Virus record (IMG/VR): IMGVR_UViG_3300015207_000030 | Location: 1 to 23,780 of that record | Length of the DNA: 23,780 bases | Direction: 5' to 3' (one strand) | Origin: a virus | Lineage: Duplodnaviria > Heunggongvirae > Uroviricota > Caudoviricetes | Part shown: one piece after another, positions 1 through 23,780 of the stretch | How the letters are laid out: every line of letters starts with the position of its first letter | Position numbering within the stretch: position 1 is the stretch's first letter | Made by a program: the position numbers and the translations under genes | The notes under the pieces: model-generated | What the model was told of the DNA's origin: nothing | The model's database searches: none | The model's input: the letters and a program-made list of their open reading frames with translations, nothing else

Positions 1-342
1 AACGGAAGCCGCTACCATATGCTTAACCTCCACGCGACATTTACAAAGGGAACGGTCGAGTTCAGACTTTTTCAATTCGATGCGCCGAGCGACGGCAAAC
101 AAAATGGGCTACACGCGGGGCAGCTCAAGAGTTACATTCAGCTTTGTCTGGCACTGAGCGCACTTGCCAAGAACGCGAAAAGCGCCTCGCCCAAGCCCCA
201 GCAGACCGAAAACCCGAAATACGCGATGAGAACATGGCTGCTCCGCCTCGGCTTTATCGGCGACGAATTCAAGACCGCGCGTGAGACTTTCACAAAGCGG
301 CTCGACGGCAACGGTTCATTCCGAGCGCGCCGAGCGGCTTAA
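1..342 (+). CDS. Amidoligase-family protein (glutamine-synthetase-like fold), C-terminal part; gene starts upstream of the window
   Basis: Frame is open from base 1 (first listed Met at 19). The motif KGTVEFRLFQFD matches the G-T-x-E-x-R signature that lies near the C-terminal end of the catalytic domain in carboxylate-amine ligases, so the gene must start upstream. Followed by an AIG2-like gene, the neighbourhood reported for this family in Firmicutes. Motif recalled from memory. Confidence 0.5.
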   Translation, partial: NGSRYHMLNLHATFTKGTVEFRLFQFDAPSDGKQNGLHAGQLKSYIQLCLALSALAKNAKSASPKPQQTENPKYAMRTWLLRLGFIGDEFKTARETFTKRLDGNGSFRARRAA

Positions 343-419
343 CGCGGACCGCTTGCCCGCTTCGGCGGGCTTAAGGCGGTAGAGGAACGGTTGAACGTCC
401 TCGGAAAGGTGGAATTACA

Positions 420-872
420 ATGAAAAAACTGTACTTAGCTTACGGGAGCAATCTGAACACGGAGCAAATGCGCTTCCGCTGCCCGGGTGCAAAGCCCGTC
501 GGTACGGCGGTGATACGCAATTACGAGCTGCTGTTCAAGGGCTCGCGGACGGGCGCGTACCTCACGATAGAGCCGAAGCGCGGCGGCAAAGTTCCCGTTG
601 CGGTGTGGGAGGTAAGCGCCGAGAACGAACGGGCACTCGACCGTTACGAGGGCTTCCCGGCGTTCTACTACAAAAAGGATATGAACGTCAATGTCAGGCT
701 CCCTGACGGCACGGCCGAACGCCGAGCGGCTTTCGTGTACGTTATGCACGAGGAGCGTCCGCTCGGTGTGCCGACGGGAGCATACGTCGAATGCTGCCGC
801 GAGGGCTACGGGGAATTCGGCTTTGACGAACGGTTTATTGATAATGCAATCGAAAGGAGCGTGAATGTATGA
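420..872 (+). CDS. Gamma-glutamyl cyclotransferase-like protein (AIG2/GGCT family)
   Basis: 150 aa; N-terminal LYLAYGSNL motif (YGSN signature of AIG2/GGCT), later VAVWEV and LDRYEGFPAFYYKK segments typical of the fold; RBS AAAGGTGG about 7 nt upstream of ATG 420. Confidence 0.75.
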   Translation: MKKLYLAYGSNLNTEQMRFRCPGAKPVGTAVIRNYELLFKGSRTGAYLTIEPKRGGKVPVAVWEVSAENERALDRYEGFPAFYYKKDMNVNVRLPDGTAERRAAFVYVMHEERPLGVPTGAYVECCREGYGEFGFDERFIDNAIERSVNV

Positions 873-1072
873 ATAACAAGCACAGTGAGCGGCTTGGCGT
901 TGAATTCTGCCCGAAATGCGGCAAAGCGATAAGCGGCTATCCCGCAGTCTCGCGCGTCGACGGTTCGCCGATATGCTCCGACTGCGGTACCCGCGAGGCT
1001 TTGGAGAGCATTGGAGCGTGCGCCGCAGAGCAGGACAGGATCATCGAGCTGATACACAGGAATAGCCGTTGA
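869..1072 (+). CDS. Small zinc-ribbon protein (CxxC...CxxC)
   Basis: 67 aa with CPKCG and CSDCG pairs; start overlaps the stop of the GGCT-like gene (ATGA), suggesting translational coupling. Confidence 0.55.
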   Translation: MNNKHSERLGVEFCPKCGKAISGYPAVSRVDGSPICSDCGTREALESIGACAAEQDRIIELIHRNSR

Positions 1073-1080
1073 TATTCGTT

Positions 1081-1200
1081 TTGTGCAAATCCAACAATAT
1101 CACAATCCGATATTTGTGCACGTTTTTTGCGAAAAATGTAACGAATGTAACGAATGTAACGAACGAAGTGTGCTATAATTAAAATGGCAACAGAATGACC
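1081..1200. repeat. Copy A of a ~120 bp promoter-like direct repeat (copy B at 2839..2959)
   Basis: Aligns by eye with 2839..2959 at high identity. Contains TTGTGCA twice, an imperfect inverted repeat (CAACAATATC / GATATTTGTG), three perfect tandem 9-mers ATGTAACGA (1136..1162) and an extended -10 TGcTATAAT (1171..1179). Confidence 0.75.
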
Positions 1201-1224
1201 GTTCCGAACAAACGGCGGATAAAT

Positions 1225-1260
1225 AAAGCAACGGCAGCTCATTAACTGCCGTTGCTTTGT
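1225..1260 (-). terminator. Intrinsic terminator hairpin downstream of vapC; may also stop + strand transcripts from repeat A
   Basis: Perfect stem GCAACGGCAG (1228..1237) / CTGCCGTTGC (1246..1255) with 8 nt loop; A-tract on + strand upstream gives a U-tract on the minus-strand transcript; TTTGT follows on + strand. Confidence 0.6.
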
Positions 1261-1294
1261 ATATGGCACTTCCTTTTAAGAGTTCGTCGGACGT

Positions 1295-1699
1295 TCAAAG
1301 CGTTTCAAGAAAACTGCCGGGTTTGATCGCGGGGATATCGCTTTCCTCAAAATCGCGCGTGTTTTGGGTGATGATGTATTTGCACGAATTACGCTTTGCC
1401 GTGAGCATTTGAACGGAATCCTCAAAATCCCGCGCTTTAAGCCGTGCTGCTCCCAGCGTGTCTGCGGCTTTGAGATCGACAACGTCAAATATTGCCGCCA
1501 GCTTTATCACAAGATCGTCGGTTTTGTCGGGAGTAAGCTCGCGGCGGAGAATATACACGATATTCGCAATAGACAACGCGGAAACGATACCGTTTATCTG
1601 TCTTGTCTCGCACAGCTTCCATACCTCTGCGGACTGCTCAAAGCCTTGACGGCGTGAAAGCACATCTATCAGAATGTTTGTGTCAATCAAGACCTTCAT
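1295..1699 (-). CDS. vapC: PIN-domain toxin, VapC family
   Basis: 134 aa; N-terminal MKVLIDTNILID with the conserved acidic residue, plus DFEDS and IITQNTRDF segments typical of PIN nucleases; overlaps the upstream antitoxin gene by 17 nt. Confidence 0.8.
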   Translation of the reverse strand: MKVLIDTNILIDVLSRRQGFEQSAEVWKLCETRQINGIVSALSIANIVYILRRELTPDKTDDLVIKLAAIFDVVDLKAADTLGAARLKARDFEDSVQMLTAKRNSCKYIITQNTRDFEESDIPAIKPGSFLETL

Positions 1700-1916
1700 G
1701 CCGCATTACCTTCTCCTCGCGCATTTTTTTGTAATCATAATCGTTTTTTAGAACGCCCGTCAGCTCGTCGGTCAATGATGAAACGGTCTTTTCACGCGAA
1801 ATCATTCTTGCGACCTCTTCGCCGTTTTTGGTGATCCGGATTTCTTCGTTTGACTGCACCAGCTTCAGATATTTTCCGAAGTTGTTCTGCATTTCCGTTG
1901 CGGATACTGTTAACAT
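1683..1916 (-). CDS. Phd/YefM-family antitoxin
   Basis: 77 aa; N-terminal VSATEMQNNFGKYLKLV...ITKNGEEVARMIS pattern of Phd/YefM antitoxins; GGAGG RBS (complement of 1925..1930) about 8 nt upstream of the start. Confidence 0.75.
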   Translation of the reverse strand: MLTVSATEMQNNFGKYLKLVQSNEEIRITKNGEEVARMISREKTVSSLTDELTGVLKNDYDYKKMREEKVMRHEGLD

Positions 1917-1937
1917 AATAAATTCCTCCTTTGCATA

Positions 1938-1978
1938 TTAGCTAATTATATTATAGCTTATTTTAGCTAATTTGTCAA
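1938..1978 (-). promoter_or_regulatory. Consensus sigma-A-type promoter of the phd-vapC operon with two TTAGCTAA palindromic operator candidates
   Basis: On the minus strand: TTGACA (1978..1973), 17 nt spacer, TATAAT (1955..1950), both perfect consensus. The 8 bp palindrome TTAGCTAA occurs inside the spacer (1963..1970) and just downstream of the -10 (1938..1945). Confidence 0.6.
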
Positions 1979-2172
1979 GGGGAAAGTTAAGGAAAAAATA
2001 AGCTATGCCGTATAAAGCAAAGCGCACCTGCAATTTTCCGTGCTGTCCGAAAAAGGTACTGTGACGCCCCCGCGGGGGAGACTGCGGGCTCGTCGACCCC
2101 GAATTGCACGCAGTGACAGGCGAAAAAAAGGGGTCACTTTAATTGAAAAAGGTTGAAAGGAAGGTATAGGAT

Positions 2173-2823
2173 ATGCCGGGAAAAAGGAAAGCGGCGCAAA
2201 CAAATTCATTAGGTATGCAGAGCGGCAGCGGACAGGCGATTTTCTCTCTGCAAGCCGGAACGCCTATTTTTGTCAAGACTGCCGACGTGTGCTCGGCAAC
2301 GGGCAAAACCAATCAGTGGATAGGACAGCTGACTTCACAAGGGGTTATTCACAAATGCAGAACAAACCACGGTCAGCTGTACAGTCTTTTTGATATGATG
2401 CGGGCATACTGCGCATACCTTGAAGAACGCGCGAAAAAGGACGATGAGGATATCTGCCTGCTTGAGCTGCGAAAAAAACAAGCCGAAACCAAACTGAAAG
2501 AATCCAAGGCTGCTGTCGCGGAACTTGAGGCAGCCGAGTTTCAAGGAAAAATGCACCGCTCGGAGGACGTGCGCGCAATGACCGCCGATCTGTTGTATTA
2601 CGTTCGCGGTTCGCTGCTGGCGCTCGCGGGAAGATGCGCGGCAGACTGCGCCGCGTCGGCTGATCCTGCGGAGGTACAGAAGATCATAGAACGGGAGGTT
2701 TTCGCGATACTTAAAGACCTCTCCGAATACAAGTATGACAGCAAACGTTACGACGAGCTAGTCCGCGAACGCATGAAACGCAGTTCGGACACGGAGCTTT
2801 CCGATTTTGACGATGAAGATTGA
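2173..2823 (+). CDS. Terminase small subunit, lambda Nu1-like (winged HTH)
   Basis: 216 aa; N-terminal segment (VKTADVCSATGKTNQWIGQLTSQGVI...GQLYSLFDMMRAYCAYLEERAK) parallels the lambda Nu1 N-terminus as I recall it (TIQNW..QG...LYD...Y..R); coiled-coil middle, acidic C-terminus; sits upstream of the large terminase. Confidence 0.55.
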   Translation: MPGKRKAAQTNSLGMQSGSGQAIFSLQAGTPIFVKTADVCSATGKTNQWIGQLTSQGVIHKCRTNHGQLYSLFDMMRAYCAYLEERAKKDDEDICLLELRKKQAETKLKESKAAVAELEAAEFQGKMHRSEDVRAMTADLLYYVRGSLLALAGRCAADCAASADPAEVQKIIEREVFAILKDLSEYKYDSKRYDELVRERMKRSSDTELSDFDDED

Positions 2824-2838
2824 CGGATCGGTGTTGAC

Positions 2839-2959
2839 TTGTGCAAGTTGAACAATATCGCAAAACGATATTTGTGCAGCTTTTTTCAAAAAAATGTAAC
2901 GAATGTCACGAATGTAACGAATGAAGTGTGCTATAATTAAAATGGAAACAGAATGATCT
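2839..2959. repeat. Copy B of the promoter-like direct repeat
   Basis: Same architecture as copy A: TTGTGCA x2, inverted repeat, 9-mers ATGTAACGA / ATGTCACGA / ATGTAACGA (2894..2920), extended -10 TGcTATAAT (2929..2937). Confidence 0.75.
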
Positions 2960-2991
2960 TGCGGGACAGACGGTTTCTTTTAGAATATTTG

Positions 2992-3027
2992 CGGCTTGCG
3001 GTGTAATATTGCAAGCCGTTTCCTTTG
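2992..3027 (+). terminator. Hairpin plus T-tract between repeat B and the VRR-NUC gene (possible attenuator)
   Basis: Stem CGGCTTGC (2992..2999) / GCAAGCCG (3011..3018), 11 nt loop, followed by TTTCCTTTG directly before the RBS of the next gene. Confidence 0.4.
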
Positions 3028-3042
3028 TGAGGTGAAATTGAA

Positions 3043-3414
3043 GTGCAGCAAAAACAGCATATTGAAGATACCGAGCAGATACATCTTTTTGATTGGGCGG
3101 CGATGCAGTCGGGGAAATATCCCGAATTGTCGCTGCTTTTTCATATCCCGAACGGCGGCAAGCGTGACGCACGTGAGGCGGCGCGGTTCAAAAGAATGGG
3201 CGTAAAGGCGGGCGTTCCCGATCTGTTTCTGCCCGTTCCGCGCGGGAAGTTTCACGGATTGTTTGTCGAACTGAAAGCGCCGAAAGGAAAACTTTCCGAT
3301 TATCAGAAGCAGTGGCTTCAGGAGCTTGCGGCGAGCGGCTACGCGGCTTGCGTTTGTTTCGGTTTCGACGAGGCTCGGCAGGATATTATGAAGTATCTTG
3401 AGGGGAAATTCTGA
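3043..3414 (+). CDS. VRR-NUC domain nuclease (PD-(D/E)xK superfamily)
   Basis: 123 aa from a GTG start with RBS GAGGTG; motifs HIPNGG.R, GVPDL and FVELK...GKLS..Q..W match the VRR-NUC signature as I recall it. Confidence 0.75.
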   Translation: MQQKQHIEDTEQIHLFDWAAMQSGKYPELSLLFHIPNGGKRDAREAARFKRMGVKAGVPDLFLPVPRGKFHGLFVELKAPKGKLSDYQKQWLQELAASGYAACVCFGFDEARQDIMKYLEGKF

Positions 3415-3434
3415 TTTTGCAATCGATTGCAAAA
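3415..3434. promoter_or_regulatory. Perfect 20 bp palindrome TTTTGCAATCGATTGCAAAA
   Basis: Starts immediately after the VRR-NUC stop codon; perfect dyad symmetry read directly from the sequence. Confidence 0.5.
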
Positions 3435-3524
3435 ATTGCGCTGCGGAACGAACACGGAGCAGAATATGATTTTAGTTTGATAACCGCCGCGCTCTGCGGT
3501 TTTTCTTTTACGGAGGTGTAGAAC

Positions 3525-5441
3525 TTGCGAAACGAGACCAAGCGGCAGCGGGAGGCAAAGCTGAACGCGTGTATCACGAAAGTCTTGAACGCGATGAAGC
3601 CTCCCGAAATAAGAACAGTGGCGGAGTGGGCGGATAAGAACCGCCGTTTAACGTCGGAATCATCGGCGGAGGTAGGCAAATGGCGCACCTCGCGCACGCC
3701 GTATATGCTGGATATTCTGAACTCGTTCACCGACCCGAAGGTCGAGCACATTGTTGTGGTTGCCTCCTCGCAGGTCGGGAAATCCGAGGTTGAAAACAAT
3801 ATCGTCGGATACATTATAGATCAGGACCCCGGTCCGATATTATTTGTACAGCCGACGGTAGACGACGCGAAGAAATATTCCGAAATGCGTATCGCTCCGA
3901 TGATACGTGAAACAAAGTGCCTTAAGAAAAAGGTCGCGGACCCGAAAACGCGCGATGGCGCAAACACCAAGCGTCAGAAAGCGTTTCCGGGAGGAGTGCT
4001 CGTGCTAGCGGGTTCAAATGTTCCACATGATCTGTGTTCAATGCCTATTCGGTATCTGATCGGCGACGAGCGTGACCGTTGGGCAAAATCGGCGGGCTCG
4101 GAGGGCGATCCATGGGAACTGGCGGTCGCGCGTACAAGAACGTTTTACAACCGCAAGCTGATAGAGGTCTCCACGCCGACCGTTAAAGGAGCGTCCGCTA
4201 TTGCCAAGGCGTACAGTCTCGGTACTATGGAGCGTTGGAAAACACAATGTCAGCATTGCGGCGGGTATTCCGAGGTGCAGTTTGAAGATATCCGTTTTGA
4301 ATATGATTCCGTTGACAAAGATGAAGAGAAGATATTCGATATCAAGTCGATTTTCTATGTTTGTCCGATTTGCGGCGGCGTTTCTTTGGAGAACGAGGTG
4401 AAAAAACAGCCGTCGAAATGGGAGGCGGAAGTGCCCGAGGCAAAGGAACTGCATAAGACCCGTTCGTTCTGGCTGACGGCATGGGTCTCCCCGTGGGCAA
4501 CATGGGAGTCTATCATACTGCAATTCCTGCAAGCGGGTACGGATTCCGCAAAGCTGCAGGTAGTGTACAACACTCAATTCGGCAAGCTGTGGGAAAATCG
4601 CGGCGATATGGACAGCGAGGAGGATATGCTCGCGCGTCGCGAGGAATACGGTGCGGAGCTGCCGGACGGCGTTCTGGTGCTGACGTGCGGCGTTGATACA
4701 CAGGACGACCGCTTGGAATATGAGGTGGTGGGCTATGGACATTTTAAAGAAAAATGGGGCATAAAAAAGGGCGTCATTATGGGCAGACCCGATACAAACG
4801 AAGTGTGGGAGCGGCTTGATGATGTTATAGCTCACAAATACACATTTTCAAACGGGCTGTCGCTCGGCGTATCGTTGACGTTTGTCGATGAGGGCGGTCA
4901 TTTTACACAGGAGGTACGCAGGCGCTGCCGCGAGCGGCAAAGCAAAAACGTATTTGCGATCAAGGGCGCATCGGGCAGTCGGGATATTCCGTATACGTCC
5001 GTTCCGAAACGGCAGAAGATCGTAATAAACGGTCAGACCGTCGGTTCTGTATGGGTGTATGAGATCGGCGTTGACGCGGGCAAGCAAAAGATCTTTGACG
5101 ATCTGCGTGTGCAGACGCCCGGGGCGAATTACTGCCATTTCCCGCGCCGCGACGATTACGGTAAGGCGTTCTTCAAGTCGTATATGTCGGAACGCCTGAC
5201 ATATAACGAAAAACTCAAAAACCCGTGGCGTTGGGAAAAAATTCCCGGGCATGAGCGTAACGAGGCACTGGACTGCCGAAATTACGCAAACGCGGCATTT
5301 GCGGCACTCGATCCCGATCTTGACGCTGTCGAACATCGATTAAAAGCGATGTTAATCGGAACAACGGCAGGCGCGCCGAAAAAGAAATCCCCGAAAACAG
5401 CGAGAAGAAAGCCGACGGACACGGCATACAGCGATTGGTGA
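3525..5441 (+). CDS. terL: Terminase large subunit, lambda GpA family
   Basis: 638 aa; TTG start after RBS GGAGGTG; Walker A-like SSQVGKSE within a PYMLDILNS...LFVQPTVDDA...PMIRE block matching the lambda gpA N-terminal ATPase region; CQHCGG and CPICGG zinc-finger-like pairs. Confidence 0.85.
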   Translation: MRNETKRQREAKLNACITKVLNAMKPPEIRTVAEWADKNRRLTSESSAEVGKWRTSRTPYMLDILNSFTDPKVEHIVVVASSQVGKSEVENNIVGYIIDQDPGPILFVQPTVDDAKKYSEMRIAPMIRETKCLKKKVADPKTRDGANTKRQKAFPGGVLVLAGSNVPHDLCSMPIRYLIGDERDRWAKSAGSEGDPWELAVARTRTFYNRKLIEVSTPTVKGASAIAKAYSLGTMERWKTQCQHCGGYSEVQFEDIRFEYDSVDKDEEKIFDIKSIFYVCPICGGVSLENEVKKQPSKWEAEVPEAKELHKTRSFWLTAWVSPWATWESIILQFLQAGTDSAKLQVVYNTQFGKLWENRGDMDSEEDMLARREEYGAELPDGVLVLTCGVDTQDDRLEYEVVGYGHFKEKWGIKKGVIMGRPDTNEVWERLDDVIAHKYTFSNGLSLGVSLTFVDEGGHFTQEVRRRCRERQSKNVFAIKGASGSRDIPYTSVPKRQKIVINGQTVGSVWVYEIGVDAGKQKIFDDLRVQTPGANYCHFPRRDDYGKAFFKSYMSERLTYNEKLKNPWRWEKIPGHERNEALDCRNYANAAFAALDPDLDAVEHRLKAMLIGTTAGAPKKKSPKTARRKPTDTAYSDW

Positions 5442-5451
5442 GGTAACCGAA

Positions 5452-5709
5452 ATGATAAGTAAAAAAACCGCGCGGAAGATGTACAACTACTACACCGAGC
5501 GCATAGATCAGCTGATACAAGCGCAGACCGCATTGACGAGCGGCGGCGTTAAATCGTACACTATCGGCGACAGACAGGTCACGAAATTTGACTTGACGCG
5601 GCTGTCGCAGGAGCTTGATGATGCTGTGGAGAAACAGGCGTATTACGATGCGATACTTAAAGGCAAGCCTACGCGCGCGATCGTGGGGATCGTTCCGACG
5701 GATAAATAA
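5452..5709 (+). CDS. Head-tail joining / head completion protein, lambda gpW-like
   Basis: 85 aa directly after terL; LTSGG...YTIGDRQVT...L..L pattern resembles lambda W; position matches lambda gene order. Confidence 0.5.
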   Translation: MISKKTARKMYNYYTERIDQLIQAQTALTSGGVKSYTIGDRQVTKFDLTRLSQELDDAVEKQAYYDAILKGKPTRAIVGIVPTDK

Positions 5710-5740
5710 AACAGCGGCAGCTTTGAGGGCTGCCGCTGCT
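5710..5740. terminator. Bidirectional intrinsic terminator shared by the W-like gene (+) and hicB (-)
   Basis: Stem CAGCGGCAGC (5712..5721) / GCTGCCGCTG (5729..5738) with 7 nt loop; A-rich on the left (U-tract for the minus transcript) and T-containing on the right. Confidence 0.6.
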
Positions 5741-5743
5741 TGG

Positions 5744-6151
5744 TTAATCTTGAATGTGACATTGCTTTTTCAGACCGTCCAGAAGCACGGCTGAGAAATT
5801 CACGCCCTGTTCTTCGGCGATTGCGTTGACCCAACCGGGAATGGAGAGGGTTTTCTTTACGAAGTGCTTGTGCATTTTCTCGCGGAACGGTTTCATATAG
5901 ACTTCGATAAGCATTGGAAGCTCGTTTTTTTCAAGCTGAATATCCTTAAGCTCCGAGGGCTCAGGAATTTCCTCCTTGTCCTCCTCCATTCCGTAAAGGT
6001 GCAGCAGAAGAGCGTCTTTAGCGCTTTCGATTGCTTTTTCGGTGGTTTCCCCCGCGCTTACACAGCCGGGGAGGTCGGGGAAATATATGCCGATTGTTCC
6101 TTTATCGCCGTATTCCAACACGGCGATAAATCTGTATTTGTCGAGGTACAT
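5744..6151 (-). CDS. hicB: HicB-family antitoxin-like protein with C-terminal DNA-binding (RHH-like) tail; no HicA partner found
   Basis: 135 aa; N-terminal YRFIAVLEYGDKGTIGIYFPDLPGCVSAGETTEKAIESAKDALLLHL matches the HicB/UPF0150 signature (PDLPGC core); C-terminal KKTLSIPGWVNAIAEEQGVNFSAVLLDGLKK resembles an RHH/CopG-type segment; RBS AGGAG 6 nt upstream. Confidence 0.75.
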   Translation of the reverse strand: MYLDKYRFIAVLEYGDKGTIGIYFPDLPGCVSAGETTEKAIESAKDALLLHLYGMEEDKEEIPEPSELKDIQLEKNELPMLIEVYMKPFREKMHKHFVKKTLSIPGWVNAIAEEQGVNFSAVLLDGLKKQCHIQD

Positions 6152-6262
6152 AAAGTTCTCCTTTCGATAGTCGGCATTACCGAGGGTTTAACAATTATAT
6201 TGTAATACGCAATTTGTTACGTGTCAAGTGGCTTTTCAAAAATTTTTAAAGAAGGTGAAAAA

Positions 6263-7777
6263 ATGAGCGGCTATTCAGATGCGGGCGCGAGTTATGACAA
6301 ACGCGCCTTAAAAGCCTTTATAGCGCGTTCTCTGTCGGCGATAGAGGATATCGACTATAACAACTTTACGCTGCGGCAGCGTGCGCGTATGCTGTATATG
6401 GCGTCGCCGATAGCGGCGGCAGCGATCAACACCAACCGCACAAAGATAGTCGGCAAAGGTCTGCGGCTGAAATGCAACATTGATTATGAGACGCTGGGGA
6501 TTTCCCCCGAGGCAGCCAAGAAATGGTGCAGACGCACCGAGGCGGCGTTCCGCTTTTGGTGCGAGGATCGCCGCAACTGCGACGCGCTCGGAATAAACAA
6601 TTTTTTCGAGCTTCAAAGTCTGGCGTGCAAATCATGGCTGATGAGCGGAGACGTTTTCGTGTTGCTGAAGCGCGAAAAGGCAACTCCGCTCAATCCGTAC
6701 ACACTGCGGCTGCATCTTGTCGAAGCCGATCGCGTATGCACTCCCGCGACCGCGGACGGCGGTTTGTGGAACGTTACCGAGGGCGAGTACAAGGGTCACA
6801 AGGTGCATGACGGCGTTGAGGTCGACGACAACGGTAAAGCGGTCGCGTACCACGTCTGCAACATCTATCCGGGGCAGATGAGCGCAAAAACGGAGAATTG
6901 GGTGCGTATAAAGGCAGTCGGCGAAAAAACGGGGCTGCCGAATATTCTGCACATAATGGACGCGGAGCGTCCCGATCAGTATCGGGGCGTTTCTTATTTG
7001 GCGTCGGTTATCGAGATGATCCTGCAGCTGCGCAGATACGTTGAGAGCGAACTGTTGGCGGCGCTTGTGCAGACATACCTTACTGCGTGGATAAAAGCCG
7101 CAGGCGACACGTCAGAAATGCCTATCATAGGGGATCAGGACGAGGAGGACGAAGAGGAACGATATGACAAAGACCCGCAGATGGCTCCCGGGAACGTTAT
7201 ACATTTAAAGCCCGGCGAGGATGTTATTTTCGGCAATCCGAATATCCCGACAGCGGGCTTTGAGACGTTCTCCAAGACGATCATAAAGCAGATAGGCGCT
7301 GGGCTTGAAATACCGTATGATGTGCTTGTCAAAGAGTTCAATTCCTCGTATTCCGCGTCAAAGGGCGCGCTCGAGGAGGCTTGGGAGGCTGTCAAAATGC
7401 GCCGCGCGTGGTTCGTGTCGGATTTTTGCCAGCCGATTTACGAGGTCTGGCTTTCGGAGGCGGTCGCGCTCGGCAAGATAAACGCTCCCGGTTTTTTCGA
7501 TGATCCGCTTATACGAGCGGCTTGGTGCGGTTCACGCTGGGACGGCCCCGCGCAAACTCACCTTGATCCGCTTAAAGAGGCAAAAGCAAACGCTATACTC
7601 GTTCAGAACGGCTGGAAAACCAACGAGCAGACCACACGCGAGTATTACGGCGAGAATTGGGAGGAAAATATGCAGCAGCTCGAACAGGAGAACGGGCTGA
7701 AAAACGCCGTTTGTCCGCCTGTAACAAATATGGATTTCAGCGATGAGGAGGAAGACGAAGATGCCAAAAACGATTGA
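6263..7777 (+). CDS. Portal protein, lambda gpB family
   Basis: Listed ORF starts at GTG 6221; I prefer ATG 6263 behind RBS GAAGGTGA. The segment FETFSKTIIKQIGAGLEIPYDVLVKEFNSSYSASKGALEEAWEAVKMRRAWFVSDFCQPIYEVWLSEAV parallels the lambda gpB C-terminal region as I recall it; acidic C-terminal tail. Confidence 0.8.
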   Translation: MSGYSDAGASYDKRALKAFIARSLSAIEDIDYNNFTLRQRARMLYMASPIAAAAINTNRTKIVGKGLRLKCNIDYETLGISPEAAKKWCRRTEAAFRFWCEDRRNCDALGINNFFELQSLACKSWLMSGDVFVLLKREKATPLNPYTLRLHLVEADRVCTPATADGGLWNVTEGEYKGHKVHDGVEVDDNGKAVAYHVCNIYPGQMSAKTENWVRIKAVGEKTGLPNILHIMDAERPDQYRGVSYLASVIEMILQLRRYVESELLAALVQTYLTAWIKAAGDTSEMPIIGDQDEEDEEERYDKDPQMAPGNVIHLKPGEDVIFGNPNIPTAGFETFSKTIIKQIGAGLEIPYDVLVKEFNSSYSASKGALEEAWEAVKMRRAWFVSDFCQPIYEVWLSEAVALGKINAPGFFDDPLIRAAWCGSRWDGPAQTHLDPLKEAKANAILVQNGWKTNEQTTREYYGENWEENMQQLEQENGLKNAVCPPVTNMDFSDEEEDEDAKND

Positions 7778-8999
7778 ACGCGCTTGTTATGCGCTGGCAG
7801 CCGACAGCAAATCGGAAACGGCAGAGCTTACGCTTTACGGAAACGTTGTCAAAAGGCGTCCGCTCGAGATCGATTGGGATAACGACAGGATCGCCAAGTC
7901 GACGGATAATTATATCGTTGAACAGGAATTTCTCGACGATTTAAAGGCTGTCGGGAAATGCAGGAAATTGAATATCCGCGTGAACTCTCTCGGCGGCGAT
8001 GTGCATGTCGCGCTTACAATTTACAGCCGTTTGCGCGAGCTCACGGAAAACGGCACGGAGCTTACCTGTTCCGTGGACGGAGTGGCAATGTCGGCGGGTT
8101 CGATGATAATGTGCGCCGCTGATAAGGTCACGGCAAGCGAAAGCTCGCTGATAATGGTTCACCGCAGTATGACGATGCCGCCGGATTATCTTAACGCGGA
8201 CGAGCTTCGCAAAGAGGCGGAGAGAATGGACGAGTACGACAAGGCGATAGCGTCCTGTTACAAACGCAAAACGGGAAAGTCCGAGGCGGAGCTGCTCCGC
8301 ATGATGAGTAAGGAGACATATATGACGGGCGCGGAGGCAAAGGACGCGGGCTTTGTGGACGAGCTTACAAGCTCTGAAAAATTAATAGCGATCGCGGCTT
8401 GTGCGGATATGAGATCACTTATGGTGGGCGGCAGAACGTTCGATTTAATGGGCGCTCCCATGCCCTTGAATTTACCGACGGTAACACAGCCCGAGCCGCA
8501 AGGCGGCGCGGACGTTACAGATATATCACAAACTGAAGGAGGTAACGGAATTATGGCAAATAACTTTGATGAACTGCTTAAAGAGAACCCCGCTCTCGCG
8601 GCGGCTATCGAAAAGGAGTTAAAGGCAAAAGCCGAGGCGGACGTTTCGGCTAAGGCGAACGAGACGGCAGCTAAAGCGGTCGAAGCGGAGCGGAAGAGAA
8701 TAGCCGAGATCGACGAGATAGCGGCGCTGTATTCTCCCGAACTGGTGGAGGCGGCGAAGTACGGCGACAAGGCGTGTACAGCGCAGGAACTCAGCTACAG
8801 AGCGGCTGTCGAGAACGCCAAGAGGGGCAGGAAGTTCGGCGACGATCTTCTGGCTGACGCAAAGGATTCGGGAGTGGGCGGCGTTCATGCTGCCGTTCCG
8901 CCCGCCGAGGGCAATGGCGGCGAAAAGTCGGAGGACGAGCTTATGGCAGAGGCAAGAGCAGCCGTTAAGGCGGCGCTCGGAGAGGAGGTAACGGCATGA
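7761..8999 (+). CDS. Prohead protease (ClpP/S49-like) fused to or nested with a scaffold domain, lambda gpC-like
   Basis: NSLGGDV and GVAMSAGSMIM match ClpP-family serine protease motifs; C-terminal third is Ala/Glu/Lys-rich coiled coil typical of scaffolds. Start could be ATG 7743 or ATG 7761 (RBS GAGGAGG). Confidence 0.75.
   Translation: MPKTIERACYALAADSKSETAELTLYGNVVKRRPLEIDWDNDRIAKSTDNYIVEQEFLDDLKAVGKCRKLNIRVNSLGGDVHVALTIYSRLRELTENGTELTCSVDGVAMSAGSMIMCAADKVTASESSLIMVHRSMTMPPDYLNADELRKEAERMDEYDKAIASCYKRKTGKSEAELLRMMSKETYMTGAEAKDAGFVDELTSSEKLIAIAACADMRSLMVGGRTFDLMGAPMPLNLPTVTQPEPQGGADVTDISQTEGGNGIMANNFDELLKENPALAAAIEKELKAKAEADVSAKANETAAKAVEAERKRIAEIDEIAALYSPELVEAAKYGDKACTAQELSYRAAVENAKRGRKFGDDLLADAKDSGVGGVHAAVPPAEGNGGEKSEDELMAEARAAVKAALGEEVTA
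8553..8999 (+). CDS. Possible nested in-frame scaffold protein (lambda Nu3-like arrangement)
   Basis: Internal in-frame ATG at 8553 preceded by strong RBS GAAGGAGG (8535..8542); downstream sequence is the coiled-coil Ala/Glu-rich part of the protease ORF. Confidence 0.35.
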   Translation: MANNFDELLKENPALAAAIEKELKAKAEADVSAKANETAAKAVEAERKRIAEIDEIAALYSPELVEAAKYGDKACTAQELSYRAAVENAKRGRKFGDDLLADAKDSGVGGVHAAVPPAEGNGGEKSEDELMAEARAAVKAALGEEVTA

Positions 9000-9364
9000 C
9001 GGAGCTGTCAAAGAAAACAGCCGCTATGGAGCCCGACGATCTGGTAGTCGGCACACAGCCGCCTTTGCGGACGGTCGGCGCGACCGTTAAAGGCGGCGCG
9101 GGCGAGCTTAAACGCGGCACGATAATGGCAAAGGGAGCGGACGGACTGCTGGATATTCTCGGAAAAGATACCGAAGCGGAGGCTTACGGCATTCTGACCG
9201 ACGATATCAACGCTGCCGACGGCGATCAGCCCGCAGTGATCTACATCAGCGGCAAATTCAACGCCAACAAAATGATCGCCGCGGACGGCTATACGATCAC
9301 GGAAAAAGACAAGGATACGCTACGCAAGTACGGCATCGAGCTTACCGCCGCGCTGTCCTATTGA
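8996..9364 (+). CDS. Head decoration protein, lambda gpD-like
   Basis: 122 aa between protease/scaffold and major capsid; AYGILTDDINAADGDQPAVIYISGKFNANKMI resembles the lambda D core (GILA...T.Y.SG.F). Confidence 0.55.
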   Translation: MTELSKKTAAMEPDDLVVGTQPPLRTVGATVKGGAGELKRGTIMAKGADGLLDILGKDTEAEAYGILTDDINAADGDQPAVIYISGKFNANKMIAADGYTITEKDKDTLRKYGIELTAALSY

Positions 9365-9384
9365 TAAAAGGAGGGACTTTGATA

Positions 9385-10461
9385 ATGCCTAATACGCTTG
9401 ATATTTTCAGCTCCTATACAATGCTGGCGACTCTGGAGCTTGTTAAGCCCGAGACGCTGTTCTTTTCGTCGCGCTATTTCCCTACGGGAGCGGGGGATAT
9501 TTTCAATTCCGACAAGGTGCTTGTCGAATACACAAAGGGCGACCGCAAAATGGCTCCGTTCGTTTCGGAGAGGATCGGCGCTGTTCCCGTTGAGAGACGG
9601 GGCTACGAGATACGCGAGTTTGCGCCCGCGCACATCGGCGTTTCGCGCACGCTCACTCTGGACGATCTTAAAAAGCGCGGGTTCGGCGAGGCGCTGTACT
9701 CCAATACCAAGCCCGCGGAGCGCGCTCTGCGTATGCAGCTTGAGGATATGACCGATCTTAACAAACGCATTTCACGCCGCGAGGAGTGGATGTCGGTGCA
9801 GACCATGATCAACAACGCCTGCCCCGTACAGGAGATGTTTGACGCGAAAACGGTGGGCGAGGAGAAACTCGTACAGTTCTTCGGCAGCGAAAGCTCCGAG
9901 CATATTTACACCGTCGCCAATATGTGGAATTCCAAAGACGGAAACATAACCGGAGACGTTTATGTAATGTGCGAGCAGCTTGCAGGCAGAGGACTGAACG
10001 CCGTCGATCTGGTTATCGGCTCGGACGTTGCGGACGTGTTCTACGACGATCCTGTCATCGCGAGAATGATAGACAAAAACTCGGGCATCAATTTCGGCAT
10101 GATAAACGAGCAGATAGTTTATCCCGGAGTATCGCAGATAGGTCCTCTTAATTTCAGAGGGCACTGGCTGACCATTTATGTGGTGTCGACGTCTTACGAG
10201 GACGAAAACGGCGTTACAAGACCGTATTTCCCCAAAAATTCGGCTATGGTAACATATCCGAATTGCGGCCACAAAATGTACGGGCGGATCACGCAGATGC
10301 CTTACGGTTCTATCGATTACAAGACGATCGCGGCAAAACGTGTTCCGAAGCTTATAGTGGACAATGCCAACGATACGAGAGCGCTGTCGCTCAAAACGCG
10401 TCCGCTTACTGCACCGAGGACATACTGCCCGTACATCTACGCGGCAAACGTAGTGGGCTGA
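9385..10461 (+). CDS. Major capsid protein, lambda gpE family
   Basis: ATG 9385 behind RBS AAAGGAGGG; the N-terminal 90 aa share the pattern Y...P..F.S.YFP...MA.FVS...PV...G..EF.P with lambda E as I recall it; size and position fit. Confidence 0.75.
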   Translation: MPNTLDIFSSYTMLATLELVKPETLFFSSRYFPTGAGDIFNSDKVLVEYTKGDRKMAPFVSERIGAVPVERRGYEIREFAPAHIGVSRTLTLDDLKKRGFGEALYSNTKPAERALRMQLEDMTDLNKRISRREEWMSVQTMINNACPVQEMFDAKTVGEEKLVQFFGSESSEHIYTVANMWNSKDGNITGDVYVMCEQLAGRGLNAVDLVIGSDVADVFYDDPVIARMIDKNSGINFGMINEQIVYPGVSQIGPLNFRGHWLTIYVVSTSYEDENGVTRPYFPKNSAMVTYPNCGHKMYGRITQMPYGSIDYKTIAAKRVPKLIVDNANDTRALSLKTRPLTAPRTYCPYIYAANVVG

Positions 10462-10483
10462 CGCATTGGGAAAGGAGAACGAT

Positions 10484-10918
10484 ATGCTGATAAAGATCAT
10501 TCGCGGTACATACGGACTTAAAAGCGGCAATATTATCAAGCCGAAAACCTGCAGCGACCCGCCCTTTCATGTTGAACATGAGGAGGGCGAGCGGCTGATA
10601 CGTCTTGGTATTGCTGATTTAGTTTTCTCTGACACTATGCCGCCTGTAAGGAACAAAGGGGACGATCCGAATGCTGTTCCCGACAGCAAGGTTCGGGTGT
10701 TGGACAGCGATGACGACGAGGGCTACGAGGTCAAGAGCACGGTTGAAGAACGCGACGTTCCCGAATACAGCGAGGACAACACAAACGCCGAATTGCAAGC
10801 GATTGCAAAAGAATACGGCATAGAATTTCCGCAGCGTGCAAACAAGGCGCAGATGCTCGACGCGCTTGACGAGTTTTTCGGCGGCACGCCCGAGATCAGC
10901 GCAAGGGAGCCCGAATAA
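10484..10918 (+). CDS. Hypothetical head-associated protein with C-terminal HeH/Rho-N-like motif
   Basis: ATG 10484 with RBS AAGGAG; C-terminal NAELQAIAKEYGIEFPQRANKAQMLDALDEF resembles a Rho-N/SAP-like helix-extension-helix motif; acidic middle. Confidence 0.45.
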   Translation: MLIKIIRGTYGLKSGNIIKPKTCSDPPFHVEHEEGERLIRLGIADLVFSDTMPPVRNKGDDPNAVPDSKVRVLDSDDDEGYEVKSTVEERDVPEYSEDNTNAELQAIAKEYGIEFPQRANKAQMLDALDEFFGGTPEISAREPE

Positions 10919-11286
10919 TGGGCTTTAAGGAAATGGTCGAGCGCGATAACGCGGCTGTTATGCTGAACGTCGGCGAGTTCGCCGAATACCGCACGATAAA
11001 GTTCGACGGCAATGAATACGGGCATATTCCCGTTGTGCTGACGAACGTTAAGCAGTCCGACCGCACAGTGCTTCAGAGCGACCACATGGAGGGCGTTTAT
11101 CTGGTGACGGCAAAGGCGTATTTTAACGCGCTTGACGTTGGCGGAAATATTCCCGAAAAGGGAAAGCGTTTTGAAATCGACGACGGTGAAGCGCTCGGAA
11201 AGCCGTTTTTTCGGAAATACCGTGTGGCGACGTCAGAGAACGCAATGGGTATGATCTGCGTGGAATTGGAGGCGTATGACGAATGA
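10918..11286 (+). CDS. Putative head-tail joining protein (lambda FII-like, tentative)
   Basis: 122 aa, start overlaps the previous stop; weak pattern resemblance to gpFII; position after capsid. Confidence 0.35.
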   Translation: MGFKEMVERDNAAVMLNVGEFAEYRTIKFDGNEYGHIPVVLTNVKQSDRTVLQSDHMEGVYLVTAKAYFNALDVGGNIPEKGKRFEIDDGEALGKPFFRKYRVATSENAMGMICVELEAYDE

Positions 11287-11951
11287 GCACAACAGGCGGT
11301 ATGATAGCGGTCAAGAGCTTCGGTGGCGAGGCGCTGGATCACGCGGCTAAGGTGCTGGCTGGGATACCCGACGGCGTAAACAAGGCGGTAAGGAGCGCGC
11401 TCCCGAGAACTGTTTCCTCGCTGCGCGGTGAGAGCGTCAGGGCGATACAGACGAAATACGATATTTCGGCGGCGAATATACGCTCTAAGCAGAATATATC
11501 GATAAGGTACTCTTACGGCGCTGTTTCGGAGGCGTATGTGCTGTTTTCAGGAAGAAAGATACCGCTGTATCGGTACAACGGCACTTCCCCGAAAAATCCT
11601 GCTGTGAACGCAAGCAAGACGGTAATGGTGAATATTGACGGCACGCTTAAGCCCATGCACCCGGGCGTTGCGGCAGCGGCGCATCAGCTTAAAGGCACGT
11701 CGCCCACGAAATTTCAGAACGCGTTCGTTACGAAAATGGATTCGGGGCACGTCGGCATTTTTGAGCGCACGGGCGGCGTGACTTCAAGCGGCAGAGATCA
11801 GATCAAGGAGCTGCAGGGCTCGTCCGTTCCGCAAATGCTCGGAAACGAGAGCGTTCAAACTCATCTTGCGGACAGAGCGTCGCAGAAGTTCGAGGAACGA
11901 ATGGAGCACGAGATACTCAGAATACTTAACGGATGGGGGCAAGGTAAGTGA
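11283..11951 (+). CDS. Hypothetical virion morphogenesis / connector protein
   Basis: 222 aa, ATGA overlap with the preceding gene; lies in the connector gene block; no family recognised. Confidence 0.45.
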   Translation: MSTTGGMIAVKSFGGEALDHAAKVLAGIPDGVNKAVRSALPRTVSSLRGESVRAIQTKYDISAANIRSKQNISIRYSYGAVSEAYVLFSGRKIPLYRYNGTSPKNPAVNASKTVMVNIDGTLKPMHPGVAAAAHQLKGTSPTKFQNAFVTKMDSGHVGIFERTGGVTSSGRDQIKELQGSSVPQMLGNESVQTHLADRASQKFEERMEHEILRILNGWGQGK

Positions 11952-12466
11952 CGGCAAGAGAATTACTGCACACGCTGAAAAAATTCTGCGAGGATTCCGT
12001 AAAGGGAATGGTGCTGCCAACGGCGGTGCAAAGAGGCGATACGGAGGAACACAAGCGCGTTCCGACAATGTATGAAATGCGTCTGCCTGACAGCGGAAAC
12101 GCCGAAAAATTAGCGCCTTACGAGATAATTCAAGTGGTGCATACGAAGCATATCCAGAACCCGGGCGACAAGCCGCGCTATTTTGTTGATGTGCGGCTCG
12201 TGTTCTGCGTGTACTGCGAGGACGAACAGGACGGCGCAATAATGCTCCTTAACTTTATGGAAAGAGTGCAGATGCGCTTATTGAAAGAAGTGGATATCGG
12301 CAGCTTGTGTCTGCTGGACGTAAACGAGCCGCTGGAAATGCTTATTTACCCCGAGGACACCGCGCCGTATTACGCGGGGGAGATGTCGGGAACATTCGTT
12401 CTCCCCGGAACAGAAAGAGAGGTTGATTTAAATGGGCTCAAGAGCCAAATTGGAAAAAGAATATGA
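11948..12466 (+). CDS. Hypothetical connector / tail completion protein
   Basis: 172 aa, GTG start overlapping the previous stop (GTGA); synteny only. Confidence 0.4.
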   Translation: MTARELLHTLKKFCEDSVKGMVLPTAVQRGDTEEHKRVPTMYEMRLPDSGNAEKLAPYEIIQVVHTKHIQNPGDKPRYFVDVRLVFCVYCEDEQDGAIMLLNFMERVQMRLLKEVDIGSLCLLDVNEPLEMLIYPEDTAPYYAGEMSGTFVLPGTEREVDLNGLKSQIGKRI

Positions 12467-12782
12467 AGCTCCCGCTTTTGAGGAAATCGCCGCAAAAGCC
12501 GACATGAAGCCTGCCGAGGTCAAGCGGGTCTACGTTTATGTCGGGCCGTCGTTCAAAGGCGTTGTCAATAACGGCAGAATATTCAAGGGAACAAGGGAGG
12601 ATATTCTGTCCGAGATAAAGGCAAACGCCGAAGCGGCGGGAATGATAAATAAATTCGCGAAGATAAGCAGACTGCTTATCGCGGATACCGAGCTGGCGCA
12701 CGCCAAGGAACAGCTCGCCAAGGGCGGGAACGGTCTCAGCAGAGCGTATGCGGCTATACTCGGCAATGAGGAGGAGGGATAA
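12432..12782 (+). CDS. Hypothetical protein upstream of the sheath gene
   Basis: 116 aa; ATG 12432 overlaps the previous gene by 35 nt (start uncertain); stop immediately precedes the sheath start. Confidence 0.4.
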   Translation: MGSRAKLEKEYEAPAFEEIAAKADMKPAEVKRVYVYVGPSFKGVVNNGRIFKGTREDILSEIKANAEAAGMINKFAKISRLLIADTELAHAKEQLAKGGNGLSRAYAAILGNEEEG

Positions 12783-12785
12783 TAA

Positions 12786-14213
12786 ATGCTCCAACATGGT
12801 ATAAACACATTTAAGGACGATACAGGCTCGGTGGCGGTGCAGGTCGCGGCGTGCGGTATCCCGTTCTTTATCGGCGCATGGCCGTGTCATACAGGCAAGG
12901 GCTTTGCGGGTAAGCCGCAGTACTGTACGAGCTTTGACGAGGCGGCGGAGCTGGGCGGGTATTCGTCCGAGTGGCGCTATGAAAACGGCTCTCCGAAATG
13001 GAATTTGTGTCAGGCGGCGTATGCGCACTTTAAGCTCGCGGGAATGAGCCCCGCGATTTTTTACAACATTTTTGACCCCAAAACGCACAGAAGGGCGGTT
13101 GAGGCGGGTAATTATCCCGTTGAAGAACATACCGTTAAGCTGCCGCTTGACGCGCTGCGGAACGGAAACCTTGTCGTTAAGTCGGCGGACGCGGAGGACG
13201 CGCTTGTCGAAAACGTTGACTACGAGGCGTATTATAACTCCGAAAATCTGTGCGTGGAGCTGCTTGAGGGCAGCGCGGCGTATAACGCGGATTCACTTAC
13301 GGTCGCGTATGACGCAGCCGACCCGTCGCTTATTACCGCCGAGGACGTTGAAATGGCTGTTGAAGCTGTTGAAATGTGCTACAGCGTTATCGGTATAGTT
13401 CCCGATCTGCTGTGCGCTCCCGGGTGGTCGGCGAACCCGACCGTCGCGGCGGTAATGGCGGCGAAAGCTCCGTCGATCAACGGGCTTTTCCGCGCAAAGG
13501 CGGTAGTGGATATTGACGCGGCAGTGGTTACCGAATACGGCGCGGTTCTGCAGTACAAGAACGACAACGGCTATACCTCCGAGGATATGGTCGTATGCTG
13601 GCCTATGGTAAAGAACGGCGATTATACGTTCGACCTCTCGGTCATTGCGTGCGGGCTTATGGCAAAGGTCGATTCGGGAAACGCGAACTGTCCGTATGAA
13701 TCGCCGTCCAATAAGGGCGTGCCTATTACAGGCGCTGTCAACGCAAGAGGTGAGGAGATAACCGTTTCGATCGCGCAGGCGGATATCCTTACCGTAACGG
13801 ACGGTATCGTTACCGTGCTCAACAACGGCGGCTGGAGCTTGTGGGGAAACTACCTCGGCTGCTACCCCAAAACGAGCGACGTCGCGAAAATGTTCATCTG
13901 CACCAACAGGACGCAGGACTGGATATGCAATACGTTCATCAAGACGTATTGGCAGTATCTGGATAAGCCGCTTACGCCGCCGCTTCGCGACGCGATAATC
14001 AACAGCTTCAACAGCTGGCTGAACGGATTGACAGCAGAGGGCAAGCTGTACGGCGGCGAACTGGAGTATATATCTGAGCTCAACCCCGTTACACAGCTTA
14101 CGAACGGTATGATAAGACTGGATACATTGGCGGCGTCGCCCATACCTGCGCAGCGCATAGATATGCACGTAGCGTACAGCGTGGATATGCTCGAATCCGC
14201 GTTCAGCTCATAA
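12786..14213 (+). CDS. Contractile tail sheath protein
   Basis: 475 aa behind RBS GAGGAGGAGGG; size and position directly upstream of tube, chaperone and tape measure genes as in PBSX/Mu/P2-type tail modules. Confidence 0.75.
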   Translation: MLQHGINTFKDDTGSVAVQVAACGIPFFIGAWPCHTGKGFAGKPQYCTSFDEAAELGGYSSEWRYENGSPKWNLCQAAYAHFKLAGMSPAIFYNIFDPKTHRRAVEAGNYPVEEHTVKLPLDALRNGNLVVKSADAEDALVENVDYEAYYNSENLCVELLEGSAAYNADSLTVAYDAADPSLITAEDVEMAVEAVEMCYSVIGIVPDLLCAPGWSANPTVAAVMAAKAPSINGLFRAKAVVDIDAAVVTEYGAVLQYKNDNGYTSEDMVVCWPMVKNGDYTFDLSVIACGLMAKVDSGNANCPYESPSNKGVPITGAVNARGEEITVSIAQADILTVTDGIVTVLNNGGWSLWGNYLGCYPKTSDVAKMFICTNRTQDWICNTFIKTYWQYLDKPLTPPLRDAIINSFNSWLNGLTAEGKLYGGELEYISELNPVTQLTNGMIRLDTLAASPIPAQRIDMHVAYSVDMLESAFSS

Positions 14214-14228
14214 AAAGGAGGGAAAGCT

Positions 14229-14756
14229 ATGAGCAGAGAAATAGAGGGTACTATTGCCGCGTATGTTTACGAGAACGGCGTAAACTTTCTGGGTCTGGCA
14301 AAGGTTGATATGCCGGACATTTCGTTCAAAACGTTCACATCGAGCGGACTGGGAATGTGCGGAGACGTGGAGCACGGAGCGCTGTGTCAATTCCAGCCCA
14401 TGAAAATGACCTTGCATTTCCGCGATACCAACACGGCATTTTACGCACTCAGCGATCAGAGGATACATCAGCTTACGCTGGAGGTCGCGAAACAGGTTCA
14501 CGAATACCAAGCGGGAGAAATTCCCGTCACAGGGGTCAAATATGTTGTGGATTTCGAGCCGCTTAAGACAACGGGCGGCAGCATAGAGCCCGCAACGCCG
14601 CAGAATGTTACTGCGGAGGGCTCCGTGTCTATGTTTAAGGAATTTATCAACGGAATTCTTGAACGTCATATTGACGTAACAAAATATATCTACATCGGTC
14701 ACGACGGCGTAGACCGCGCCGCGCCGATACGCAAGGCACTGAATATGGCGTACTGA
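14229..14756 (+). CDS. Tail tube protein
   Basis: 175 aa directly after the sheath gene with RBS AAAAGGAGGG; synteny-based. Confidence 0.65.
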   Translation: MSREIEGTIAAYVYENGVNFLGLAKVDMPDISFKTFTSSGLGMCGDVEHGALCQFQPMKMTLHFRDTNTAFYALSDQRIHQLTLEVAKQVHEYQAGEIPVTGVKYVVDFEPLKTTGGSIEPATPQNVTAEGSVSMFKEFINGILERHIDVTKYIYIGHDGVDRAAPIRKALNMAY

Positions 14757-14767
14757 TGAATAACCAA

Positions 14768-14800
14768 GTATCCCTCCGCGTTCGGAGGGATACGCTTTTT
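14768..14800 (+). terminator. Intrinsic terminator after the tail tube gene
   Basis: Stem GTATCCCTCCG (14768..14778) / CGGAGGGATAC (14783..14793), 4 nt loop, followed by GCTTTTT. Confidence 0.6.
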
Positions 14801-14819
14801 CGACGAAAGGAGAATTGAT

Positions 14820-15221
14820 ATGGATAATGAAGAGATTTTGGGCGGCGAGCTTACCGACGAGGAAAACAAGGCGGTCGACGACGCTGCAGGGAAGATCAGA
14901 AACGACGTAATGACGCCCGACGGCGTTTGGAAGTGCGAGCTGTCAAAGCCGATCACACACAACGGCATTGAATACAGCGAGCTTACGTTCAACTTCGGGA
15001 AGCTCACGGGCGCGGACGCTGTTAATATCGAGGACGAGCTTTCCGCAAAGGGAAAACCCGTGTTTATGAACGAGGCGGCTAACAGTTCGTATCTTATTTT
15101 AATGGCGGCGAGGGCGTGCGAGGAGCATATAAGCTCCGACGCGTTCAAGCGTATGAGCATTGTCGATTTTAACAGGATAAAGAACAAGGCGCGGCTTTTT
15201 TTATTGGGCGTTGCGGTGTAA
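14820..15221 (+). CDS. Tail assembly chaperone (XkdN-like), zero-frame product
   Basis: 133 aa between tube and tape measure; RBS AAAGGAG; ends with the slippery run described in the next feature. Confidence 0.6.
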   Translation: MDNEEILGGELTDEENKAVDDAAGKIRNDVMTPDGVWKCELSKPITHNGIEYSELTFNFGKLTGADAVNIEDELSAKGKPVFMNEAANSSYLILMAARACEEHISSDAFKRMSIVDFNRIKNKARLFLLGVAV

Positions 15222-15370
15222 GTCATTTGCGCCGCGACGTGCTGGCGCTGGCGCGAAACGGCTACGCGCCGATACAGTACTGGCTCGGTCTGCCGCTGCT
15301 TAATATACAGCGCTGGGCAAAAGAGCACAACAAACTGATAGACGAACTTAAAAGGAGTGAGGACGTATAG
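14820..15370 (+). CDS. Tail assembly chaperone, predicted -1 frameshift extended product
   Basis: Slippery heptamer T_TTT_TTA at 15197..15203 in the zero frame; the -1 frame is open from there to TAG at 15368..15370 (56 codons, my hand translation), ending 17 nt before the tape measure start. Confidence 0.45.
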
Positions 15371-15387
15371 CAAACAAGGAGTATCAG

Positions 15388-18300
15388 ATGCTGTTCAGGC
15401 TTGGCGCGCAGCTGGGCGAGAACTTCAACGGAACGTTCTCCTCCGCGCAGAGAGTTCTGCAGACAACGCAAAAGGAAATCCAAGCGCTCAACAAAACGCA
15501 GTCGGAGATCGGCGCTTATCAAAAGCAGCAGCAGAGCATTGAAAAGACGAACGAGAAACTCGAACTGTACAAAAAGCAGCTCGACAATGTTCAAAAGGAA
15601 ATGGCGGAGAGCGGCGAGCACAGTTCAGCGCTCGCGAACAGAGAACTGGAACTGAAAAAACGCATAGAGGATACCAAAGCTGCGTTATCCGATAAGAACC
15701 AAAAGCTGTCGCAGATGAGTGAGGAGCTTAGTAAAGCGGGCGTTGATGTCAATAATCTTACCTCGGAGACCCTGAAATGTCAAGGCGAGATCGCCAAATT
15801 GTCAAAGCAGGAAGAAATCGCGGCGGCAGAGGCGGCGCGGTTCGGTGACGAGGGCGCTACGGCGTTTGAGGCTGTCGGCTCCGCGCTTGTTTCGGCGGGC
15901 ATTGCGGCGGCACTCAATAAGATAGCGGACGAATACCGCGCGTGTGTTGAAGCGTCAATGGAATTCGGCTACACAATATCTACCGTTGAAGCACTTTCGG
16001 GTGCTTCGGTAACGGAAATGCAGACGCTCACCGCGACCGCGAAAGAGCTGGGCGCGACGACCGCGTTTACCGCAAATCAGTCCGCACAGGCCATGACATA
16101 CATGGGAATGGCAGGCTGGAACGCGGGGCAAATGGTGTCGGGAATGGACGGCGTTCTGAACCTCGCGGCGGCAAGCGGCGAGGGCTTGGCGAACGTCTCG
16201 GATATCGTTACCGACAATCTTACCGCGTTCGGTCTGAAAGCCTCGGATACCGCACACTTCGCGGACGTTCTCGCGGCGGCGGCTACAAATTCCAATACTT
16301 CTGTCGGAATCATGGGCGAAACGTTCAAGGGTTCGGCGTCTGTCGCGGGAGCGCTCGGCTATAGCATTGAAGATGTCGCGGTTATGACAGGTCTTATGGC
16401 AAACGCGGGTGTTAAGGGCTCAATCGCGAATACCGCACTGAAGAACACATTTAACGGACTGCTGAGCGGTGTTACACTTACGGGTACTGCGCTTGGCGAA
16501 GTTGAATTTACAGCAGTGAACGCGGACGGAACGATGAAGGGTTTAAGCGGCACCGTCGACGAACTGCGTGGGTACTTCGATCAAATGACCGAATCAGAAC
16601 GCGTAAATAACGCTATGGCTCTTGCGGGACAGCGCGGTTATAACGGCTTGCTTGCAATACTCAATGCCACCGATGAGGACTATCAAAGTTTGACCGACAG
16701 CATAAATAACTGTACGGGTTCTGCGCAGAAGATGGCAAATATCAAGCTGGATAATCTGCATGGCGATGTTACGCTGCTTGATTCCGCGACCGATGGTCTG
16801 AGAATGACTATCGGCGGTCTGTATGAGGACGAGCTGAGACAGGCAGCACAGATCGGTACAGAGATCATTACCAAGATCAACGAGTTCTGCGAGCAAAATC
16901 CCGTGGCGGTCAAGGCAATAATGGCAGGTGCTGCCGCGTTAGGCGGCTTGGCATTGGCTTATGGAACGGTAAATACTGTTAAAAAAGTGAAAAACGCGCT
17001 TGATACGCTTGGTATAACTCTGACAGCGGCACATACCGCAGGAACAACAAAAATGACTTTTGCTGAGAGTGCTCACGCTTTTGCAACAACAGTTGCCGCA
17101 AAAGCACAAGCGGGTTGGAACGCTGTGATGGCGGCCGCACCGTTAATGATATTTGTTGGAGCTGTTGTTGCTGCAACGGCTGGAATTGCAGCTTTAAGAG
17201 AAGCGTTCAAAGTTGAGACTATTGAAATGCAAACGCTCAACACTGCGACACAAGAACAGCGCGATAAGGTATCGCAGCTTTCCGAGGAATATGAAAAAGC
17301 TTGTGAGATTTACGGTGAAACGGACACCAGAACACGCGCGCTGAAATACGACCTCGACGAGGCTACGGCAGCTATTGACGATCAATCTTTTTCGGTAAAG
17401 GATCTGTACGCCGAAATAGATACGTTACACAGCTCGACGAGCGGCTTGCTTGAGGACTGCCGCAGCAGTACGGCAAGCATTGACGAGCAGTATGACAGTG
17501 CCATGATACTTTCGGCTAAGCTGCGCGAGTTAGCGTCGAGCTCGGACAGATCGGCAGAATCACAGGCAAAAATGGAGCCGATCGTGCGGCGGCTTAATGA
17601 AATGTATCCCGGGTTGGGGCTGAGTGTTGAAAATGCAGCCGACAAAATGGGCTTGCTGAACGGGCAGATCGAACAGGCAGCAAAGTCGCAGAGCTTACTA
17701 GCAAAATATAAGAGCGCCGATGATAATCTTCCGGAACTGTACGCAAAACAACTGCAGCTTCAGGAGGCTGTCGAAAAAGCGGAGATCGCACAAGTCAGAG
17801 CGGGAAAAGAATTCACCGACGCGGCGGGAGACAATTTCTTTACCGTCGCCGCCGGTATGATAACCGGCAGGGCGCAGGATACCGAAAAAGCCTATGATGA
17901 GGCGAGTGAAAAGGTGCGTACCGCACGGGGAGATCTGGCAGCCGTAGAGGCGCAGATACGCGAGTGTGAGGCAGCAATGGAAGAATACGGCGGCGTTGTT
18001 TCGGGAACTTCGGAGGAGACCGTTTCGGCGTTCGATGCGGTATCTATCGCCGTGAACGAAGTCACCGCTGAAACCGAGGAACTGCTGAAAGCCTACAACG
18101 ACGCGTATCAAGCGGCATACGACAGTGTTTCGGGGCAGTACGCGCTTTGGGACAAGGCTGCGGAGGTCTCGGCGGTGAGCGTCGGCACGATCAACGAAAA
18201 CCTCGAACAGCAAGCGGCTTATTGGGATAGCTACAACACCAATCTGAACTTGCTGCTCGGCAGAGCGGGCGATATAGACGGATTAAAAGACGTTCTCGCG

Positions 18301-19014
18301 GCGTTCGCGGATGGCAGCACGGACAGCGTGAACGCCGTCGCGGGTATGGCGTCCGCGTCCGACGAGGATCTGAAGCGTATGATTGAGAACTGGCAGATGG
18401 TTCAAGCGGAGCAAAACAAGACCGCCGAGGCGCTTGCCGATACAAAGGTCGACTTCAAGGAGCGGATGGACGGTATCGCGGACGATATGAACAACGTTAT
18501 CAAGGATATGAACTTAAGCGCCGAGGCAAAAACGGCGGCGGAGGAAACCATTAAGGCATACGCCGAGGCTATCGCGGCGGGCAAGGGCTCGGTCGCTGAA
18601 GCGGCGGATATCGTCGCGGCGGCGGTCGGGAACGCTCTCGGGATATCTCTCGCCGCAGATAACGCTGTGACCCCGGGCGGCGAATACGTCAGGGGATTTC
18701 ACAAGATAGACGCGTATGCCGACGGCACGGACTACGCAAAAAGCGGATACGCGATAGTCGGCGAGGAGGGTCCCGAGCTTGTTAAATTCGGCGGCGGTGA
18801 AAAGGTATTCCCAAACGATAAAACAATGGCTATTTTAGGCAATTCCGCGTCAAACACAGGCGGACAGACGGTAATAAATATCTCGCCGCAATTCACGATA
18901 AACGGCAGCGCCGACGCGAGTATGGTCGAGGAGGCTTCCGAGCGGCTGATTGAGCTTGTCATGGACGGACTGCGCGAGGCGGGTATCGACGCACGGAGAG
19001 GGGCGTATGTATGA
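15388..19014 (+). CDS. Tail tape measure protein
   Basis: 1208 aa; N-terminal coiled coil; central Gly/Ala-rich block (MTYMGMAGWNAGQMVSGMDGVLNLAAASGEGLANVSDIVTDNLTAFGL) typical of the tape-measure core; two hydrophobic segments; RBS AAGGAG. Confidence 0.85.
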   Translation: MLFRLGAQLGENFNGTFSSAQRVLQTTQKEIQALNKTQSEIGAYQKQQQSIEKTNEKLELYKKQLDNVQKEMAESGEHSSALANRELELKKRIEDTKAALSDKNQKLSQMSEELSKAGVDVNNLTSETLKCQGEIAKLSKQEEIAAAEAARFGDEGATAFEAVGSALVSAGIAAALNKIADEYRACVEASMEFGYTISTVEALSGASVTEMQTLTATAKELGATTAFTANQSAQAMTYMGMAGWNAGQMVSGMDGVLNLAAASGEGLANVSDIVTDNLTAFGLKASDTAHFADVLAAAATNSNTSVGIMGETFKGSASVAGALGYSIEDVAVMTGLMANAGVKGSIANTALKNTFNGLLSGVTLTGTALGEVEFTAVNADGTMKGLSGTVDELRGYFDQMTESERVNNAMALAGQRGYNGLLAILNATDEDYQSLTDSINNCTGSAQKMANIKLDNLHGDVTLLDSATDGLRMTIGGLYEDELRQAAQIGTEIITKINEFCEQNPVAVKAIMAGAAALGGLALAYGTVNTVKKVKNALDTLGITLTAAHTAGTTKMTFAESAHAFATTVAAKAQAGWNAVMAAAPLMIFVGAVVAATAGIAALREAFKVETIEMQTLNTATQEQRDKVSQLSEEYEKACEIYGETDTRTRALKYDLDEATAAIDDQSFSVKDLYAEIDTLHSSTSGLLEDCRSSTASIDEQYDSAMILSAKLRELASSSDRSAESQAKMEPIVRRLNEMYPGLGLSVENAADKMGLLNGQIEQAAKSQSLLAKYKSADDNLPELYAKQLQLQEAVEKAEIAQVRAGKEFTDAAGDNFFTVAAGMITGRAQDTEKAYDEASEKVRTARGDLAAVEAQIRECEAAMEEYGGVVSGTSEETVSAFDAVSIAVNEVTAETEELLKAYNDAYQAAYDSVSGQYALWDKAAEVSAVSVGTINENLEQQAAYWDSYNTNLNLLLGRAGDIDGLKDVLAAFADGSTDSVNAVAGMASASDEDLKRMIENWQMVQAEQNKTAEALADTKVDFKERMDGIADDMNNVIKDMNLSAEAKTAAEETIKAYAEAIAAGKGSVAEAADIVAAAVGNALGISLAADNAVTPGGEYVRGFHKIDAYADGTDYAKSGYAIVGEEGPELVKFGGGEKVFPNDKTMAILGNSASNTGGQTVINISPQFTINGSADASMVEEASERLIELVMDGLREAGIDARRGAYV

Positions 19015-19220
19015 CTTACACAACGGTTCAAGGGGATATGTGGGACAGCATTGCCTATAAATTGTACGGCGATACAAAGTTTAAGGACGTGCTTATTGAG
19101 GCGAATACCGAGTACAGGCGGATATACATTTTTTCGGCGGGGATCGTTCTGGAAGTGCCGGAGGTTGAAACGCGCGTCACGCCCGACGATCTTCCACCGT
19201 GGAAGAGGGTGAGCGGATGA
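19011..19220 (+). CDS. LysM-like tail protein (XkdP / P2 gpX-like)
   Basis: 69 aa; TVQGDMWDSIAYKLYGD...EAN pattern of LysM; position after the tape measure gene. Confidence 0.6.
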   Translation: MTYTTVQGDMWDSIAYKLYGDTKFKDVLIEANTEYRRIYIFSAGIVLEVPEVETRVTPDDLPPWKRVSG

Positions 19221-21022
19221 GCGACGCAAACAAAGCGCGCAGCGCCTCGGCGCAGGTTGTTTTCAACGGCGTTGATATAAGCGTGTATGTGAACAGCGAC
19301 CTTATATCGCTCACATACACTGACAATGAGGAGGACGAAGCGGACGATCTTCAGATAAAGGTGCTTGACCGCGATAGGAACTGGCTGCAAAAATGGCTGG
19401 ATACGCTTGTTTCCGATGCCGCGATCGGCAGCAGCTCCGAAAATACTGCGGGCTCTGTCGGCGCGGACGGTTATTCAGGTTCGGGCGGCGGTTCGGGCAG
19501 CTCCGGGGGAACGTCCTATAAAGTAACGGCGACAAGCGGCGTAAACGTCCGCACCAATACCACGTCCAAAGGCAAGATACTCGGCAAGCTGCCCTACGGC
19601 ACTGTTGTTTCGGTAAATAAATTTTCAGATGGCTGGGCGCAGATAAGGTACACGGGCAAAACGGCGTGGATAAAAGGAGAAAATCTTAAGCTCGTCGGCG
19701 GTTCGGGAAATTTCGCAAAGAAATCGGCAAAGGTCGAAAAGGGCGGTTTTTCGGGCGACAGAAACAGCGACTGGGCGATAGGCGACGAGGTAATCGCGAC
19801 GGGTACGCCGCAATATTCGTCCTACGGTCTGGGCGAGCCGGGCGCTCCCGTGAGCGGTCACAAGGGCAAGGTGTCGCATCTGAACCTCGGCGAGGGTATT
19901 CCGTACCCCGTTCACGTCGATTATCTGGGCTGGTTCGCGGAAAATCAGGTGCAGCGTGTAAACGGCGAGGACAAGCAGCCGGCGGAACGATCGGCGTGCA
20001 AGGGCTTAAAAATATCGGCGGCTATCGTCCGTAAGAATTGGAACGCGGACGGAAACGACGAAGTCCTCGACTGCGGACAGTTCGAGCTGGATAACATTAC
20101 GGTTGACGGTCCGCCGAATACCGTAACGATAAAGGCGACCTCGCTGTCGTATTCCAACTCCGTAAGACAGACCGAGAAAAGCAAGGCGTGGGAGAATGTC
20201 ACGCTTTCTCAGATCATCGAGTTTATAACGAAAAAAAGCGGCATGGGATATATGTACATCAGCGCGAAAGACCCCGTGTATTCGCACGTTGAGCAGTACC
20301 GGCAGAGCGATATCGCGTTTTTAAGCAAGCTCTGTCATAACGTAGGGTGTTCTCTCAAGGTCACGAGCAATATCATCGTTGTTTTCGACCAAGCGGAATT
20401 CGACCAAAACCCTGAGATCAGAACGATAAAATTCGGCAGAGATTACACGAAATACCGTTTGACAACCAACGAGAACGACAGCTACACAAGCTGCCGCGTT
20501 TACTGCACCGCTCCCGACGGCGGGGTCGTTTCCGCGACCGTTTTTTCTGATGATTACAAAGAGGACGGTAACAACGACCGTCGACTGGAGATACAGCAGA
20601 ACGTCGGCAGCATTGCCGAGGCGGAGGAGCTCGCCTATAAAATGCTCCGTCTGCATAATAAATACGAGTTTGAGGCGTCGTTTACTTTCCCCGGAGACCC
20701 CGAGCTTACGGCGGGGAGCGTTGTCGCGCTTGAGGATTTCGGCGCTTGGAACGGCAGATATGTCATTAAACAGGCGAAGCATACGCTTTCGCATTCGGGG
20801 CACACAACGCAGATAAGTCTGCGGAGAGCATTGCCGCCCGCGCCGTCGGAGGTTCACGGGGAAACGGACGGCAAGCCCGCCTATGACGTTGACGAGCTCG
20901 CGCTGCAGGTCATTCGCGGAGATTGGGATAACGGAGACGCTCGTTACGACAAGCTGACGGCGGCGGGTTATGACTACGATGCCGTACAGCGCCGCGTCAA
21001 CGAGCTGTTGGGAATATATTAA
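19217..21022 (+). CDS. Baseplate hub / late-control-D-like tail protein carrying an SH3b domain and a C-terminal CW_7-like cell-wall-binding motif
   Basis: ATG 19217 overlaps the LysM stop; Gly/Ser linker then YKVTATSGVNVRTNTTSKGKILGKLPYGTVVSVNKFSDGWAQIRYTGKTAWIK (SH3b-like, about 19517..19697); C-terminal ELALQVIRGDWDNGDARYDKLTAAGYDYDAVQRRVNELLG matches the Cpl-7-type CW_7 repeat as I recall it. Confidence 0.65.
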   Translation: MSDANKARSASAQVVFNGVDISVYVNSDLISLTYTDNEEDEADDLQIKVLDRDRNWLQKWLDTLVSDAAIGSSSENTAGSVGADGYSGSGGGSGSSGGTSYKVTATSGVNVRTNTTSKGKILGKLPYGTVVSVNKFSDGWAQIRYTGKTAWIKGENLKLVGGSGNFAKKSAKVEKGGFSGDRNSDWAIGDEVIATGTPQYSSYGLGEPGAPVSGHKGKVSHLNLGEGIPYPVHVDYLGWFAENQVQRVNGEDKQPAERSACKGLKISAAIVRKNWNADGNDEVLDCGQFELDNITVDGPPNTVTIKATSLSYSNSVRQTEKSKAWENVTLSQIIEFITKKSGMGYMYISAKDPVYSHVEQYRQSDIAFLSKLCHNVGCSLKVTSNIIVVFDQAEFDQNPEIRTIKFGRDYTKYRLTTNENDSYTSCRVYCTAPDGGVVSATVFSDDYKEDGNNDRRLEIQQNVGSIAEAEELAYKMLRLHNKYEFEASFTFPGDPELTAGSVVALEDFGAWNGRYVIKQAKHTLSHSGHTTQISLRRALPPAPSEVHGETDGKPAYDVDELALQVIRGDWDNGDARYDKLTAAGYDYDAVQRRVNELLGIY

Positions 21023-21032
21023 GGAGAACATT

Positions 21033-21224
21033 ATGTCCGATTTGAGAATTGGAAAGGTTACAAAGGTCAACGGCGGCAGGGTCAAAGTGCATTTCGAGGA
21101 CGTGAATATCGAGTCCGATTGGCTCGCTTGTGTGAACGGCGTTCAGAGCGTCGGCACGGTGGTGTTGTGTGCGTTCGCTTCGGGGTTCAACGGCGAGGGC
21201 TATGTATTGGGGGCGTTGGTATGA
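21033..21224 (+). CDS. Small baseplate protein (XkdR-like, tentative)
   Basis: 63 aa from ATG 21033 behind RBS AAGGAG; the listed longer ORF from 20970 overlaps the hub gene. Confidence 0.45.
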   Translation: MSDLRIGKVTKVNGGRVKVHFEDVNIESDWLACVNGVQSVGTVVLCAFASGFNGEGYVLGALV

Positions 21225-21616
21225 CTGTCGGAAGTCTTGGCGGCATTGTTTTCACGGTCTCCCCGAACAGGATCGAGACCGTGGACGGCTTTAAGCAAAG
21301 CGGCTCGGCGAACTATGGAAAGCATCAGCGGCACGGCGGAGATACGCTTCTGGAGTTTGTCGGACGTGACGCGGATACTATCTCGTTCAATATGTTATTG
21401 GCGGCGCAGCTCGGCGTTGATGTTGAGGCGGAGATCGCCAAGATCGTGAGCGCGGAGCAGTCGGGCGAGGCGTTAAGGTTCGTTATAGGCAAGAAAATTC
21501 TCGGGCGGTATCGGTGGGTGATAACAAAGCACACCGTGACCTACAAGCAGCTTGACAGAGAGCAAAGGCTGATATTGGCGGAGGTCTCCGTGCAGCTTAC
21601 CGAGTATCTGAAGTAG
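21221..21616 (+). CDS. Hypothetical baseplate protein
   Basis: 131 aa from ATG 21221 (ATGA overlap with the previous stop); synteny only. Confidence 0.45.
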   Translation: MTVGSLGGIVFTVSPNRIETVDGFKQSGSANYGKHQRHGGDTLLEFVGRDADTISFNMLLAAQLGVDVEAEIAKIVSAEQSGEALRFVIGKKILGRYRWVITKHTVTYKQLDREQRLILAEVSVQLTEYLK

Positions 21617-21623
21617 GTGAATT

Positions 21624-21947
21624 ATGGACGTTACGATAAATTCAAGAGAAGAATACGGCGGTACTTTTCTGGAAAACGATACCGTCAAGTCCGTTGTACA
21701 GAATATCGCCCTGCTGCTGAACACCAGAAAGGGCACTGTGCCGATGTACCGCGAATTCGGCTTACCTATGGAGTTTATCGACAAGCCGACAGATATTGCG
21801 GAAACAATGGCGGTGCTGGAGATATCCGAGGCTGTCGAGGAATTTGAACCGCGCGCCAAGCTCAAAGACCTGACGATCACAAAGACCGAAGAGGGCGCAA
21901 TGGCTGTAATAGTTGAGGTGACGATCAATGAGGGGAACGGATCATAA
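21624..21947 (+). CDS. Baseplate wedge protein, GPW/gp25-like
   Basis: 107 aa; VVQNIALLLNTRKGTVPMYREFG and EFEPRAKL fit the gp25/GPW signature as I recall it. Confidence 0.65.
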   Translation: MDVTINSREEYGGTFLENDTVKSVVQNIALLLNTRKGTVPMYREFGLPMEFIDKPTDIAETMAVLEISEAVEEFEPRAKLKDLTITKTEEGAMAVIVEVTINEGNGS

Positions 21948-23073
21948 ATTTGTACAGACCGACAGCGCGGCAGTACTTTCCACGCTGATAGCGAAATACG
22001 AGGAGCTGACGGGGCGGACGCTCCTCCCGGCAGACCCCGACCGCGTTTTTATTTCGTGGGTCGCGGACGTGATAATTCAGGAGCGCTCGCTGCTGAATTT
22101 CGCGGCAAATCAGAATATCCCGTCGCGCGCAGTAGGCTCACATCTGGACGCGCTCGGCGAGTTTATTTACAATTTAAAGCGCCCGACCGCAAAGCCGTCG
22201 GAGTGTACGATAAAATTCACGATCACCGAGCCGCGTGATACGGCGGTGAGTATTCCGATAGGTACGCGTGTGACGGATACCGCGCAGAAAATGACGTGGA
22301 AAACGGACGAGGACGCGGTCGTTCCGATCGGCGAGACCGAAACACTCGTTCACGCAGTCTGCGTTACCGAGGGGATTGTCGGGAACGGGTATGTCGCGGG
22401 GCAGATCTGCAAACTCGTCGACGCTGACAACGTTGAATTCTTCAGCTCATGCGCGAACGTTGACATTTCGAGCGGCGGCTCGGATAAGGCGGACGACAGC
22501 GGGTACTACGAGCTTATGCGGCAGAGCCTTGAGGCGTACAGCACGGCAGGACCGAGGGGCGCGTATGAGTATCACGCAAAGGCGGTATCCTCGGAGATCG
22601 CGGACGTTTGCGCAATAGACCCTCTTGATATGCCGGGCACGGTGCATATTTACGCCGTTATGAACGACGGCTCGATCGCGGATAGCGGCACGAAGAACGC
22701 CATACTCGAGGCGTGCAATGATGAAAGGATACGTCCGCTTACCGACTTTGTCGAGGTGCTCGATCCCGAAACCGTGGATTTCGATGTTGACCTTACATAT
22801 TACGTCGACAGAAGCAGCGCGAAAACAATGAGCGATATTGCCGCGGATGTCCGCAATGCCGTGGACGAATACATAAAATGGCAGACGGCAAGGATAGGAC
22901 GCGACATAAATCCGTCCAAGCTGAGCTGGCTGCTTAGCGGAACGGGCGTTAAGCGCGTGGATATCAGACTGCCCGTTTTTACGCCGCTGCGCGACGGCTC
23001 GGAGCGTATAACGCCGCAGTTCGCGCGGCATTTCTCAACAAAAATAACAAACGGGGGCTTTGAGAATGAGTAA
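21928..23073 (+). CDS. Baseplate J-like protein
   Basis: 381 aa directly after the gp25-like gene, as in P2/PBSX baseplate clusters; size and synteny. Confidence 0.65.
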   Translation: MRGTDHKFVQTDSAAVLSTLIAKYEELTGRTLLPADPDRVFISWVADVIIQERSLLNFAANQNIPSRAVGSHLDALGEFIYNLKRPTAKPSECTIKFTITEPRDTAVSIPIGTRVTDTAQKMTWKTDEDAVVPIGETETLVHAVCVTEGIVGNGYVAGQICKLVDADNVEFFSSCANVDISSGGSDKADDSGYYELMRQSLEAYSTAGPRGAYEYHAKAVSSEIADVCAIDPLDMPGTVHIYAVMNDGSIADSGTKNAILEACNDERIRPLTDFVEVLDPETVDFDVDLTYYVDRSSAKTMSDIAADVRNAVDEYIKWQTARIGRDINPSKLSWLLSGTGVKRVDIRLPVFTPLRDGSERITPQFARHFSTKITNGGFENE

Positions 23074-23779
23074 GTTTATCGACAGCGGAGACGATCTGCT
23101 GCAGGGCTTTCCGAGCGCGCTTTCACGCGACGGGGACAAGCGCAGACTTGCCGAGAGCATTGCGGACGAGCTTGCGCTGACCGCCTCCGACACCGACAAG
23201 GCTTTGATATTCCCGCGTATCGACGAGCTGCCGGAAGCGGTTCTCGATATGCTGGCGTATGACCTTAAGGTCGATTGGTACGAATATTCAGCGCCGATAC
23301 AAAATAAACGGAACGCTATCAAGGAATGCATTCCGGTGCATAGGCACAAGGGCACGAAGTACGCGGTCGAAACGGCGGTGCACAGCCTTTACGACAAAGC
23401 CGAGGTTTGCGAGTGGTTCGAGTACGGCGGCGAGCCGTTTCACTTTAAAATTAAGGTTTTCGGCTCGTCGAGCGGTAATATCAAGCTGGTCTATCAGAAG
23501 ATACAATACGCGAAAAATCTGCGCTCCGTGCTTGACAGCGTTGCGTTCGTGCATATTCCCGAGCGTGATCTGACGGCGTTTTTCGGCGCGGCGAATTCCT
23601 CGTTTTACAAGAGAACGGGCGTTTCGGTGCGATCTGACGACGATACGATATTCTCCGTGCCGACTTTGTCATGCGCGATTGGGATCAAGGTCTCCGCGAG
23701 AGTAAAGCGCATTTCTCTGCGGCTCGAATACGCCAAGCCGTCGCCGCCGAAAAAAATCACCGTAAAGGCGAACGTCGGA
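23066..23779 (+). CDS. Phage tail protein I-like (P2 gpI family), 3' end beyond the window
   Basis: ATG 23066 overlapping the J-like stop; my hand translation is open to the window end (not in the supplied track because no stop is reached); LDMLAYDLKVDWYEY...HRHKGTKYAVETAV resembles the gpI family core. Confidence 0.55.
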   Translation, partial: MSKFIDSGDDLLQGFPSALSRDGDKRRLAESIADELALTASDTDKALIFPRIDELPEAVLDMLAYDLKVDWYEYSAPIQNKRNAIKECIPVHRHKGTKYAVETAVHSLYDKAEVCEWFEYGGEPFHFKIKVFGSSSGNIKLVYQKIQYAKNLRSVLDSVAFVHIPERDLTAFFGAANSSFYKRTGVSVRSDDDTIFSVPTLSCAIGIKVSARVKRISLRLEYAKPSPPKKITVKANVG

Positions 23780-23780
23780 G

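Follow-up and report, generated by a model that had tools for sequence, protein, structure and literature searches.

Why would a temperate phage carry, as one compact unit, a predicted amide-forming ligase, an enzyme of the γ-glutamyl cyclotransferase family and a small four-cysteine protein? The question is posed by one edge of a 23,780-nt stretch of Caudoviricetes DNA (IMG/VR record IMGVR_UViG_3300015207_000030; hereafter the window), where three co-directional ORFs on the plus strand fill positions 1–1072. The first ORF (positions 1–342, frame 1) is open at its 5′ end, and we recovered the complete gene from matching contigs. Contig L005 (GCA_949060065.1) is 100% identical to window positions 1–1101, L001 is 99.35% identical to the window across 10.9 kb, and both encode the same 314-residue protein, so that the window holds codons 202–314 and the stop. 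The exact window cyclotransferase (GGCT) protein is present on at least 21 public contigs. We assign the host to the Oscillospiraceae because L092, a contig of an Oscillospiraceae metagenome-assembled genome, is 99.9% identical to positions 1–1101. The G+C content is 57.6% for the cassette, 53.1% for the window and 47.3% for the toxin–antitoxin pair that follows. The window opens within a three-gene accessory operon that stands on its own in a temperate phage of the Oscillospiraceae.

The 113 codons of the first ORF that lie in the window match Pfam Amidoligase_2 (PF12224) with 23.5 bits (E = 5.8e-5; cutoff 22), and the full protein matches it with 190.2 bits (E = 7e-56), covering model positions 2–244 of 245. 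By sequence, no relative was found in the PDB with either a single sequence or a profile. By AlphaFold2, the cluster representative P0001, which is 91% identical to the window protein and was modelled from an input that included 67 diverse relatives, gave a model with a pLDDT of 94.7. The model predicts a glutamate–cysteine ligase/glutamine synthetase fold, and its top structural matches are glutamate–cysteine ligases. Residues E19, E21, E82, H119, H121, R205, E221 and R223 do not vary among 32 close relatives, and across 67 diverse ones they are fixed or nearly so (at least 90% conservation); by analogy only, they may act as metal, ATP or substrate ligands. The last catalytic block, with R205, N210, H212, E221 and R223, falls inside the window, as does a C-terminal extension of about 60 residues comprising two helices. 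Fold and residues together identify the protein as a predicted ATP-dependent carboxylate–amine ligase. Its N-terminus gave a match to the anti-CRISPR AcrIF9 that is not significant (E = 0.12), and long antisense ORFs over the gene were treated as shadow ORFs.

The second ORF (positions 420–872, plus strand) encodes 150 residues and is preceded by a good Shine–Dalgarno sequence, AAAGGTGG. The protein matches GGACT/AIG2 (PF06094; E = 1.5e-13, 51.8 bits; cutoff 22.8), AIG2_2 (PF13772; E = 5.5e-7, 30.4 bits; cutoff 27) and PHROG 2520 (E = 2.8e-50), and aligns with human GGCT (2pn7; E = 6e-6). The YGSNL motif occurs as Y8-G9-S10-N11-L12, and E77 is in register with the human catalytic residue Glu98, which is a glutamine in PDB entry 3cry. 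Among 194 phage homologues, conservation of both Y8–L12 and E77–G78 reaches at least 90%. We conclude that the second ORF encodes a predicted GGCT/AIG2 enzyme whose catalytic residues are intact. An amidoligase followed by an AIG2/GGCT cyclotransferase is what a sequence-only reading of this locus had named, and both assignments hold on the full-length Pfam match and fold model of the one and on the family match and catalytic motif of the other. The 5′ end of the gene is separated from the amidoligase by a gap containing a stem-loop with a GCCCGC-UUCG-GCGGGC core (positions 348–380, plus strand; the RNA fold of segment 336–425 has a minimum free energy of −33.2 kcal/mol, z = −2.1). The stem-loop was not listed by a terminator scan and, since it has no U tract, does not resemble an intrinsic terminator. 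An Rfam search of positions 1–3600 returned no significant match.

The third ORF (positions 869–1072, plus strand) encodes a 67-residue protein with four cysteines, C14, C17, C36 and C39, in a CxxC-x18-CxxC arrangement. Its ATG (869–871) overlaps the TGA of the GGCT gene (870–872) as ATGA and follows a good Shine–Dalgarno sequence, AAAGGAG; the start/stop overlap points to translational coupling of the two genes. Residues 4–65 match the phage family PHROG 2945 (E = 2.4e-16), which comprises 6838 or more clusters at 90% identity and matches the amidoligase family in size; the best 120 members listed are all standalone proteins of 64–90 residues. The four cysteines are invariant in two curated alignments, A1 and A5. 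Between and after them run the motifs CPxCG, A-x-S-R-x-D and I-C-x-D-C-G-T-R-E-A-L, followed by two helices. In close relatives, A-x-S-R-x-D and C-x-D-C-G-T-R-E-A-L-x-S-x-G are invariant or nearly so; in the wider alignment A5, only A26, R29, C36, C39 and G40 of these two motifs remain invariant.

The same sequence-only reading had called this protein a translationally coupled zinc ribbon. The coupling is borne out, and so is a four-cysteine zinc protein; the ribbon class is not. The Pfam zinc-ribbon matches fall below their cutoffs, the best being Zn_Ribbon_1 with 23.7 bits against 25, and the 23 ribbon families listed (Zn_Ribbon_1, Zn_ribbon_3, DZR and others) each cover one CxxC knuckle only. 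The AlphaFold2 model (pLDDT 85.8) has two knuckles, of which the second opens a helix, and another helix follows; it resembles a treble-clef finger trailed by two helices more than it does a classical ribbon. Two BFVD entries, phage proteins annotated as 'large polyvalent protein-associated domain', were 41–42% identical over 44–45 columns, below the significance threshold. One homologue carries an automatic JGI label of YacG; we rejected this homology, as hhalign gave 44% probability with the second Cys pair out of register against a YacG sequence, and the Pfam matches, listed to an E-value of 1, do not include YacG. None of the three cassette proteins matches a named NCBIfam family, and none has a match in PADLOC-DB 2.0 at E up to 0.01.

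On its downstream side, the cassette is bounded by a 19-bp inverted repeat (GCAACGGCAG...CTGCCGTTGC; repeat I3, positions 1219–1264), which separates the zinc-protein gene from the PIN gene that converges on it; its arms are 89% complementary and enclose a loop of 8 nt. This repeat is probably a two-way terminator that closes the three-gene unit. Beyond it lie the convergent PIN/PhdYeFM pair, the small terminase, a VRR-NUC gene, a GpA-type large terminase and the head genes. A 135-nt element that follows the zinc protein, with a TGnTATAAT box and three GTAACGAAT repeats, resembles a promoter and recurs upstream of the VRR-NUC/terminase genes; no third copy was found upstream of the amidoligase, which is preceded by an AT-rich, promoter-like spacer. 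The cassette had been said to continue beyond the window's edge. What continues is codons 1–201 of the amidoligase; no further cassette gene lies upstream. An amidotransferase or a target peptide had been suggested as something to look for there, and we found no amidotransferase, ATP-grasp enzyme or candidate tag peptide upstream of the amidoligase. Instead the region holds, in order, a Terminase_4-like gene, two methyltransferase genes (first the ParB_N/N6_N4 type, then the C5 type) and, in divergent orientation, a 59-aa gene whose promoter matches the sigma-70 type perfectly.

To ascertain how tightly the three genes are linked, we collected 80 IMG/VR and 80 GTDB genome loci from the amidoligase and 80 further loci from the zinc protein, about 240 in total. 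The order amidoligase–GGCT–zinc protein is almost invariant among them. In the 160 amidoligase loci, GGCT is present wherever there is enough downstream DNA, about 1.0 kb past the amidoligase start, and the zinc protein is missing from only two with enough downstream DNA. Conversely, in the zinc-anchored set GGCT directly precedes the zinc gene wherever the DNA extends far enough upstream, and the amidoligase is present in 61 of the 64 loci that extend at least 1.6 kb in that direction. In one inspected exception (L201), the cassette is truncated by an insertion of foreign, low-GC DNA. The start of the zinc-protein gene overlaps the GGCT stop by 1–32 nt in about 95% of 228 pairs.

The amidoligase is the best-conserved gene of the block shared by the window phage and its relatives, with a median identity of 78–80% to the window phage, against 56–59% for GGCT, 53–55% for the zinc protein and 53–61% for the methyltransferases. 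The ligase is 73–92% identical in prophages whose hosts belong to different bacterial families and orders; the hosts include Oscillospiraceae, Lachnospiraceae, Peptostreptococcaceae, Eubacteriaceae, Erysipelotrichaceae, Christensenellaceae and Aerococcaceae. The large terminase of the window phage differs from that of most relatives, which argues that the block moves between phage lineages. A relative occurs in only 6 of 72,556 plasmid records; the gene is associated with phages and not with mobile elements at large. At 90% identity the amidoligases form more than 8000 clusters, and the cassette occurs in many members of Ca. Heliusvirales, a widespread order of human-gut phages. Prophages with the cassette reside in the cultured strains [Ruminococcus] torques ATCC 27756, Evtepia gabavorous KLE1738 and Longibaculum muris DSM 29487. 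Overall, the cassette recurs almost unchanged in thousands of phages of gut Firmicutes.

About 70% of the related loci carry two extra genes directly upstream of the amidoligase, one for a DUF4314 protein and one for a protein of about 225 residues that shares the amidoligase C-terminal tail. By profile comparison, the latter is a shortened amidoligase homologue (99.9% probability). The catalytic positions were checked: E19/E21 are replaced by T/T, H119/H121 by C/S and E221/R223 by S/P, and deletions have removed the E82 and R205 blocks. The paralogue is therefore predicted to be catalytically dead. Two-piece tblastn matches had raised the idea of a split or intron-containing amidoligase, which we discarded on finding that the second piece is the C-terminal tail of this separate paralogue. 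PHROG 2443 ('amidoligase') lumps the paralogue with the true enzyme; as it gives a full-length match to the non-catalytic protein too, we did not take it as proof of an amidoligase and relied on Pfam and fold evidence. The same lumping explains the double 'amidoligase' entries in PMC11318856. In RefSeq and several phage records, the paralogue is named 'virulence-related protein', a label that is found on some cassette genes along with 'alpha-L-fucosidase'. The window phage has neither the dead paralogue nor the DUF4314 gene and represents the minimal three-gene form of the cassette.

Other frequent small neighbours in the relatives are DUF7678, Nmad4, DUF6809 and a SLOG-family protein. One of them, Nmad4, bears together with the upstream genes on a first alternative, in which the cassette alters nucleic acid, either the DNA of the phage or a nucleotide precursor. 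Glutamate might, for instance, be attached through an amide bond to a base that carries an amino group, and the cassette would work with the adjoining methyltransferases to evade restriction. The cassette lies directly downstream of the ParB-N6/N4 and C5 methyltransferases in 54–63 loci per 80-locus set, about 15% of loci have a gene with the Nmad4 ('nucleotide modification associated') domain after the zinc protein, and the zinc finger has weak GATA-like structural matches. In other viral contigs, amidoligase domains co-occur with thymidine-hypermodification genes (PMC8989533). We nevertheless regard nucleic-acid modification as very unlikely.

More distant relatives, with amidoligases 38–46% identical, separate the components in informative ways. 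A Blautia phage has the dead paralogue, amidoligase, GGCT and DUF4314, with the zinc protein absent; a Syntrophomonadaceae phage has the amidoligase, GGCT and dead paralogue. In the Faecalibacterium phage FP_Taranis, GGCT is absent, and a clear zinc-protein homologue lies three genes on from the amidoligase, away from the terminase. A Christensenellales phage likewise has an amidoligase with GGCT absent, and elsewhere in its locus the dead paralogue adjoins a 174-aa protein with an N-terminal zinc domain. Since GGCT is missing from some of these distant loci (FP_Taranis and L258), removal of whatever the ligase attaches would not be obligatory. From these arrangements, the zinc domain tracks amidoligase-type proteins and not packaging genes. 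Because distant phages pair the domain with the amidoligase or its paralogue even where GGCT is lacking, we conclude that the zinc protein belongs to the system as a genuine third component, and that the dead paralogue belongs to a fuller version of it.

The position of the zinc gene could be read differently, with the protein standing outside the enzyme system as a small regulator of late genes that happens to close the operon. Its gene is always found immediately before the terminase region, and in the window it is followed by the 135-nt promoter-like element that is repeated before the VRR-NUC/terminase genes. Such a regulator would be hard to reconcile with an overlap with GGCT that is kept in nearly all pairs, with the company of the amidoligase away from the terminase in FP_Taranis, or with the fusion of the zinc domain to another domain beside a dead amidoligase in the Christensenellales phage. 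Nor is the protein basic: by sequence count, acidic and basic residues are about equal. We consider this explanation improbable.

The pairing of the two enzymes has precedents. The sequence-only reading described the neighbourhood as noted before and uncharacterised, in agreement with the literature: amidoligase–GGCT pairing in phages is a computational prediction repeated in PMC11945000, PMC11318856 and PMC10945688, all of which cite Iyer et al. 2009. The window cassette belongs to this known, uncharacterised kind, which is already in the literature and in PHROGs. Our literature search found no experimental study of an amidoligase–GGCT system, and the Ca. Heliusvirales paper does not discuss the pairing. 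Neither the coupled zinc protein nor the dead paralogue was found described in that search, which covered Iyer et al. 2009 through the papers that cite it.

In the LUZ24/phiEco32-type module, a GS-like amidoligase of the phage is likewise linked to an AIG2/GGCT protein, as predicted by comparative genomics only, and the module was termed a 'putative peptidoglycan modification module' (Iyer, Abhiman, Burroughs & Aravind 2009, as relayed in PMC11945000). By extension, the window cassette might attach amide-linked residues to the stem peptide, with its γ-linked D-glutamate, or to its precursors, or remodel such residues there, and thereby block superinfection or prepare the wall for lysis, as proposed for that module. 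This is the published prediction for phage amidoligase–GGCT modules (Iyer et al. 2009, via PMC11945000 and PMC11318856), and a universal wall component fits the high conservation of the ligase across host families. However, the LUZ24/phiEco32 module has an ATP-grasp ligase, a class-II amidotransferase-like hydrolase and a second ligase, which are absent within 10 kb on either side of our cassette. ATP-grasp and class-II amidotransferase-like Pfam families were not found in the genes 10 kb up- or downstream in L001, nor were these enzymes found among the conserved neighbours of the ~240 related loci. The present cassette differs further in its coupled four-Cys protein and, in most relatives, in the dead paralogue and DUF4314. 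Family searches annotate no wall-binding, secretion or membrane domain on any of the three proteins. GGCT enzymes require a free α-amino group on an L-γ-glutamyl moiety, and on general enzymology the D-isoglutamate of the stem peptide does not offer one. For these reasons, peptidoglycan seems to us an unlikely target.

A second point of comparison is Pup tagging, with the ligase PafA and the paralogous Dop. The phage cassette has no counterpart of Pup, a disordered tag with Gly-Gly-Gln/Glu at its end. The alignments show that the zinc protein does not supply such a tag with a conserved C-terminal Glu/Gln: its C-terminus is variable, with no terminal Glu, and it has no invariant Lys, so that it does not resemble a tag or an acceptor. 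Dop is a deamidase paralogue of PafA, whereas the paralogue in the phage relatives has lost its catalytic residues, and the window phage has no paralogue at all.

What, then, might the ligase join? To our knowledge, the characterised ligases among its fold matches all activate the γ-carboxylate of glutamate, which makes transfer of a γ-glutamyl group to an amine the most likely reaction. The ligase would thus link the γ-carboxyl of L-glutamate to an acceptor amine. The choice of glutamate as acyl donor is inferred by fold analogy at 10–14% sequence identity, the range in which GshA, plant GCL, GmaS, PuuA-type and YbdK (GCS2) ligases stand to the phage protein; compared with these GCL/GS-family enzymes, the phage amidoligase is much smaller (314 aa) and has its own two-helix C-terminal extension. 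Because the ligase is so similar across host families and orders, the acceptor would be expected to be a molecule common to very different Firmicutes.

The cyclotransferase would, by its family chemistry, cyclise the γ-glutamyl group to 5-oxoproline and free the amine. It has its fold family, YGSNL motif and catalytic Glu in common with human GGCT (C7orf24) and with GGACT/AIG2-like enzymes, and differs from them in being phage-encoded, at about 150 residues; its preference may be GGCT-like, for γ-glutamyl amino acids, or GGACT-like, for γ-glutamyl amines. Together, the two enzymes may install and later remove a γ-glutamyl group in a write/erase or protect/deprotect cycle. A similar logic is known from butirosin biosynthesis, in which the ATP-dependent ligase BtrJ adds a γ-glutamyl group to an amine and the GGCT-fold protein BtrG removes it as 5-oxoproline. 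BtrJ, however, is an ATP-grasp enzyme acting on a carrier-protein-bound intermediate of an antibiotic pathway, and the phage locus has no carrier or pathway genes.

If the ligase made and the cyclotransferase broke the same bond, ATP would be wasted unless the two were separated in time or by the zinc protein, a separation that we assume; this counts against the proposal. Given its linkage to the pair, we suggest that the zinc protein serves these enzymes as a third, dedicated subunit, probably one that governs specificity or timing and so prevents a futile cycle. Our tentative reading, to which we assign a probability of roughly 0.4, is that the ligase makes a γ-glutamyl amide, the cyclotransferase removes it as 5-oxoproline and the zinc protein acts as the specificity or timing subunit. 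Any particular acceptor for such γ-glutamylation is far less probable than this chemistry.

The acceptor could be a small molecule, in which case the pair would serve auxiliary metabolism: the ligase would make a γ-glutamyl dipeptide and the cyclotransferase would split it, with glutamate and ATP yielding 5-oxoproline on balance, or with γ-glutamyl/thiol pools or nitrogen flow tuned during infection. The best structural matches of the ligase being glutamate–cysteine ligases, and the nearness in sequence of GGCT to the human enzyme for γ-glutamyl amino acids, are consistent with this. Conservation across hosts would fit small universal metabolites, and an auxiliary metabolic, nitrogen-related role has been published for a different phage (PMC10945688), although that claim does not rest on enzyme assays. 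The net reaction would, however, be futile and ATP-wasting, its benefit is not evident, and a coupled zinc protein, a dead paralogue and DUF4314 are unexpected for a simple metabolic pair. Metabolism is, in our estimation, an improbable purpose for the cassette.

The reversible γ-glutamylation that we favour could alternatively act on a macromolecule. The trio, with the dead paralogue and DUF4314, would then be dedicated to reversible modification of a conserved host or phage protein or nucleic acid, and the zinc protein would do the targeting. We hold this version to be doubtful. If true, it would constitute a new phage-directed covalent modification, for takeover of the host or for counter-defence, and one that operates in the most abundant phages of gut Firmicutes. 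To the known enzyme pair, our analysis adds a parts list, in which the zinc protein is a third component, the dead paralogue belongs to the fuller version and the window phage carries the minimal form. Identification of the acceptor would give function to thousands of genes that are at present un- or loosely annotated.

Two copies of a 135-nt direct repeat, 85% identical to each other, lie at window positions 1081-1215 and 2839-2973 and bound an interval that contains a toxin-antitoxin pair. The pair, at 1295-1916 on the minus strand, comprises a 134-aa PIN-domain toxin and a 77-aa PhdYeFM antitoxin, whose genes overlap each other and are served by a promoter that matches TTGACA-17-TATAAT perfectly. 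It has a low G+C content of 47% and is inserted between the amidoligase cassette and a small terminase gene. A HicB-like antitoxin gene is found at 5744-6151, between the large terminase and portal genes and, on the minus strand, opposite in orientation to both; no HicA partner was present among the genes called next to it.

The small terminase gene, at window 2173-2823, belongs to PHROG 57 and directly precedes the VRR-NUC and GpA-type large terminase genes. A second small-terminase-like gene, of the Terminase_4/PHROG 83 type, occurs 5′ of the methyltransferases on L001 (5364-5732), the near-identical contig that extends the window upstream; a single phage carries both genes. In most relatives, the amidoligase block has the Terminase_4 gene on one side and the large terminase on the other.

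At equivalent positions in about 110 of the 160 related loci, a catalytically dead, shortened amidoligase paralogue of ~225 aa occurs together with a DUF4314 gene, as at L013:6981-7658, 5′ of the active amidoligase; both are absent from the window phage. Databases label the paralogue a "virulence-related protein" or, via PHROG 2443, an "amidoligase". In L258, a more distant Christensenellales phage locus, a dead amidoligase paralogue adjoins a minus-strand gene (7827-8351) for a 174-aa protein, in which the zinc-finger domain of the cassette is N-terminal and joined to another domain of ~100 aa. BFVD matches equal in size to this protein bear the label "large polyvalent protein-associated domain". 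A few viral contigs, with L201:988-3601 as an example, have a cassette interrupted within GGCT by DNA of low G+C content that bears large ORFs on the minus strand; GGCT and the zinc protein are retained there, and the amidoligase is missing.

A profile of the N-terminal β-α-β unit of the amidoligase (residues 3-57; L001:8985-9149, 5′ of the window) weakly matched AcrIF9, an anti-CRISPR protein of 68 aa, along almost all of the AcrIF9 sequence. At E 0.12 the match is not significant, and it may be due to chance.

Each copy of the 135-nt repeat contains three tandem GTAACGAAT units, a TGnTATAAT box immediately 3′ and then ~45 conserved bases, and is followed by a hairpin that differs between the copies (1219-1264 and about 2991-3019). 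There are two copies in all, with none 5′ of the amidoligase, and an Rfam search of window 1-3600 returned no significant match. The element has the appearance of a promoter that was duplicated and is accompanied by a leader or terminator, of the late-promoter/antitermination type or encoding a small RNA.

Follow-up and report, generated by a model that had tools for sequence, protein, structure and literature searches.

The stretch of DNA analyzed here (23,780 nt, referred to as the window) represents the late region of a temperate, contractile-tail phage. Its 5' part encodes the C-terminus of an amidoligase, a GGACT protein and a 67-aa zinc-ribbon protein, followed by the first copy of the element under study (copy A) and by a phd-vapC toxin–antitoxin cassette on the minus strand (1295..1916; Pfam PIN_3 at 1.5e-19 and PhdYeFM at 5.6e-11). 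A conserved non-coding stretch leads to the small terminase gene terS (2173..2823, plus strand; phrog_57 at 8.4e-22), which lies between the two copies. Copy B is followed on the plus strand by a VRR-NUC nuclease gene (3043-3414), the first late gene after it, then by the gene for a GpA-type large terminase (terL, 3525-5441), a head-tail adaptor gene and a minus-strand hicB. The 3' part holds the portal, protease, decoration, capsid, sheath, tape-measure and baseplate genes; portal, protease, capsid, sheath and tail genes come after terL on its strand. Upstream of terS is a cos-like region with a 12-bp palindrome, conserved in relatives, and a 19-codon HNH remnant is kept at 2006-2065. The phd-vapC cassette separates copy A from terS and would be antisense to transcripts reading through from that copy; a promoter consensus scan gives the cassette a perfect promoter of its own, TTGACA-17-TATAAT at 1978-1950 on the minus strand. 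The same scan of the window is consistent with the earlier remark that terS is without a good promoter of its own. A blastn search of INPHARED with the window returned as its sole match 164 nt of terS at 75% identity, so there is no close cultured relative; an IMG/VR search found terS homologues in 28 viral contigs, at 48-66% identity.

Exact-protein look-up identified the phage of the window on a 62-kb contig (L179) that is 99.35% identical to window positions 1-10871. This contig supplies the region 5' of the window. A regulator gene of 135 aa, absent from the 23.8-kb window itself, lies at L179 4726-5133, 5.5 kb upstream of copy A, and is followed by its terminator and by a third promoter copy, TGTAACGAA TGTCACTTT TGTTACGAA cgatatg TGATATAAT, at L179 5190-5232. 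The box array of this copy begins 56 nt past the stop codon of the regulator gene, beyond the terminator; relative to it, copies A and B of the window are extra copies at a greater distance from the gene. A Terminase_4-like gene, two methyltransferase genes and the amidoligase, GGACT and zinc-ribbon genes come next, and the order continues with copy A, phd-vapC, terS and copy B. The flanking DNA, proposed in the first-pass annotation as the place to look for a Q-like antiterminator or a late activator, thus holds an Ltr-like activator gene and a third promoter but no Q homologue.

The two-copy direct element that the first-pass annotation described is real: pairwise alignment within the window gives a direct repeat of 135 nt without gaps at 85% identity (1081-1215 versus 2839-2973). 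The tandem triplets of a 9-mer (ATGTAACGA) that were noted with it are present in both copies and are confined, in a scan of the window, to 1136-1162 and 2894-2920, where the second of copy B's three units carries a single mismatch; besides these two, the 23.8-kb window has no further box arrays. Single 9-mers in the window are near chance (7 seen, 5.3 expected). Exact matches to GATATTTGTGCA occur only at copies A and B, and the 23-mer GAAGTGTGCTATAATTAAAATGG, which spans the -10, occurs exactly twice against an expectation of 0. The noted TGcTATAAT is found at 1171-1179 and 2929-2937, and in both copies it forms with the preceding bases TGTG-n-TATAAT, the Gram-positive '-16' TRTG motif that is typical of sigma-A promoters in these bacteria. 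Neither copy has a -35-like hexamer, and a consensus scan requiring a -35 omits both sites. Several independent assemblies share this arrangement, and in four of them both copies are intact and identical; the repeat is therefore not an assembly artefact.

Copy A, on the plus strand, begins with an upstream module (1081..1135, about -105 to -51 relative to the predicted start). This module contains TTGTGCA boxes at 1081-1088 and 1113-1120, the imperfect inverted repeat AACAATATC-N7-GATATTTGT at 1093-1118, already noticed at first sight and present also in copy B at 2851-2876, and a T-run followed by an A-run (1123-1135). Three abutting boxes of 9 bp each (TGTAACGAA x3, 1137..1163) occupy roughly -49 to -23, where a -35 would lie, and are followed by a 7-nt spacer and the extended -10 (1164..1179, with TGTG at 1169-1172 and TATAAT at 1174-1179). 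An A/T-rich discriminator, TAAAAT (1180-1185), precedes the start at about 1186-1187, predicted from the position of the -10. Within the segment 1180..1215 the first ~30 nt of the leader, to 1215, are common to copy B and contain a small hairpin, CCGTT-N7-AACGG. Copy B (2839..2937, plus strand) has the same upstream module, the box series TGTAACGAA TGTCACGAA TGTAACGAA at 2895-2921, TGTG-c-TATAAT at 2927-2937 and a predicted start at about 2944. By its position between terS and VRR-NUC and by its flanks, copy B is orthologous to promoters of L001, L057 and L156, three of the related phage contigs.

A hairpin after each copy had also been noted. Both hairpins exist, but they are not copies of each other, because the repeat stops at about 1215/2973. 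Behind copy A lies a bidirectional, terminator-like hairpin (1219..1264; stem 1223-1237/1246-1260) that forms the 3' end of the minus-strand phd-vapC and would be the first barrier met by transcripts from copy A. The 83-nt leader of copy A folds at -30.4 kcal/mol (z = -4.6, plus strand) and the hairpin on the minus strand at -25.3 kcal/mol (z = -5.8). Its tail on the minus (vapC) strand is TTTATTTAT and on the plus strand TTTGTATAT, a weaker T-tract, and by these tails the hairpin would terminate vapC transcription better than transcription on the plus strand. It resembles the hairpin behind hicB (5701-5749) over 27 nt at 89%. The copy A hairpin is a heterologous bidirectional terminator that arrived with the phd-vapC cassette, and not the hairpin of the promoter family. 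The leader of copy B (2944..3027, plus strand) carries an intrinsic terminator, with a stem at 2991-3019 and the tail TTTCCTTTG, which is also terminator-like in the scan; the 87-nt leader folds at -26.2 kcal/mol (z = -2.6), and the terminator ends about 16 nt 5' of the VRR-NUC start codon at 3043. In L001 and L057 the orthologue of its stem, GCGGCTTGC/GCAAGCCGT, reads GGCGGCTTGT/ACAAGCCGCC, and that of L156 differs in a compensatory manner.

The reading of the element as a late promoter is strongly supported by comparison with relatives. We collected 28 loci through the terS-based IMG/VR search and then scanned viral, genome and metagenome collections with degenerate patterns; these were needed because exact 28-mer and 20-mer patterns gave zero matches in IMG/VR. 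A fixed architecture of 43 nt, (TGTNNCNNN)x3 + 7 nt + TGnTAnAAT, invariant in length, recurs in many related phages of gut Clostridia. It is present in two copies each in the window, in 26 L002-type phages and in a Lachnospiraceae MAG, and it is found also in L001, L065/L179, L122, L139, L155, L156, L078 and L176. In all lineages TRTG-n-TAnAAT stands 7 nt past the third box (15/15 aligned promoters), the upstream T/A tract is kept, and in most lineages the -10 is joined without a gap by a further hexamer, nAnAAT (-6 to -1, provided that the first hexamer is the genuine -10). The boxes themselves vary by lineage: TGTAAC in the window, TGTCAC in L001, L057, L122 and L156, TGTCCC in the L002-type phages, L139 and L155, and TGTTAC in L078, L175 and L176. 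Fixed phasing and a fixed -10 motif with lineage-varying boxes are as expected for a promoter under a lineage-specific DNA-binding protein. All copies in the family are intergenic, codirectional with the downstream genes and at the head of gene blocks, which begin with a Terminase_4-like gene, with HNH and terS, or with VRR-NUC and terL; the terminase systems headed by this one promoter type are of three unrelated kinds (GpA, PF03354 and Terminase_6N). Copy B keeps the upstream module, as do the terS-proximal ('P2-type') promoters of L001, L057, L156 and the L002-type phages; the promoters that adjoin the activator gene are without it. Genomic context is required to call a match, since the degenerate pattern also catches unrelated sequences, among them coding repeats in L066, L073 and L084 and chromosomal intergenic TGTACC x3-4 + TGGTACAAT, as in the kdsB-hisG gap of L159.

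The layout of a promoter followed by a terminator, which had been suggested from the two copies in the window, proves to be a conserved trait of the family. A hairpin of at least -15.5 kcal/mol in strength with a T-rich tail, ending at +37 to +78, is found at 16/16 promoters; among 115-nt windows drawn at random from these loci, no more than 18% attain even -12 kcal/mol. At the terS-proximal promoters these hairpins are plain intrinsic terminators that differ in sequence, and the terminators of copy B and its orthologues leave no room for another promoter 5' of the first gene. In the hairpins next to the regulator gene an anti-Shine-Dalgarno sequence is paired with the ribosome-binding site; these hairpins show a few compensatory changes and are followed by a U-rich spacer. 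Several of the leader T-tracts are imperfect.

The position of the regulator gene relative to the promoter is equally regular. In 26/26 L002-type contigs (L016/L029-L054) the array begins 2 nt past the stop codon of a 138-aa gene, and a distance of 2-12 nt from the stop of a 133-140-aa gene is also found in L175 (12 nt) and L078; in L179/L065 and L056 the array is placed after the terminator of the activator gene or after a small inserted gene. Homologues of 133-135 aa lie just 5' of a promoter copy in L056 (the Lachnospiraceae MAG), L175, L176, L178, L065 and L122. For the protein upstream of the L078 array, hhalign found no relationship to this family (p135). The gene order in L178, L179, L175, L176 and L016 runs from replication, recombination and RNase_T genes through the activator gene to terminase-like genes. 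The proteins are small and mostly basic (pI 8.4-9.7 in 22/24), with a C-terminal domain of pI 9.4-10.4. The PHROG family phrog_36, 'transcriptional regulator', matches 22/22 members (best 1e-15), phrog_248, 'transcriptional activator', matches 8/22, and an Alt-like PHROG matches one member weakly. Pfam DUF1492 (LtrB) gives weak matches in 13/22 members, the best at E 5.6e-4 and below the gathering score; there are no significant matches to the regulator in Pfam, NCBIfam or PDB sequence searches. An AlphaFold model (pLDDT 86.5) consists of a helical hairpin and a C-terminal three-helix bundle. The best compact Foldseek match places this bundle on sigma region 4 (1.8 A over 55 columns) and is not significant, and Foldseek returned no significant structural match for the regulator. 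Since the similarity to DUF1492 is below the Pfam threshold, the regulators would form at best a new family, distantly related to DUF1492. Box type accompanies activator lineage: proteins ending in ...SVKH go with TGTCAC, those with SVKN/M with TGTTAC and the ELGGGNT subfamily with TGTCCC, and the phage of the window has boxes TGT[A/C/T]AC. The box sequence tracks the lineage of the activator, not the type of terminase.

Two other candidates for the factor were considered. The 67-aa zinc-ribbon protein encoded directly 5' of copy A, as an Ogr-like regulator, was set aside because the regulator-adjacent copies and the copies of L176 and L078 occur without it and with a p135-type gene present. 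An ECF-sigma promoter, of whose -35 TGTAAC is reminiscent, was rejected in view of the invariant TRTG-n-TAnAAT and the absence of a conserved CGTC-like -10 at 16-17 nt.

The element is real and functional-looking. From the comparative evidence we consider it quite likely that copy A is an activator-dependent late-gene promoter of the Ltr type, one of three in this phage. Copy A would be a promoter for the housekeeping sigma factor in which the three head-to-tail boxes, at about -49 to -23, replace the -35. The boxes are most likely bound by the basic helix-turn-helix protein of 135 aa, of the Ltr kind, that is encoded 5.5 kb upstream, and we infer that the bound activator recruits or stabilizes an RNA polymerase otherwise held by the -10 region alone. 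A boxed promoter without a -35 is probably dependent on an activator and not constitutive, unlike the lambdoid pR'. The three promoters would divide the late genes among them: P1, just past the activator gene, would drive the DNA-modification genes, copy A would head the packaging module, and copy B, between terS and VRR-NUC/terL, would drive a structural operon of more than 20 kb. Because the opposed phd-vapC cassette lies in between, transcripts from copy A would either stop at the bidirectional terminator of the cassette, as an RNA of about 75-80 nt, or continue antisense to phd-vapC into terS.

Activation of packaging genes by an Ltr-type protein is known in phages of Gram-positive bacteria, and the Ltr families of their temperate phages comprise RinA, ArpU, LtrA, LtrB/DUF1492 and LtrC; DUF1492 is the LtrB family of the superfamily, with specificity determined by the protein's C-terminal part and by the repeat sequence (Quiles-Puchalt et al. 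2013, PMC3753634). What we describe would be one more member of this already known class of Ltr-dependent late promoters, and the nearest known regulatory logic is activation by way of binding sites in direct repeat (PMC3753634). As in the Ltr systems (PMC3753634; P23 of phi13, PMC13123087), where two to four direct repeats just distal to the regulator gene are needed for activation, repeats are found distal to the regulator gene; repeat sequence sets specificity there, and here the boxes co-vary with the regulator lineage. A -10 of the sigma-A type and a position at the head of packaging, morphogenesis and lysis genes are further points in common, and the regulator shows a weak, below-threshold similarity to DUF1492 and a non-significant one to sigma region 4. 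Unlike those of the Ltr systems, the repeats are three 9-mers without gaps that extend as far as -23 in place of the -35; those of phi13 span -107 to -42 and those of RinA lie more than 155 bp upstream. Other differences are the two or three promoters per genome instead of one, the hairpin after each, the hosts, which are gut Lachnospiraceae/Oscillospiraceae, and the contractile tail of the phage of the window. Another comparable system is the activator Alt of the lactococcal phage TP901-1, which, as outlined in PMC3152322 and PMC13123087, binds a series of direct repeats running into the -35 region (-76 to -32) at a late promoter 5' of terS. In the same outline the repeats of TP901-1 are four, imperfect and spread over a longer span, and the portions of these two papers that treat TP901-1 describe neither a multi-copy regulon nor a leader terminator.

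The hairpins are where the arrangement also recalls the lambdoid Q/pR'/tR' system, in which the regulator gene lies directly upstream, the site for the regulator is inside the promoter, and a short leader with an intrinsic terminator separates it from a single very long late operon. In the explanation we prefer, the hairpin is a partly efficient terminator, and the late genes would be silent until the activator drives strong initiation; the simplest reading is a leaky terminator that suppresses basal transcription and read-through from upstream, and we infer that activated polymerases pass it. An alternative is promoter-loaded antitermination of the Q kind, in which the box-binding protein or a partner joins the polymerase at the boxed promoters and makes it terminator-resistant; without the factor only an RNA of 40-80 nt would be made, and with it polymerases started here would pass the terminators of the leaders and of inserted genes. 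We judge this reading unlikely. It would account well for the downstream terminator-like hairpin at each of the 16 promoters (against the 18% of random windows at -12 kcal/mol), for the lack of promoter room between terminator and first gene at copy B and its orthologues, for a regulator gene placed directly 5' of a promoter copy, as Q is, and for the expression of terS from copy A, which must cross the bidirectional terminator. It also has a precedent of layout in phages phi11 and 80alpha, where the RinA-binding repeats are likewise separated from terS by a terminator and where the mechanism was called 'more complex' than direct contact by the authors (PMC3152322). The regulator, however, is without homology to any Q family, and Pfam, NCBIfam and PDB sequence searches gave no match to Q or to another antiterminator. 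The pause-inducing -10-like element that lambdoid Q systems have in the transcribed region seems to be missing as well: provided that the first hexamer is the genuine -10, the second one occupies -6 to -1, next to it, and so would not be in the transcript, in which a sigma-dependent pause element would be expected. Characterized Ltr proteins are described as activators only (PMC3753634, PMC13123087), the regulator-adjacent hairpins take in the ribosome-binding site and may instead influence translation or the stability of the RNA, and the imperfect T-tracts are compatible with leaky termination. We regard as doubtful the view that this Ltr-like protein of 135 aa does more than activate, loading at promoters as an antiterminator and so serving phages of Firmicutes as a functional counterpart of lambda Q. 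Were this so, the leader terminator would block other transcription and the late genes would be open only to polymerases from boxed promoters, the role of copy A would be to start antisense, terminator-proof transcription through phd-vapC into terS, and the terminator between the RinA sites and terS of the staphylococcal phages could find an explanation.

The first-pass annotation had offered, as another option, a promoter for a small RNA. Here copy A would make an RNA of about 75-80 nt (1186 to ~1264), cis-antisense to the 3' end of the vapC mRNA, and an extended form would cover the whole of phd-vapC and modulate the cassette late in infection. A strong promoter core with a very stable hairpin 45-80 nt on, a transcript overlapping the convergent vapC terminator, and the fact that L001 and L002, both relatives, lack copy A as well as the cassette fit such an RNA. 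Between lineages, however, the leaders vary in sequence and only the hairpin is conserved, the promoter type elsewhere clearly heads protein-coding operons, and the leader of copy A, in which a truncated copy B leader runs into a foreign terminator, has the look of something left by rearrangement and not of a designed RNA. Rfam returned nothing at E <= 1 in the window and no leader match in three related loci, where the matches were tRNAs and a below-threshold Plastid-ycf2 that overlaps a tRNA gene in L016. The option is weak, and we hold it to be improbable. Less probable still is a role at the level of DNA, as terS-recognition repeats (pac/cosB-like), iterons for replication or inert scars of recombination on either side of an acquired cassette. 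Short repeats in tandem, flanked by A/T-rich sequence, do look like iterons or terminase-binding sites, both copies in the window adjoin terS, and copy A adjoins an inserted cassette. Against this, the phasing to TRTG-n-TAnAAT is fixed in every lineage, one copy stands 5-6 kb away from terS beside the regulator gene, and a separate conserved cos-like region with its 12-bp palindrome lies upstream of terS. The element accompanies three unrelated terminase types, and a packaging-site role is disfavored because one promoter type heads the GpA, PF03354 and Terminase_6N modules alike. Core genes lie between the copies, and both copies are intact and identical in four independent assemblies.

As an activator-dependent late promoter, the element provides a sequence rule, (TGTNNCNNN)x3 + 7 nt + TRTG-n-TAnAAT + leader hairpin, that would recognize late promoters and the regulon of an uncharacterized late activator in widespread prophages of human and animal gut Clostridia. 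The rule should aid the annotation of operon starts and the prediction of prophages that share regulators. The box variants TGTAAC, TGTCAC, TGTTAC and TGTCCC may furnish orthogonal inducible promoter–activator pairs for Clostridia, and with promoter and terminator so strictly coupled, the family is well suited to asking whether Ltr-type regulators also control termination.

The relatives also bear on the history of copy A. The repeats had been proposed alternatively as the boundaries of an acquired cassette, and this is not supported: the intervening segment contains the core gene terS and the conserved cos-like region, which are found in relatives too. When that segment is compared, copy A and phd-vapC are indeed extra with respect to relatives, but terS and the cos-like region are shared. 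A DUF7698 or DUF7678 gene takes the place of copy A and phd-vapC in L001/L178 and L002. Among the near-identical variants from the exact-protein look-up none is without copy A and the cassette; all carry both. Copy A shares the upstream module that is found at terS-proximal promoters and missing beside the regulator gene, which marks it as having been duplicated from the terS-proximal type. The leader tracks that of copy B for only ~30 nt before the post-hicB-like hairpin, and copy A is best read as a duplicate of copy B that arose internally and recently. An HNH-terS block in L155 and in L176 is headed by such a promoter with its terminator. These blocks, together with the HNH remnant in the window, indicate that the head of the packaging block is an ancestral position for such a promoter, behind which the toxin–antitoxin cassette was inserted.

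The terS-proximal promoters, copies A and B of the 135-nt direct repeat among them, share more than the three abutting 9-mer boxes and the TAnAAT element. An extra upstream module, RATAATAWC-N7-GATATTTGTGCA together with a second TTGTGCA box, is common to these promoters and is located at 1081-1120 and 2839-2878 in the window, at about 6680-6720 in the related contig L001, and also in L156 and at the L002-type loci. The promoters that adjoin the gene of the predicted late activator (the p135 regulator family) are devoid of this module. Its presence at the one setting and absence from the other point to a second DNA-binding factor, here predicted, restricted to the packaging and structural promoters.

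The regulator-adjacent promoters have a conserved leader hairpin, in which CTCCT pairs with the AGGAG ribosome-binding site and a second, GC-rich hairpin is enclosed. From there a U-rich spacer runs to the point where a Terminase_4-like gene starts with its initiation codon. The hairpin is seen at 5239-5321 of L179, the contig of the window's own phage, with equivalents in L016, L056, L099, L122, L139 and L175. In L175, the contig of a related phage, the late regulator gene and a PAPS-reductase gene are immediately preceded by Csf1, RAMP and Csf3 genes (5614-8260), which are type IV CRISPR-Cas-like.

A short ORF of the window (2006-2065; MPYKAKRTCNFPCCPKKVL, then a stop codon) is what remains of the 5' part of an HNH endonuclease gene. 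In L155 and L176 the HNH gene is intact, its product begins in the same way (MPYKAKRPC...), and it lies downstream of a promoter with the boxed architecture of copies A and B. Directly 5' of terS is a conserved non-coding stretch (2040-2172), alignable with L001 5886-6000 and containing a perfect 12-bp palindrome, CCCCCGCGGGGG, at 2067-2078. This stretch is a candidate cos site for the phage's GpA-type terminase. The L002-type phages, in which the VRR-NUC gene is replaced, present the terS-proximal promoter and its terminator, then tRNA genes (Cys, Lys), and then terL (L002 7048-7118; L016 6761-6831 and 7127-7201; L003 8339-8413).

Both minus-strand insertions of toxin-antitoxin type in the window have a hairpin at their 3' end (1213-1264 for vapC, 5696-5749 for hicB). 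The two hairpins are 89% alike over 27 nt, which suggests a shared terminator module for the inserted genes. Several independent assemblies end inside copy A, about 29 nt past the zinc-ribbon stop codon (the contig ends of L189 and L190, equivalent to window ~1101), as is expected of a 135-bp repeat, which can confuse assemblers.

The same promoter architecture occurs at L078 4802-5290, with TGTTAC three times and a terminator at +39 to +69, in a phage whose packaging genes are Terminase_2/Terminase_6N. This promoter begins 3 nt after a 140-aa ORF for which no homology to the p135 regulators is detectable. The degenerate pattern used as search motif also matches intergenic elements that belong to an unrelated family and lie in environmental chromosomal contigs. 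In these elements three or four TGTACC-type 9-mers, preceded by terminator-like hairpins, run into TGGTACAAT; one lies between kdsB and hisG (L159 2232-2274), and others are found in L112, L116, L120, L133, L144, L145, L149, L169 and L174.

Follow-up and report, generated by a model that had tools for sequence, protein, structure and literature searches.

The locus described here occupies positions 1295-1978 of a phage DNA sequence of 23,780 nt, which was analysed over its whole length and is referred to below as the window. Two short minus-strand genes, arranged with the antitoxin first, form an operon that is opposite to, and divergent from, the packaging genes. According to the ORF coordinates, the 3' end of the antitoxin gene and the start of the toxin gene share 17 nt, and the position of the toxin ribosome-binding site suggests that translation of the toxin may be coupled to that of the antitoxin. 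Thirty bases past the toxin stop codon begins a hairpin with U-rich tails on both strands (the minus-strand tail is UUUAUUUAU), whose folding, compared with shuffled sequence, gives z-scores of -3.8 (minus strand) and -4.3 (plus strand). This hairpin is predicted to end the toxin-antitoxin transcript and to oppose plus-strand transcription coming from repeat A, one of two direct repeats found in the region. The initial annotation had placed the pair between two promoter-like repeats and had described it as transcribed against the late genes. Both statements are correct: the pair is flanked by the two 135-nt repeats, with the small-terminase gene also lying between them, and its minus-strand orientation opposes that of the plus-strand genes for TerS, VRR-NUC and TerL. 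The coordinates of all these features are given in Table 1.

Table 1. Genes and candidate signals at the toxin-antitoxin locus and in its phage surroundings (window coordinates).
Feature	Position	Strand	Remarks
Amidoligase gene	19-342	+	
Gamma-glutamyl cyclotransferase gene	420-872	+	
Zinc-ribbon protein gene	869-1072	+	
Direct repeat A	1081-1215	+	135 nt
Bidirectional intrinsic-terminator hairpin (predicted)	1219-1264	both strands	15-bp stem; between repeat A and toxin stop codon
Toxin gene	1295-1699	-	134 aa, stop codon included; PIN_3 / VapC-like PIN-domain protein (ORF list, Pfam)
Antitoxin gene	1683-1916	-	77 aa; Phd/YefM-type (ORF list, Pfam, TIGR01552)
Toxin ribosome-binding site GAGGAGAAGG	1709-1718	-	Within antitoxin coding sequence; read from sequence
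Antitoxin ribosome-binding site AGGAGG	1925-1930	-	8 nt 5' of ATG at 1916
Operator site 2 (putative) ATAATTAGCTAATAT	1935-1949	-	Core TTAGCTAA at 1938-1945, over predicted start
-10 hexamer TATAAT	1950-1955	-	
Operator site 1 (putative) AATTAGCTAAAAT	1960-1972	-	Core TTAGCTAA at 1963-1970, in promoter spacer
-35 hexamer TTGACA	1973-1978	-	
Small terminase (TerS) gene	2173-2823	+	phrog_57
Direct repeat B	2839-2973	+	135 nt
VRR-NUC nuclease gene	3043-3414	+	Between small and large terminase genes
Large terminase (TerL) gene	3525-5441	+	Lambda-GpA-type

The Phd/VapC nature of the pair, which had been proposed from the sequence at the outset, is borne out by HMM matches of both proteins, by a VapC-like model of the toxin and by the identity of the closest solved relative of the antitoxin, which is Phd of phage P1. 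The toxin matches the Pfam families PIN_3 (PF13470; 1.5e-19, 71.4 bits) and PIN (PF01850; 4.4e-11, 43.9 bits), in both cases above the curated cut-off (27 and 23.6, respectively). When PDB sequences were searched, the toxin profile gave no match at an E value of 0.01, and a single-sequence search produced marginal VapC matches only; hence, a comparison at the level of the fold was needed. An AlphaFold model built on 21 homologues (pLDDT 96.3, pTM 0.90) was used for this purpose. The top 24 Foldseek matches of the model in the PDB (TM-scores of about 0.65-0.75) were VapC, FitB or archaeal PIN proteins. The best solved matches, at 11-21% identity and TM-scores of about 0.7-0.75, are VapC-type PIN toxins, and the proteins matched include M. 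tuberculosis VapC26, K. pneumoniae VapC, Shigella VapC, FitB and R. felis VapC2. In the classification of Matelska et al., PIN_3 proteins are placed in the VapC group, as toxins of toxin-antitoxin systems (PMC5499597). None of the NCBIfam VapC equivalogs was matched by the toxin. The best of them, the tRNA(fMet)-specific VapC model NF047863, gave 24.3 bits (cut-off, 140), a score so low that specificity for tRNA(fMet) should not be assigned.

The canonical VapC active site consists of four acidic residues (D7, E42, D98 and E/D119), and the presence of the conserved PIN acidic residues was a point that the initial annotation had considered decisive for the toxin. In an alignment to the VapC proteins of Shigella and the F plasmid, Asp6, Asp94 and Asp116 of the toxin align to catalytic Asp7, Asp98 and Glu119. 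The fourth residue, Glu42, is replaced by Asn46, which lies in the motif S-I-A-N-I-V-Y. Three of the four residues are thus in place, and the Glu42 equivalent is not; the check set in the initial annotation does not refute the toxin reading, but the toxin passes it only in part. Because Asn46 is found where VapC proteins have Glu42, and is invariant among the close relatives of the toxin (21 sequences at 50-57% identity), one might think that the PIN protein is catalytically inactive, and that the pair is a transcriptional regulator or a scaffold rather than a toxin-antitoxin system. A wider comparison speaks against this view. A HMMER scan of 1.8 billion cluster representatives yielded 4198 toxin relatives, of which the 141 best full-length sequences (33-50% identity) were aligned together with the query (n = 142). 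Position 46 is occupied by Asn in 78 sequences, by Asp in 55, by Thr in 6 and by His in 2, so the residue found there is usually of a conserved metal- or water-ligand type. Asp6 (136 sequences), Asp12 (137), Asp91 (142), Glu93 (140) and Asp94 (139) are each retained in at least 136 of the 142. Furthermore, a cognate antitoxin gene is tightly coupled to the toxin gene in every copy, as would be expected if the second protein were harmful. Altogether, we consider it quite unlikely that the protein lacks catalytic activity.

Besides the canonical residues, the toxin clade presents an additional invariant D-x-E-D motif, and D12, D91 and E93 are near-invariant; the conserved residues of the toxin are D6, D12, D91, E93, D94 and D116. 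The occurrence of Asn or Asp in place of Glu, combined with the invariant D-x-E-D, in a large and uncharacterised PIN_3 clade could reflect a different catalytic centre or a different RNA target, although we consider this unlikely.

The antitoxin matches the families PhdYeFM_antitox (PF02604; 5.6e-11, 42.5 bits, curated cut-off 29.8) and phd_fam (TIGR01552; 9.2e-11, 40.9 bits, curated cut-off 20.8), in both cases over residues 1-44. With a profile made of 28 homologues, phage P1 Phd was retrieved as the best solved relative with an E value of 4e-4, and the next solved match was M. tuberculosis VapB5 (3dbo_A, from the VapBC5 complex; E 0.016). The C-terminal third of the antitoxin contains a conserved R-x-E-R/K motif. 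VapB tails are known to insert into PIN active sites (PMC5389673), and by analogy the motif would be of the kind that such tails put there. The conclusion that the cassette is a real, intact toxin-antitoxin pair of the Phd-type/PIN_3 class is well supported; as such, the pair is an ordinary one.

Upstream of the antitoxin gene, the region cccTTGACAaaTTAGCTAAaataagcTATAATataaTTAGCTAAtatgcaaAGGAGGaatttattATG contains the consensus promoter that had been pointed out in the initial annotation. The hexamers TTGACA and TATAAT are separated by 17 nt (1978..1950) and the match to the consensus is 12/12, the sole match of this quality in the 23.8-kb window; none of 100 shuffled sequences gave one. The octamer TTAGCTAA occurs twice in the window, with about 0.23 occurrences expected by chance, and both copies lie in this promoter. 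Their location also agrees with the palindromic sites described at first: the spacer contains one copy, and the predicted +1, near 1943, falls within the other. The core of site 1 starts 3 nt past the -35 hexamer, and the core of site 2 about 4 nt past the -10 hexamer. A search of the literature for TTAGCTAA found nothing relevant.

Homologous loci were then compared. Of the species representative genomes scanned, 316 contain relatives of the cassette, and most of these genomes are from gut bacteria. The same antitoxin-toxin pair was found in all 87 homologous loci fetched, always in the same order and with the same 17-nt overlap, even though their toxins are 46-57% identical to the window toxin and their antitoxins 38-69% identical to the window antitoxin. 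From these loci, 79 distinct upstream regions were extracted. The promoter score was 10/12 or higher in 75 of them, the spacer was 17 nt long in 78, and a conserved G-rich block was found where the window has the AGGAGG of the antitoxin. The spacer palindrome was detected with two mismatches at most in 64 of the 79 promoters (45 of them exact), always at offset 2, while the downstream palindrome was detected with the same tolerance in 71, at offset 4 in all of those except one. Because these offsets are fixed, the distance between the two sites is a constant 25 bp. The information content was 0.7-2.2 bits over TTAGCTAAAAT (spacer positions 8-18) and reached 2.4 bits in site 2. Within the palindrome core, G and C carry 1.4-2.4 bits, a value equal to that of the -35 and -10 hexamers, compared with about 0.1-0.5 bits at spacer positions 19-22 and at the bases upstream of -35. 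A family-wide putative operator consensus can thus be written as (A/T)(A/T)TTAGCTAAAAT, present twice, 25 bp apart, inside a near-consensus promoter.

Another explanation of this conservation would be that the TTAGCTAA motifs are promoter-strength elements, or that they reflect recent common descent, and are not repressor sites. Their location inside a promoter and the A+T-rich composition of the region are in line with such an explanation. However, the proteins have diverged, to about 50-57% identity for the toxin and 47-69% for the antitoxin, and yet the core G and C are as informative as the promoter hexamers themselves, whereas the neighbouring spacer and upstream positions carry little information; sigma-70 spacers are normally devoid of sequence conservation; and the palindrome appears twice at a fixed distance, which is the usual layout of type II antitoxin operators (PMC4803016, PMC5389673). 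We therefore regard this alternative as highly improbable. Since palindromes remain in register in loci whose toxins share so little identity, the pattern indicates selection on two palindromes of 12-14 bp rather than recent descent. The arrangement expected for autorepression, which the initial annotation had recognised in the window, appears to be a property of the whole family, with both TTAGCTAA sites in register across about 79 promoters and flanks that are not conserved. Autorepression by the antitoxin or by the complex at the two TTAGCTAA sites is thus a prediction with strong indirect support.

In some homologues (e.g. loci L041, L052, L056, L063, L065, L066 and L074), a third TTAGCTAA-like site lies directly upstream of the -35 hexamer. 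The window phage has no third site in register at that place. A candidate with two mismatches, ATAGCTTA at 2006..1999, was not counted as an operator because it is out of register with the third site of the homologues. The same region has two 9-nt segments, at window positions 1998-2006 and 1953-1961, that form a perfect inverted repeat (ATAGCTTAT / ATAAGCTAT, minus strand) and bracket the -35 hexamer and operator site 1; this repeat is not conserved in the homologous loci.

Pairs made of a PhdYeFM antitoxin and a PIN toxin, as well as regulation by heterooctamers bound to the operator, are established (PMC6504116, PMC5389673, PMC4803016), and PhdYeFM_antitox.PIN pairs are catalogued in TASmania (PMC6504116). 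The interpretation that we favour, with a probability of about 85%, is that the cassette is an autonomous type II unit, made of a Phd/YefM antitoxin and a VapC-like PIN_3 toxin, and carried as a moron by a phage of gut Firmicutes. A tentative scheme of its operation is as follows. A consensus sigma-70/sigma-A promoter would drive the antitoxin-first, two-gene operon. Antitoxin dimers would bind the two palindromes of about 14 bp that share the TTAGCTAA core and lie 25 bp apart; with site 1 bound in the spacer, beside -35, and site 2 bound over the start, RNA polymerase would be excluded. Toxin dimers would link the bound antitoxin dimers to each other and serve as co-repressor, in the manner of VapB4C4-type complexes, and the C-terminal tail of the antitoxin, with its R-x-E-R/K motif, would block the PIN active site. 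Upon loss of the cassette, or upon degradation of a labile antitoxin, the freed PIN RNase would cut an RNA and the cell would be arrested. The benefit for the phage, for which the initial annotation had suggested prophage stabilisation, abortive infection or superinfection exclusion, is the least certain step of the scheme. Prophage retention or a defence-type advantage to the lysogen seems most likely; nevertheless, to choose between prophage retention, lysogen defence and no benefit at all is speculative.

Among known systems, VapBC4, VapBC5 and VapBC46 of M. tuberculosis resemble the cassette in being antitoxin-first and in combining a Phd/YefM-type VapB with a VapC-like PIN toxin. VapB5 (3dbo_A) is one of the proteins matched by the antitoxin profile, and the best fold matches of the toxin include VapC structures from M. 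tuberculosis. Differences are, however, found. The identity of the cassette toxin to solved VapC structures is just 11-21% and its best Pfam model is PIN_3, not PIN; it has Asn at the Glu42 position and the invariant D-x-E-D; and it is found in gut Firmicutes, with a phage as carrier. The Phd-Doc module of P1 is also phage-borne, and Phd is the closest solved relative of the N-terminal domain of the antitoxin. In Phd-Doc and YefM-YoeB, two palindromic sites overlap the promoter, as do the putative operators of the cassette. Unlike in those systems, one site of the cassette lies in the spacer and the other over +1, and the place of Doc or YoeB is taken by a predicted PIN RNase. The two palindromes of yefM-yoeB have a 6-bp core and are 12 bp apart, centre to centre (PMC4803016), whereas the core in the cassette is T-AGCT-A, not TGTACA, and the distance is 25 bp.

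In the model described for VapB4C4, two DNA-binding antitoxin dimers, each on one palindromic half-operator, are bridged by toxin dimers (PMC5389673). This heterooctamer model, shared by C. crescentus VapBC1, R. felis VapBC2 and N. gonorrhoeae FitAB, fits the two-site layout of the cassette. The fold matches of the toxin include FitB and R. felis VapC2, and the antitoxin, like many VapB proteins, carries an Arg-containing motif at its C-terminus. A difference is that the antitoxins of the VapB4C4-like systems use AbrB or RHH DNA-binding domains, while that of the cassette is of the Phd/YefM type. In this framework, the Asn/Asp variant of the active site and the conservation of the operators are useful details, not surprises, and current concepts are left unchanged. 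As an example of an uncharacterised Phd-PIN_3 toxin-antitoxin family, the cassette is clean and amenable to experiments, and the operator consensus of the family predicts the exact bases to mutate for binding and repression.

Concerning the phage that carries the cassette, its TerL is 55-59% identical to the TerL proteins of Roseburia phage Shimadzu and Faecalibacterium phages Lagaffe and Taranis, and head and contractile-tail genes are found downstream of the TerL gene. Most of the 28 related phages fetched from IMG/VR keep the order amidoligase, cyclotransferase, zinc ribbon, variable slot, TerS and TerL, and the Phd-PIN pair is present in none of the 28. Two relatives were inspected closely: the slot contains a plus-strand ORF of 123 aa in one (L101) and an ORF of 79 aa in the other (L104). 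Similarity between the window and related phages ends near 1016-1047 and restarts at about 2050, and the G+C content of the cassette is 0.44-0.49, compared with 0.53 in the window and 0.52-0.58 in its neighbours. Its absence from syntenic relatives, the possession of its own promoter and terminator, and its lower G+C content thus indicate that the cassette is a moron-type insertion. A comparison can be made with lambda bor, a phage moron whose cargo is a lipoprotein. Like bor, the cassette is a small unit that has its own promoter and terminator, runs against the late genes, is flanked by the late region on one side and by the packaging genes or cos on the other, and is missing from close relatives; the cargo is, however, a toxin-antitoxin pair. 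For phage biology, it represents one more moron of the defence or addiction type beside the packaging genes.

The trio of genes for amidoligase, gamma-glutamyl cyclotransferase and zinc-ribbon protein is kept 5' of the packaging genes in most related phages found. In some relatives (L102-type), the VRR-NUC gene is absent from its position between TerS and TerL.

Among 116 proteins that neighbour the chromosomal copies, 171 Pfam families were counted, none of them in more than 3. Such heterogeneity means that the unit formed by promoter, operator, antitoxin and toxin is self-contained and autonomous. Plasmids harbour distant relatives only (33-38% identity), annotated as PIN protein and Phd-family antitoxin, and GenBank phages are almost free of the family, with a single weak match (32% identical). 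At least 21 contigs, each of them from this phage, encode the exact toxin protein. A DNA comparison of 10 contigs showed the cassette to be intact and the same in every one, which leaves no polymorphism for analysis. A separate element (L098-L100) carries a pseudogenised copy, located at 6762-7637 in L098 and at 2337-3212 in L100 and adjoining a transposase of the rve family. This copy shows 84% DNA identity to window positions 1928..1014, which comprise the genes, the terminator and repeat A. It lacks the promoter, its antitoxin gene has a frameshift and a stop codon, and its toxin gene has two stop codons. Hence, the cassette can evidently be lost.

The rarity of the toxin family on phages (7 IMG/VR contigs and the weak GenBank match) and the existence of a decayed copy raise the possibility that the cassette is a dispensable, selfish hitch-hiker without an adaptive role for the phage, housed in a variable slot beside the packaging genes and kept there by addiction or drift. 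The finding of the same cassette in unrelated chromosomal contexts and the existence of 28 syntenic relatives that do without it are consistent with this possibility. It is less easily reconciled with the persistence of identical, intact copies of the cassette in ten contigs and of the exact toxin on at least 21, or with the retention of a perfect promoter, both putative operators and the terminator. On balance, we view a selfish hitch-hiker as possible, but less likely than not. The question concerns the role of the cassette, not its molecular mechanism, and this view therefore overlaps with the autonomous toxin-antitoxin unit that we favour. Neither an integrase nor a repressor was seen in the approximately 34 kb examined of a 62-kb contig.

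The direct repeats A and B, which are 85% identical, have a common architecture. Each contains three tandem GTAACGAAT units and an extended -10 element, TGnTATAAT, without a -35 hexamer; a shared leader of about 45 nt follows, and then a terminator hairpin of its own (the one at 1219-1264 for repeat A, and another at 2991-3019 for repeat B). In the related phage L101, only an element of the B type is found, with the same architecture, at 5696-5796, between TerS and VRR-NUC. Judging from these traits, the repeats look like late promoters, either activator-dependent or of an antitermination type, or like small-RNA genes. No Rfam family and no tRNA gene was detected over the whole window; hence, the intergenic elements are not known RNAs.

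The cassette is convergent with repeat A, that is, with a late-promoter-like element followed by a terminator. It had been suggested in the initial annotation that late read-through from repeat A could silence the pair. In that form, the proposal finds no support, since the strong bidirectional terminator comes first; silencing by antisense transcription would need antitermination. In turn, no strong promoter was found between the cassette and TerS, so late TerS transcripts may have to cross the cassette. Antisense silencing by read-through from repeat A may thus be described as plausible but unsupported.

A non-coding, G+C-rich element is located at 2050-2128, just 5' of TerS, and contains the palindrome CCCCCGCGGGGG at 2067-2078. 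Its conservation among related phages is about 76% (L101, 4896-4973; L104, 4469-4565). One contig (L127) starts with GGGCGGTGACGCCC, 319 nt before its TerS gene. The element may be a cos site and, if this is the case, the toxin-antitoxin promoter would lie about 90 bp from one end of the virion DNA. One could then imagine that the cassette is wired into the life cycle of the phage and not merely parked there. If the virion is of the lambda type, the cassette would be at the leading end of the incoming chromosome and would fire unrepressed on infection, while antiterminated transcription from repeat A towards TerS would run antisense to the cassette and switch it off. We consider such wiring unlikely.

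The late region contains a second gene on the opposite strand, which encodes a HicB-like protein of 135 aa (5744-6151, minus strand; phrog_497, 6e-39). No HicA partner was found in the 69 nt upstream of this gene. When PADLOC was used, the only similarity detected was a weak one between the N-terminal part of the PIN protein and PDC-M11A (E 0.001), with no match for either the antitoxin or the HicB-like protein; hence, the cassette does not correspond to a catalogued defence system. The HicB-like gene has a head-tail adaptor-like gene on one side and the portal gene on the other.

Follow-up and report, generated by a model that had tools for sequence, protein, structure and literature searches.

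The leader of the small terminase gene (terS) in this phage raises the question of where, and through which element, the packaged genome begins and ends. The window (i.e. the whole stretch of 23,780 nt that was analysed) has 256 nt between the start of an antitoxin gene (1916, minus strand) and the ATG of TerS (2173), and the first-pass annotation had proposed a lambda-type cos in this gap (1917-2172), with a perfect 12-bp G/C palindrome as its nicking site and the surrounding GTGAC/GTCAC pentamers as binding sites of the small terminase. The palindrome (CCCCCGCGGGGG) is present where it had been placed, and so are GTGAC at 2061-2065 and GTCAC at 2133-2137, while a second GTGAC, earlier put at about 2112-2116, occupies 2113-2117. 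The length of the gap is correct as well, but it cannot be taken as a single non-coding leader, since its left third (1917-2004) consists of the promoter and operator of a toxin-antitoxin cassette.

From a comparison with related phages, it seems that 2052-2148 is a cos of the lambda/N15 type, belonging to a temperate phage of Clostridia (Oscillospiraceae-type), and that the palindrome is a chance feature inside it, a reading to which we assign a probability of roughly 85%. In other words, the cos had been found in the right place, but via the wrong feature. The layout of the locus is given in Table 1.

Table 1. Features of the cos region and its surroundings (positions in the window; nicks, ends and binding sites are predicted).
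Feature	Position	Strand	Basis and remarks
Amidoligase fragment	19-342		
Gamma-glutamyl cyclotransferase	420-872		
Small zinc-ribbon ORF	869-1072		
Lineage-specific insertion	1061-2050	.	about 990 nt; adjoins the left edge of Box A; boundaries approximate
Repeat copy D1	1081-1215		copy of the 135-nt repeat downstream of terS; 85% identical to 2839-2973
Hairpin in the insertion	1219-1264		
PIN toxin	1295-1699	-	Pfam PIN_3
Phd antitoxin	1683-1916	-	Pfam PhdYeFM
Toxin-antitoxin operator	1919-1945/1963-1989		inverted repeat; surrounds the promoter
Toxin-antitoxin promoter	1978 to 1950	-	perfect TTGACA-17-TATAAT
Micro-ORF	2005-2064	+	19 codons; stop (TGA) inside Box A; last 45 nt of the insertion
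Box A, AAAGGTACTGTGAC	2052-2065	+	cosQ-like; left edge of the cos module; conservation and position
Variable G+C-rich spacer	2066-2083	.	18 nt, no conserved columns; holds the palindrome (2067-2078)
cosN, GCGGGCTCGTCGACCCC	2084-2100	+	ungapped homology to the ends of relatives
I2-like segment	2101-2133	+	between cosN and the TerS site; CAGTGAC (2111-2117); A7 tract (2123-2129, bp 37-43)
R3-like predicted TerS site, TCACTTTAATTGA	2134-2146	+	bp 48-60 from the predicted left end; covaries with TerS
Small terminase (TerS), 216 aa	2173-2823	+	phrog_57, E 8e-22; ATG at bp 87 from the predicted left end
VRR-NUC nuclease	3043-3414		between terS and terL
Large terminase (TerL), lambda gpA family	3525-5441	+	Pfam GpA_ATPase E 2.7e-74, GpA_nuclease E 9.8e-79
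Lambda-family portal	6221-7777		

A family of homologous cos regions

A blastn search with 1900-2900 against 50,697 phage records gave no match, and relatives were reached via the TerL and TerS proteins, with 46 TerS relatives coming from IMG/VR and GTDB genomes. The leader from 2052 to 2148 aligns base for base with the cos regions of these gut Firmicutes phages, 68 distinct examples of which have the same composition, i.e. AGGTACTGT, 21-25 nt ending in GCG, an 11-mer, and CCC(G/A)A. Across 33 aligned representatives, columns 2053-2060, 2062, 2084, 2086, 2098-2100, 2112, 2138 and 2143 are invariant, and columns 2061, 2063, 2085, 2087, 2113 and 2116 are conserved in at least 90%. To the left of Box A the sequences of the different loci are unrelated.

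The exact 14-mer AAAGGTACTGTGAC is found at at least 120 loci in IMG/VR, and at about 59 of 120 loci among the matches listed it is followed, 21-25 nt to its 3' side, by the cosN box GCGGGCTCGNNGACCCC. The window-specific form of the leader had no exact match in metagenome contigs or IMG/VR. Two contigs (L179 and L180) carry an identical TerS, with a leader that is identical throughout; neither of them ends at cos. An identical contig is present in sequencing run SRR2167616. The earlier placing of a lambda-type cos just 5' of the small terminase gene is supported.

Predicted cohesive ends

The ends of six related phages (Lily, Lagaffe, Pioen, Lelie, Shimadzu and nd4) all fall in the block that is homologous to 2087-2097, which begins 9 nt past the right edge of the palindrome and puts the predicted left end of the window's genome at 2087. 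By homology with these ends, the top strand would be nicked at 2086/2087 and the bottom strand at 2097/2098, presumably leaving an 11-nt 5' cohesive end, GGCTCGTCGAC. These positions hold to within a few nt. Among the deposited ends of the relatives there is a scatter of up to 5 nt: compared with the position shared by Shimadzu, Pioen and Lily, the repeat of nd4 is displaced rightwards by 2 nt and the first base of the Lagaffe record by 5 nt. In addition, a near-dyad, GGGCTCG-T-CGACCCC, is centred on 2093 and would move the nicks by 1 nt. Within the predicted cosN, G2084, G2086 and C2098-2100 belong to the invariant columns, and the cosN box is present as a single copy in the window, with 0.13 expected.

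The junctions are compared in Table 2. For Lily, a 12-nt 5' overhang (GGTGCGCGTGAG) was determined experimentally (ligation, a PCR spanning the joint, Sanger sequencing; PMC4472882), and the record reads ..AAAAAGGTACTTTG..GGGGCG/GGTGCGCGTGAG/CCCGAAA. The cos of Lagaffe, upstream of termS, was located by PhageTerm (PMC5883640), and the records of Pioen and Lelie were rearranged to PhageTerm termini, Lelie being called 5' cos (PMC11792537). The Pioen record reads ..AAAGGTACTGTGAC..GAGCG/GGCTCGATGACCCC and that of Lelie ..AGGTACTGGG..TTTACG/GGTCCGAAAGCCCG. The Shimadzu preprint does not mention cos. In general, the linear records of these relatives start about 80-120 nt upstream of terS.

Table 2. 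Genome junctions of the window, of related phages and of lambda and N15 (slashes mark the predicted, mapped or deposited ends).
Genome	Junction	Remark
Window	AAAAAGGTACTGTGACGCCCCCGCGGGGGAGACTGCG / GGCTCGTCGAC / CCCGAATTGC	predicted
Lily	..AAAAAGGTACTTTGGGGAGAATGTAAAGGGGCG / GGTGCGCGTGAG / CCCGAAATCC	record end joined to start
Pioen	..GAAAAGGTACTGTGACGGGGGTGCCCCACACTGAGCG / GGCTCGATGAC / CCCGAAACC	record start is GGCTCGATGAC
Shimadzu	..CCCTGCG / GTGCTTGCGAG / CCCAAAAAC	11-mer at both record ends
nd4	..AAGGTACTGTGACGGGCCCCTCTGGCCTGCGGT / GCTGGCGAG / CCCAAAAAA	9 nt at both record ends
Lelie	..GTAGGTACTGGGAGCGGCGTTTCAATCCTTTACG / GGTCCGAAAGCCCGAAAA	
Lambda	..ACGGGTCCTTTCCGGTGATCCGACAGGTTACG / GGGCGGCGACCT / CGCGGGTTTTCGC..	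fetched record
N15	..ACGGGTCCTTTCCGGCAATCCGCCCTGTTACG / GGGCGGCGTCCG / ..	fetched record

Whether the phage has defined ends at all could be questioned, as the class given by PhageTerm to Pioen and Roos is headful (PMC11792537), and Pioen has the same leader. On this reading, the leader would represent a pac site at which each packaging series is initiated by an imprecise cut. This is improbable, however, given that TerL belongs to the gpA family, that Lily has its defined overhang, that Lelie was called 5' cos and Lagaffe cos, and that the short terminal duplications of Shimadzu and nd4 are typical of cohesive ends. In fact, the record of Pioen itself begins exactly at the cosN homolog.

The contig ends of the IMG/VR relatives are mostly arbitrary; L033 is the only contig whose first base corresponds exactly to the predicted left end.

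The palindrome and the variable spacer

In the first-pass annotation the palindrome itself was the nicking site, i.e. the terminase would cut symmetrically inside it, with the pentamers as sites for the small terminase. A nuclease acting as a symmetric dimer would fit a perfect dyad, the cosN of lambda is partially two-fold symmetric (PMC9026076), and the palindrome lies at about 100 bp upstream of terS. Nevertheless, this reading has to be considered highly improbable. Not a single column within 2067-2078 is conserved among the 33 aligned relatives, which have the rest of the module in common, and in the closest relative (L037) the palindrome is broken, reading CCCCCACGGGGG, although Box A, the 11-mer and the right flank are identical to those of the window. 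The palindrome is also absent from Lily, Lagaffe, Pioen, Lelie, Shimadzu and nd4, whose mapped or deposited ends are all in the next block. Moreover, a 12-bp palindrome is expected in the window by chance: there are six perfect ones, compared to 6.1 +/- 2.6 in 200 shuffles, and 16% of the shuffles contain one made up of G and C entirely. When up to two mismatches are allowed, this palindrome is found as a single copy in the window versus 0.9 expected.

What the relatives do keep is a distance, as the predicted nick follows 21-25 nt after AGGTACTGT, with free sequence in between. Most likely, only the length of the spacer is constrained, and the palindrome is a chance product of a G/C-rich spacer, without a role of its own.

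A different possibility is that the palindrome is a lineage-specific hairpin or cruciform, or the site of a dimeric factor of the host or the phage, which would modulate the terminal cut or shield the right end of the genome. In the TerS subfamily of the window, several members show an inverted repeat at this position, with arms of 6 bp in the window, 5 in L037, 7 in L007, 5 in L044, 7 in L046 and 5 in L048; these repeats are mutually unrelated in sequence, and their individual P values are 0.002-0.03. Over 26 non-redundant spacers, however, dyad symmetry is not enriched, with summed best inverted-repeat arms of 84, compared to 80.4 +/- 4.3 for mononucleotide shuffles (P 0.23) and 78.8 +/- 3.7 for dinucleotide shuffles (P 0.11), and many relatives, including the phages with mapped ends, have no inverted repeat. 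Nor is the palindrome repeated elsewhere in the window, and folding is not better than that of shuffles for 2048-2110 as single-stranded DNA (z -0.32), with a z-score of -0.89 for 2005-2180 as RNA. A function of this kind is therefore unlikely for the palindrome of the window. The varied inverted repeats of L007, L044, L046 and L048 make a lineage-specific role possible, but do not demand it, and in part of the subfamily the spacer palindromes might serve as an extra structural device for adjusting termination. For the leader as such, a hairpin or RNA structure was rejected, given these z-scores and the missing match in Rfam.

Finally, the palindrome could be a transcription signal (an intrinsic terminator, attenuator or operator) governing read-through into terS, with transcripts coming from further upstream or from the region of the toxin-antitoxin promoter. 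It is located between the divergent toxin-antitoxin promoter and terS, and a weak promoter-like site on the plus strand (1972-1999) would let transcripts begin near 2005. Yet the palindrome lacks a loop, no T-run follows it on either strand, and a terminator scan of 1600-3600 gave nothing at 2067-2078. In addition, neither an Rfam match for the leader nor covariation or conservation was found, and the toxin-antitoxin operator is a separate inverted repeat (1919-1989), all of which renders a transcription signal scarcely credible.

The cosQ-like element

The conserved element at the left edge of the module can be compared with what is found in lambda and N15. The heptamer GGGTCCT, which we take to be the cosQ of lambda, lies in a block that lambda and N15 have in common, ACGGGTCCTTTCCGG (with GGGTCCT at -30 to -24 from the nick), followed by 11 variable bp and the GTTACG flank of the nick. 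In the window, AGGTACT (2054-2060) is located at -33 to -27 from the predicted top-strand nick, and in the relatives with a 21-nt spacer it is at -30 to -24, i.e. at the very position of GGGTCCT. As in lambda, a heptamer (5 of the 7 bases being identical) is thus found ~24-33 bp 5' of the nick and is followed by a variable spacer. Columns 2053-2060 and 2062 of Box A are invariant in the 33 aligned cos regions, and Box A occurs once in the window, where 0.09 copies are expected. Both sequence and position fit a counterpart of lambda cosQ, for which a role in termination would follow by analogy. In lambda-like phages the 7-bp cosQ is highly conserved, as are the CG pairs beside the nicks (PMC4669245), and nicking of the bottom strand at termination requires cosQ (PMC4856287).

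The small-terminase site

The segment that follows cosN resembles I2 of lambda, which occupies bp 18-50 and is rich in A and T, with runs of poly-dA and poly-dT (PMC4856287). Of its CAGTGAC motif, A2112 is invariant and G2113 and A2116 are at least 90% conserved in the 33 aligned cos regions, and every relative has an A/T tract at the position of the A7 tract. The motif containing GTGAC 2113 is either CAGTGAC or CAGTTAGT and is kept whatever the type of TerS, which argues against its being a specificity site for TerS. Read from the sequence, AGTGAC (2112-2117) and GTCACT (2133-2138) form a 6-bp inverted repeat around the A-tract.

A better candidate for such a site is TCACTTTAATTGA, a 10/13 dyad of which the motif is present as a single copy in the window, and which fits the binding of a helix-turn-helix dimer to one site. 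To look for co-variation, we aligned the TerS proteins, taken as the products of the first ORF behind each cos, and compared the sites at bp about 46-62. The site switches with the helix-turn-helix of TerS across three subfamilies, with cosQ and cosN remaining constant. TerS proteins with the helix TNQWIGQLTSQG (the window, L036, L041, L046-L048 and the L009 group) go with the site (T)CACTT(T/G)A(A/C)TTGA (= ACTTTAATTGA), those with the helix TKSRISQITGDG (L037, L007, L039 and L044) with GCATTAAACTAAACTCG (= CATTAAACTAAACTCG), and those with T.RR(I/V)QQL..DG (the Lagaffe and Pioen type) with CATTTCGTTACGC or GTTCCGTTCCGC. The best evidence for 2134-2146 as the TerS site comes from the comparison of the window with L037: their TerS proteins are 74% identical and their cosQ, cosN and I2-like segments nearly so, and the two differ exactly in the helix and the site.

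The pentamers that had been put forward as small-terminase sites consequently come out differently: GTCAC at 2133 opens the predicted TerS site and keeps that role, but GTGAC at 2061 is part of the cosQ-like box and GTGAC at 2113 of the TerS-independent motif. With 26 copies of GTGAC/GTCAC in the window (1.09 per kb over 23.8 kb), three within 77 nt represent a local excess; they are distributed one each over three different conserved blocks and do not make up a single repeat family.

Terminase genes and comparison with lambda, N15 and sequenced relatives

The similarity of TerS to the small terminase of lambda is marginal. Its N-terminal helix-turn-helix gives a weak match to Nu1 (hhalign probability 57%, E 1e-4, 28 residues), its best match in the PDB is, again weakly, lambda TerS 1-98 (6hn7_B, E 0.044), and it has no match in Pfam. 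With lambda Nu1 as the query, the TerS proteins of two relatives (L116 and L159) are matched with an E-value of 1e-4. TerL, the predicted enzyme for nicking cosN, is 55-59% identical to the large terminases of Shimadzu, Lagaffe, Pioen and nd4 and 39% to those of Lelie and Lily, and TerS is 37-39% identical to its counterparts in Lagaffe, Pioen and nd4 and 31% to that of Lily. The portal gene is followed, in this order, by genes for a ClpP-like protease, a gpD-like decoration protein, a gpE-like major capsid protein, a gpZ-like protein, a tape measure protein and a myovirus-type baseplate. Given the phrog_57 TerS, the gpA-family TerL, the portal, the protease and the gpD-, gpE- and gpZ-like genes, the head and packaging module is lambda-like throughout.

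The window has the elements of its predicted cos in the same order and orientation relative to terS and terL as lambda, along with a TerL of the gpA family and a lambda-like portal, gpD and gpE. In both, the nick (predicted for the window) has CG on its left side, the core of the cohesive end ends in CGAC (as in lambda GGGCGGCGACCT), and an A/T-rich tract precedes a TerS site near bp 50-60. The R3 of lambda is located at bp 50-65; in N15, a lone R3 occupies bp 48-60 and an IHF site is missing (PMC9026076). Lambda R3, GTTTCCGTTC, resembles the site GTTCCGTTCCGC of a sister subfamily. The differences are that the predicted overhang of the window is 11 nt instead of 12, that its right flank is CCC instead of CG, and that its dyad site TCACTTTAATTGA is unrelated in sequence to the R sites of lambda. 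Furthermore, the window fits one TerS site before terS, with no room for I1, R2 and R1. The complex cosB of lambda (R3-I1(IHF)-R2-R1) was not encountered, and the start of terS at bp 87, together with the single copy of the site motif in the window, points to the simple arrangement of N15 instead. As the host would be a Gram-positive anaerobe, a role for IHF is not expected.

The 'simple' cos of N15 is like that of the window in its single TerS site at bp 48-60, its terS start (bp 89, versus bp 87 in the window) and its gpA-type TerL. It differs in having the cosQ and cosN sequences of lambda, a 12-nt end, and an R3 of which the sequence is unrelated to the site of the window. With Lily, Lagaffe, Pioen, Lelie, Shimadzu and nd4 the window shares the whole frame, base for base, i.e. 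AAAGGTACTGTGAC, 21-25 nt, GCG, an 11-12-mer with CCC(G/A)AA, a CAGT-type motif, an A/T tract, a TerS site and terS. Compared to these phages, the window has another TerS subfamily, with another recognition helix and another TerS site. In addition, a VRR-NUC gene separates its terS from its terL, and a toxin-antitoxin cassette has been inserted directly 5' of the cosQ-like box.

Proposed mechanism and implications

By homology with lambda and N15, packaging may be envisaged as follows. A TerS dimer would bind the single dyad site (2134-2146) via its N-terminal helix-turn-helix, with the A-tract segment (2101-2133) setting the distance and the bend, by which the gpA-type TerL would be positioned on cosN. 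Nicking of the top strand at ~2086/2087 and of the bottom strand at ~2097/2098 would leave the 11-nt 5' cohesive end, and packaging would then proceed rightwards, such that terS and terL enter first. At the next cos on the concatemer, Box A, at ~25 bp before the nick, would act like lambda cosQ and allow the terminal cut.

For the window this means that the packaged genome most probably starts and ends at ~2087 and ~2097 and is packaged rightwards, and that the palindrome can be dropped as a false lead. The mechanism is already well known from lambda and N15, and the main gain is a sequence rule: the 14-mer plus the cosN box (plus the TerS-matched site) offers a cheap way to read the cos, the genome orientation and the TerS-DNA pairing of many uncultured gut Firmicutes phages. 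Whether AAAGGTACTGTGAC is the cosQ of Firmicutes phages in general, and whether cosQ, ~23-26 bp, a CG-nick, an A-tract and a single TerS site form one ancient module, extending from lambda and N15 to the phages of Paenibacillus, Roseburia, Faecalibacterium and Oscillospiraceae, is in our view an even bet. If this is true, the genome ends and packaging specificity of hundreds of uncultured gut phages would be readable from sequence, and the matched switches of TerS helix and R-site (as between the window and L037) would be natural swaps of specificity.

The toxin-antitoxin insertion and the micro-ORF

The left border of the module is also visible from the arrangement in L037. Positions 906-1058 of the window, in the zinc-ribbon ORF, are 80% identical to L037 2661-2813, a segment that in L037 joins Box A directly. 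Homology between the two breaks off at ~1060 and resumes at ~2050, from which it follows that there was an insertion of ~990 nt whose right end coincides with the left edge of Box A. This insertion carries the PIN/Phd cassette, the tracing of which gave PIN relatives of 38-39% identity and no closer ones.

The micro-ORF, which had been treated as doubtful before, runs from the ATG at 2005 to the TGA at 2062-2064 and encodes MPYKAKRTCNFPCCPKKVL. The doubt was justified: the ORF lies inside the lineage-specific insertion and has no homolog in any fetched locus (best tblastn E-value 0.11), and it is judged to be spurious rather than a gene. The same E-value leaves the idea of a remnant of an HNH-type or zinc-finger gene (MPYKAKRTC..C) unsupported. 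A partial match in another locus (MPISYKRTCN in L062, E 1.4) was rejected; it is on the other side of cos. In L037, which lacks the insertion, Box A is crossed by a different ORF that uses another frame; the zinc-ribbon ORF there reads through cosQ and cosN.

Probable cohesive ends in relatives

In an IMG/VR viral contig of 53.7 kb (L033), the first base is exactly the predicted left end, with positions 1-14 reading GGGCGGTGACG followed by CCC. This start is nearly the same as the lambda cohesive end (GGGCGGCGACCT), and the predicted small-terminase (TerS) site of the contig is of the type found in the window. Another single IMG/VR contig (L148) carries two cos modules, which share the same unusual type of 11-mer (CCCTCTTCGAC and CCCTCTACGAC) and differ in the type of their TerS site, being ACTTTACTTGA in one and CGTTTCGTTACGC in the other. 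As for Pioen, this phage is listed as 'headful' according to PhageTerm (PMC11792537). The start of its record PP479940 (record ends L173/L174) is nevertheless an exact homolog of the cohesive end of Lily and Shimadzu, its terminase is of the gpA type, and it may be a cos phage that was misclassified.

Insertions around the probable cos site and the terminase genes

Relative to L037 (the closest relative), the window has an inserted PIN/Phd toxin-antitoxin cassette, and the insertion point coincides exactly with the left boundary of the cosQ-like box. A second insertion of the toxin-antitoxin type within the packaging/head module would be the HicB-like gene, which separates the gpW-like gene from the portal gene. 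The VRR-NUC nuclease gene occupies the corresponding position in L037 (3818-4189). It is missing from Lagaffe, Shimadzu, nd4 and Pioen, in which terS overlaps terL.

A direct repeat of 135 nt (85% identity between copies) is present at the distal end of the toxin-antitoxin insertion and again in the interval between terS and the VRR-NUC gene, the latter placement being the same in L037 and three further relatives (L039, L044 and L007). Each copy contains three tandem 9-nt units (ATGTAACGA / ATGTCACGA), directly downstream of which lies an extended -10 promoter (TGTGCTATAAT). The repeat may be an activator-dependent (possibly late) promoter whose duplication served to restore the expression of terS.

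Features around cos and the terminase genes (window coordinates unless a relative is named)
Feature	Coordinates	Strand	Pfam E-value
Zinc-ribbon ORF homolog	869-1072		
PIN/Phd cassette	1061-2050		
135-nt repeat, first copy	1081-1215		
Hairpin in PIN/Phd insertion	1219-1264		
Operator-like inverted repeat of PIN/Phd cassette	1919-1945/1963-1989		
Perfect sigma-70 promoter of PIN/Phd cassette	1978->1950	minus	
135-nt repeat, second copy	2839-2973		
VRR-NUC nuclease gene, between terS and terL	3043-3414		8.8e-14
HicB-like antitoxin gene	5744-6151	minus	2e-16
Near-T-free tract upstream of cosQ-like box, Lagaffe (L005)	about 770-960		
Same, nd4 (L006)	about 860-990		
Same, Shimadzu (L004)	about 610-900		

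Sequence left of the probable cos site and make-up of the virion module

In L037, a small zinc-ribbon ORF upstream of cos (2624-2878) runs on through Box A (the cosQ-like box) and cosN to a stop in the CAGTGAC motif, and the cos site of this relative is therefore coding on one strand. Its homolog in the window has been shortened by the insertion. A non-coding tract of 150-300 nt precedes the cosQ-like box in Lagaffe, nd4 and Shimadzu. Its top strand contains almost no T (with runs such as CAAAGCAAAGCGAAACC), and this tract, strongly asymmetric between the strands, is absent from the window.

The head genes of the window are lambda-like, with a gpD-like decoration protein and a gpE-like capsid protein (8996-10461), while the tail end (19199-23073) is myovirus-like, with a gpD-type hub carrying SH3 and CW_7 domains and a baseplate J protein, which makes the virion module a mosaic.

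Follow-up and report, generated by a model that had tools for sequence, protein, structure and literature searches.

The locus and its flanking genes

We analysed a 23,780-nucleotide stretch of viral DNA (the window). It represents the left portion of the genome of a temperate, siphophage-like virus whose head module is of the lambda type. Among deposited phages the nearest are the Faecalibacterium phages Taranis, Lagaffe and Pioen and the Roseburia phage Shimadzu, with about 65% nucleotide identity in terL, and the nearest genomic relatives are MAGs of Oscillospiraceae, Ruminococcus and Lachnospiraceae. The gene order and the features around the terminase genes are as follows.

Start of the gene order: amidoligase (C-terminal part) and GGACT genes, then a Zn-ribbon ORF
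1081-1215, between the Zn-ribbon ORF and the PIN/Phd pair: promoter-like element D1, copy A
Before TerS, minus strand: PIN/Phd pair
2173..2823, plus strand: small terminase subunit (TerS), matching PHROG 57 'terminase small subunit' (E 8e-22)
2839..2973, plus strand: D1 copy B, a 135-nt promoter-like repeat in which an extended -10 comes after three tandem TGTAACGAA units
2991..3029, plus strand, between D1 copy B and the VRR-NUC RBS: intrinsic-terminator-like hairpin of 13 pairs with a T tract
3043..3414, plus strand: VRR-NUC nuclease gene (GTG start, TGA stop, 123 aa; RBS GAGGTG at 3030-3035)
3415-3434, no strand assigned: inverted repeat TTTTGCAATCGATTGCAAAA, a perfect 20-bp palindrome with arms TTTTGCA and TGCAAAA and centre atcgat, starting at the base after the TGA stop
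3435..3511, plus strand, between the repeat and the TerL RBS: conserved non-coding terL leader
3525..5441, plus strand: large terminase subunit (TerL) of the lambda gpA family (TTG start; RBS GGAGG at 3512-3516; PHROG 15)
After TerL: head-tail adaptor, orphan HicB (minus strand) and lambda-family portal
Then, in the 3' part of the order: ClpP-like protease, gpD-like decoration protein and gpE-like capsid protein

A preliminary description of this DNA had placed a VRR-NUC gene between the small and large terminase genes, followed directly by a perfect 20-bp palindrome, and both statements hold exactly. The TerL matches Pfam GpA_ATPase (E 2.7e-74) and GpA_nuclease (E 9.8e-79), and like others of the gpA type it has its own cos-nicking nuclease domain. 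The TerS, which gave no Pfam or NCBIfam match, is 36-39% identical to the annotated TerS of Taranis and Lagaffe, and is the partner of the gpA-type TerL. In Taranis and Lagaffe, the nearest gpA-type phages, the TerS and TerL genes overlap, with no gene between them. Neither PADLOC nor NCBIfam gave a match for VRR-NUC or its neighbours.

VRR-NUC is closest to the Holliday-junction resolvase psNUC

The ORF at 3043..3414 almost certainly encodes a protein of the VRR-NUC family with the PD-(D/E)xK fold. It scores 52 bits against Pfam VRR_NUC (PF08774; curated gathering score 23.8; E 8.8e-14), matches PHROGs 824, 2363 and 5702 ('Holliday junction resolvase'), and aligns by phmmer with psNUC from Psychrobacter sp. 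(PDB 4QBL) over residues 7-120, essentially its full length (E 8e-21). An AF2 model (pLDDT 87, pTM 0.79) has the alpha/beta restriction-endonuclease-like core, and Foldseek superposes it on the 4QBL chains with a TM score of 0.76-0.77, an rmsd of 2.1 A and 36% identity, followed among PDB matches by 4QBN, 4QBO and FAN1; the protein gave no HNH match. The catalytic residues of the family are intact, as the initial assignment to PD-(D/E)xK nucleases demanded: D60, E76 and K78 are present, P59-D60 and E76-L77-K78 align with the psNUC motifs, and D60, E76, K78 and Q88 are invariant among 47 homologues. In the same 47 proteins E8 and E11 of the N-terminal helix are at least 90% conserved; an HxPNGG motif lies at residues 34-39.

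The likeness to psNUC, and to the phage proteins stNUC and saNUC described with it, extends to Pfam family, single-domain size, predicted fold and the catalytic PD-motif Asp and (D/E)xK Glu and Lys. The only difference in the end-to-end alignment is a deletion of about 10 residues in the beta1-beta2 linker, which in psNUC partly covers the active site. All three characterised proteins are dimers that cut four-way junctions symmetrically and leave linear duplex uncut, and psNUC behaves as a canonical resolvase, whereas FAN1 is monomeric because a helical insertion blocks dimerisation (Pennell et al. 2014, PMC4103454). The VRR-Nuc domain found in FAN1 of eukaryotes and Pseudomonas is this catalytic domain too, and it matches our protein weakly in sequence and in fold, but FAN1 is a large 5'-flap nuclease; its insertion is absent from VRR-NUC, which aligns end to end with psNUC and whose 123 aa, by Pfam and the AF2 model, consist of the catalytic domain without any added module for DNA recognition. 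VRR-NUC is thus likely, from its family and fold, to resolve junctions, and is probably a homodimer. Because stNUC and saNUC are weak and partly non-specific nucleases in vitro (PMC4103454), a member of this family need not be a clean resolvase.

The preliminary description had also offered, as an alternative to a packaging nuclease, an enzyme aimed at host DNA or structures. The second half of that alternative is now the best-supported reading, since the closest characterised relative is a Holliday-junction resolvase. Both the enzyme family and its resolvase activity have been described before, and annotations of phage genomes list the gene as a matter of routine: homologues occur in 395 deposited phages, none of them above 60% identity.

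The gene stays ahead of terL while the terminase changes

We gathered relatives from IMG/VR, GTDB genomes, metagenomes and Logan assemblies. In 16/16 distinct lineages whose VRR-NUC proteins are 78-99% identical, the order is TerS, VRR-NUC, TerL, and these lineages divide equally between two terminase families. Eight (the window, L084, L085, L087, L216, L231, L411/412 and L413/414) have a gpA-type TerL and a lambda-type portal; the other eight (L004, L092/217, L213, L214, L215, L241, L415 and L416) combine an unrelated TerL of the HK97 type (PF03354/PF20441) with a P27-type TerS and an HK97-type portal, and also carry an HNH gene, which lies upstream of TerS. L241 was the sole new member of this close clade to come from the metagenome scan, which otherwise gave two homologues at 75-78% identity (L242, L243). 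Across the divide, window positions 3058-3435 are 96% identical in nucleotide sequence to L213 although the flanking terminase genes are unrelated; the homology begins at the 5' end of the gene and ends at the last base of the palindrome. The L213 operon runs promoter-like element, HNH, TerS, Zn-ribbon ORF, VRR-NUC, repeat, TerL, and the VRR-NUC gene is translationally packed into it, with overlapping stop and start.

More distant homologues are placed otherwise. Those at 75-78% identity (L218-L222, L242 and L243) are not adjacent to a terminase, and those at 40-62% have DnaB, SSB or a replication initiator as neighbour, with HNH, TerS and TerL usually following a few genes downstream. We formed clusters at 90% identity; in 17-18 of the 34 that had enough flank, a TerL lies downstream on the same strand at a distance of no more than 5 kb, and these TerLs come from four Pfam terminase families. 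In cultured phages SSB or replication genes adjoin the homologue, and the terminase end of the genome begins just after it. The psNUC-like genes of Psychrobacter, which lie in prophages, likewise precede HNH, TerS and TerL by a few genes, upstream of the packaging module rather than inside the TerS/TerL pair. Replication-gene neighbours together with the downstream TerL show that the norm of the family is to be the last recombination gene before the packaging module; the position inside the TerS/TerL pair is specific to the 78-99% clade. In the literature we found no paper linking VRR-NUC to terminase function, and no report of a VRR-NUC gene between terminase subunits or of the repeat.

A unit of 380 bp, ORF plus repeat, that is 96% identical between unrelated flanking terminase genes, with sharp borders at the start codon and the repeat end, could be a selfish cassette that spreads between phages in the manner of homing and does the phage no service. 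The reference gpA-type phages have no such gene at the TerS/TerL position, and a homing-type gene (NUMOD4/HNH_3) lies nearby in L087. We nevertheless regard such a cassette as unlikely. The gene is present in all 16 sampled lineages of the clade, with no presence/absence polymorphism; the protein has no DNA-recognition module added to its catalytic domain and is unlikely to be a free-standing homing endonuclease; and the two terminase types share no flanking homology that could drive homing. The amidoligase, GGACT, D1 and leader are also common to the same phages, and with other backbone genes shared in this way ordinary mosaicism explains the cassette pattern.

HNH endonucleases, cos and host-directed nucleases

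Many cos phages have an HNH gene beside cos and the terminase genes (PMC3592412), and the HK97 gp74-type packaging endonuclease resembles VRR-NUC in being a small nuclease gene that adjoins the terminase genes. The preliminary description had suggested that VRR-NUC takes the HNH position and may be an analogous packaging nuclease; spelled out, the idea is that it cuts cos together with the terminase, as a substitute for the HNH protein that HK97-like phages have. The position of VRR-NUC immediately 5' of terL in every lineage of the clade fits this idea, and to that extent an association with the terminase genes stood; the substitution for HNH did not, and we consider a cos-cutting accessory of this type very unlikely. 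In eight sister lineages HNH and VRR-NUC are in the same operon. The window itself retains a dead 5' remnant of this HNH gene, its first ~15 codons (2005-2064), from which we conclude that its lineage descends from an HNH-bearing arrangement; coexistence and remnant together show that VRR-NUC is no replacement for HNH. As the fold of HK97 gp74-type HNH is also different (beta-beta-alpha-Me), the likeness is only positional.

The setting of cos points the same way. VRR-NUC occurs with both terminase families, and in the window its partner is not an HK97-like TerL but a gpA-type enzyme with a cos nuclease domain of its own; TerS and TerL suffice in Taranis and Lagaffe, and the characterised relatives of VRR-NUC do not cut linear duplex. 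Joined to the HNH remnant is a non-coding block whose counterparts precede TerS, in conserved form, both in relatives of the gpA type and in Taranis. This block (~2047-2135) is the likely cos, and it lies upstream of TerS, not beside VRR-NUC.

An offensive or defensive nuclease, which would degrade host or competitor DNA or counter host defence, has precedents: VRR-Nuc domains serve as toxic T6SS effectors (PMC9635880), T7 endonuclease I and like resolvases also degrade host DNA (noted in PMC3485210), and the window is rich in accessory modules such as the PIN/Phd pair and the orphan HicB. It is equally improbable here, as PADLOC found no match, the gene has no adjacent immunity gene, the protein carries no domain for targeting or secretion, the phages of this group are temperate (with a serine integrase in the L004 phage), and homologues are found in replication modules beside SSB and DnaB.

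A conserved inverted repeat and a structured leader ahead of terL

Apart from the inverted repeat TTTTGCAATCGATTGCAAAA, no perfect palindrome in the window exceeds 12 bp. In a first-order Markov simulation a palindrome of at least 20 bp arose somewhere in 23.8 kb with ~3.4% chance, so that taken alone the repeat is only mildly unusual; it is conservation that marks it as non-random. Across 12 related loci neither of the 7-nt arms varies at all, while at the centre 5 of the 6 bases do (atcgat, attgct, atcgct, cgcgct, atcgcc, atcaat and atcaag), whereas the VRR-NUC coding sequence of the same loci has a mean nucleotide identity of 79%, 49% variable columns and a longest invariant run of 6 nt. 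The arms are therefore more conserved than the adjacent coding sequence, the conserved element is TTTTGCA-N6-TGCAAAA, and the perfect 20-bp palindrome is its local form, an accident of the centre.

Placement of the repeat follows neighbouring genes in general rather than the nuclease. It is intact between VRR-NUC and TerL in 13/16 lineages; of the four lineages beyond the 12 loci, one is intact, one has a decayed right arm (L411/412), one has the repeat relocated to 3 nt upstream of the VRR-NUC RBS (L413/414), and one has none next to the gene (L415). An ORF of 69-80 aa separates VRR-NUC from the repeat in two or three lineages (L092, L215, L416), the repeat is 6-25 nt upstream of the terL RBS in L084, L213 and L214, and the L004 phage has a further copy 8 nt upstream of the RBS of its serine integrase (L331). 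The common theme of these sites, 3-25 nt upstream of the RBS of terL, VRR-NUC or integrase, is a position just ahead of a gene. The tie between palindrome and nuclease that had been drawn from their adjacency in the window thus dissolves in the relatives, and the function of the repeat would bear on neighbouring genes. Against our best reading stands the identical 20-mer found inside HK97-type terL genes, one copy of which keeps perfect symmetry through a double change.

As RNA the repeat would form a weak hairpin (-6 kcal/mol, z -1.1; 2/8 GC pairs), followed by ATTGCG and no U tract. Its arms show no covariation across the 12 loci, so that an RNA or DNA hairpin and a dimer-binding operator are indistinguishable; their invariance at the level of sequence points to recognition by a protein, and the repeat is probably read by one, as an operator in DNA or as a stem-loop in RNA.

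Several established classes of element were considered and rejected. An intrinsic terminator is contradicted by the weak, AT-rich stem, the missing U tract and the absence of a terminator-scan match at this position. A cos site is contradicted by the presence of the repeat in two unrelated terminase systems and by its loss, decay or relocation in three lineages, and the separate conserved cos-like block upstream of TerS fits better. A cruciform substrate of the resolvase is unlikely, given that only arms of 7-8 bp around a centre of 4-6 nt are conserved. The window copy fits the cre/LacI-type operator WTGNAANCGNWNNCW by eye, but the central CG varies in relatives, and a serine integrase att site is not supported by integrase relatives at 77-86% identity, which do not have the repeat. 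Rfam has no family for the repeat, the leader or D1. An IMG/VR scan for TTTTGCAA-N4-TTGCAAAA returned at least 119 stretches, almost all of them chance matches in contigs that are AT-rich or unrelated; several are in coding sequence (LQAIAK, ILQQLAK), including a near-match in the window at 10792.

It is highly improbable that the VRR-NUC dimer of this clade is sequence-directed, in the manner of a type II restriction enzyme with TTTTGCA-N6-TGCAAAA, copies of which adjoin the gene, occur within HK97-type terL and precede an integrase gene, as its cognate site. Nuclease and site would in that case form a portable module whose programmed cuts or nicks might, for example, seed rolling-circle replication or packaging, or spread the cassette. 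Arms more conserved than coding sequence, the 380-bp unit shared by unrelated terminase operons and the symmetric terL-internal copy speak for it; against it, an intact site is missing from L411 and L412, no site adjoins the gene in L415, and the characterised relatives are structure-specific, not sequence-specific. We conclude that the repeat is not the partner site of the nuclease.

In the window the repeat is instead the first module of a structured leader ahead of terL. Within this 90-nt leader a long-range helix, GCGCTGCGG...CCGCCGCGC, is accompanied by a terminator-like hairpin (3482-3501, from the terminator scan) that is followed by TTTTTCTTTT just before the terL RBS. RNAalifold, applied to an alignment of nine loci (the window and eight others) that spans both terminase types, gave three helices and nine pairs with compensatory changes, which support the two helices beyond the repeat. 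The leader is absent in L213 and L214, and an IMG/VR scan for its motif returned the L004 phage itself and chance coding matches, nothing else.

Upstream of the nuclease gene, D1 copy B is 85% identical to copy A and has the extended -10 TGcTATAAT, with the -10 hexamer at 2932-2937; a simple sigma-70 scan misses it because it has no -35 hexamer. In relatives D1 is found between TerS and VRR-NUC (L084, L413) or upstream of HNH-TerS (L213), and on the strength of these sequence features it is a putative promoter. The hairpin that follows it was found both by the terminator scan (2991-3019) and by RNA folding prediction, and an equivalent hairpin comes after D1 in copy A, L084, L213 and L413.

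A proposed role in clearing branches before packaging

On balance, we favour the view that VRR-NUC is a late-expressed resolvase that debranches concatemeric DNA for packaging, with its timing and role read from gene position and kinship. VRR-NUC would be a stand-alone structure-specific endonuclease of the psNUC type, cutting four-way (Holliday) and other branched junctions. In this temperate Oscillospiraceae phage group its gene would have left its usual place, at the end of the module for replication and recombination, and entered the packaging operon immediately 5' of terL, and as part of that operon the nuclease would be made together with the packaging machinery. There it may remove the branches that recombination and replication leave in concatemers, so that the terminase motor does not stall. 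Such debranching would serve either type of terminase, with no help to cos cleavage of the HNH kind. The strongest comparative argument is that the position against terL has been kept through a complete change of terminase family, which fits a need common to all motors and not a cofactor of one cleavage chemistry; retention next to terL could instead reflect shared regulatory sequences or mosaic history.

Other phages have enzymes with the role proposed here. T7 endonuclease I and lambda Rap/RusA clear branches from concatemers for packaging. The T4 resolvase endonuclease VII (gp49) binds the portal and frees motors stalled on Y- or X-shaped DNA (PMC9958956); such a physical link to the portal has been shown for T4 alone. 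In SPP1 the gene of the resolvase G44P, gene 44, is the last early gene and adjoins terminase genes 1 and 2 (PMC3485210), abutting the terminase genes as the VRR-NUC gene does. The folds are unrelated to that of VRR-NUC, endonuclease VII being a His-Me finger protein and G44P having the RusA fold. G44P is dispensable in the laboratory (PMC3485210), and the packaging benefit of VRR-NUC may therefore be small.

If our proposal is true, a junction resolvase has been kept before terL while the terminase and head module were swapped between lambda-like and HK97-like forms, which would be comparative evidence that debranching is a general need of packaging and not a peculiarity of T4 and T7. The analysis also corrects an easy annotation error, since a nuclease beside a terminase is not always an HNH-like cos factor. 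The repeat, the structured terL leader and the repeated promoter-plus-terminator element provide handles on late-gene control in the phages of uncultured gut Oscillospiraceae.

Candidate regulatory elements ahead of the packaging genes

The packaging region of the window contains two kinds of element that look regulatory, a promoter-like direct repeat and a structured leader. We located them, with further copies of the direct repeat in related loci that also carry VRR-NUC between TerS and TerL, as follows.

Window 1081-1215: 135-nt direct repeat, copy A
Window 1227-1262: terminator-like hairpin after copy A (z -4.4)
Window 2839-2973: 135-nt direct repeat, copy B, 85% identical to copy A
Window 2991-3029: terminator-like hairpin after copy B
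Window 3435-3511: conserved structured leader between the palindromic repeat and terL
L084 ~930-1020, L213 ~45-130 and L413 ~4765-4870: further copies of the 135-nt element

The 135-nt element has an upstream dyad, ATATCG..CGATAT, three tandem copies of TGTAACGAA occupying the expected -35 position, and TGcTATAAT as an extended -10. After every copy comes a leader of 45-90 nt that closes with a strong terminator-like hairpin. This layout, a promoter and an early terminator ahead of packaging genes, is similar to that of lambda PR'/tR', where antitermination is Q-type, and by analogy we suggest that the element and its hairpin resemble that system.

The structured leader before terL occurs with both terminase families. 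In alignment A3, comprising the window, L085, L087, L216 and L231 (gpA-type TerL) and L004, L092, L215 and L241 (HK97-type TerL), RNAalifold gave three helices with compensatory changes at 9 pairs. Towards its 3' end the leader is able to fold into a terminator-like hairpin. The leader had no match in Rfam, is confined within IMG/VR to the VRR-NUC/TerL clade, and is absent between the repeat and terL of L213 and L214. We regard it as a candidate attenuator or antitermination RNA.

Copies of the palindromic repeat at other sites

The same 20-mer as the repeat, TTTTGCAATCGATTGCAAAA, lies within the terL coding sequence of HK97-type loci, about 0.9-1 kb 3' of the terL start (L092 7732; L213 2955; L415 6358; L416 6712; also L241), where it encodes F-A-I/V-D-C-K. 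The L214 variant, TTTTGCAGTCGACTGCAAAA, carries two changes, one turning I into V and the other synonymous at D, that together leave the palindrome perfect; in L004 and L215 the site deviates. These internal 20-mers may be due to chance in the coding sequence or may mark an additional functional site.

A further copy, TTTTGCAATCGCTTGCAAAA, is found at 2963-2982 of L331 (the same phage contig as L004), 3' of a CAP12/Pycsar-type TIR gene and 8 nt 5' of the RBS that serves a large serine recombinase gene. No such copy is present in relatives of the integrase that share 77-86% identity with it. The window also has a one-mismatch near-match to the repeat core, ATTGCAAGCGATTGCAAA (10792-10809, within ORF 10466-10918), which encodes LQAIAK, part of a weak Rho_N/HeH-like motif, and which we rejected as a coding coincidence. 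Similar coding look-alikes (ILQQLAK) account for other database matches, such as that in L115.

Neighboring genes and the likely cos region

The genes and non-coding features flanking the packaging genes in the window are these.

19-872: Amidoligase_2 gene, then a gamma-glutamyl cyclotransferase-like (GGACT) gene
1295-1916, minus strand: PIN-domain toxin and Phd/YefM antitoxin pair
2005-2064: HNH-gene remnant, a dead ORF of 19 codons
2047-2135: conserved non-coding block just 5' of TerS, AAAAGGTACTGTGACG, then CCCCCGCGGGGG (2067-2078), then AGACTGCGGGCTCGTCGACCCCGAATTGCACGCAGTGACAGGCG
5744-6151, minus strand: HicB-like antitoxin gene that lacks HicA

The Amidoligase_2-GGACT order just 5' of the packaging region is conserved throughout the clade (window, L004, L085, L216, L231, L411, L413), with ParB-N6/N4 methylase and C5 methylase genes further 5' in several loci. 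The PIN/Phd pair, antisense to the packaging genes, is an insertion that separates promoter-like copy A from the HNH remnant, and it is absent from the same position in L231. The HicB-like gene is flanked by the genes for the head-tail adaptor and the portal; because L413 and L414 have a HicA-HicB pair at the equivalent position, only the antitoxin seems to have been retained in the window.

The block at 2047-2135 is common to the window, L084, L216, L231 and Faecalibacterium phage Taranis, in whose version the GC palindrome differs, and the start of the record of another Faecalibacterium phage, Lagaffe, also resembles it. The block is likely the cos region. About the first 15 codons of the HNH remnant correspond to the beginning of the HNH endonuclease gene in HK97-type relatives (L213 209-256). 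This remnant is a relic and shows that the HNH/TerS block was replaced by a lambda-type cos/TerS block.

What the first reader, a model, noticed from the sequence alone, without database searches (positions are those of the whole stretch)
5710..6262. Orphan HicB-like gene on the opposite strand inside the head-gene block
A clear HicB-family protein with a DNA-binding tail sits alone between the W-like and portal genes, with its own terminator and a leader containing the near-palindrome ACAATTATATTGT (6191..6203). I found no HicA-like ORF on either side. A phage-encoded antitoxin without a toxin could neutralise a host HicA-type toxin, or it may be a repurposed regulator.
Basis: partly seen in the sequence, partly recalled or inferred. 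Interest (0 to 1): 0.6.

Follow-up and report, generated by a model that had tools for sequence, protein, structure and literature searches.

The report
Phage HicB antitoxin that lost its toxin
This gut-bacterium phage carries an intact, separately expressed HicB antitoxin gene with no toxin, because the hicA toxin gene kept by all its close relatives at the same spot was cleanly deleted; this is a common way for toxin-antitoxin pairs to decay and is of modest interest.

Summary
ORF 5744-6151 (-) encodes a 135-aa HicB: an N-terminal HicB fold plus a C-terminal ribbon-helix-helix (RHH) DNA-binding tail. It has its own near-consensus promoter, Shine-Dalgarno (SD) site and terminator, and sits between a gpW-like gene and the portal gene. 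No HicA is encoded anywhere in the window.

Comparison with relatives explains why. Every close relative checked (79-90% identical HicB) sits in the same gpW|portal slot of sister phages and has a 64-aa hicA directly upstream. The promoter and the hicA-hicB spacer, including the hicA stop codon, are still present in the window. About 207 bp, the hicA SD and all its sense codons, is missing, with the junction at 6190|6191. So this is a hicAB module that lost its toxin, not an antitoxin acquired alone.

Toxin-first loss recurs in this family. About 14 independent metagenomic lineages show it, and so do the C. difficile phages phiCD119 and phiCDHM19. HicB usually stays intact.

The conserved operator-like palindrome lies between -35 and -10 (6205-6224).

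Whether the orphan HicB now neutralises HicA from sister phages or hosts, or is a recent neutral remnant, cannot be decided: the orphan lineage is clonal. New member of a known kind; interest about 0.3.

The parts
5744..6151 (-). hicB coding sequence, 135 aa plus stop. Residues 1-95 form the HicB N-terminal (HicA-binding, partial RNase H-like) domain. Residues ~98-131 form the ribbon-helix-helix domain.
5709..5741 (-). Intrinsic terminator hairpin of hicB: 13-bp stem with 8 G-C pairs, followed by a T-rich tail. It sits between the convergent gpW-like and hicB genes.
6158..6163 (-). hicB Shine-Dalgarno site (AAGGAG), 6 nt upstream of the ATG.
   Evidence: sequence; conserved in relatives
6152..6190 (-). 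Leader that is homologous to the hicA-hicB spacer of relatives. It includes the former hicA stop codon TAA (6190-6188). The deletion junction lies between 6190 and 6191.
6191..6203 (.). It overlaps the -10 hexamer and the predicted transcription start, abuts the deletion junction, and is not conserved in the family.
6199..6204 (-). -10 hexamer TACAAT (TATAAT in most relatives).
6205..6224 (.). Operator-like palindrome ACACGTAA-CAAA-TTGCGTAT between -35 and -10. It pairs at 6 of 8 positions here and at 5-8 of 8 across the family (all but one locus at 6 or more), with compensatory changes in relatives.
6222..6227 (-). -35 hexamer TTGACA.
5452..5709 (+). Upstream flank: gpW-position head-tail adaptor gene, 85 aa.
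6263..7777 (+). Downstream flank: lambda-family portal gene, 504 aa. It is divergent from hicB, and its ATG lies 36 nt from the hicB -35 hexamer.

Best explanation
The gene is the surviving antitoxin/repressor half of a phage-borne hicAB 'moron' (an extra gene unit with its own promoter and terminator) whose toxin gene was removed by a clean deletion of about 207 bp.

Shown: in the ancestral arrangement, still present in all close relatives checked, one sigma-70-type promoter carrying a palindromic operator drives hicA (64 aa) and then hicB. The unit is inserted antisense between the gpW-like and portal genes. In this phage lineage the hicA Shine-Dalgarno site and all 64 sense codons are gone. 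The promoter now runs straight into the old hicA stop codon, the 37-nt spacer, the hicB Shine-Dalgarno site and hicB.

Inferred: host RNA polymerase still makes HicB. HicB dimerises through its ribbon-helix-helix tail and represses its own promoter at the operator between -35 and -10. It has no toxin to hold in cis. Its intact N-terminal domain would bind any closely related HicA supplied in trans, for example from the sister phages. That would give immunity to their addiction or abortive-infection effect as a by-product. Nothing here shows that this has been selected for; the deletion is recent, so the gene may simply not have decayed yet.
For: HicB identity and architecture.

Absence of hicA in the window. 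Absence in about 36 kb of a 62-kb contig of the same phage.

Same slot with hicA+hicB in relatives:
- P0003, 88%
- P0002, 90%
- P0004, 83%
- P0007, 82%
- P0009, 81%
- L016, 79%

P0001 (the window protein) is nested inside this paired clade.

Promoter, hicA stop codon and spacer align base for base on either side of the missing segment.

The HicB protein shows no decay. It keeps every column that is at least 80% conserved among the 120 closest homologues, apart from E46D. dN/dS against L004 is 0.065. The relative-rate count is 7 versus 8 amino-acid changes with L016 as outgroup.

The same toxin-first loss is seen in about 14 independent metagenomic lineages, as deletions, frameshifts or a nonsense codon. 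HicB has a full-length ORF in 13 of the 14 lineages examined, and in all 17 toxin-broken loci it keeps 34-38 of 38 conserved columns, against a mean of 36.9 in 58 paired loci. It is also seen in C. difficile phages phiCD119 and phiCDHM19, which keep the same promoter plus a 10-codon hicA stub.

The operator palindrome is conserved with compensatory changes across the family.
Against: No expression, DNA-binding or toxin-binding data exist.

The orphan lineage is clonal. Other contigs differ from the window almost only in a recombination tract at 7794-10290 and show no difference in 808 bp around hicB. Selection after the deletion therefore cannot be measured.

About 27 kb of the phage genome and the whole host genome were not searched for a hicA elsewhere.

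The operator pairs at only 6 of 8 positions here. That is within the family range, so it neither supports nor refutes autoregulation.
Confidence: 0.85

Rival explanations
1. Selected counter-defence or anti-addiction gene. The toxin-less hicB is kept because HicB neutralises HicA from co-resident or superinfecting hicAB-carrying sister phages, plasmids or the host. That would let this phage or its lysogen escape HicA-based abortive infection or post-segregational killing.
For: HicB is intact, with a near-consensus promoter, Shine-Dalgarno site and terminator.

Potential targets are abundant and uniform. The sister cluster has 13 HicB variants on about 170 contigs, all the loci examined carrying an identical 64-aa HicA. 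HicA is far more conserved than HicB across the family: 73-78% identity where HicB is about 42%.

Orphan hicB genes persist in phages with no trace of hicA. In the 165-kb Bacillus phages FADO and PJN02, hicB differs at 8 nt but only 1 aa, while the flanks are 92.9% identical.

There is precedent for orphan antitoxins acting as phage counter-defence (PMC11825919). The idea is stated for HicAB in a review (PMC11594946).
Against: There is no post-deletion divergence in this lineage on which to test selection.

Toxin-first decay is expected without any selection, because losing the antitoxin first is lethal.

The orphan clone is rarer than its paired sisters: 22 contigs against about 170.

Cross-neutralisation is unproven; there are 16 amino-acid differences from the nearest paired HicB.
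Confidence: 0.3
2. Purely neutral relic. The deletion is recent, HicB has no remaining role beyond repressing its own promoter, and the gene will decay.
For: The orphan lineage is clonal and the single protein variant is 100% identical on all contigs.

Many relatives show hicA at various stages of decay, so module erosion is common.

A similar view was raised for prophage hicB genes without hicA in Moraxella catarrhalis (PMC4619438).
Against: Across about 14 independent toxin-loss lineages, hicB is almost never broken and keeps its conserved residues as well as paired copies do.

Orphan hicB in the Bacillus phages shows mostly synonymous change.

Both observations are hard to reconcile with rapid neutral decay, although the survey was seeded with HicB and is biased towards intact copies.
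Confidence: 0.45
3. Repurposed transcription regulator. Freed from HicA, the RHH protein now controls other phage genes, for example the divergent portal/late operon or lysogeny genes.
For: The hicB promoter and operator lie only about 36-58 nt upstream of the portal start codon and are divergent from it. hicB is antisense to the late operon, so its transcription could interfere with late read-through.
Against: The same geometry exists in the paired sister phages, so it is not new to the orphan.

The DNA-binding tail is unchanged at conserved positions.

No further copies of the operator were sought or seen.
Confidence: 0.07
4. Assembly or gene-calling artefact: hicA is really present but was lost in assembly.
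For: None found.
Against: The same junction occurs in independent assemblies from NCBI, ENA and Logan samples. The index lists this exact HicB protein in 43 blocks of the collection, and the look-up for the protein itself read 21 contigs. In all 7 loci of this lineage whose DNA I read, hicA is absent from the slot; the junction bases themselves were compared only in L001, L003 and L014, which are identical to the window over the 808 bp around hicB.
Confidence: 0.01

Closest known systems
Type II HicAB systems with an RHH-type HicB (S. pneumoniae HicBA 5YRZ; B. pseudomallei HicAB 6G26; Y. pestis HicB3 4P7D)
   Same: Same two-domain HicB: an N-terminal HicA-binding fold plus a C-terminal ribbon-helix-helix. 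The sister-phage HicA matches B. pseudomallei HicA at E 5e-17. In relatives the gene order is hicA upstream of hicB, with a palindrome in the promoter.
   Different: There is no hicA in cis here. Sequence identity to the solved HicBs is only 20-36% in the Foldseek alignments. Nothing has been tested biochemically.
Sister phages of Oscillospiraceae/Ruminococcus metagenome-assembled genomes carrying hicA-hicB in the gpW|portal slot (loci L004-L009, L015, L016, L023, L112-L119)
   Same: Same phage backbone: TerL 93%, gpW 96%, HicB 88%, and portal N-terminal 300 aa 83% identical to L004. Same slot, orientation, promoter, spacer and terminator.
   Different: They keep the 64-aa HicA; the window lacks about 207 bp. 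L004 also has an extra ~185 bp between the portal start and the promoter.
C. difficile phages phiCD119 (ORF44) and phiCDHM19 (gp48)
   Same: A HicB of the same family (47% identical), alone, behind the same promoter/operator type (TTTACACGTATATAAATACGTGTTATAAT). hicA is reduced to a 10-codon stub, MKSYSSREIL. This is an independent example of the same toxin-first loss in cultured phages.
   Different: It is located in the lysogeny module between repR and int, not in the head-gene block. A hicA stub remains there, whereas the window has none.
Paenibacillus larvae phages (e.g. Harrison gp81 HicA / gp80 HicB); Aeribacillus phage AP45
   Same: Complete phage-borne hicAB of the same family, annotated as such.
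   Different: They are paired, and they sit at a different genome position.
Orphan antitoxins used by phages as counter-defence (DarG-like orphan antitoxin in T4-like phages, PMC11825919); prophage hicB without hicA in Moraxella catarrhalis (PMC4619438); solitary hicB genes in defence islands (PMC10865869)
   Same: An antitoxin homologue without its toxin on a phage or mobile element.
   Different: A counter-defence role has been demonstrated for the DarG-like case only. For hicB it is conjecture, both in those papers and here.

Membership tests
HicB antitoxin (type II HicAB) | N-terminal HicB / partial RNase H-like fold (Pfam PF15919) | tested here: met
   PF15919 E 2e-16; PHROG 497 E 6e-39. 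The model's N-domain matches 6G1C at TM 0.80-0.81, rmsd ~2 A.
HicB antitoxin (type II HicAB) | C-terminal DNA-binding domain (RHH or HTH) | tested here: met
   Residues 96-128 align to the RHH of 5YRZ HicB. The model shows helices 106-114 and 119-130 after the KKTLSIP strand segment.
HicB antitoxin (type II HicAB) | Encoded in an operon with an adjacent hicA toxin gene | tested here: not met
   No HicA in the window by Pfam scan of all ORFs of 48-140 aa, by tblastn, or by a family HMM. The feature is met in all close relatives checked, so the gene is a HicB by descent but no longer part of a TA pair.
HicB antitoxin (type II HicAB) | Binds and neutralises HicA | not testable with these tools
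   All conserved HicB columns are retained apart from E46D. A complex prediction with the sister-phage HicA could not be submitted.
HicB antitoxin (type II HicAB) | Autoregulates through a palindromic operator in its promoter | tested here: inconclusive
   An 8-N4-8 palindrome between -35 and -10 is conserved family-wide with compensatory changes (L017, L062, L059). In the window it pairs at 6 of 8 positions. No binding data.
Phage moron (autonomous accessory transcription unit within a late operon) | Own promoter and terminator, inserted between conserved structural genes, not needed for the virion | tested here: met
   Promoter matches 11 of 12 positions, plus a terminator. It sits between the gpW-like and portal genes, on the opposite strand. 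The PHROG category is 'moron, auxiliary metabolic gene and host takeover'.
Phage orphan-antitoxin counter-defence | Neutralises a host- or competitor-encoded toxin during infection or lysogeny | not testable with these tools
   Only circumstantial evidence: a conserved HicA is abundant in sister phages.
Phage orphan-antitoxin counter-defence | A cognate toxin is present in the host or co-resident elements | not tested

The most novel reading that the evidence does not exclude
The toxin-less hicB is a naturally arising 'immunity allele' in competition between sister phages. By deleting hicA but keeping a constitutively expressed HicB, this phage and its lysogens become immune to the HicA-based addiction or abortive-infection system of the far more abundant hicAB-carrying sister phages. 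The recurrent toxin-first losses across the family, including phiCD119 and the large Bacillus phages, would then reflect selection for such anti-HicA genes rather than passive decay.
Probability: 0.25. Interest if true: 0.55.

Novelty: new member of a known kind. Interest (0 to 1): 0.3.

Why it matters
The case gives a clean, datable natural example of how a phage toxin-antitoxin module turns into a lone antitoxin. The promoter, operator, spacer and antitoxin are all kept, and only the toxin is excised. Intact sister phages are available as controls.

This makes an open question directly testable: are the many 'HicB-like' genes annotated in phages (PHROG 497) anti-toxin weapons or just leftovers? 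The test is to pair the window hicB with the sister-phage hicA.

On present evidence, however, it is an ordinary outcome of toxin-antitoxin evolution, and the gene family is already annotated.

Tried and rejected
1. A hidden or small HicA in the window. Rejected by Pfam scans of 234 ORFs, by tblastn and by a family HMM.

2. Rejected as the conserved element: it has only 5-bp arms, is not reported by the repeat finder, and is not conserved beyond the closest relatives.

3. 'The operator has decayed after toxin loss.' The window pairs at 6 of 8 positions, but paired loci range from 5 to 8, so there is no signal.

4. 'The hicAB slot is a mosaic recombination breakpoint.' I suspected this from 57% whole-portal identity. 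I withdrew it because the portal N-terminal 300 aa are 83% identical to L004; the divergence lies further inside the portal gene.

5. A test of selection after the deletion. Impossible: the orphan contigs are clonal around hicB and their SNPs are confined to 7794-10290. phiCD119 and phiCDHM19 are identical over 602 bp.

6. IMG/VR. It holds no close relative, only 42%-identical paired loci.

7. Other libraries. Rfam gave no hit in the window. NCBIfam and PADLOC gave no hit for HicB or HicA.

9. The strong hairpin inside the hicB 5' coding region. It is present only in the closest relatives and is probably a by-product of the FIAVLEY-DK codons.

Full report
**1. What is there**

The ORF at 5744-6151 on the minus strand encodes a 135-aa protein. 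It matches Pfam HicB_lk_antitox (PF15919, E 2e-16, residues 8-98) and PHROG 497 'toxin-antitoxin system HicB-like' over its full length (E 6e-39).

By sequence, residues 96-128 (VKKTLSIPGWVNAIAEEQGVNFSAVLLDGL) align to the C-terminal ribbon-helix-helix (RHH) of S. pneumoniae HicB (5YRZ). Residues 32-133 align to another solved HicB, 9SVK_B, at E 4e-14.

An AlphaFold2 model built on 66 homologues has mean pLDDT 91.6. Its topology is beta-beta-beta-alpha-beta, then a helix, then the two RHH helices. Foldseek against the PDB returns full-length matches to the HicB chains of 5YRZ, 6G26 and 4P7D, and N-domain matches to 6G1C at TM 0.8. The protein is therefore a canonical RHH-type HicB.

**2. Its transcription unit and neighbours**

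Upstream on the plus strand are a gpA-type large terminase (3525-5441) and an 85-aa gene in the position of lambda W (5452-5709; PHROG 118 head-tail adaptor). Downstream is a lambda-family portal gene, whose ATG is at 6263.

On the minus strand hicB has these signals:
- A promoter, TTGACA (6227-6222), 17 nt, TACAAT (6204-6199), matching 11 of 12 consensus positions.
- A Shine-Dalgarno (SD) site, AAGGAG (6163-6158).
- A terminator hairpin with a 13-bp stem at 5741-5709, followed by a T-rich tail.

This is the anatomy of a phage 'moron', an extra gene unit with its own promoter and terminator, here set antisense in the late operon.

It has only 5-bp arms. It overlaps the -10 hexamer and the predicted start site, and it was not picked up by the repeat finder.

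**3. No HicA in the window**

All 234 stop-to-stop ORFs of 48-140 aa in six frames were scanned against Pfam. None hit HicA_toxin (PF07927). tblastn with the sister-phage HicA found nothing at E<=0.01. A HicA HMM built from eight family members scored at best E 1.5 on any ORF of 12 aa or more.

Two further stretches of a 62-kb contig of the same phage, which together with the window cover about 36 kb, also contain no HicA.

**4. Why it is alone**

The exact protein (P0001) is on record in 43 blocks of the collection, always in this context.

Its closest relatives all sit in the same gpW|portal slot of sister phages, and all have a 64-aa HicA (PF07927) immediately upstream:
- P0002, 90% identical
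- P0003, 88%
- P0004, 83%
- P0007, 82%
- P0009, 81%
- L016, 79%

In a neighbour-joining tree, P0001 is nested inside this paired clade, as sister to P0002 and P0003.

At the DNA level the paired loci read:
TTGACACGTAACAAATTACGTGTTATAATATAATTGT-AAGGAGGAACAGTAA-ATG...hicA...TTC-TAAGCCCCGGCATTGCCGAAATCCCGAAAGGAGAAT...ATG(hicB).

The window reads:
TTGACACGTAACAAATTGCGTATTACAATATAATTG-TTAAACCCTCGGTAATGCCGACTATCGAAAGGAGAAC...ATG(hicB).

The promoter, the hicA stop codon, the 37-nt hicA-hicB spacer and the hicB SD are all retained. The hicA SD and its 64 sense codons, about 207 bp, are missing. The junction lies between 6190 and 6191.

Parsimony, the nesting in the tree and the retained stop codon and spacer all point to a deletion in this lineage rather than an insertion of hicA in the others.

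**5. State of the surviving gene**

The orphan HicB keeps every column that is at least 80% conserved among 120 homologues, apart from a conservative E46D, and it has no rare residues.

Against the paired L004 copy, dS is 0.87 and dN/dS is 0.065. That is similar to TerL (0.048) and gpW (0.021). With L016 as outgroup, the window branch has 7 unique amino-acid changes against 8 on the L004 branch. There is no sign of relaxed constraint.

This says little about the period after the deletion, however. The contigs carrying the orphan differ from the window almost only within 7794-10290, a recombination tract in the protease, decoration and capsid genes. They are identical over 808 bp around hicB. 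The deletion is therefore recent and the lineage clonal.

The orphan is also rarer than its sisters: one protein variant on 22 contigs, against 13 variants on about 170 contigs.

**6. The regulatory palindrome**

In loci whose HicB is 41-88% identical to the window's, the promoter has the form TT[GT]ACACGTA-N-TACGTGTTATAAT. This is an 8-N4-8 inverted repeat that starts inside the -35 hexamer and ends at the -10 hexamer.

Relatives show compensatory changes:
- L017: ACACGTAG...CTACGTGT
- L062: ACACGTGC...GCACGTGT
- L059: ACACGCAA...TTGCGTAT

The 42%-identical group has a different but perfect 20-bp palindrome at the same position.

This is the likely HicB operator, inferred by analogy with RHH-type HicB autoregulation. 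In the window it is at 6205-6224 and pairs at 6 of 8 positions. That is within the range seen in paired loci (5-8), so there is no evidence of operator decay.

Elsewhere it is absent.

**7. The pattern is recurrent**

Of 80 metagenomic loci carrying this HicB family, 76 could be assessed: 59 have an intact hicA upstream and 17 have a broken or absent one. Four could not be assessed because too little upstream sequence was available.

The 17 fall into about 14 independent lineages:
- Complete deletions: L044, L045, L063, L065, L082.
- 5' stubs: L062, L076, L080.
- 3' stubs: L071, L079 (L045 also keeps a weak 3' trace).
- Frameshifts: L042 and the L064 group.
- A nonsense codon: L043.
- A truncation: L067.

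HicB has a full-length ORF in 13 of the 14 lineages examined. In all 17 toxin-broken loci it retains 34-38 of 38 conserved columns, against a mean of 36.9 in 58 paired loci. The survey was seeded with HicB, so it is biased towards intact copies.

Among cultured phages, 146 records hold a relative of this HicB. Only 72 hold a relative of this HicA, with, for example, Paenibacillus at 61 versus 23 records and Clostridium at 8 versus 4.
- Paenibacillus phage Harrison has the annotated pair.
- C. difficile phages phiCD119 and phiCDHM19 carry a lone hicB behind the same promoter/operator, with an unannotated 10-codon hicA stub (MKSYSSREIL).
- The 165-kb Bacillus phages FADO and PJN02 carry a lone hicB with no hicA trace. 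The two copies differ at 8 nt but only 1 aa, while the flanks are 92.9% identical.

**8. Mechanism and alternatives**

Shown: this is a toxin-deleted hicAB module in which hicB and all its expression signals are intact.

Inferred: HicB is still made and represses its own promoter, and it would bind a closely related HicA supplied in trans.

Whether that trans-immunity is the reason the gene persists (anti-addiction or counter-defence), or whether the gene is a recent neutral remnant, is undecided.
- For a retained function: the recurrence of intact lone hicB genes, the mostly synonymous change in the Bacillus phages, the strong conservation and abundance of the sister-phage HicA, and the precedent of orphan antitoxins as phage counter-defence (PMC11825919). 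The concept is also stated in the HicAB review PMC11594946.
A similar view was expressed for Moraxella prophages (PMC4619438).

A repurposed-regulator role has no specific support, because the geometry relative to the portal gene is the same in the paired sisters. An assembly artefact is excluded by the many independent assemblies.

**9. Comparison with what is known, and novelty**

HicAB modules on phages, solitary hicB genes and the idea of phage antitoxins as counter-defence are all in the literature (PMC11594946, PMC10865869, PMC4619438, PMC10504277). PHROG 497 already labels this family.

What this analysis adds is the origin of this particular gene, a clean hicA deletion with sister phages as living ancestors. 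It also adds the family-wide promoter/operator and the observation that toxin-first loss is frequent in the family, including in phiCD119.

It is a new member of a known kind. Interest is modest (0.3). It would rise to about 0.55 if the anti-HicA immunity reading were demonstrated.

Noticed in passing
window 1295-1916 (-): A complete second toxin-antitoxin pair. A Phd/YefM antitoxin (1683-1916, TIGR01552 E 9e-11) overlaps a PIN/VapC-like toxin (1295-1699, PF13470 E 2e-19). The hicAB-carrying sister phage L004 has no such pair between its GGACT gene and its 224-aa gene. So the two phages differ reciprocally in toxin-antitoxin content: Phd-PIN plus lone hicB here, hicAB without Phd-PIN there.
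   Followed up: partly
window 6101-6130 (inside the hicB 5' coding region): A strong 13-14 bp hairpin (TTTATCGCCGTATT/AACACGGCGATAAA) covers codons 8-17. It is present in the closest relatives (L004, L113, L023, L016) but lost in L112, L114, L117 and in distant ones. It is probably a by-product of the FIAVLEY-DK codons, though a role in translation or stability was not excluded.
   Followed up: partly
window 7794-10290: Almost all SNPs between the window and other contigs of the same phage (L001, L003, L014, L103, L104) cluster in the prohead protease/scaffold, decoration and major capsid genes. The terminase-hicB-portal region to its left is identical apart from one SNP, and another contig (L107) carries a separate dense cluster at 11948-12130. 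This looks like recombination tracts in the head and adjacent genes.
   Followed up: no
L004 3500-3717 versus window 6228-6262: The sister phage L004 has about 185 extra bp between the portal start codon and the hicAB promoter. L016 and L017 are short there, like the window. The content of the insert was not examined.
   Followed up: no
paired relatives, e.g. L004 3942-3966; window 6180-6190: In paired loci a hairpin GGGCTTA-N5-TAAGCCC spans the hicA stop codon, followed by a small palindrome CGGCATTGCCG in the hicA-hicB spacer. The window keeps only the 3' half of the first hairpin and a variant of the second. These may relate to differential hicA/hicB expression; compare the intra-operon terminator reported for a plasmid hicAB in PMC11878559 (I saw only the abstract).
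   Followed up: no
loci L010-L019 versus L004: HicA is much more conserved than HicB across the family. HicA stays 73-78% identical where HicB has dropped to about 42%.
   Followed up: no
L109 (phiCD119, NC_007917.1 ~32134-32250) and L120 (phiCDHM19): There is an unannotated hicA remnant (ATGAAATCTTATTCTTCAAGAGAAATTTTAAAGGAG, giving MKSYSSREILKE...) together with the family promoter/operator upstream of the annotated HicB-like ORF44 / gp48. It lies between the repressor and integrase genes.
   Followed up: yes
window 6263-7777 versus L004: Portal identity to the sister phage is 83% over the first 300 aa but only 57% overall. A mosaic boundary therefore lies inside the portal gene.
   Followed up: partly
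window 1-872 and L103 1-9923: The region upstream of the packaging genes holds an Amidoligase_2 plus GGACT/AIG2 gene pair, two DNA cytosine methylases, a ParB-N6/N4 methyltransferase fusion, an HNH endonuclease and a VRR-NUC nuclease (3043-3414). This is a sizeable anti-restriction/modification set.
   Followed up: no
L111 (Bacillus phage FADO) and L121 (vB_BsuS_PJN02): Large (165-kb) Bacillus phages carry a lone hicB of this family with no hicA trace. hicB is 98% identical between the two phages (8 nt, 1 aa difference) while the flanks are 92.9% identical. This suggests purifying selection on an orphan hicB.
   Followed up: partly

Follow-up and report, generated by a model that had tools for sequence, protein, structure and literature searches.

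The protease gene C of bacteriophage lambda contains an in-frame nested ORF, nu3, which ends at the same stop codon, and the two products are a protease-scaffold fusion and a free scaffold (PMC8508860, in the passage citing Shaw and Murialdo 1980). In phage P2, the single polypeptide gpO starts with a protease and ends with a scaffolding domain. It is an accepted precedent for a protease-scaffold fusion, and the passages of PMC8508860 and of the HFTV1 preprint that cite it report no internal start. In Mu (I/Z) and in Mu-like Pseudomonas phages (gene 27 of PaMx73) the start codon of the scaffold lies in frame within the protease gene and is preceded, 8-9 nt upstream, by a Shine-Dalgarno (SD) sequence (PMC4378225). 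Herpesviruses (UL26/UL26.5), including Ostreid herpesvirus, produce a protease-scaffold fusion together with an N-terminally truncated, more abundant scaffold read in the same frame (PMC11565193). Annotation had given the gp17 gene of the archaeal tailed virus HFTV1 as one gpO-like protease/scaffold, but by Ribo-seq the gene has an in-frame start in its interior, and ribosomes are denser on its 3′ part (bioRxiv 10.64898/2026.09.13.751334). In gp5 of Pseudomonas phage MD8 a ClpP protease, a scaffold and the capsid protein are joined in a triple fusion (PMC8508860).

Here we describe a prophage locus in a 23,780-nt stretch of tailed phage DNA (the window; IMG/VR record IMGVR_UViG_3300015207_000030), in which the frame extending from 7761 to 8999 appears to encode a protease-scaffold fusion and, ending at the same stop codon, a free scaffold. 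From the comparative evidence we assign this reading a probability of about 0.85. The design is already known from lambda; here it is predicted as a conserved but unannotated feature of a large family of gut Clostridia phages.

Gene order of the head module

The genes surrounding the long ORF are arranged as a lambda-type head module: terminase, gpW-like protein, portal, protease-scaffold ORF, gpD-like decoration protein and gpE-like capsid protein (Table 1). This order, in which the ORF follows the portal gene and precedes those for the decoration and major capsid proteins, is identical to lambda A-W-B-C/nu3-D-E and is likewise kept in relatives. As in lambda, the terminase, portal, decoration and capsid proteins fall in lambda Pfam families. 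The true start of the portal gene is probably ATG 6263, which has AGAAGGTGA ahead of it. The ATG of the decoration gene overlaps the stop codon of the predicted scaffold (ATGA).

The Phage_cap_E match spans residues 19-353 of the longest capsid ORF (366 aa). Since this capsid protein lacks an N-terminal delta domain, a separate scaffold is needed. In the interval between the portal and capsid genes we found no scaffold candidate other than the C-terminal domain of the long ORF.

Table 1. Features of the predicted protease-scaffold locus and its neighbours (positions in the window)
Feature	Position	Strand	Evidence
Portal gene, lambda family	6221..7777	+	Pfam Phage_portal_2, E=2e-95
SD of the long product, GAGGAGG	7746..7752	+	8-9 nt ahead of ATG 7761; dG -11.5
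Long ORF, predicted protease-linker-scaffold fusion, 412 aa	7761..8999	+	Open frame; >1100 homologues of ~400 aa
ClpP-type head maturation protease domain, residues 1-241	7761..8483	+	HMM matches; Foldseek; AlphaFold2 pLDDT ~90
Disordered linker, residues 245-263	8493..8549	+	pLDDT <50; length and sequence variable in alignments
Internal SD, GAAGGAGGT	8535..8543	+	dG -13.8; GGAGG 7 or 10 nt ahead of the ATG in 59/62 representatives
Nested in-frame ORF, predicted free scaffolding protein, 148 aa	8553..8999	+	Conserved ATG; helical model; separate-gene homologue P0137
gpD-like head decoration gene	8996..9364	+	Pfam HDPD, 35 bits; phrog_49
gpE-like major capsid protein gene	9385..10461	+	Pfam Phage_cap_E, E=3e-39; AAAGGAGGG before ATG 9385

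The long ORF begins with a ClpP-type protease

The long ORF terminates with the stop codon at 8997-8999. Its SD sits within the 3′ end of the portal gene. An alternative start codon, ATG 7743, lies six codons before 7761; homologue P0001, with 97% identity, has a length of 412 aa, consistent with a start at 7761.

As judged from sequence and structure comparison, the ORF begins with a ClpP-related prohead protease (MEROPS S14-like). The score of the domain against Pfam CLP_protease (PF00574) was 82.5 bits (cut-off 20.2) and against NCBIfam NF045542 133.8 bits (cut-off 120), and Foldseek matched it to ClpP with a target TM of 0.70-0.77. No variation was seen at Ser111 (in GVAMSAGS) or His134 (in IMVH) across an alignment of 41 homologues; we take both residues to belong to the catalytic motifs of ClpP. 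The ORF shares with MD8 gp5 and NCBIfam NF045540, which stands for ClpP-protease/scaffold/capsid triple fusions, a ClpP-like protease at the N terminus and a helical, scaffold-like stretch after it; NF045540 covers residues 54-344 of the ORF with a score of 146, far under its cut-off of 475. Unlike in MD8 gp5, the capsid protein of the present phage is encoded by a separate gpE-type gene, with the decoration gene in between.

The protease differs in family from lambda gpC, which is an S49 peptidase. With Pfam Peptidase_S49 it scored 20.8 bits, below the cut-off of 24.9, and BLASTP against gpC gave a local alignment with 30% identity over 130 residues (E=6e-5). The systems of Mu and PaMx73 are different in protease family, capsid family and head module, and the herpesvirus protease has an unrelated fold (assemblin).

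The C-terminal domain is a predicted scaffold

[quoted passage not shown] In the AlphaFold2 model the C-terminal domain (residues 269-406) is nearly all helical, with helices at 277-323 and 341-369, and Met265 is found at the end of the disordered linker, just ahead of the helical domain. The domain had no match in Pfam, NCBIfam or the PDB. Comparison with lambda Nu3 detected no similarity (BLASTP E=0.1; hhalign probability 1.7%). RAST-type annotations in relatives name the domain 'scaffolding domain Nu3'. From its position, composition and helicity, and by analogy with the described systems, we infer that it serves as capsid scaffold.

The preliminary description had called the arrangement lambda C/Nu3-like. 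This is apt for the design, a protease gene with an in-frame nested co-terminal ORF giving a fusion and a free scaffold, and for the gene order, but it does not extend to homology: the protease is of the ClpP type (S14 and not S49), and between Nu3 and the scaffold domain no similarity was detected. The site of the nested start is different as well. The annotated start of nu3 (codon 239 of C) aligns with Met156 of the present protein, inside the protease fold, whereas the present internal start lies after the linker, at the domain boundary.

The predicted internal translation initiation site

ATG 8553 (8553-8555) is in frame with ATG 7761, at codon 265 ((8553-7761)/3 = 264). It is preceded by GAAGGAGG (8535-8542), located at the 3′ end of the linker, and by the spacer TAACGGAATT (8543-8552), which places it 10 nt after GGAGG. 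The ribosome binding site earlier noted 10 nt upstream of the in-frame ATG can thus be read directly in the sequence.

Copies of GGAGG abound on this coding strand, which is rich in Glu and Gly codons: the plus strand has 50, and the window contains four other in-frame internal pairs of GGAGG and a start codon. The bare motif therefore proves little, and we relied instead on the energy of pairing, on rank and on conservation. Pairing with the 3′ end of 16S rRNA was predicted at -13.8 kcal/mol, the strongest value among the 136 internal in-frame ATGs of the plus-strand ORFs in the window. It also surpassed 21 of the 22 gene starts in the window, making the internal site second best of all starts.

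An internal promoter was considered as another route to the short product. A sigma-70-like scan of the plus strand near 8553, which is weak evidence either way, gave nothing convincing (nearest hits, 9/12, at 7882 and 8082).

Conservation of the predicted internal start

The homologue set comprised 145 distinct ORFs with 40-97% identity, from which 67 representatives sharing <70% amino acid identity were selected. An SD sequence followed by ATG or GTG was found at the aligned position (within 6 codons) in 144 of the 145 homologues; in the last one it lies about 30 codons downstream. The ATG proper is kept in 138 of 146 distinct ORFs, and the remainder carry a shifted ATG or GTG with an SD. The ORFs at L004, L005, L012, L014, L015, L036, L108 and L109 were exceptions in appearance only: close to the aligned codon each carries ATG or GTG in frame, together with a strong SD. 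Among the representatives ATG occupies the aligned codon in 62 of 67, and in every one of these the SD dG is -9 or lower (median -12.5); in the remaining five, ATG or GTG with a strong SD is found in frame close by. Among control codons of the homologous ORFs only 0.05% reached -13 and 4-5% reached -9. By its median the internal SD is on a par with that of the decoration gene (-12.6) and slightly exceeds that of the start of the protease itself (-11.2). The distance between GGAGG and ATG is 7 nt in 35 sequences and 10 nt in 22.

The region of the internal ATG is also predicted to be weakly structured. The folding energy of 60-nt segments was -9.0 kcal/mol at the internal ATG, compared with -15 to -18 elsewhere in the ORFs, giving a clear trough centred on the ATG. 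Part of this trough is due to the lower G+C content of the site (0.49 vs 0.55).

These results bear on the possibility that the gene yields a single product, as P2 gpO does, and that the internal SD-like motif and the Met are incidental or mark a ribosome pause between two domains. Chance SD-like motifs do occur within genes, P2 offers a precedent, and every public record that we checked annotates these genes as a single CDS. A pause site, however, needs no start codon, yet ATG or GTG is present at 7 or 10 nt in essentially all 145 homologues. Moreover, the site lies in a conserved mRNA-structure trough typical of initiation regions, its SD equals that of a highly expressed neighbouring gene, and a related lineage expresses the scaffold domain from its own gene. 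The strong and conserved internal initiation region predicted here sets the present ORF apart from gpO, and we consider a single product unlikely.

Codon choice upstream of the internal start

In most representatives the SD is formed by codons for two glycines preceding the ATG. This Gly-Gly pair was encoded by GGA-GGN in 57 of 58 representatives; of the 192 Gly-Gly pairs elsewhere in these ORFs only 23 were encoded in this way. Among Gly codons as a whole the share of GGA is 17.5%, and invariant Gly columns have GGA in only 6-18% of the sequences. The codon before the Gly-Gly pair ends in A (GAA or AAA) in 46 of 58 representatives, and the residue that it encodes varies (E, K, N, Q, D, T, I), whereas the nucleotides AGGAGG stay. 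In a few sequences the SD is formed in another codon phase, by codons for Lys-Glu-Val or Glu-Glu-Val. The fixed codon choice points to selection on the nucleotides and not on the peptide. The p-values for codon choice (Fisher, p = 3e-36) and for the folding energy trough (Wilcoxon, p = 1e-11) ignore phylogenetic relatedness, a limitation softened by the use of representatives with <70% identity and by the synonymous drift at the invariant Gly columns.

Prohead proteases cut scaffolds. Glu-Gly-Gly-x(2-3)-Met could accordingly be a feature of the protein, a flexible hinge or the cleavage site of the protease itself, whose likeness to a ribosome binding site is coincidental. Gly-Gly would be plausible in a linker, and the motif does lie within a disordered segment. 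Such a feature would leave unexplained why GGA is fixed at this pair while other Gly-Gly pairs and invariant glycines drift, why AGGAGG persists next to a varying residue, and why some members of the family use a different codon phase and different amino acids. In addition, the split variant described below keeps GAAGGAGG in non-coding DNA. A purely protein-level role of the motif is thus extremely unlikely.

The fusion and the split-gene lineage

ORFs spanning both domains were present at all 160 loci retrieved. In the 67 representatives the frame of the junction is free of stop codons without exception, and the other two frames are stopped in 38 and 61 of them, respectively. The junction being always open indicates that the fusion itself is also under selection.

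In one related lineage (L167-L169, on 11 contigs) protease and scaffold homologue have a gene each. A ClpP protease of 292 aa, 48% identical to the protease domain of our phage and ending in TAG, is followed by a 65-nt spacer with GAAGGAGG, by a separate 130-aa homologue of the scaffold domain, and then by the decoration and capsid E genes. The protease of this lineage bears a different C-terminal tail of about 55 aa.

The split lineage, in which the protease lacks the scaffold domain and has another tail, could be taken to mean that the separate parts alone matter: the fusion would then be a by-product, read-through at the open junction would merely be tolerated, and some other route would bring the protease into the procapsid. 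Under such a scheme one would not expect the junction to be open in all of the diverse representatives in spite of a poorly conserved, indel-rich linker, with the other frames frequently stopped and ORFs with both domains at every locus. We regard this as very unlikely.

Standalone database proteins of about 140-150 aa that start at the internal Met (P0122-P0131) at first seemed to demonstrate a separate gene, but their contigs end just upstream; they represent choices of the gene caller at contig ends and were not counted as independent evidence. The contig of L164 begins with an Illumina adapter. L170, a long-read contig full of frameshifts, was disregarded.

Predicted expression and role of the two products

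Production of a free scaffold beside the fusion, as suggested in the preliminary description, is favoured by every comparative test that we ran (conservation, codon choice, spacing, structure trough, domain boundary, split lineage and gene order). A single late mRNA would yield both co-terminal proteins. Initiation at ATG 7761, which overlaps the end of the portal gene, would give the fusion of about 45 kDa, composed of the ClpP-type prohead protease, the flexible linker and the helical scaffolding domain. Ribosomes binding to the internal SD, in a weakly structured stretch, would start at ATG 8553 and make the helical domain alone, a free scaffold of 15.6 kDa. Analogy with lambda C/Nu3, Mu I/Z, herpesvirus UL26/UL26.5 and HFTV1 gp17 suggests that the free scaffold would be the abundant species and would co-assemble with the capsid protein of gpE type, that the C-terminal domain common to both products would bring a few copies of the protease into the procapsid, and that the protease would afterwards remove the scaffold. 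What the sequences show are the initiation signals, their conservation as nucleotides, the domain boundary, the open junction and a natural variant with split genes; the use of ATG 8553, a scaffolding role of the domain, the stoichiometry and the proteolysis we infer. The parallels differ in mechanism and in the kind of support: the short form of herpesviruses comes from a transcript of its own and not from an internal ribosome binding site, and HFTV1, a virus of an archaeal host with unrelated sequence, has Ribo-seq support, whereas the present case is known from sequence.

A wider reading would be that the nested start arose independently in ClpP-type (S14) fusions, at a junction other than that of lambda, that it is near-universal and unannotated in a Clostridia phage family of >1000 members, and that weaker equivalents exist in Fusobacterium, Vibrio and E. 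coli phages; for this combination we see about even odds. If it is true, then together with Mu, herpesviruses and HFTV1 a fusion plus an internally initiated scaffold would be a repeatedly evolved solution for protease:scaffold stoichiometry across Duplodnaviria, and a single family would display the fused, the nested and the split state. At the present locus the lambda-style design is predicted with a different protease family and a different junction, which bears on how protease:scaffold ratios are set in capsid assembly. The value of the finding is more practical than conceptual, and nothing known is overturned by it. The unusually clean comparative signal (codon choice in the SD, spacing, structure trough and split variant) could guide a systematic search for nested scaffolds.

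Few late proteins are as abundant as the scaffolding protein. One CDS, named 'Clp protease' or 'head maturation protease', is what gene callers and every public record checked give for these genes, and the predicted scaffold is consequently absent from the annotation of a very large group of gut Clostridia phages and prophages (Oscillospiraceae, Faecalibacterium, Roseburia). Prophages in Flintibacter muris DSM 110149 (L027) and Anaerotruncus colihominis DSM 17241 (L059) have the site as well. Cultured relatives in which the same site is the strongest internal start include the Faecalibacterium phages Taranis and Lagaffe, phage nd4, Roseburia phage Shimadzu, Clostridium phage Saumur and Fusobacterium phage Funu1.

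Probable dual coding capacity of the protease gene

The plus-strand reading frame closed by the stop codon at 8997-8999 is open from ATG 7743 or ATG 7761. The latter was taken as the start because it is preceded by GAGGAGG (7746-7752) and because a database homologue, 97% identical to the predicted protein (the query), is 412 aa long. The preliminary description had placed an in-frame ATG with an upstream Shine-Dalgarno (SD) sequence inside this gene, in front of an Ala/Glu-rich C-terminal part. The site was found exactly as described (see table), and the nested ORF of 148 codons specifies 24% Ala and 14% Glu. GGAGG as a bare motif is not rare in the window (50 copies on the plus strand). The pairing energy of the internal SD with the 16S 3′ end is −13.8 kcal/mol, the strongest for the 136 internal in-frame ATGs of the window, and only one of the 22 gene starts has a stronger SD.

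Residues 1-241 are, as judged from profile and model comparisons, a ClpP-type head maturation protease: they match Pfam CLP_protease with 82.5 bits, the NCBIfam NF045542 score is 133.8 bits (cut-off 120), and the AlphaFold2 model of the query (mean pLDDT 81.5) was aligned by Foldseek to ClpP structures with target TM values of 0.70-0.77. None of 41 homologues deviates at Ser111 or His134, which lie in the ClpP-like motifs GVAMSAGS and IMVH. Residues 245-263 are poorly conserved and predicted to be disordered (pLDDT <50), whereas residues 269-406 form long helices in the model, which places Met265 right where the linker gives way to the helical domain. Searches of Pfam, NCBIfam and PDB yielded no match for the helical domain; its sole family match was the C-terminal part of PHROG 53, 'head maturation protease'.

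Features of the head module and of the split variant
Feature	Position	Strand	Remarks
gpA-type large terminase	3525-5441		
gpW-like head-tail adaptor	5452-5709		
HicB-like antitoxin ORF	5744-6151	−	Pfam PF15919, E=2e-16; between gpW-like and portal genes
Lambda-family portal	6221/6263-7777		
Internal SD	8535-8543	+	GAAGGAGGT, read from sequence
Internal ATG	8553	+	10-nt spacer after SD; codon 265 of the long frame
gpD-type decoration protein	8996-9364		
gpE-type major capsid protein	9385-10461		
Split protease			292 aa; 48% identical to query protease domain; TAG stop
Split-variant spacer			65 nt; contains GAAGGAGG
Split scaffold homologue			130-aa gene, other frame than protease; decoration and capsid genes next

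Conservation of the internal start

Relatives of the query occur in genomes of Oscillospiraceae and other Clostridia and in gut viromes, the closest locus being a prophage (97% identical) from the MAG of an uncultured Oscillospiraceae member. The 160 loci fetched for comparison encode 146 distinct ORFs, including that of the window, from which 67 representatives sharing <70% identity were selected. At the position of Met265 in the alignment, ATG is present in 138 of the 146 ORFs and in 62 of the 67 representatives. SD energies in these 62 are all −9 kcal/mol or lower (median −12.5), a level seen at 4-5% of control codons; −12 kcal/mol is reached by only 0.16% of the controls. Each of the five remaining representatives has, within a few codons, an in-frame ATG or GTG preceded by a strong SD; in locus L036 this alternative start lies ~30 codons downstream of the aligned position. 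The SD is separated from the ATG by 7 nt (n=35) or 10 nt (n=22). Its median strength matches that of the next gene (−12.6) and somewhat exceeds that of the protease's own SD (−11.2). Predicted folding energy in 60-nt windows has a trough centred on the internal ATG (−9.0 vs −15 to −18 kcal/mol; Wilcoxon p = 1e-11), which is partly due to lower G+C. This comparative evidence is decisive for the internal site being more than a chance occurrence.

The SD encodes Gly-Gly, and the conserved element might be a motif of the protein. This reading is contradicted by codon choice: the first Gly codon is GGA in 57 of 58 representatives, as against 23 of 192 other Gly-Gly pairs in the same genes (Fisher p = 3e-36), and overall 17.5% of the Gly codons in these ORFs are GGA. 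Synonymous sites are otherwise free, since GGA is used at invariant glycines elsewhere in only 6-18% of the sequences. Also against a peptide motif, the residue preceding Gly-Gly is variable (E, K, N, Q, D, T, I) with a mostly A-ending codon, a few members have the SD in a shifted codon phase encoding Lys-Glu-Val or Glu-Glu-Val, and the SD is kept in the non-coding DNA of the split variant. Selection thus acts on the nucleotides rather than on the peptide.

In cultured relatives, namely Faecalibacterium phages Taranis and Lagaffe, phage nd4, Roseburia phage Shimadzu, Clostridium phage Saumur and Fusobacterium phage Funu1, the same site is the strongest internal start. A weaker form of it, which also opens with 'M/V-x-LEEL', occurs in relatives from Vibrio and E. 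coli. Many database proteins of 140-150 aa start with the internal Met (among P0122-P0131); these were dismissed as products of gene calling on contigs whose sequence ends just upstream.

Fusion and split forms

The possibility that the fusion is mere read-through is contradicted by the junction, whose frame is open throughout: in none of the 67 representatives does an in-frame stop interrupt the 30 codons before the internal start (stops are present in 38 and 61 of them in the other two frames), and the ORFs span both domains in all 160 loci. The fusion is therefore maintained, and both the long and the short product appear to be selected.

In one lineage (loci L167-L169, protein P0137; 11 contigs, several samples) protease and putative scaffold are separate genes. 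As this arrangement shows, the C-terminal domain is able to work on its own, as a free polypeptide. A single gpO-like product, with the internal SD unused or serving for pausing, does not explain the data, as it leaves the conserved start codon, the spacing, the structure trough and the split variant unaccounted for.

In the split locus (L167:2057-3393, also L168 and L169) the protease carries an unrelated C-terminal tail of ~55 aa, and the separate scaffold lacks the helix ('MAKNLEEL...') with which the nested form begins.

Proposed mechanism and comparison with lambda

Dual initiation on one mRNA is the best-supported reading. The 5′ start, which overlaps the end of the portal gene, would yield the protease-linker-scaffold fusion, and ATG 8553 would yield the helical domain alone, the predicted free scaffold. 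By analogy with lambda C/Nu3 (Shaw and Murialdo 1980, cited via PMC8508860; PMC3224144), Mu I/Z and PaMx73 (PMC4378225), herpesvirus UL26/UL26.5 (PMC11565193) and HFTV1 gp17 (bioRxiv 10.64898/2026.09.13.751334), free scaffold would be in excess over the fusion, the shared C-terminal domain would target the protease into the procapsid, and the protease would later degrade the scaffold. The proposal of a free scaffold beside a protease-scaffold fusion gains support at the level that comparative genomics can offer.

Its designation as 'lambda C/Nu3-like' holds for the design, but not for the proteins. The Pfam Peptidase_S49 score of the query is 20.8 bits, under the cut-off of 24.9, the only match to lambda gpC is local (E=6e-5), and the helical domain has no similarity to lambda Nu3; by these comparisons the query falls outside the lambda C and Nu3 families. 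The strategy is shared, but protease family and junction differ: codon 239 of C, where nu3 is annotated to start, aligns to Met156 within a protease-fold helix, whereas the internal start of the query is at a domain boundary. No phage record of the collection has an annotated nested CDS for this protease family; two RAST-style records give the name 'protease C / scaffolding domain Nu3' to the single CDS they list. The finding is real, and adds a large, new, unannotated membership to a well-known arrangement.

In lambda itself (NC_001416, 1819-3138) the strongest internal in-frame SD and ATG of gene C is at codon 309 (CAGGAGGGCGAATG, dG −10.8); the annotated nu3 start is weaker (dG −6.9).

Gene context

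The surrounding genes form a lambda-type head module; lambda itself has the order A-W-B-C(nu3 nested)-D-E. The tail tube, tape-measure-like, gpD-type hub and baseplate J genes 3′ of it indicate a contractile tail. The stop TGA of the protease/scaffold frame overlaps the decoration ATG as ATGA (8996-8999), which suggests translational coupling onto the decoration gene; in most homologues the downstream ATG is found at −4 to +5 nt relative to the stop. The ribosome-binding regions of the internal and decoration starts share an 11-nt string, GGAGGTAACGG (8538-8548 and 8984-8994).

The longest-ORF starts of the portal gene (GTG 6221, lacking an SD) and of the capsid gene (TTG 9361) are probably wrong; the likely starts are ATG 6263, preceded by AGAAGGTGA, and ATG 9385, preceded by AAAGGAGGG, respectively. 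The HicB-like ORF is a moron-like insertion within the head module. An AIG2/GGACT-like gamma-glutamyl cyclotransferase ORF and a VRR-NUC nuclease ORF (420-872 and 3043-3414) lie upstream of the terminase gene. Among the fetched contigs, L011 (CAVIFG010000007.1), binned as 'Escherichia coli isolate ... cleanbin', has a Clostridia-type head module (47% identity) and is probably mis-binned, and L164 opens with Illumina adapter sequence (1-50).

Follow-up and report, generated by a model that had tools for sequence, protein, structure and literature searches.

The DNA analyzed here (a stretch of 23,780 nt, hereafter the window) is best read as that of a contractile-tailed phage or prophage of the Oscillospiraceae whose tail assembly chaperone gene carries a programmed −1 ribosomal frameshift, a reading to which we give, on the basis of comparative sequence analysis, a probability of about 0.9. 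Most ribosomes would read 14820..15221 and release a chaperone of 133 aa, and a minority would slip back one base on U_UUU_UUA, with the tRNA-Phe on UUU in the P site and the tRNA-Leu on UUA in the A site. The slipped ribosomes would then read 55 more codons in the −1 frame, as far as the TAG at 15368..15370, and would produce a fusion of 183 aa. A hairpin at 15208..15240 is probably what makes the ribosome pause at the heptamer. On the model of G/GT of lambda and E/E+E′ of P2, the tape measure protein would be coated by the N-terminal part common to both forms, recruitment of the tube protein would fall to the −1 domain, and the efficiency of the slip would set the ratio between the short and the long form. 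We infer these events, that is, the slipping itself, its stimulation by the hairpin, the binding partners and the ratio of the forms, from an anatomy that can be read directly in the window, from its conservation in relatives, and from the selection found on both the slippery nucleotides and the −1 peptide.

The features referred to throughout are as follows:

12786..14213, + strand: tail sheath protein, 475 aa (phrog_23 tail sheath, E 8e-62)
14229..14756, + strand: tail tube protein, 175 aa (PF04985 Phage_tube, E 6e-22)
14820..15221, + strand: tail assembly chaperone, short product in the 0 frame (gpE / gpG equivalent), 133 aa
15197..15203, + strand: slippery heptamer T_TTT_TTA in X_XXY_YYZ phase, read from the sequence
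15203..15370, + strand: −1 frame extension IGRCGVSHLRRDVLALARNGYAPIQYWLGLPLLNIQRWAKEHNKLIDELKRSEDV plus TAG, 55 sense codons, re-read from the A at 15203
14820..15203 joined to 15203..15370, + strand: conceptual fusion, 183 aa, with its junction at residues 128/129
15208..15240, + strand: predicted RNA hairpin with a 14-bp stem, candidate frameshift stimulator (RNA folding)
15388..19014, + strand: tape measure protein, 1208 aa (PF10145, E 5e-41; phrog_1533, E 1e-107)

The proposed slip site and its gene neighborhood

The chaperone ORF ends, in the 0 frame, with the codons AAG GCG CGG CTT TTT TTA TTG GGC GTT GCG GTG TAA, in which the T residues of the heptamer form part of a T7 run at 15196..15202. 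The spacing between the heptamer and the TAA (15219..15221) is 15 nt, or 18 nt if the stop is counted to the end of the ORF, which is the distance given in the first-pass annotation, whose coordinates proved right base for base. The same annotation had described a −1 frame open for 56 codons up to near the tape measure gene, and this stands, as 55 sense codons plus the TAG; the frame is open from 15173 to 15370, and 17 nt separate the TAG from the tape measure ATG at 15388, ahead of which there is an AAGGAG ribosome binding site at 15376..15381. The short form and the fusion have their first 128 residues in common. A +1 frameshift was also considered and ruled out, as the +1 frame shuts at 15303, that is, after 27 codons here, and after 1–6 codons in many relatives.

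The window as a whole is a phage morphogenesis module, with genes for the small and large terminase, the portal, the protease, the major head protein and the neck, and with a tail region in the order sheath, tube, chaperone and tape measure, then the baseplate hub and wedge proteins. The sheath gene shows that the tail is contractile; the tube protein is presumed, by analogy, to be the partner of the −1 domain, and the tape measure protein, on the same grounds, to be the client of the chaperone. With regard to the start of the latter gene, in two close relatives (L087 and L090) it begins with ATG GCA AAC AAG GAA TAT CAG ATG (MANKEYQM...), and in the window the first of those ATGs is ATA (15367..15369), overlapping the TAG of the extension; the start in the window is probably the second ATG, at 15388, behind AAGGAG. 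Farther downstream, the gpD-like baseplate hub or late control protein (PF05954, 19199..21022) contains an SH3_3 domain and a C-terminal CW_7 repeat, a cell-wall-binding repeat that is also found in endolysin PHROGs, which suggests a peptidoglycan-binding tail protein.

As for the host, a search of contigs from metagenome-assembled genomes (MAGs) with the single chaperone protein as the query gave four MAG loci; an identical chaperone gene is found in an uncultured Oscillospiraceae MAG, and relatives of 56–86% in Ruminococcus and Clostridia MAGs.

The site by itself is just moderately improbable within the window. Heptamers of the X_XXY_YYZ type occur at 44 of the 6843 in-frame positions of its long ORFs, TTTTTTD is observed 18 times against 20.5 expected, and at 13% of in-gene positions the −1 frame continues without a stop for 55 codons or more. 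Its significance derives from its location, in the last codons of a gene lying between those of the tube and the tape measure, and from its conservation in relatives. There is a second in-phase heptamer in the window, T_TTT_TTC at 6601..6607, inside the portal gene (6221..7777) and with a −1 frame open for 67 codons; being far from the end of its gene and without supporting context, it is probably due to chance.

Conservation of the two frames and selection on them

When the fusion was compared by tblastn with GenBank phages, it matched FP_Taranis and Pioen, both phages of Faecalibacterium, Saumur (Clostridium), KLER1-1 (Pararheinheimera) and Lily (Paenibacillus), and each match was split into two pieces, corresponding to the two frames; at the nucleotide level, 12786..15370 had no match in the phage collection. 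Four of these cultured phages were inspected in detail (FP_Taranis, Saumur, KLER1-1 and Lily; 30–46% identity). All four have, in this order, the sheath, the tube, the chaperone, a small “hypothetical protein” and the tape measure, all four have an in-phase T_TTT_TTG 6–15 nt upstream of the chaperone stop, and in all four the −1 frame extends 52–60 codons past that stop and ends 0–15 nt before the tape measure gene.

The comparison was widened with 80 IMG/VR loci and close relatives from Logan assemblies, which yielded 44 distinct sequences spanning 27–86% identity. An in-phase T_TTT_TTN occupies the homologous column in 42 of them, and the −1 frame is open for 42–60 codons beyond the chaperone stop in every one (44/44), the corresponding range for the +1 frame being 1 to 78 codons. 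The proposal made from the sequence at the outset, that the site matches the conserved chaperone frameshift of tailed phages, is thereby upheld, in that the heptamer, its phase, the −1 frame and the −1 peptide are all kept in relatives.

A subgroup of relatives (L039, 610..789; L042, 2830..3009; and also P0031, P0032 and P0037) is without the T6 heptamer. In this subgroup the 0 frame reads CGG TCT TTT ATG, and the homologous −1 extension, ELRRTCLILSRAGYAPVDYWLNIPLVELQRWVTAHNALMKE, is retained. Just a P-site slip on U_UUU seems to be available there, and it may be by this P-site-only route that these relatives reach the −1 frame.

The nucleotides of the slip site were examined by counting silent sites in 46 distinct chaperone genes. 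The codon preceding the Phe ends in T in all 46, even though it encodes R, S, A, N, L or D (CGT, AGT, TCT, GCT, AAT, CTT and GAT are used), against a background of 0.22 for T in the third position; the Phe itself is TTT in 46 of 46, the count elsewhere in those genes being 127 TTT vs 77 TTC; and the Phe is followed by TTA, TTG or TTC without exception, leucine codons of the CTN type being absent from this position. In other words, the heptamer has six fixed T and a variable last base (A, G or C), a pattern that a slippery site would produce and that constraint on the protein alone would not. As read from these genes, the conservation of silent sites shows selection on the nucleotides themselves.

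A fixed run of T could also be a substrate for the polymerase, and homopolymer runs of about the length found in the window can support low-level polymerase slippage in bacteria. In this alternative explanation, the polymerase would add one U at the T7 run and the ribosomes would remain unshifted, so that in a fraction of the mRNAs the fusion would be a single frame, longer by one Phe, an outcome almost the same at the protein level. The seven consecutive T of the window are in its favor; most of the relatives, however, have just six, in contexts such as ATTTTTTG and GTTTTTTA, and six T are short for efficient polymerase slippage. In addition, the hairpin of the close clade lies directly downstream, in the position expected of a ribosomal stimulator, and the homologous site of P2 is recorded as a translational frameshift. 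We therefore regard slippage during transcription as improbable, although it is the best placed of the alternatives to a ribosomal slip.

The −1 peptide is also conserved. It aligns easily among relatives and keeps the motif LRRxxLxLAxxxxTPVxFWLxLPLxxLxxWIxxxN. In six members of the clade, downstream of the overlap, the substitutions at positions 1:2:3 of the −1-frame codons are 189:108:249, and amino acid identity averages 0.62 in the −1 frame vs 0.46 in the other two. The first ATG, GTG or TTG of the −1 frame falls, in most relatives, within or after the conserved (W)LRR / GDGGxWLRRQ block, and the small ORF annotated in FP_Taranis begins 20 codons into the extension. Since the start codons are mostly within or past conserved residues, independent initiation cannot explain those residues. 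The downstream frame is coding and yet has no conserved initiation site, and two overlapping frames lie between the tube and tape measure genes, both of which are marks of membership of the lambda G/GT type.

The extension had initially been described as having no start codon of its own, and in this respect the description needs correction, as the TTG at 15227 gives a 47-aa ORF (15227..15370). It is from this ORF that a reading as two independent genes can be constructed, in which a 47-aa protein would be initiated at the TTG and the heptamer would be incidental: the ORF coincides with a JGI gene call (P0043, 100% identical), there is a weak GGTG 8 nt upstream of the TTG, and equivalent small ORFs are annotated as hypothetical proteins in the GenBank records of Taranis, Saumur, KLER1-1 and Lily. 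Nevertheless, close relatives have CTG or TTA in place of the TTG, which in the window is part of the 3′ arm of the hairpin; separate initiation would leave the conserved (W)LRR / GDGGxWLRRQ residues untranslated in most relatives; and the silent-site selection for T6 in a fixed phase would be left without explanation. The members of phrog_3140, moreover, cover the chaperone and the extension as one protein. Taken together, these points make two separate genes very unlikely.

The protein databases were also searched with the 55-aa extension. A word-indexed search returned the window's own 47-aa ORF call alone, and an exhaustive search of 1.84 billion representative proteins returned that call and 12 short ORF calls (36–59 aa), the other matches being an unrelated repeat protein (P0046) and a protein of 174 aa (P0057). 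The middle of the latter (PPYRRRRPARPAHLRVQPRQRQGPLFF) resembles an out-of-frame translation of the chaperone, and P0057 probably arose from an assembly indel instead of being a natural fusion. That no natural in-frame fusion is seen among these sequences would fit a requirement for both products.

Least probable of all, to the point of being nearly negligible, is that a T was miscounted in the error-prone homopolymer run during sequencing or assembly and that the true gene is one continuous 183-aa ORF, as P0057 would suggest by reading the chaperone and the extension in one frame, given that an identical 133-aa product is found on at least 21 independent contigs from different samples, that four finished phage genomes and about 40 distinct metagenomic loci show the same two-frame layout, that P0057 has a middle segment out of frame, which makes it an indel product in its own right instead of a clean fusion, and that no clean in-frame fusion appears among the 1.84 billion representative proteins.

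The candidate stimulatory hairpin

The check for a downstream structure that the first-pass annotation had recommended reveals a predicted 14-bp hairpin (15208..15240) that is kept in the close clade. Its 5′ arm (15208..15221) ends in the 0-frame TAA, its loop occupies 15222..15226 and its 3′ arm 15227..15240. The stem begins 4 nt past the heptamer, at the short end of the spacing, as the usual spacer in −1 frameshifting is 5–9 nt. The 55 nt after the heptamer fold with −27.8 kcal/mol (z −3.5), and an 87-nt segment with −42.5 (z −2.5).

The nine distinct members of the close clade, which reaches down to a protein identity of 56%, all have the stem (9/9), and 94% of its cells are paired vs 25–47% in controls in which the partner was slid. 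The arms are conserved and the loop is variable, and the two Arg codons of the 3′ arm are always CGC CGC within this clade. Eight of the 14 stem pairs never vary, and there is a compensatory double change at one pair only; the 5′ arm is dual-coded, so that its conservation need not reflect RNA structure. On this evidence the hairpin is likely to be a stimulator of the frameshift.

Distant relatives do not conserve this particular hairpin and have others or none; Taranis, Saumur, Lily and KLER1-1 are without that of the window clade. In several distant relatives (L036, L047, L051, L066, L081 and L082) another stem recurs, ~7–45 nt past the heptamers, in which UCGGAG pairs with CUCCG(A/G) ~25 nt downstream, overlapping the conserved WLR codons; this stem may act as another stimulator or may simply result from coding. 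Upstream of the heptamer, no Shine-Dalgarno-like stimulator conserved in relatives was found by eye, the AAGG at 15185..15188 not being kept. Rfam has no family at gathering score in the window, and between 15100 and 15450 there is a single match at chance level (RT-15, E 0.78).

Family membership, known systems and annotation

The chaperone belongs, by its score, to PF10109 Phage_TAC_7 (29 bits vs a gathering cut-off of 25, E 1.1e-6), and the match covers residues 39–128, ending exactly at the slip site. The profile phrog_3140, “tail assembly chaperone”, spans the junction of the fusion (residues 35–163 of 183, E 6.1e-21). An AlphaFold model of the 133-aa short form (pLDDT 82) matches FS-gp41 of Mu and other tape measure chaperones in BFVD, and searches of the PDB, by sequence and by the fold of the short form, gave no meaningful match. 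By these tests the N-terminal domain of the chaperone belongs to the gpE/gp41 family.

The extension is a different matter. Neither that of the window nor those of two relatives match PF06528 Phage_P2_GpE in Pfam at E ≤ 10, whereas the P2 extension itself does so with 78.7 bits (2e-22). The alignment with E+E′ of P2 by hhalign is collinear, though weak and not significant (E 0.086), and NCBIfam has no model for either the chaperone or the extension. The extension would work like E′ and can be counted, at most, as a putative relative of the E′ family.

The closest parallel among the well-known systems is the FETUD tail operon of P2, in the record of which E (91 aa) and E+E′ are linked by an annotated −1 frameshift. 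The two share the contractile-tail order of sheath, tube, chaperone and tape measure, a chaperone in PF10109, a family named for E/41/14, and a slip site formed by T6 plus a variable base, which in P2 is T_TTT_TTG, 18 nt before the stop, and in the window T_TTT_TTA, 15 nt before it. The length of the −1 extension is also similar, 57 aa in P2 and 55 in the window, and in both the extension ends at the start of the tape measure gene, the P2 extension overlapping gene T. In contrast, the chaperone has 91 aa in P2 and, in the window, 133 aa with an extra acidic N-terminal helix; only the P2 extension matches PF06528; the host of the window is a Gram-positive member of the Clostridia; and its close clade has a strong hairpin in which the stop codon is embedded. 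With gp41 / FS-gp41 of Mu the chaperone shares the Pfam family name (E, 41 or 14) and, in the BFVD model of FS-gp41 (P0DJY4), a predicted fold (E 2e-3, probability 1.00), although with a sequence identity of 18% and a TM-score of ~0.4–0.5.

The phage lambda provides the reference for the functional analogy. In lambda, G attaches to the tape measure and the T domain to the tail tube subunit, the G/GT ratio is ~30:1, and the frameshift mechanism of the chaperone is widely conserved (PMC5009743). The studies of G/GT that are brought together in that review are those of Levin (1993) and of Xu, Hendrix and Duda (2004, 2013, 2014), and for P2-like phages it cites a frameshift efficiency 2–3-fold higher (Christie et al., 2002, cited in PMC5009743). 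The window shares with lambda the G/GT-type layout of a −1 frameshift between the tube and tape measure genes and differs from it in having a contractile tail, that of lambda being non-contractile. The slippery sequence of lambda is G_GGA_AAG and not a run of T. No similarity to the lambda chaperone was detected, and a Pfam search with the chaperone of the window matched PF10109 only.

A broader interpretation can be put together from these elements, which as a whole we hold tentatively and consider rather less probable than not: the extension would represent an uncatalogued tube-recruiting family apart from E′ of P2, the slip would be driven by the hairpin, and the L039/L042 subgroup would use a slip at the P site only. 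In this combination, the family defined by the motif described above may be widespread in myophages of gut Firmicutes, and the hairpin may be a clade-specific 14-bp stem formed around the 0-frame stop, with just 4 nt between it and the heptamer.

The nearest relatives among cultured phages (FP_Taranis gp55/gp56, Saumur, Lily and KLER1-1) are homologous in both parts and share the heptamer column, the motif of the extension and the gene order, and they differ in that their records give two separate genes and no frameshift. Small ORFs of the −1 frame are annotated at 3324..3452 of L001, 3411..3569 of L002, 3303..3428 of L003 and 3309..3431 of L004, and no join or frameshift is recorded for Taranis, Saumur, KLER1-1 and Lily in GenBank, or for the JGI call P0043; a literature search found no described frameshift in FP_Taranis. 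Between the chaperone and the tape measure, the gene calls of all the close relatives have an empty interval of ~150 nt. The presentation of the 3′ part, in the −1 frame, as a separate hypothetical protein is a systematic mis-annotation of the clade.

In summary, the evidence supports a site that is real and ordinary, an unannotated example, from an uncultured gut myophage of Oscillospiraceae, of a long-known kind of recoding, and its main value is in annotation, the current view of tail assembly or of recoding remaining unchanged. The 183-aa product is missing from the JGI calls, from the Logan/ENA calls and from the four GenBank phage records, which show in its place either a gap or a spurious hypothetical protein of 40–60 aa. 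The roughly 40 natural variants of the U6N slippery site, with or without a downstream hairpin, could be used for a study of frameshift efficiency in Gram-positive bacteria, and recognition of the site leads to a correct tail module for the myophages of Oscillospiraceae, Ruminococcus and Faecalibacterium.

Follow-up and report, generated by a model that had tools for sequence, protein, structure and literature searches.

Introduction

Horizontally acquired DNA can be compositionally atypical and then ameliorates. The stretch of DNA analysed here (hereafter the window: 23,780 nucleotides, IMG/VR record IMGVR_UViG_3300015207_000030) agrees with this concept in that a local deficit of G/C-ending codons (low GC3), in a tail tape measure gene, coincides with a segment of different history. 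It departs from simple amelioration on two counts: the deficit is kept in two lineages at near-saturated synonymous divergence, and it is restricted to the third positions of GC-rich coding sequence.

In the modular or mosaic view of phage genomes, tail genes show intragenic mosaicism that arises as phages recombine at conserved boundaries (cf. Pedulla et al. 2003, as cited in PMC1796659). The segment described below is a case of such ordinary phage gene mosaicism. As is usual for it, relatedness switches sharply along the gene, short conserved sequences flank the variable blocks, near-identical phages (here the relatives L082 and L083) differ by whole blocks, and the blocks are collinear and functionally equivalent. 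Unlike in usual mosaicism, the exchanged unit is a sub-domain, a membrane hairpin, inside a tape measure gene that belongs to uncultured prophages of gut Clostridia, and it has a strong third-position anomaly without a traceable source.

Two tape measure proteins offer further comparisons. That of phage PhiR68.2, of the lambda-like kind, has a divergent internal region (aa 300-400) tied to inner-membrane receptor use and defence susceptibility (ManYZ, SNIPE; PMC13190303). The window likewise has a tape measure block of about 100 aa that differs sharply from otherwise close relatives, and in both cases it is with its tape measure protein that the virion meets the cytoplasmic membrane. However, PhiR68.2 belongs with siphoviruses of E. 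coli for which there are phenotypic data, whereas the window is from a contractile-tailed phage of a Gram-positive-type host, known from its sequence, for which we can only infer a functional consequence. In phage T4, a putative transmembrane segment of the tape measure protein gp29 is linked to channel formation and to binding by the exclusion protein Imm, and predicted membrane segments are reported to be common in tape measure proteins across myoviruses and siphoviruses (bioRxiv 10.64898/2026.03.06.709160). Likened by description, T4 too is a contractile-tailed phage with a predicted mid-protein membrane segment, but gp29 is described with one putative transmembrane region where the window has two hydrophobic helices 60 residues apart.

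Results

The tape measure gene and its neighbours

The features of the locus are collected in table 1. Residues 216-413 of the long tail protein match the Pfam family PhageMin_Tail (PF10145, E = 4.6e-41, 141.3 bits against a cut-off of 33.2), and the best match of the gene to PHROG tape measure families has E = 1.4e-107. The gene order runs as for a tape measure gene: sheath, tube and chaperone genes stand before it, tail X and hub genes after it. A frameshift would extend the chaperone, which has a T7 slippery run at 15196-15202 and from there an open -1 frame to about 15367. Judged by these matches, the product is a phage tail tape measure protein with a PhageMin_Tail/TP901-type core. At least 21 contigs carry exactly this protein. 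On L087, a contig assembled from a separate Logan run, the gene is identical to that of the window at the nucleotide level.

Table 1. Features of the tape measure gene and its surroundings (positions in the window).
Feature	Position	Strand	Basis or remark
Sheath gene	12786-14213		Upstream of tape measure gene
Tube gene	14229-14756		Upstream of tape measure gene
Chaperone gene	14820-15221		Upstream of tape measure gene
Tail tape measure protein gene (1208 aa), contractile-tailed prophage	15388..19014	+	PF10145, PHROG match, gene order
Two further allele blocks, aa 74-153 and aa 154-200	15607..15987	+	Block identity matrices; informative sites
Conserved PhageMin_Tail core, aa 216-413	16033..16626	+	PF10145; GC3 slightly above gene mean family-wide
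Conserved upstream anchor, aa 495-505, TKINEFCEQNP	16870..16902	+	Allele divergence starts here
Allelic (mosaic) block, codons ~505-651: TM1, linker, TM2, ~45 further aa	~16900..17340	+	Relatives' identities, informative sites, nucleotide alignment
Predicted transmembrane helix 1 (TM1), aa 506-524, VAVKAIMAGAAALGGLALA	16903..16959	+	Kyte-Doolittle 19-residue mean 1.87
GC3 dip core, codons 524-644	16957..17319	+	Change-point search and permutation test; amino-acid-controlled z
Predicted transmembrane helix 2 (TM2), aa 585-603, PLMIFVGAVVAATAGIAAL	17140..17196	+	Kyte-Doolittle 19-residue mean 2.19
Conserved downstream anchor, aa 652-660, LKYDLDEAT	17341..17367	+	Window rejoins common type; nucleotide alignment
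Next variable block, aa 656-870	17353..17997	+	Window resembles L081/L083/L002
Tail X gene	19011-19220		Downstream of tape measure gene
Hub gene	19217-21022		Downstream of tape measure gene

A sharp dip in GC3 within the gene

The initial annotation had noted, by eye, a shift towards A/T-ending codons over nt 16550-17800. The shift is real and highly significant, but about 360 nt hold the bulk of it and not 1250 nt, so that the original interval was about three times too wide. In the best fit of the change-point search, GC3 is 0.32 in the dip core and 0.63 in the remainder of the tape measure gene (Fisher p = 1.4e-10), with a log-likelihood ratio of about 20-21 against a maximum of 12.9 among 300 codon-order permutations, which rules out chance as the cause. 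The dip is deepest in codons 524-603 (nt 16957-17196). Taken whole, the wider interval has a GC3 of 0.507 against 0.648 (p = 2.6e-6); without the dip core, its shoulders have 0.58 (p = 0.049) and are barely separable from the remainder. GC3 is unusually high (0.69-0.76) in the 3' third of the gene, and this accounts for some of the contrast seen by eye.

The same segment stands out at the scale of the window. GC3 in 100-codon windows of the other 21 genes has a mean of 0.648 (sd 0.055) and a minimum of 0.51, and the 14 lowest such windows of the entire 23.8 kb all start at 16768-17158; no gene of the window has a lower value than the dip. The codon-adaptation index, with the other genes as reference, gives a concordant picture: its six lowest 100-codon windows lie at 16888-17038 (0.51-0.55), against a mean of 0.728 and a minimum of 0.603 outside the dip. 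Counts also bear out the codons that had been named. GCA and GCT make up 18 of the 26 Ala codons in the dip (32% elsewhere), ACA and ACT 11 of the 16 Thr codons (31% elsewhere), while GTT accounts for 6/10 Val, TTA for 2/7 Leu and CAA for 3/5 Gln; outside, GCG (0.55), ACG (0.44) and CTG (0.38) prevail.

Ala, Thr, Gly and Val are abundant in the segment. Amino-acid composition is nevertheless ruled out as the cause, because with amino acids controlled for, 34 G/C-ending codons are observed where 73 are expected (z = -7.6). By region, the controlled score is z = -5.1 for aa 524-584 and z = -4.2 for aa 585-603. TM1, encoded by the first 19 codons of the allelic block, has a normal GC3 in the window (0.63).

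The dip lies in an exchangeable membrane-hairpin cassette

Breakpoints of the allelic block were taken from the nucleotide alignment. Up to codon ~505 nucleotides are near-identical in all five relatives and then diverge abruptly. The dip falls within this block, which covers both predicted transmembrane helices, as the initial annotation had suspected of its segment. The two-helix architecture is conserved across the alleles of the cassette: from hydropathy calculation only, the predicted position of TM1 is identical in all 5 close relatives and that of TM2 is the same in the A and the B alleles. An Ala/Thr-rich linker of 60 residues separates the helices, and the protein alignment of the cassette is collinear, with no insertions.

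The history of the cassette differs from that of its flanks. Relatives with flanks 80-88% identical in amino acids are only about 50% identical in the cassette; P0003-P0010, for example, have flanks 82-84% identical and a block at 47-49%, no better than homologues with 55% flanks. In nucleotides, identity between the window and L083/L002 is 0.55-0.59 in the block and about 0.80 in the flanks. Informative sites in aa 505-612 divide 94 against 26 (heterogeneity p = 6e-13), and the nearest relative switches along the gene for three parent pairs (informative-site chi-square p = 6e-13, 1.4e-24 and 2e-25). Recombination at the cassette is seen directly within the family in L082 and L083, since their conserved blocks are 94-97% identical in nucleotides whereas their cassettes are 55-62% identical; synonymous third-position identity is 0.46 in the cassette and 0.87-0.99 in the flanks. 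The window itself has no near-identical parent.

Other parts of the gene behave in the same way. The window resembles L082/L083 in aa 74-153 (informative sites 22 against 52) and L081/L002 in aa 154-200 (24 against 9). In aa 656-870, L082 has a different allele (44-54% in nucleotides), with a synonymous third-position identity to L083 of 0.51 against 0.87-0.99 in the flanks. Exchangeable blocks make up a patchwork in the tape measure gene of this phage group.

The A-type allele, its carriers and the search for a donor

The hairpin of the window is a rare allele, here called A-type. A alleles are only 0.38-0.53 identical to all others, which makes A an outlier lineage, while B alleles are at least as close to the wider family as their own flanks are (0.68 against 0.56 for L083 and L015). 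Among the matches listed (120 of about 7,800 homologues), the only other A-type carriers are P0002/L081 and P0011/L082, at 71-75%. P0024/L085 was rejected as a fourth carrier, its sequence being identical to that of L081. Both the allele (80% aa identity over codons 524-612) and the low GC3 (0.30) recur in L081, the only independent relative among those matches to have the two; there, too, the dip (codons 502-619) falls together with the allele block (505-612). The protein allele of L082 is similar, but its GC3 is 0.56. The unusual codon usage is best taken as a property of the A-type allele lineage and not of the position in the gene.

The window and L081 have a GC3 of about 0.25-0.30 in the block although their synonymous sites are near-randomised: the correlation of strong/weak states at these sites is 0.20 in the block and 0.24 in the flanks. 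Any transfer would not be recent, since the two alleles have diverged about as much as the flanks. Because the low GC3 common to both has outlasted the near-randomisation of their synonymous sites, a single old import followed by neutral drift does not fit; with neutral amelioration, a single shared import would require an ancestral GC3 near zero.

Searches of 5.8 billion clustered proteins, 1.84 billion representatives, viral and metagenome contigs and GenBank phages turned up no donor, no closer A-type allele and no A-type carrier in a low-GC background. With the segment alone as query, the 5.8-billion-protein collection returned a single fragment, of 228 aa and with an allele of B-like type, and not even the parent protein, probably owing to composition filtering. 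An exhaustive HMMER search of the 1.84 billion representatives gave a best match of 47% identity outside the window's own cluster, and since every full-length match was a protein of tape measure size, no donor emerged. DNA scans with the segment yielded no confirmed relative among viral contigs and a single locus (42% identity) among metagenome contigs. Against GenBank phages, tblastn of the block had no match, and blastn of the entire gene matched in the conserved core alone (query nt 597-1029). An extremely AT-rich donor genome is unlikely, as positions 1 and 2 of the segment's codons are GC-rich (GC2 0.50-0.54), which is not what such a donor would encode. The relatives found do not establish the direction of transfer.

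Composition across the homologue family

Family composition statistics were computed on 53 non-redundant homologues, which generally do not share the composition of the window. The difference in GC3 between segment and flanks has a mean of -0.057 (sd 0.073), while the window, at -0.31, is the extreme, 3.4 sd out. Given this disparity, the dip is not a conserved positional feature. Some members have a whole-gene GC3 of 0.22-0.45, and strong low-GC3 blocks occur elsewhere in the gene in L006, L026, L014 and L032.

Discussion

The dip is probably the core of an interchangeable hairpin cassette, of an A-type lineage that came from a lower-GC3 background and entered the present gene by recombination. 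The short conserved sequences that bound the cassette would be the sites of exchange among related prophages of gut Oscillospiraceae and other Clostridia. It would be most economical to suppose that the A-type lineage evolved in a lower-GC3 genetic background before it entered this gene, and the family members of low whole-gene GC3 mean that such backgrounds are available. The import was probably separate in the lineages of the window and of L081, since the synonymous sites are saturated. Several observations count against import: no donor emerged, the copies of the window and of L081 have diverged as much as their flanks, L082 has a similar allele at a GC3 of 0.56, TM1 has a normal GC3, codon positions 1 and 2 of the segment are GC-rich, and the variable blocks of the family lean to AT3 alone. 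The initial proposal that a segment acquired by recombination explains the composition withstands both of the conditions named for its refutation, since the dip is significant and homologues in general lack it. The mosaic reading is largely right as to the distinct history of the block, but no donor was found and recombination alone may not explain the GC3; that foreign origin by itself accounts for the composition is not proven.

It is rather unlikely, though worth weighing, that the low GC3 arose in place. Divergent, rare alleles would drift to the equilibrium set by AT-biased mutation, and only in the conserved parts would a higher GC3 be upheld; with few homologous recombination partners, rare alleles would escape GC-biased gene conversion, or codon selection on them would be weaker. 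The cassette would still recombine, but its composition would say nothing about foreign origin. The family offers several patterns of this kind. Its conserved core stands at +0.03 to +0.085 in the GC3 profile; with amino acids controlled for, aa 201-480 are at +0.040 per codon (z > 2 in 12 of the 53 homologues, z < -2 in none) and the variable blocks aa 524-603 and 761-880 at -0.044 to -0.069 (z < -2 in 6-13 of the 53, z > 2 in 0-1). Centred GC3 rises with column conservation (slope 0.10, p = 4e-14), two lineages keep low GC3 with near-randomised synonymous sites, and dips occur at the cassette in several unrelated allele lineages (L084, L009/L015, L086, L006 and L012). However, the size of the effect is at odds with this process. 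The family-wide deficit is just -0.05 to -0.07, against -0.32 to -0.47 in the window (amino-acid-controlled), and the regression on conservation predicts -0.016 for the window's segment where -0.277 is observed. L082, L083 and L002 have alleles as divergent as that of the window at a GC3 of 0.47-0.56, a range that also holds for its nearest B-allele relatives in the same codons, and GC-biased conversion in this phage group is an assumption.

A broader form of this idea, which we also regard as improbable, is that the GC3 landscape records a process and not ancestry, variable cassettes, of which the hairpin would be the extreme in the window, being systematically AT3-enriched because divergent alleles escape the GC-biased conversion and codon selection to which the recombining conserved parts are subject, or because slow translation of the hairpin is selected. 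Variable blocks are AT3-enriched in 6-13 of the 53 homologues and GC3-enriched in 0-1, an asymmetry that would not result from random exchange between phages of differing GC. The near-absence of GC3-enriched variable blocks and the persistence in two lineages hint that low GC3 is maintained and is not the fading mark of an import.

Selection on translation as such seems doubtful. Locally rare A/T-ending codons would slow translation of the hairpin and so give the tail assembly chaperone time to capture it ahead of aggregation or of insertion into the membrane of the producing cell. The linker and TM2 are indeed where the dip is deepest, codon adaptation is at its lowest for the whole window at the hairpin, a weak hairpin deficit runs across the family, and two diverged lineages maintain the low GC3. 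Yet most homologues lack the dip, including L082 with its similar protein allele and the B-allele relatives, TM1 is of normal composition in the window, and the non-membrane variable block aa 761-880 has an equal family-wide deficit. The synonymous sites of the segment are no more conserved than those of the flanks (0.54 against 0.52-0.63).

This lack of excess synonymous conservation leads us to reject a nucleotide-level constraint on the segment, and it also bears on a hidden overlapping element (a gene in another frame or on the opposite strand, a structured RNA, an internal promoter or a target of hypermutation), which is very unlikely. One imperfect inverted repeat of 20 nt (17083-17102 / 17152-17171) and one weak promoter-like match (16948-16977) could be read in its favour, but promoter-like and terminator-like counts equal the shuffle expectation and an Rfam search of the whole window matched no family. 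There is no other ORF above 65 aa inside the dip core, and longer ORFs overlap 16850-17400 only at its edges. Nor does the segment look like the target of a diversity-generating retroelement: there is no template/variable repeat pair, the segment recurs within the gene only as short chance-level matches, the proteins scanned in the window have no reverse-transcriptase domain, and the alignment is free of insertions. Finally, the prospect that the dip is an artefact of chance, amino-acid composition or chimeric assembly is close to nil: the source is a metagenome-assembled genome and the segment is of skewed amino-acid content, but the permutation and amino-acid-controlled tests are decisive, and the identical protein on other contigs and the identical Logan gene effectively refute a chimera.

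A possible consequence of the A-type cassette is that the ejected tape measure protein interacts differently with the membrane of the host, or with exclusion or defence proteins bound to it. The apparent maintenance of low GC3 would have some interest for studies of compositional evolution, but opens no long-standing question. In this large family of gut Clostridia prophages, the hairpin behaves as a swappable cassette with deep allelic lineages. Its importance is modest and derives from the place of the tape measure protein, which, as recent work shows, contacts the cytoplasmic membrane and is a target of exclusion and of defence proteins (PMC13190303; bioRxiv 10.64898/2026.03.06.709160). Exchange of the cassette could therefore alter entry requirements or evade exclusion.

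Third-position GC content drops in the membrane-segment region

The codon-usage anomaly of the tape measure gene is real, sharply localised and lies inside a demonstrable recombination cassette. In sliding windows along the gene, third-position GC content (GC3) is about 0.6-0.7 before it drops to 0.32, and it later climbs back. A change-point search delimited a low-GC3 segment of 0.32, against 0.63 in the rest of the gene, with a log-likelihood ratio of about 20-21 (maximum of 12.9 in 300 permutations), which excludes chance. Amino-acid composition is excluded as well: when the expectation was drawn from the window's own per-amino-acid codon usage, the segment had 34 codons ending in G or C versus 73 expected (z = -7.6). 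The codon-adaptation index has its minimum at the same location, and 100-codon windows in the other 21 genes never fall below a GC3 of 0.51 (mean 0.648, s.d. 0.055). Hence, the dip proposed in the initial annotation is significant, and the A/T-ending codons named there account for the deficit. The extent given, 16550-17800, was about three times too wide. The whole interval has a GC3 of 0.507 versus 0.648, but it is significant only because it contains the core; the shoulders alone have a GC3 of 0.58 (p = 0.049). An unusually high GC3 in the gene's 3' third (0.69 overall, maximum 0.76, amino-acid-controlled z = +3.6; 0.53-0.66 in relatives over the same residues) exaggerates the visual contrast.

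Coordinates of the features discussed
Feature	Position (nt)	Strand	Details
GGACT/AIG2-like gene	420-872		
Low-GC patch	~1000-2250		GC 0.42-0.47, below rest of window
PIN-domain gene	1295-1699	-	PF13470, E = 1.5e-19
Small ORF	1683-1916	-	77 aa; upstream of PIN gene and overlapping it
Small terminase gene	2173-2823		
Tail assembly chaperone gene	14820-15221		
-1 frame region	15101-15367		Open until ~15367
TTTTTTT run	15196-15202		Close to 3' end of chaperone gene
MAxKEYxM leader	15367-15390		
Tape measure gene	15388-19014	+	1208 aa; Pfam PhageMin_Tail at aa 216-413
Candidate second replaced block	~16330-16630	+	aa ~314-413, in PhageMin_Tail core
Low-GC3 segment	16957-17319	+	Codons 524-644
High-GC3 3' third	18030-19011	+	aa 881-1208
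gpD-like baseplate hub gene	19217-21022		SH3 domain aa 113-164; C-terminal CW_7 cell-wall-binding repeat aa 565-604
Listed ORF	23259-23573		GC1 0.31, GC2 0.66; no family match

Hydropathy predicts two strong hydrophobic helices (aa 506-524 and 585-603) separated by an Ala- and Thr-rich linker of 60 residues. The dip begins where the first helix ends, takes in the linker and the second helix and continues for about 40 residues, and is deepest in the linker (z = -5.1) and second helix (z = -4.2, both amino-acid-controlled). It thus spans the predicted membrane segments, as had been guessed.

The dip lies in a block with a separate history

The block at codons ~505-651 has a history apart from that of its flanks, and its status as a mosaic cassette, as first suspected, is well established. 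Proteins 82-84% identical to the window's in the flanks are only 47-49% identical in the block, no better than homologues with 55% identity in the flanks, and only two (P0002 and P0011) reach 72-75% there. The block versions of the window and of the homologous genes L081 and L082 (A alleles) match all others at 0.38-0.53, whereas those of L083 and L002 (B alleles) match the wider family at least as well in the block as in the flanks (0.68 and 0.56, respectively, for L083 and L015). Judged from these identities, A is the outlier allele and B the common one. The cleanest demonstration of the separate history is the comparison of L082 with L083: nucleotide identity is 94-97% in conserved blocks (synonymous identity 0.87-0.99), but 55-62% in this block (synonymous identity 0.46). 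Identity between the window and these close relatives is a uniform 75-88% over the 14 kb module. In the bins over the block it falls to 66-67% for B-allele relatives, the lowest of the module for L083; for L002, the aa 74-153 block, at 67%, is as low.

The alleles part immediately downstream of EFCEQNP (codon ~505). At LKYDLDEAT (codon ~651) the window returns to the common type; L081 does so sooner (codon ~612). These breakpoints coincide with short conserved stretches. Both helices occupy identical positions, gap-free, in A and B alleles, making the cassettes equivalent. By its codon-level alignment, the whole gene is a patchwork: blocks aa 74-153, 154-200, ~505-651 and 656-870 each ally the window with different relatives, and informative sites are heterogeneous (p = 6e-13 to 2e-25).

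In a further stretch, aa ~314-413, the window shares only 65-73% nucleotide identity with each of the four close relatives; among themselves, those four share 90-97% over the wider conserved block aa 201-493. The stretch may be another replaced block, particular to the window's lineage. Its mildly low GC3 (0.45-0.57) accounts for the 5' shoulder of the interval initially proposed.

Origin of the low GC3

Low GC3 partly tracks the allele. L081 has the same allele (80% amino-acid identity over codons 524-612) with a GC3 of 0.30, and its own strongest dip (codons 502-619) matches its own allele block. L082, with a related protein allele, has a GC3 of 0.56, and B-allele relatives have 0.47-0.56 at the segment.

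Recombination was also initially proposed as the cause of the composition, and here the odds are about even between foreign origin and in-place explanations. Against a simple import, no donor was found in any collection searched, and low GC3 was retained despite divergence: the block copies of the window and L081 have diverged as far as their flanks (strong/weak-state correlation at synonymous sites of 0.20, compared with 0.24 in the flanks), but at shared residues both still have a GC3 of about 0.25. Had one import been shared and then decayed neutrally toward 0.63, the ancestral GC3 would have had to be near zero. Hence, either the two lineages drew separately on an unsampled pool of low-GC3 alleles or low GC3 was maintained. 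Separate draws are plausible, because the downstream breakpoints differ and exchange is rampant. Simple import fits poorly with the GC-rich first and second codon positions of the segment, and with an asymmetry across the family, whose variable blocks are weakly AT3-enriched and almost never GC3-enriched.

The dip is mostly not a conserved property of this position in the gene. We compared the DNA of about 60 full-length homologous genes from genome collections and of selected close relatives. Among 53 non-redundant aligned homologues, GC3 in the segment minus that of the flanks averages -0.057 (s.d. 0.073), and the window is the extreme (-0.31, 3.4 s.d. out); homologues do not generally share its composition. 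There is a weak family-wide trend: the conserved core is slightly GC3-enriched, and the two variable regions (aa 521-603 and aa 761-880) show an amino-acid-controlled deficit of 0.04-0.07 per codon. A regression on column conservation predicts -0.016 for the window segment versus -0.277 observed. Strong low-GC3 blocks occur at other variable mid-gene positions in L006, L026, L014 and L032, and at this block in a few homologues whose alleles there are unrelated (L084, L009/L015, L086). Equally strong localised blocks were seen in L006 (own codons 695-906), L026 (659-908) and L084 (511-688); log-likelihood ratios for such blocks, mostly in the variable mid-gene, are 18-24.

Other candidates failed. 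An assembly chimera is excluded because at least 21 contigs carry the identical protein and a contig of a separate Logan run assembly has a nucleotide-identical gene. An overlapping ORF is excluded by an ORF check, and repeat-templated hypervariation was also rejected. The segment has no Rfam match and no excess synonymous conservation, and its promoter-like and terminator-like sites do not exceed shuffle expectation.

The surrounding module

The window comes from an uncultured Oscillospiraceae genome contig of a gut catalogue (L001) and represents the module of a contractile-tailed prophage for DNA packaging, head and tail. It encodes small and large terminase, lambda-type portal, protease and E-type capsid, then sheath, FII-type tube, chaperone, tape measure, tail X, gpD-like hub and two baseplate wedge proteins (one gpW/gp25-like, one gpJ-like); P2 gpU was added from the called genes of the identical locus L087. 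The T-run of the chaperone gene and the open -1 frame past it would be the expected programmed frameshift to an extended chaperone, by analogy with P2 E/E' and lambda G/GT. MAxKEYxM is the tape measure N-terminus in many family members. In the window its first codon is ATA (Ile), the ORF begins seven codons further on, at ATG 15388, and AAGGAG within the leader lies at Shine-Dalgarno distance from it; this ATG may be the true start across the whole family. The SH3 domain of the hub and its CW_7 repeat, the latter also matching endolysin families, suggest a wall-binding, possibly lytic, tail tip. Between the GGACT/AIG2-like and small terminase genes, the PIN gene and 77-aa ORF, within the low-GC patch, resemble a toxin-antitoxin pair that entered as a moron. 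The listed ORF with an atypical codon-position profile is unlikely to be a genuine gene in its listed frame. One homologue, L011 (CAVIFG010000007.1), is labelled Escherichia coli and carries a Clostridia-type prophage tail module (tape measure protein 56% identical); the source assembly was probably mis-binned or mislabelled.

Possible consequences of cassette exchange

The cassette is a fresh example of well-known phage mosaicism. Tape measure proteins leave the virion by ejection and have been implicated in forming the passage for DNA across the cytoplasmic membrane. Those of myoviruses and siphoviruses are reported commonly to have predicted membrane segments, and that of T4 is bound by the T4 exclusion protein Imm (bioRxiv 10.64898/2026.03.06.709160). 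A ManYZ-dependent lambda-like clade is highly susceptible to the SNIPE nuclease, except one phage whose tape measure protein is divergent over ~100 aa, and escape mutations map to the tape measure protein too (PMC13190303). Given these roles in the cited phages, exchange of the hairpin cassette could change entry or allow escape from exclusion.
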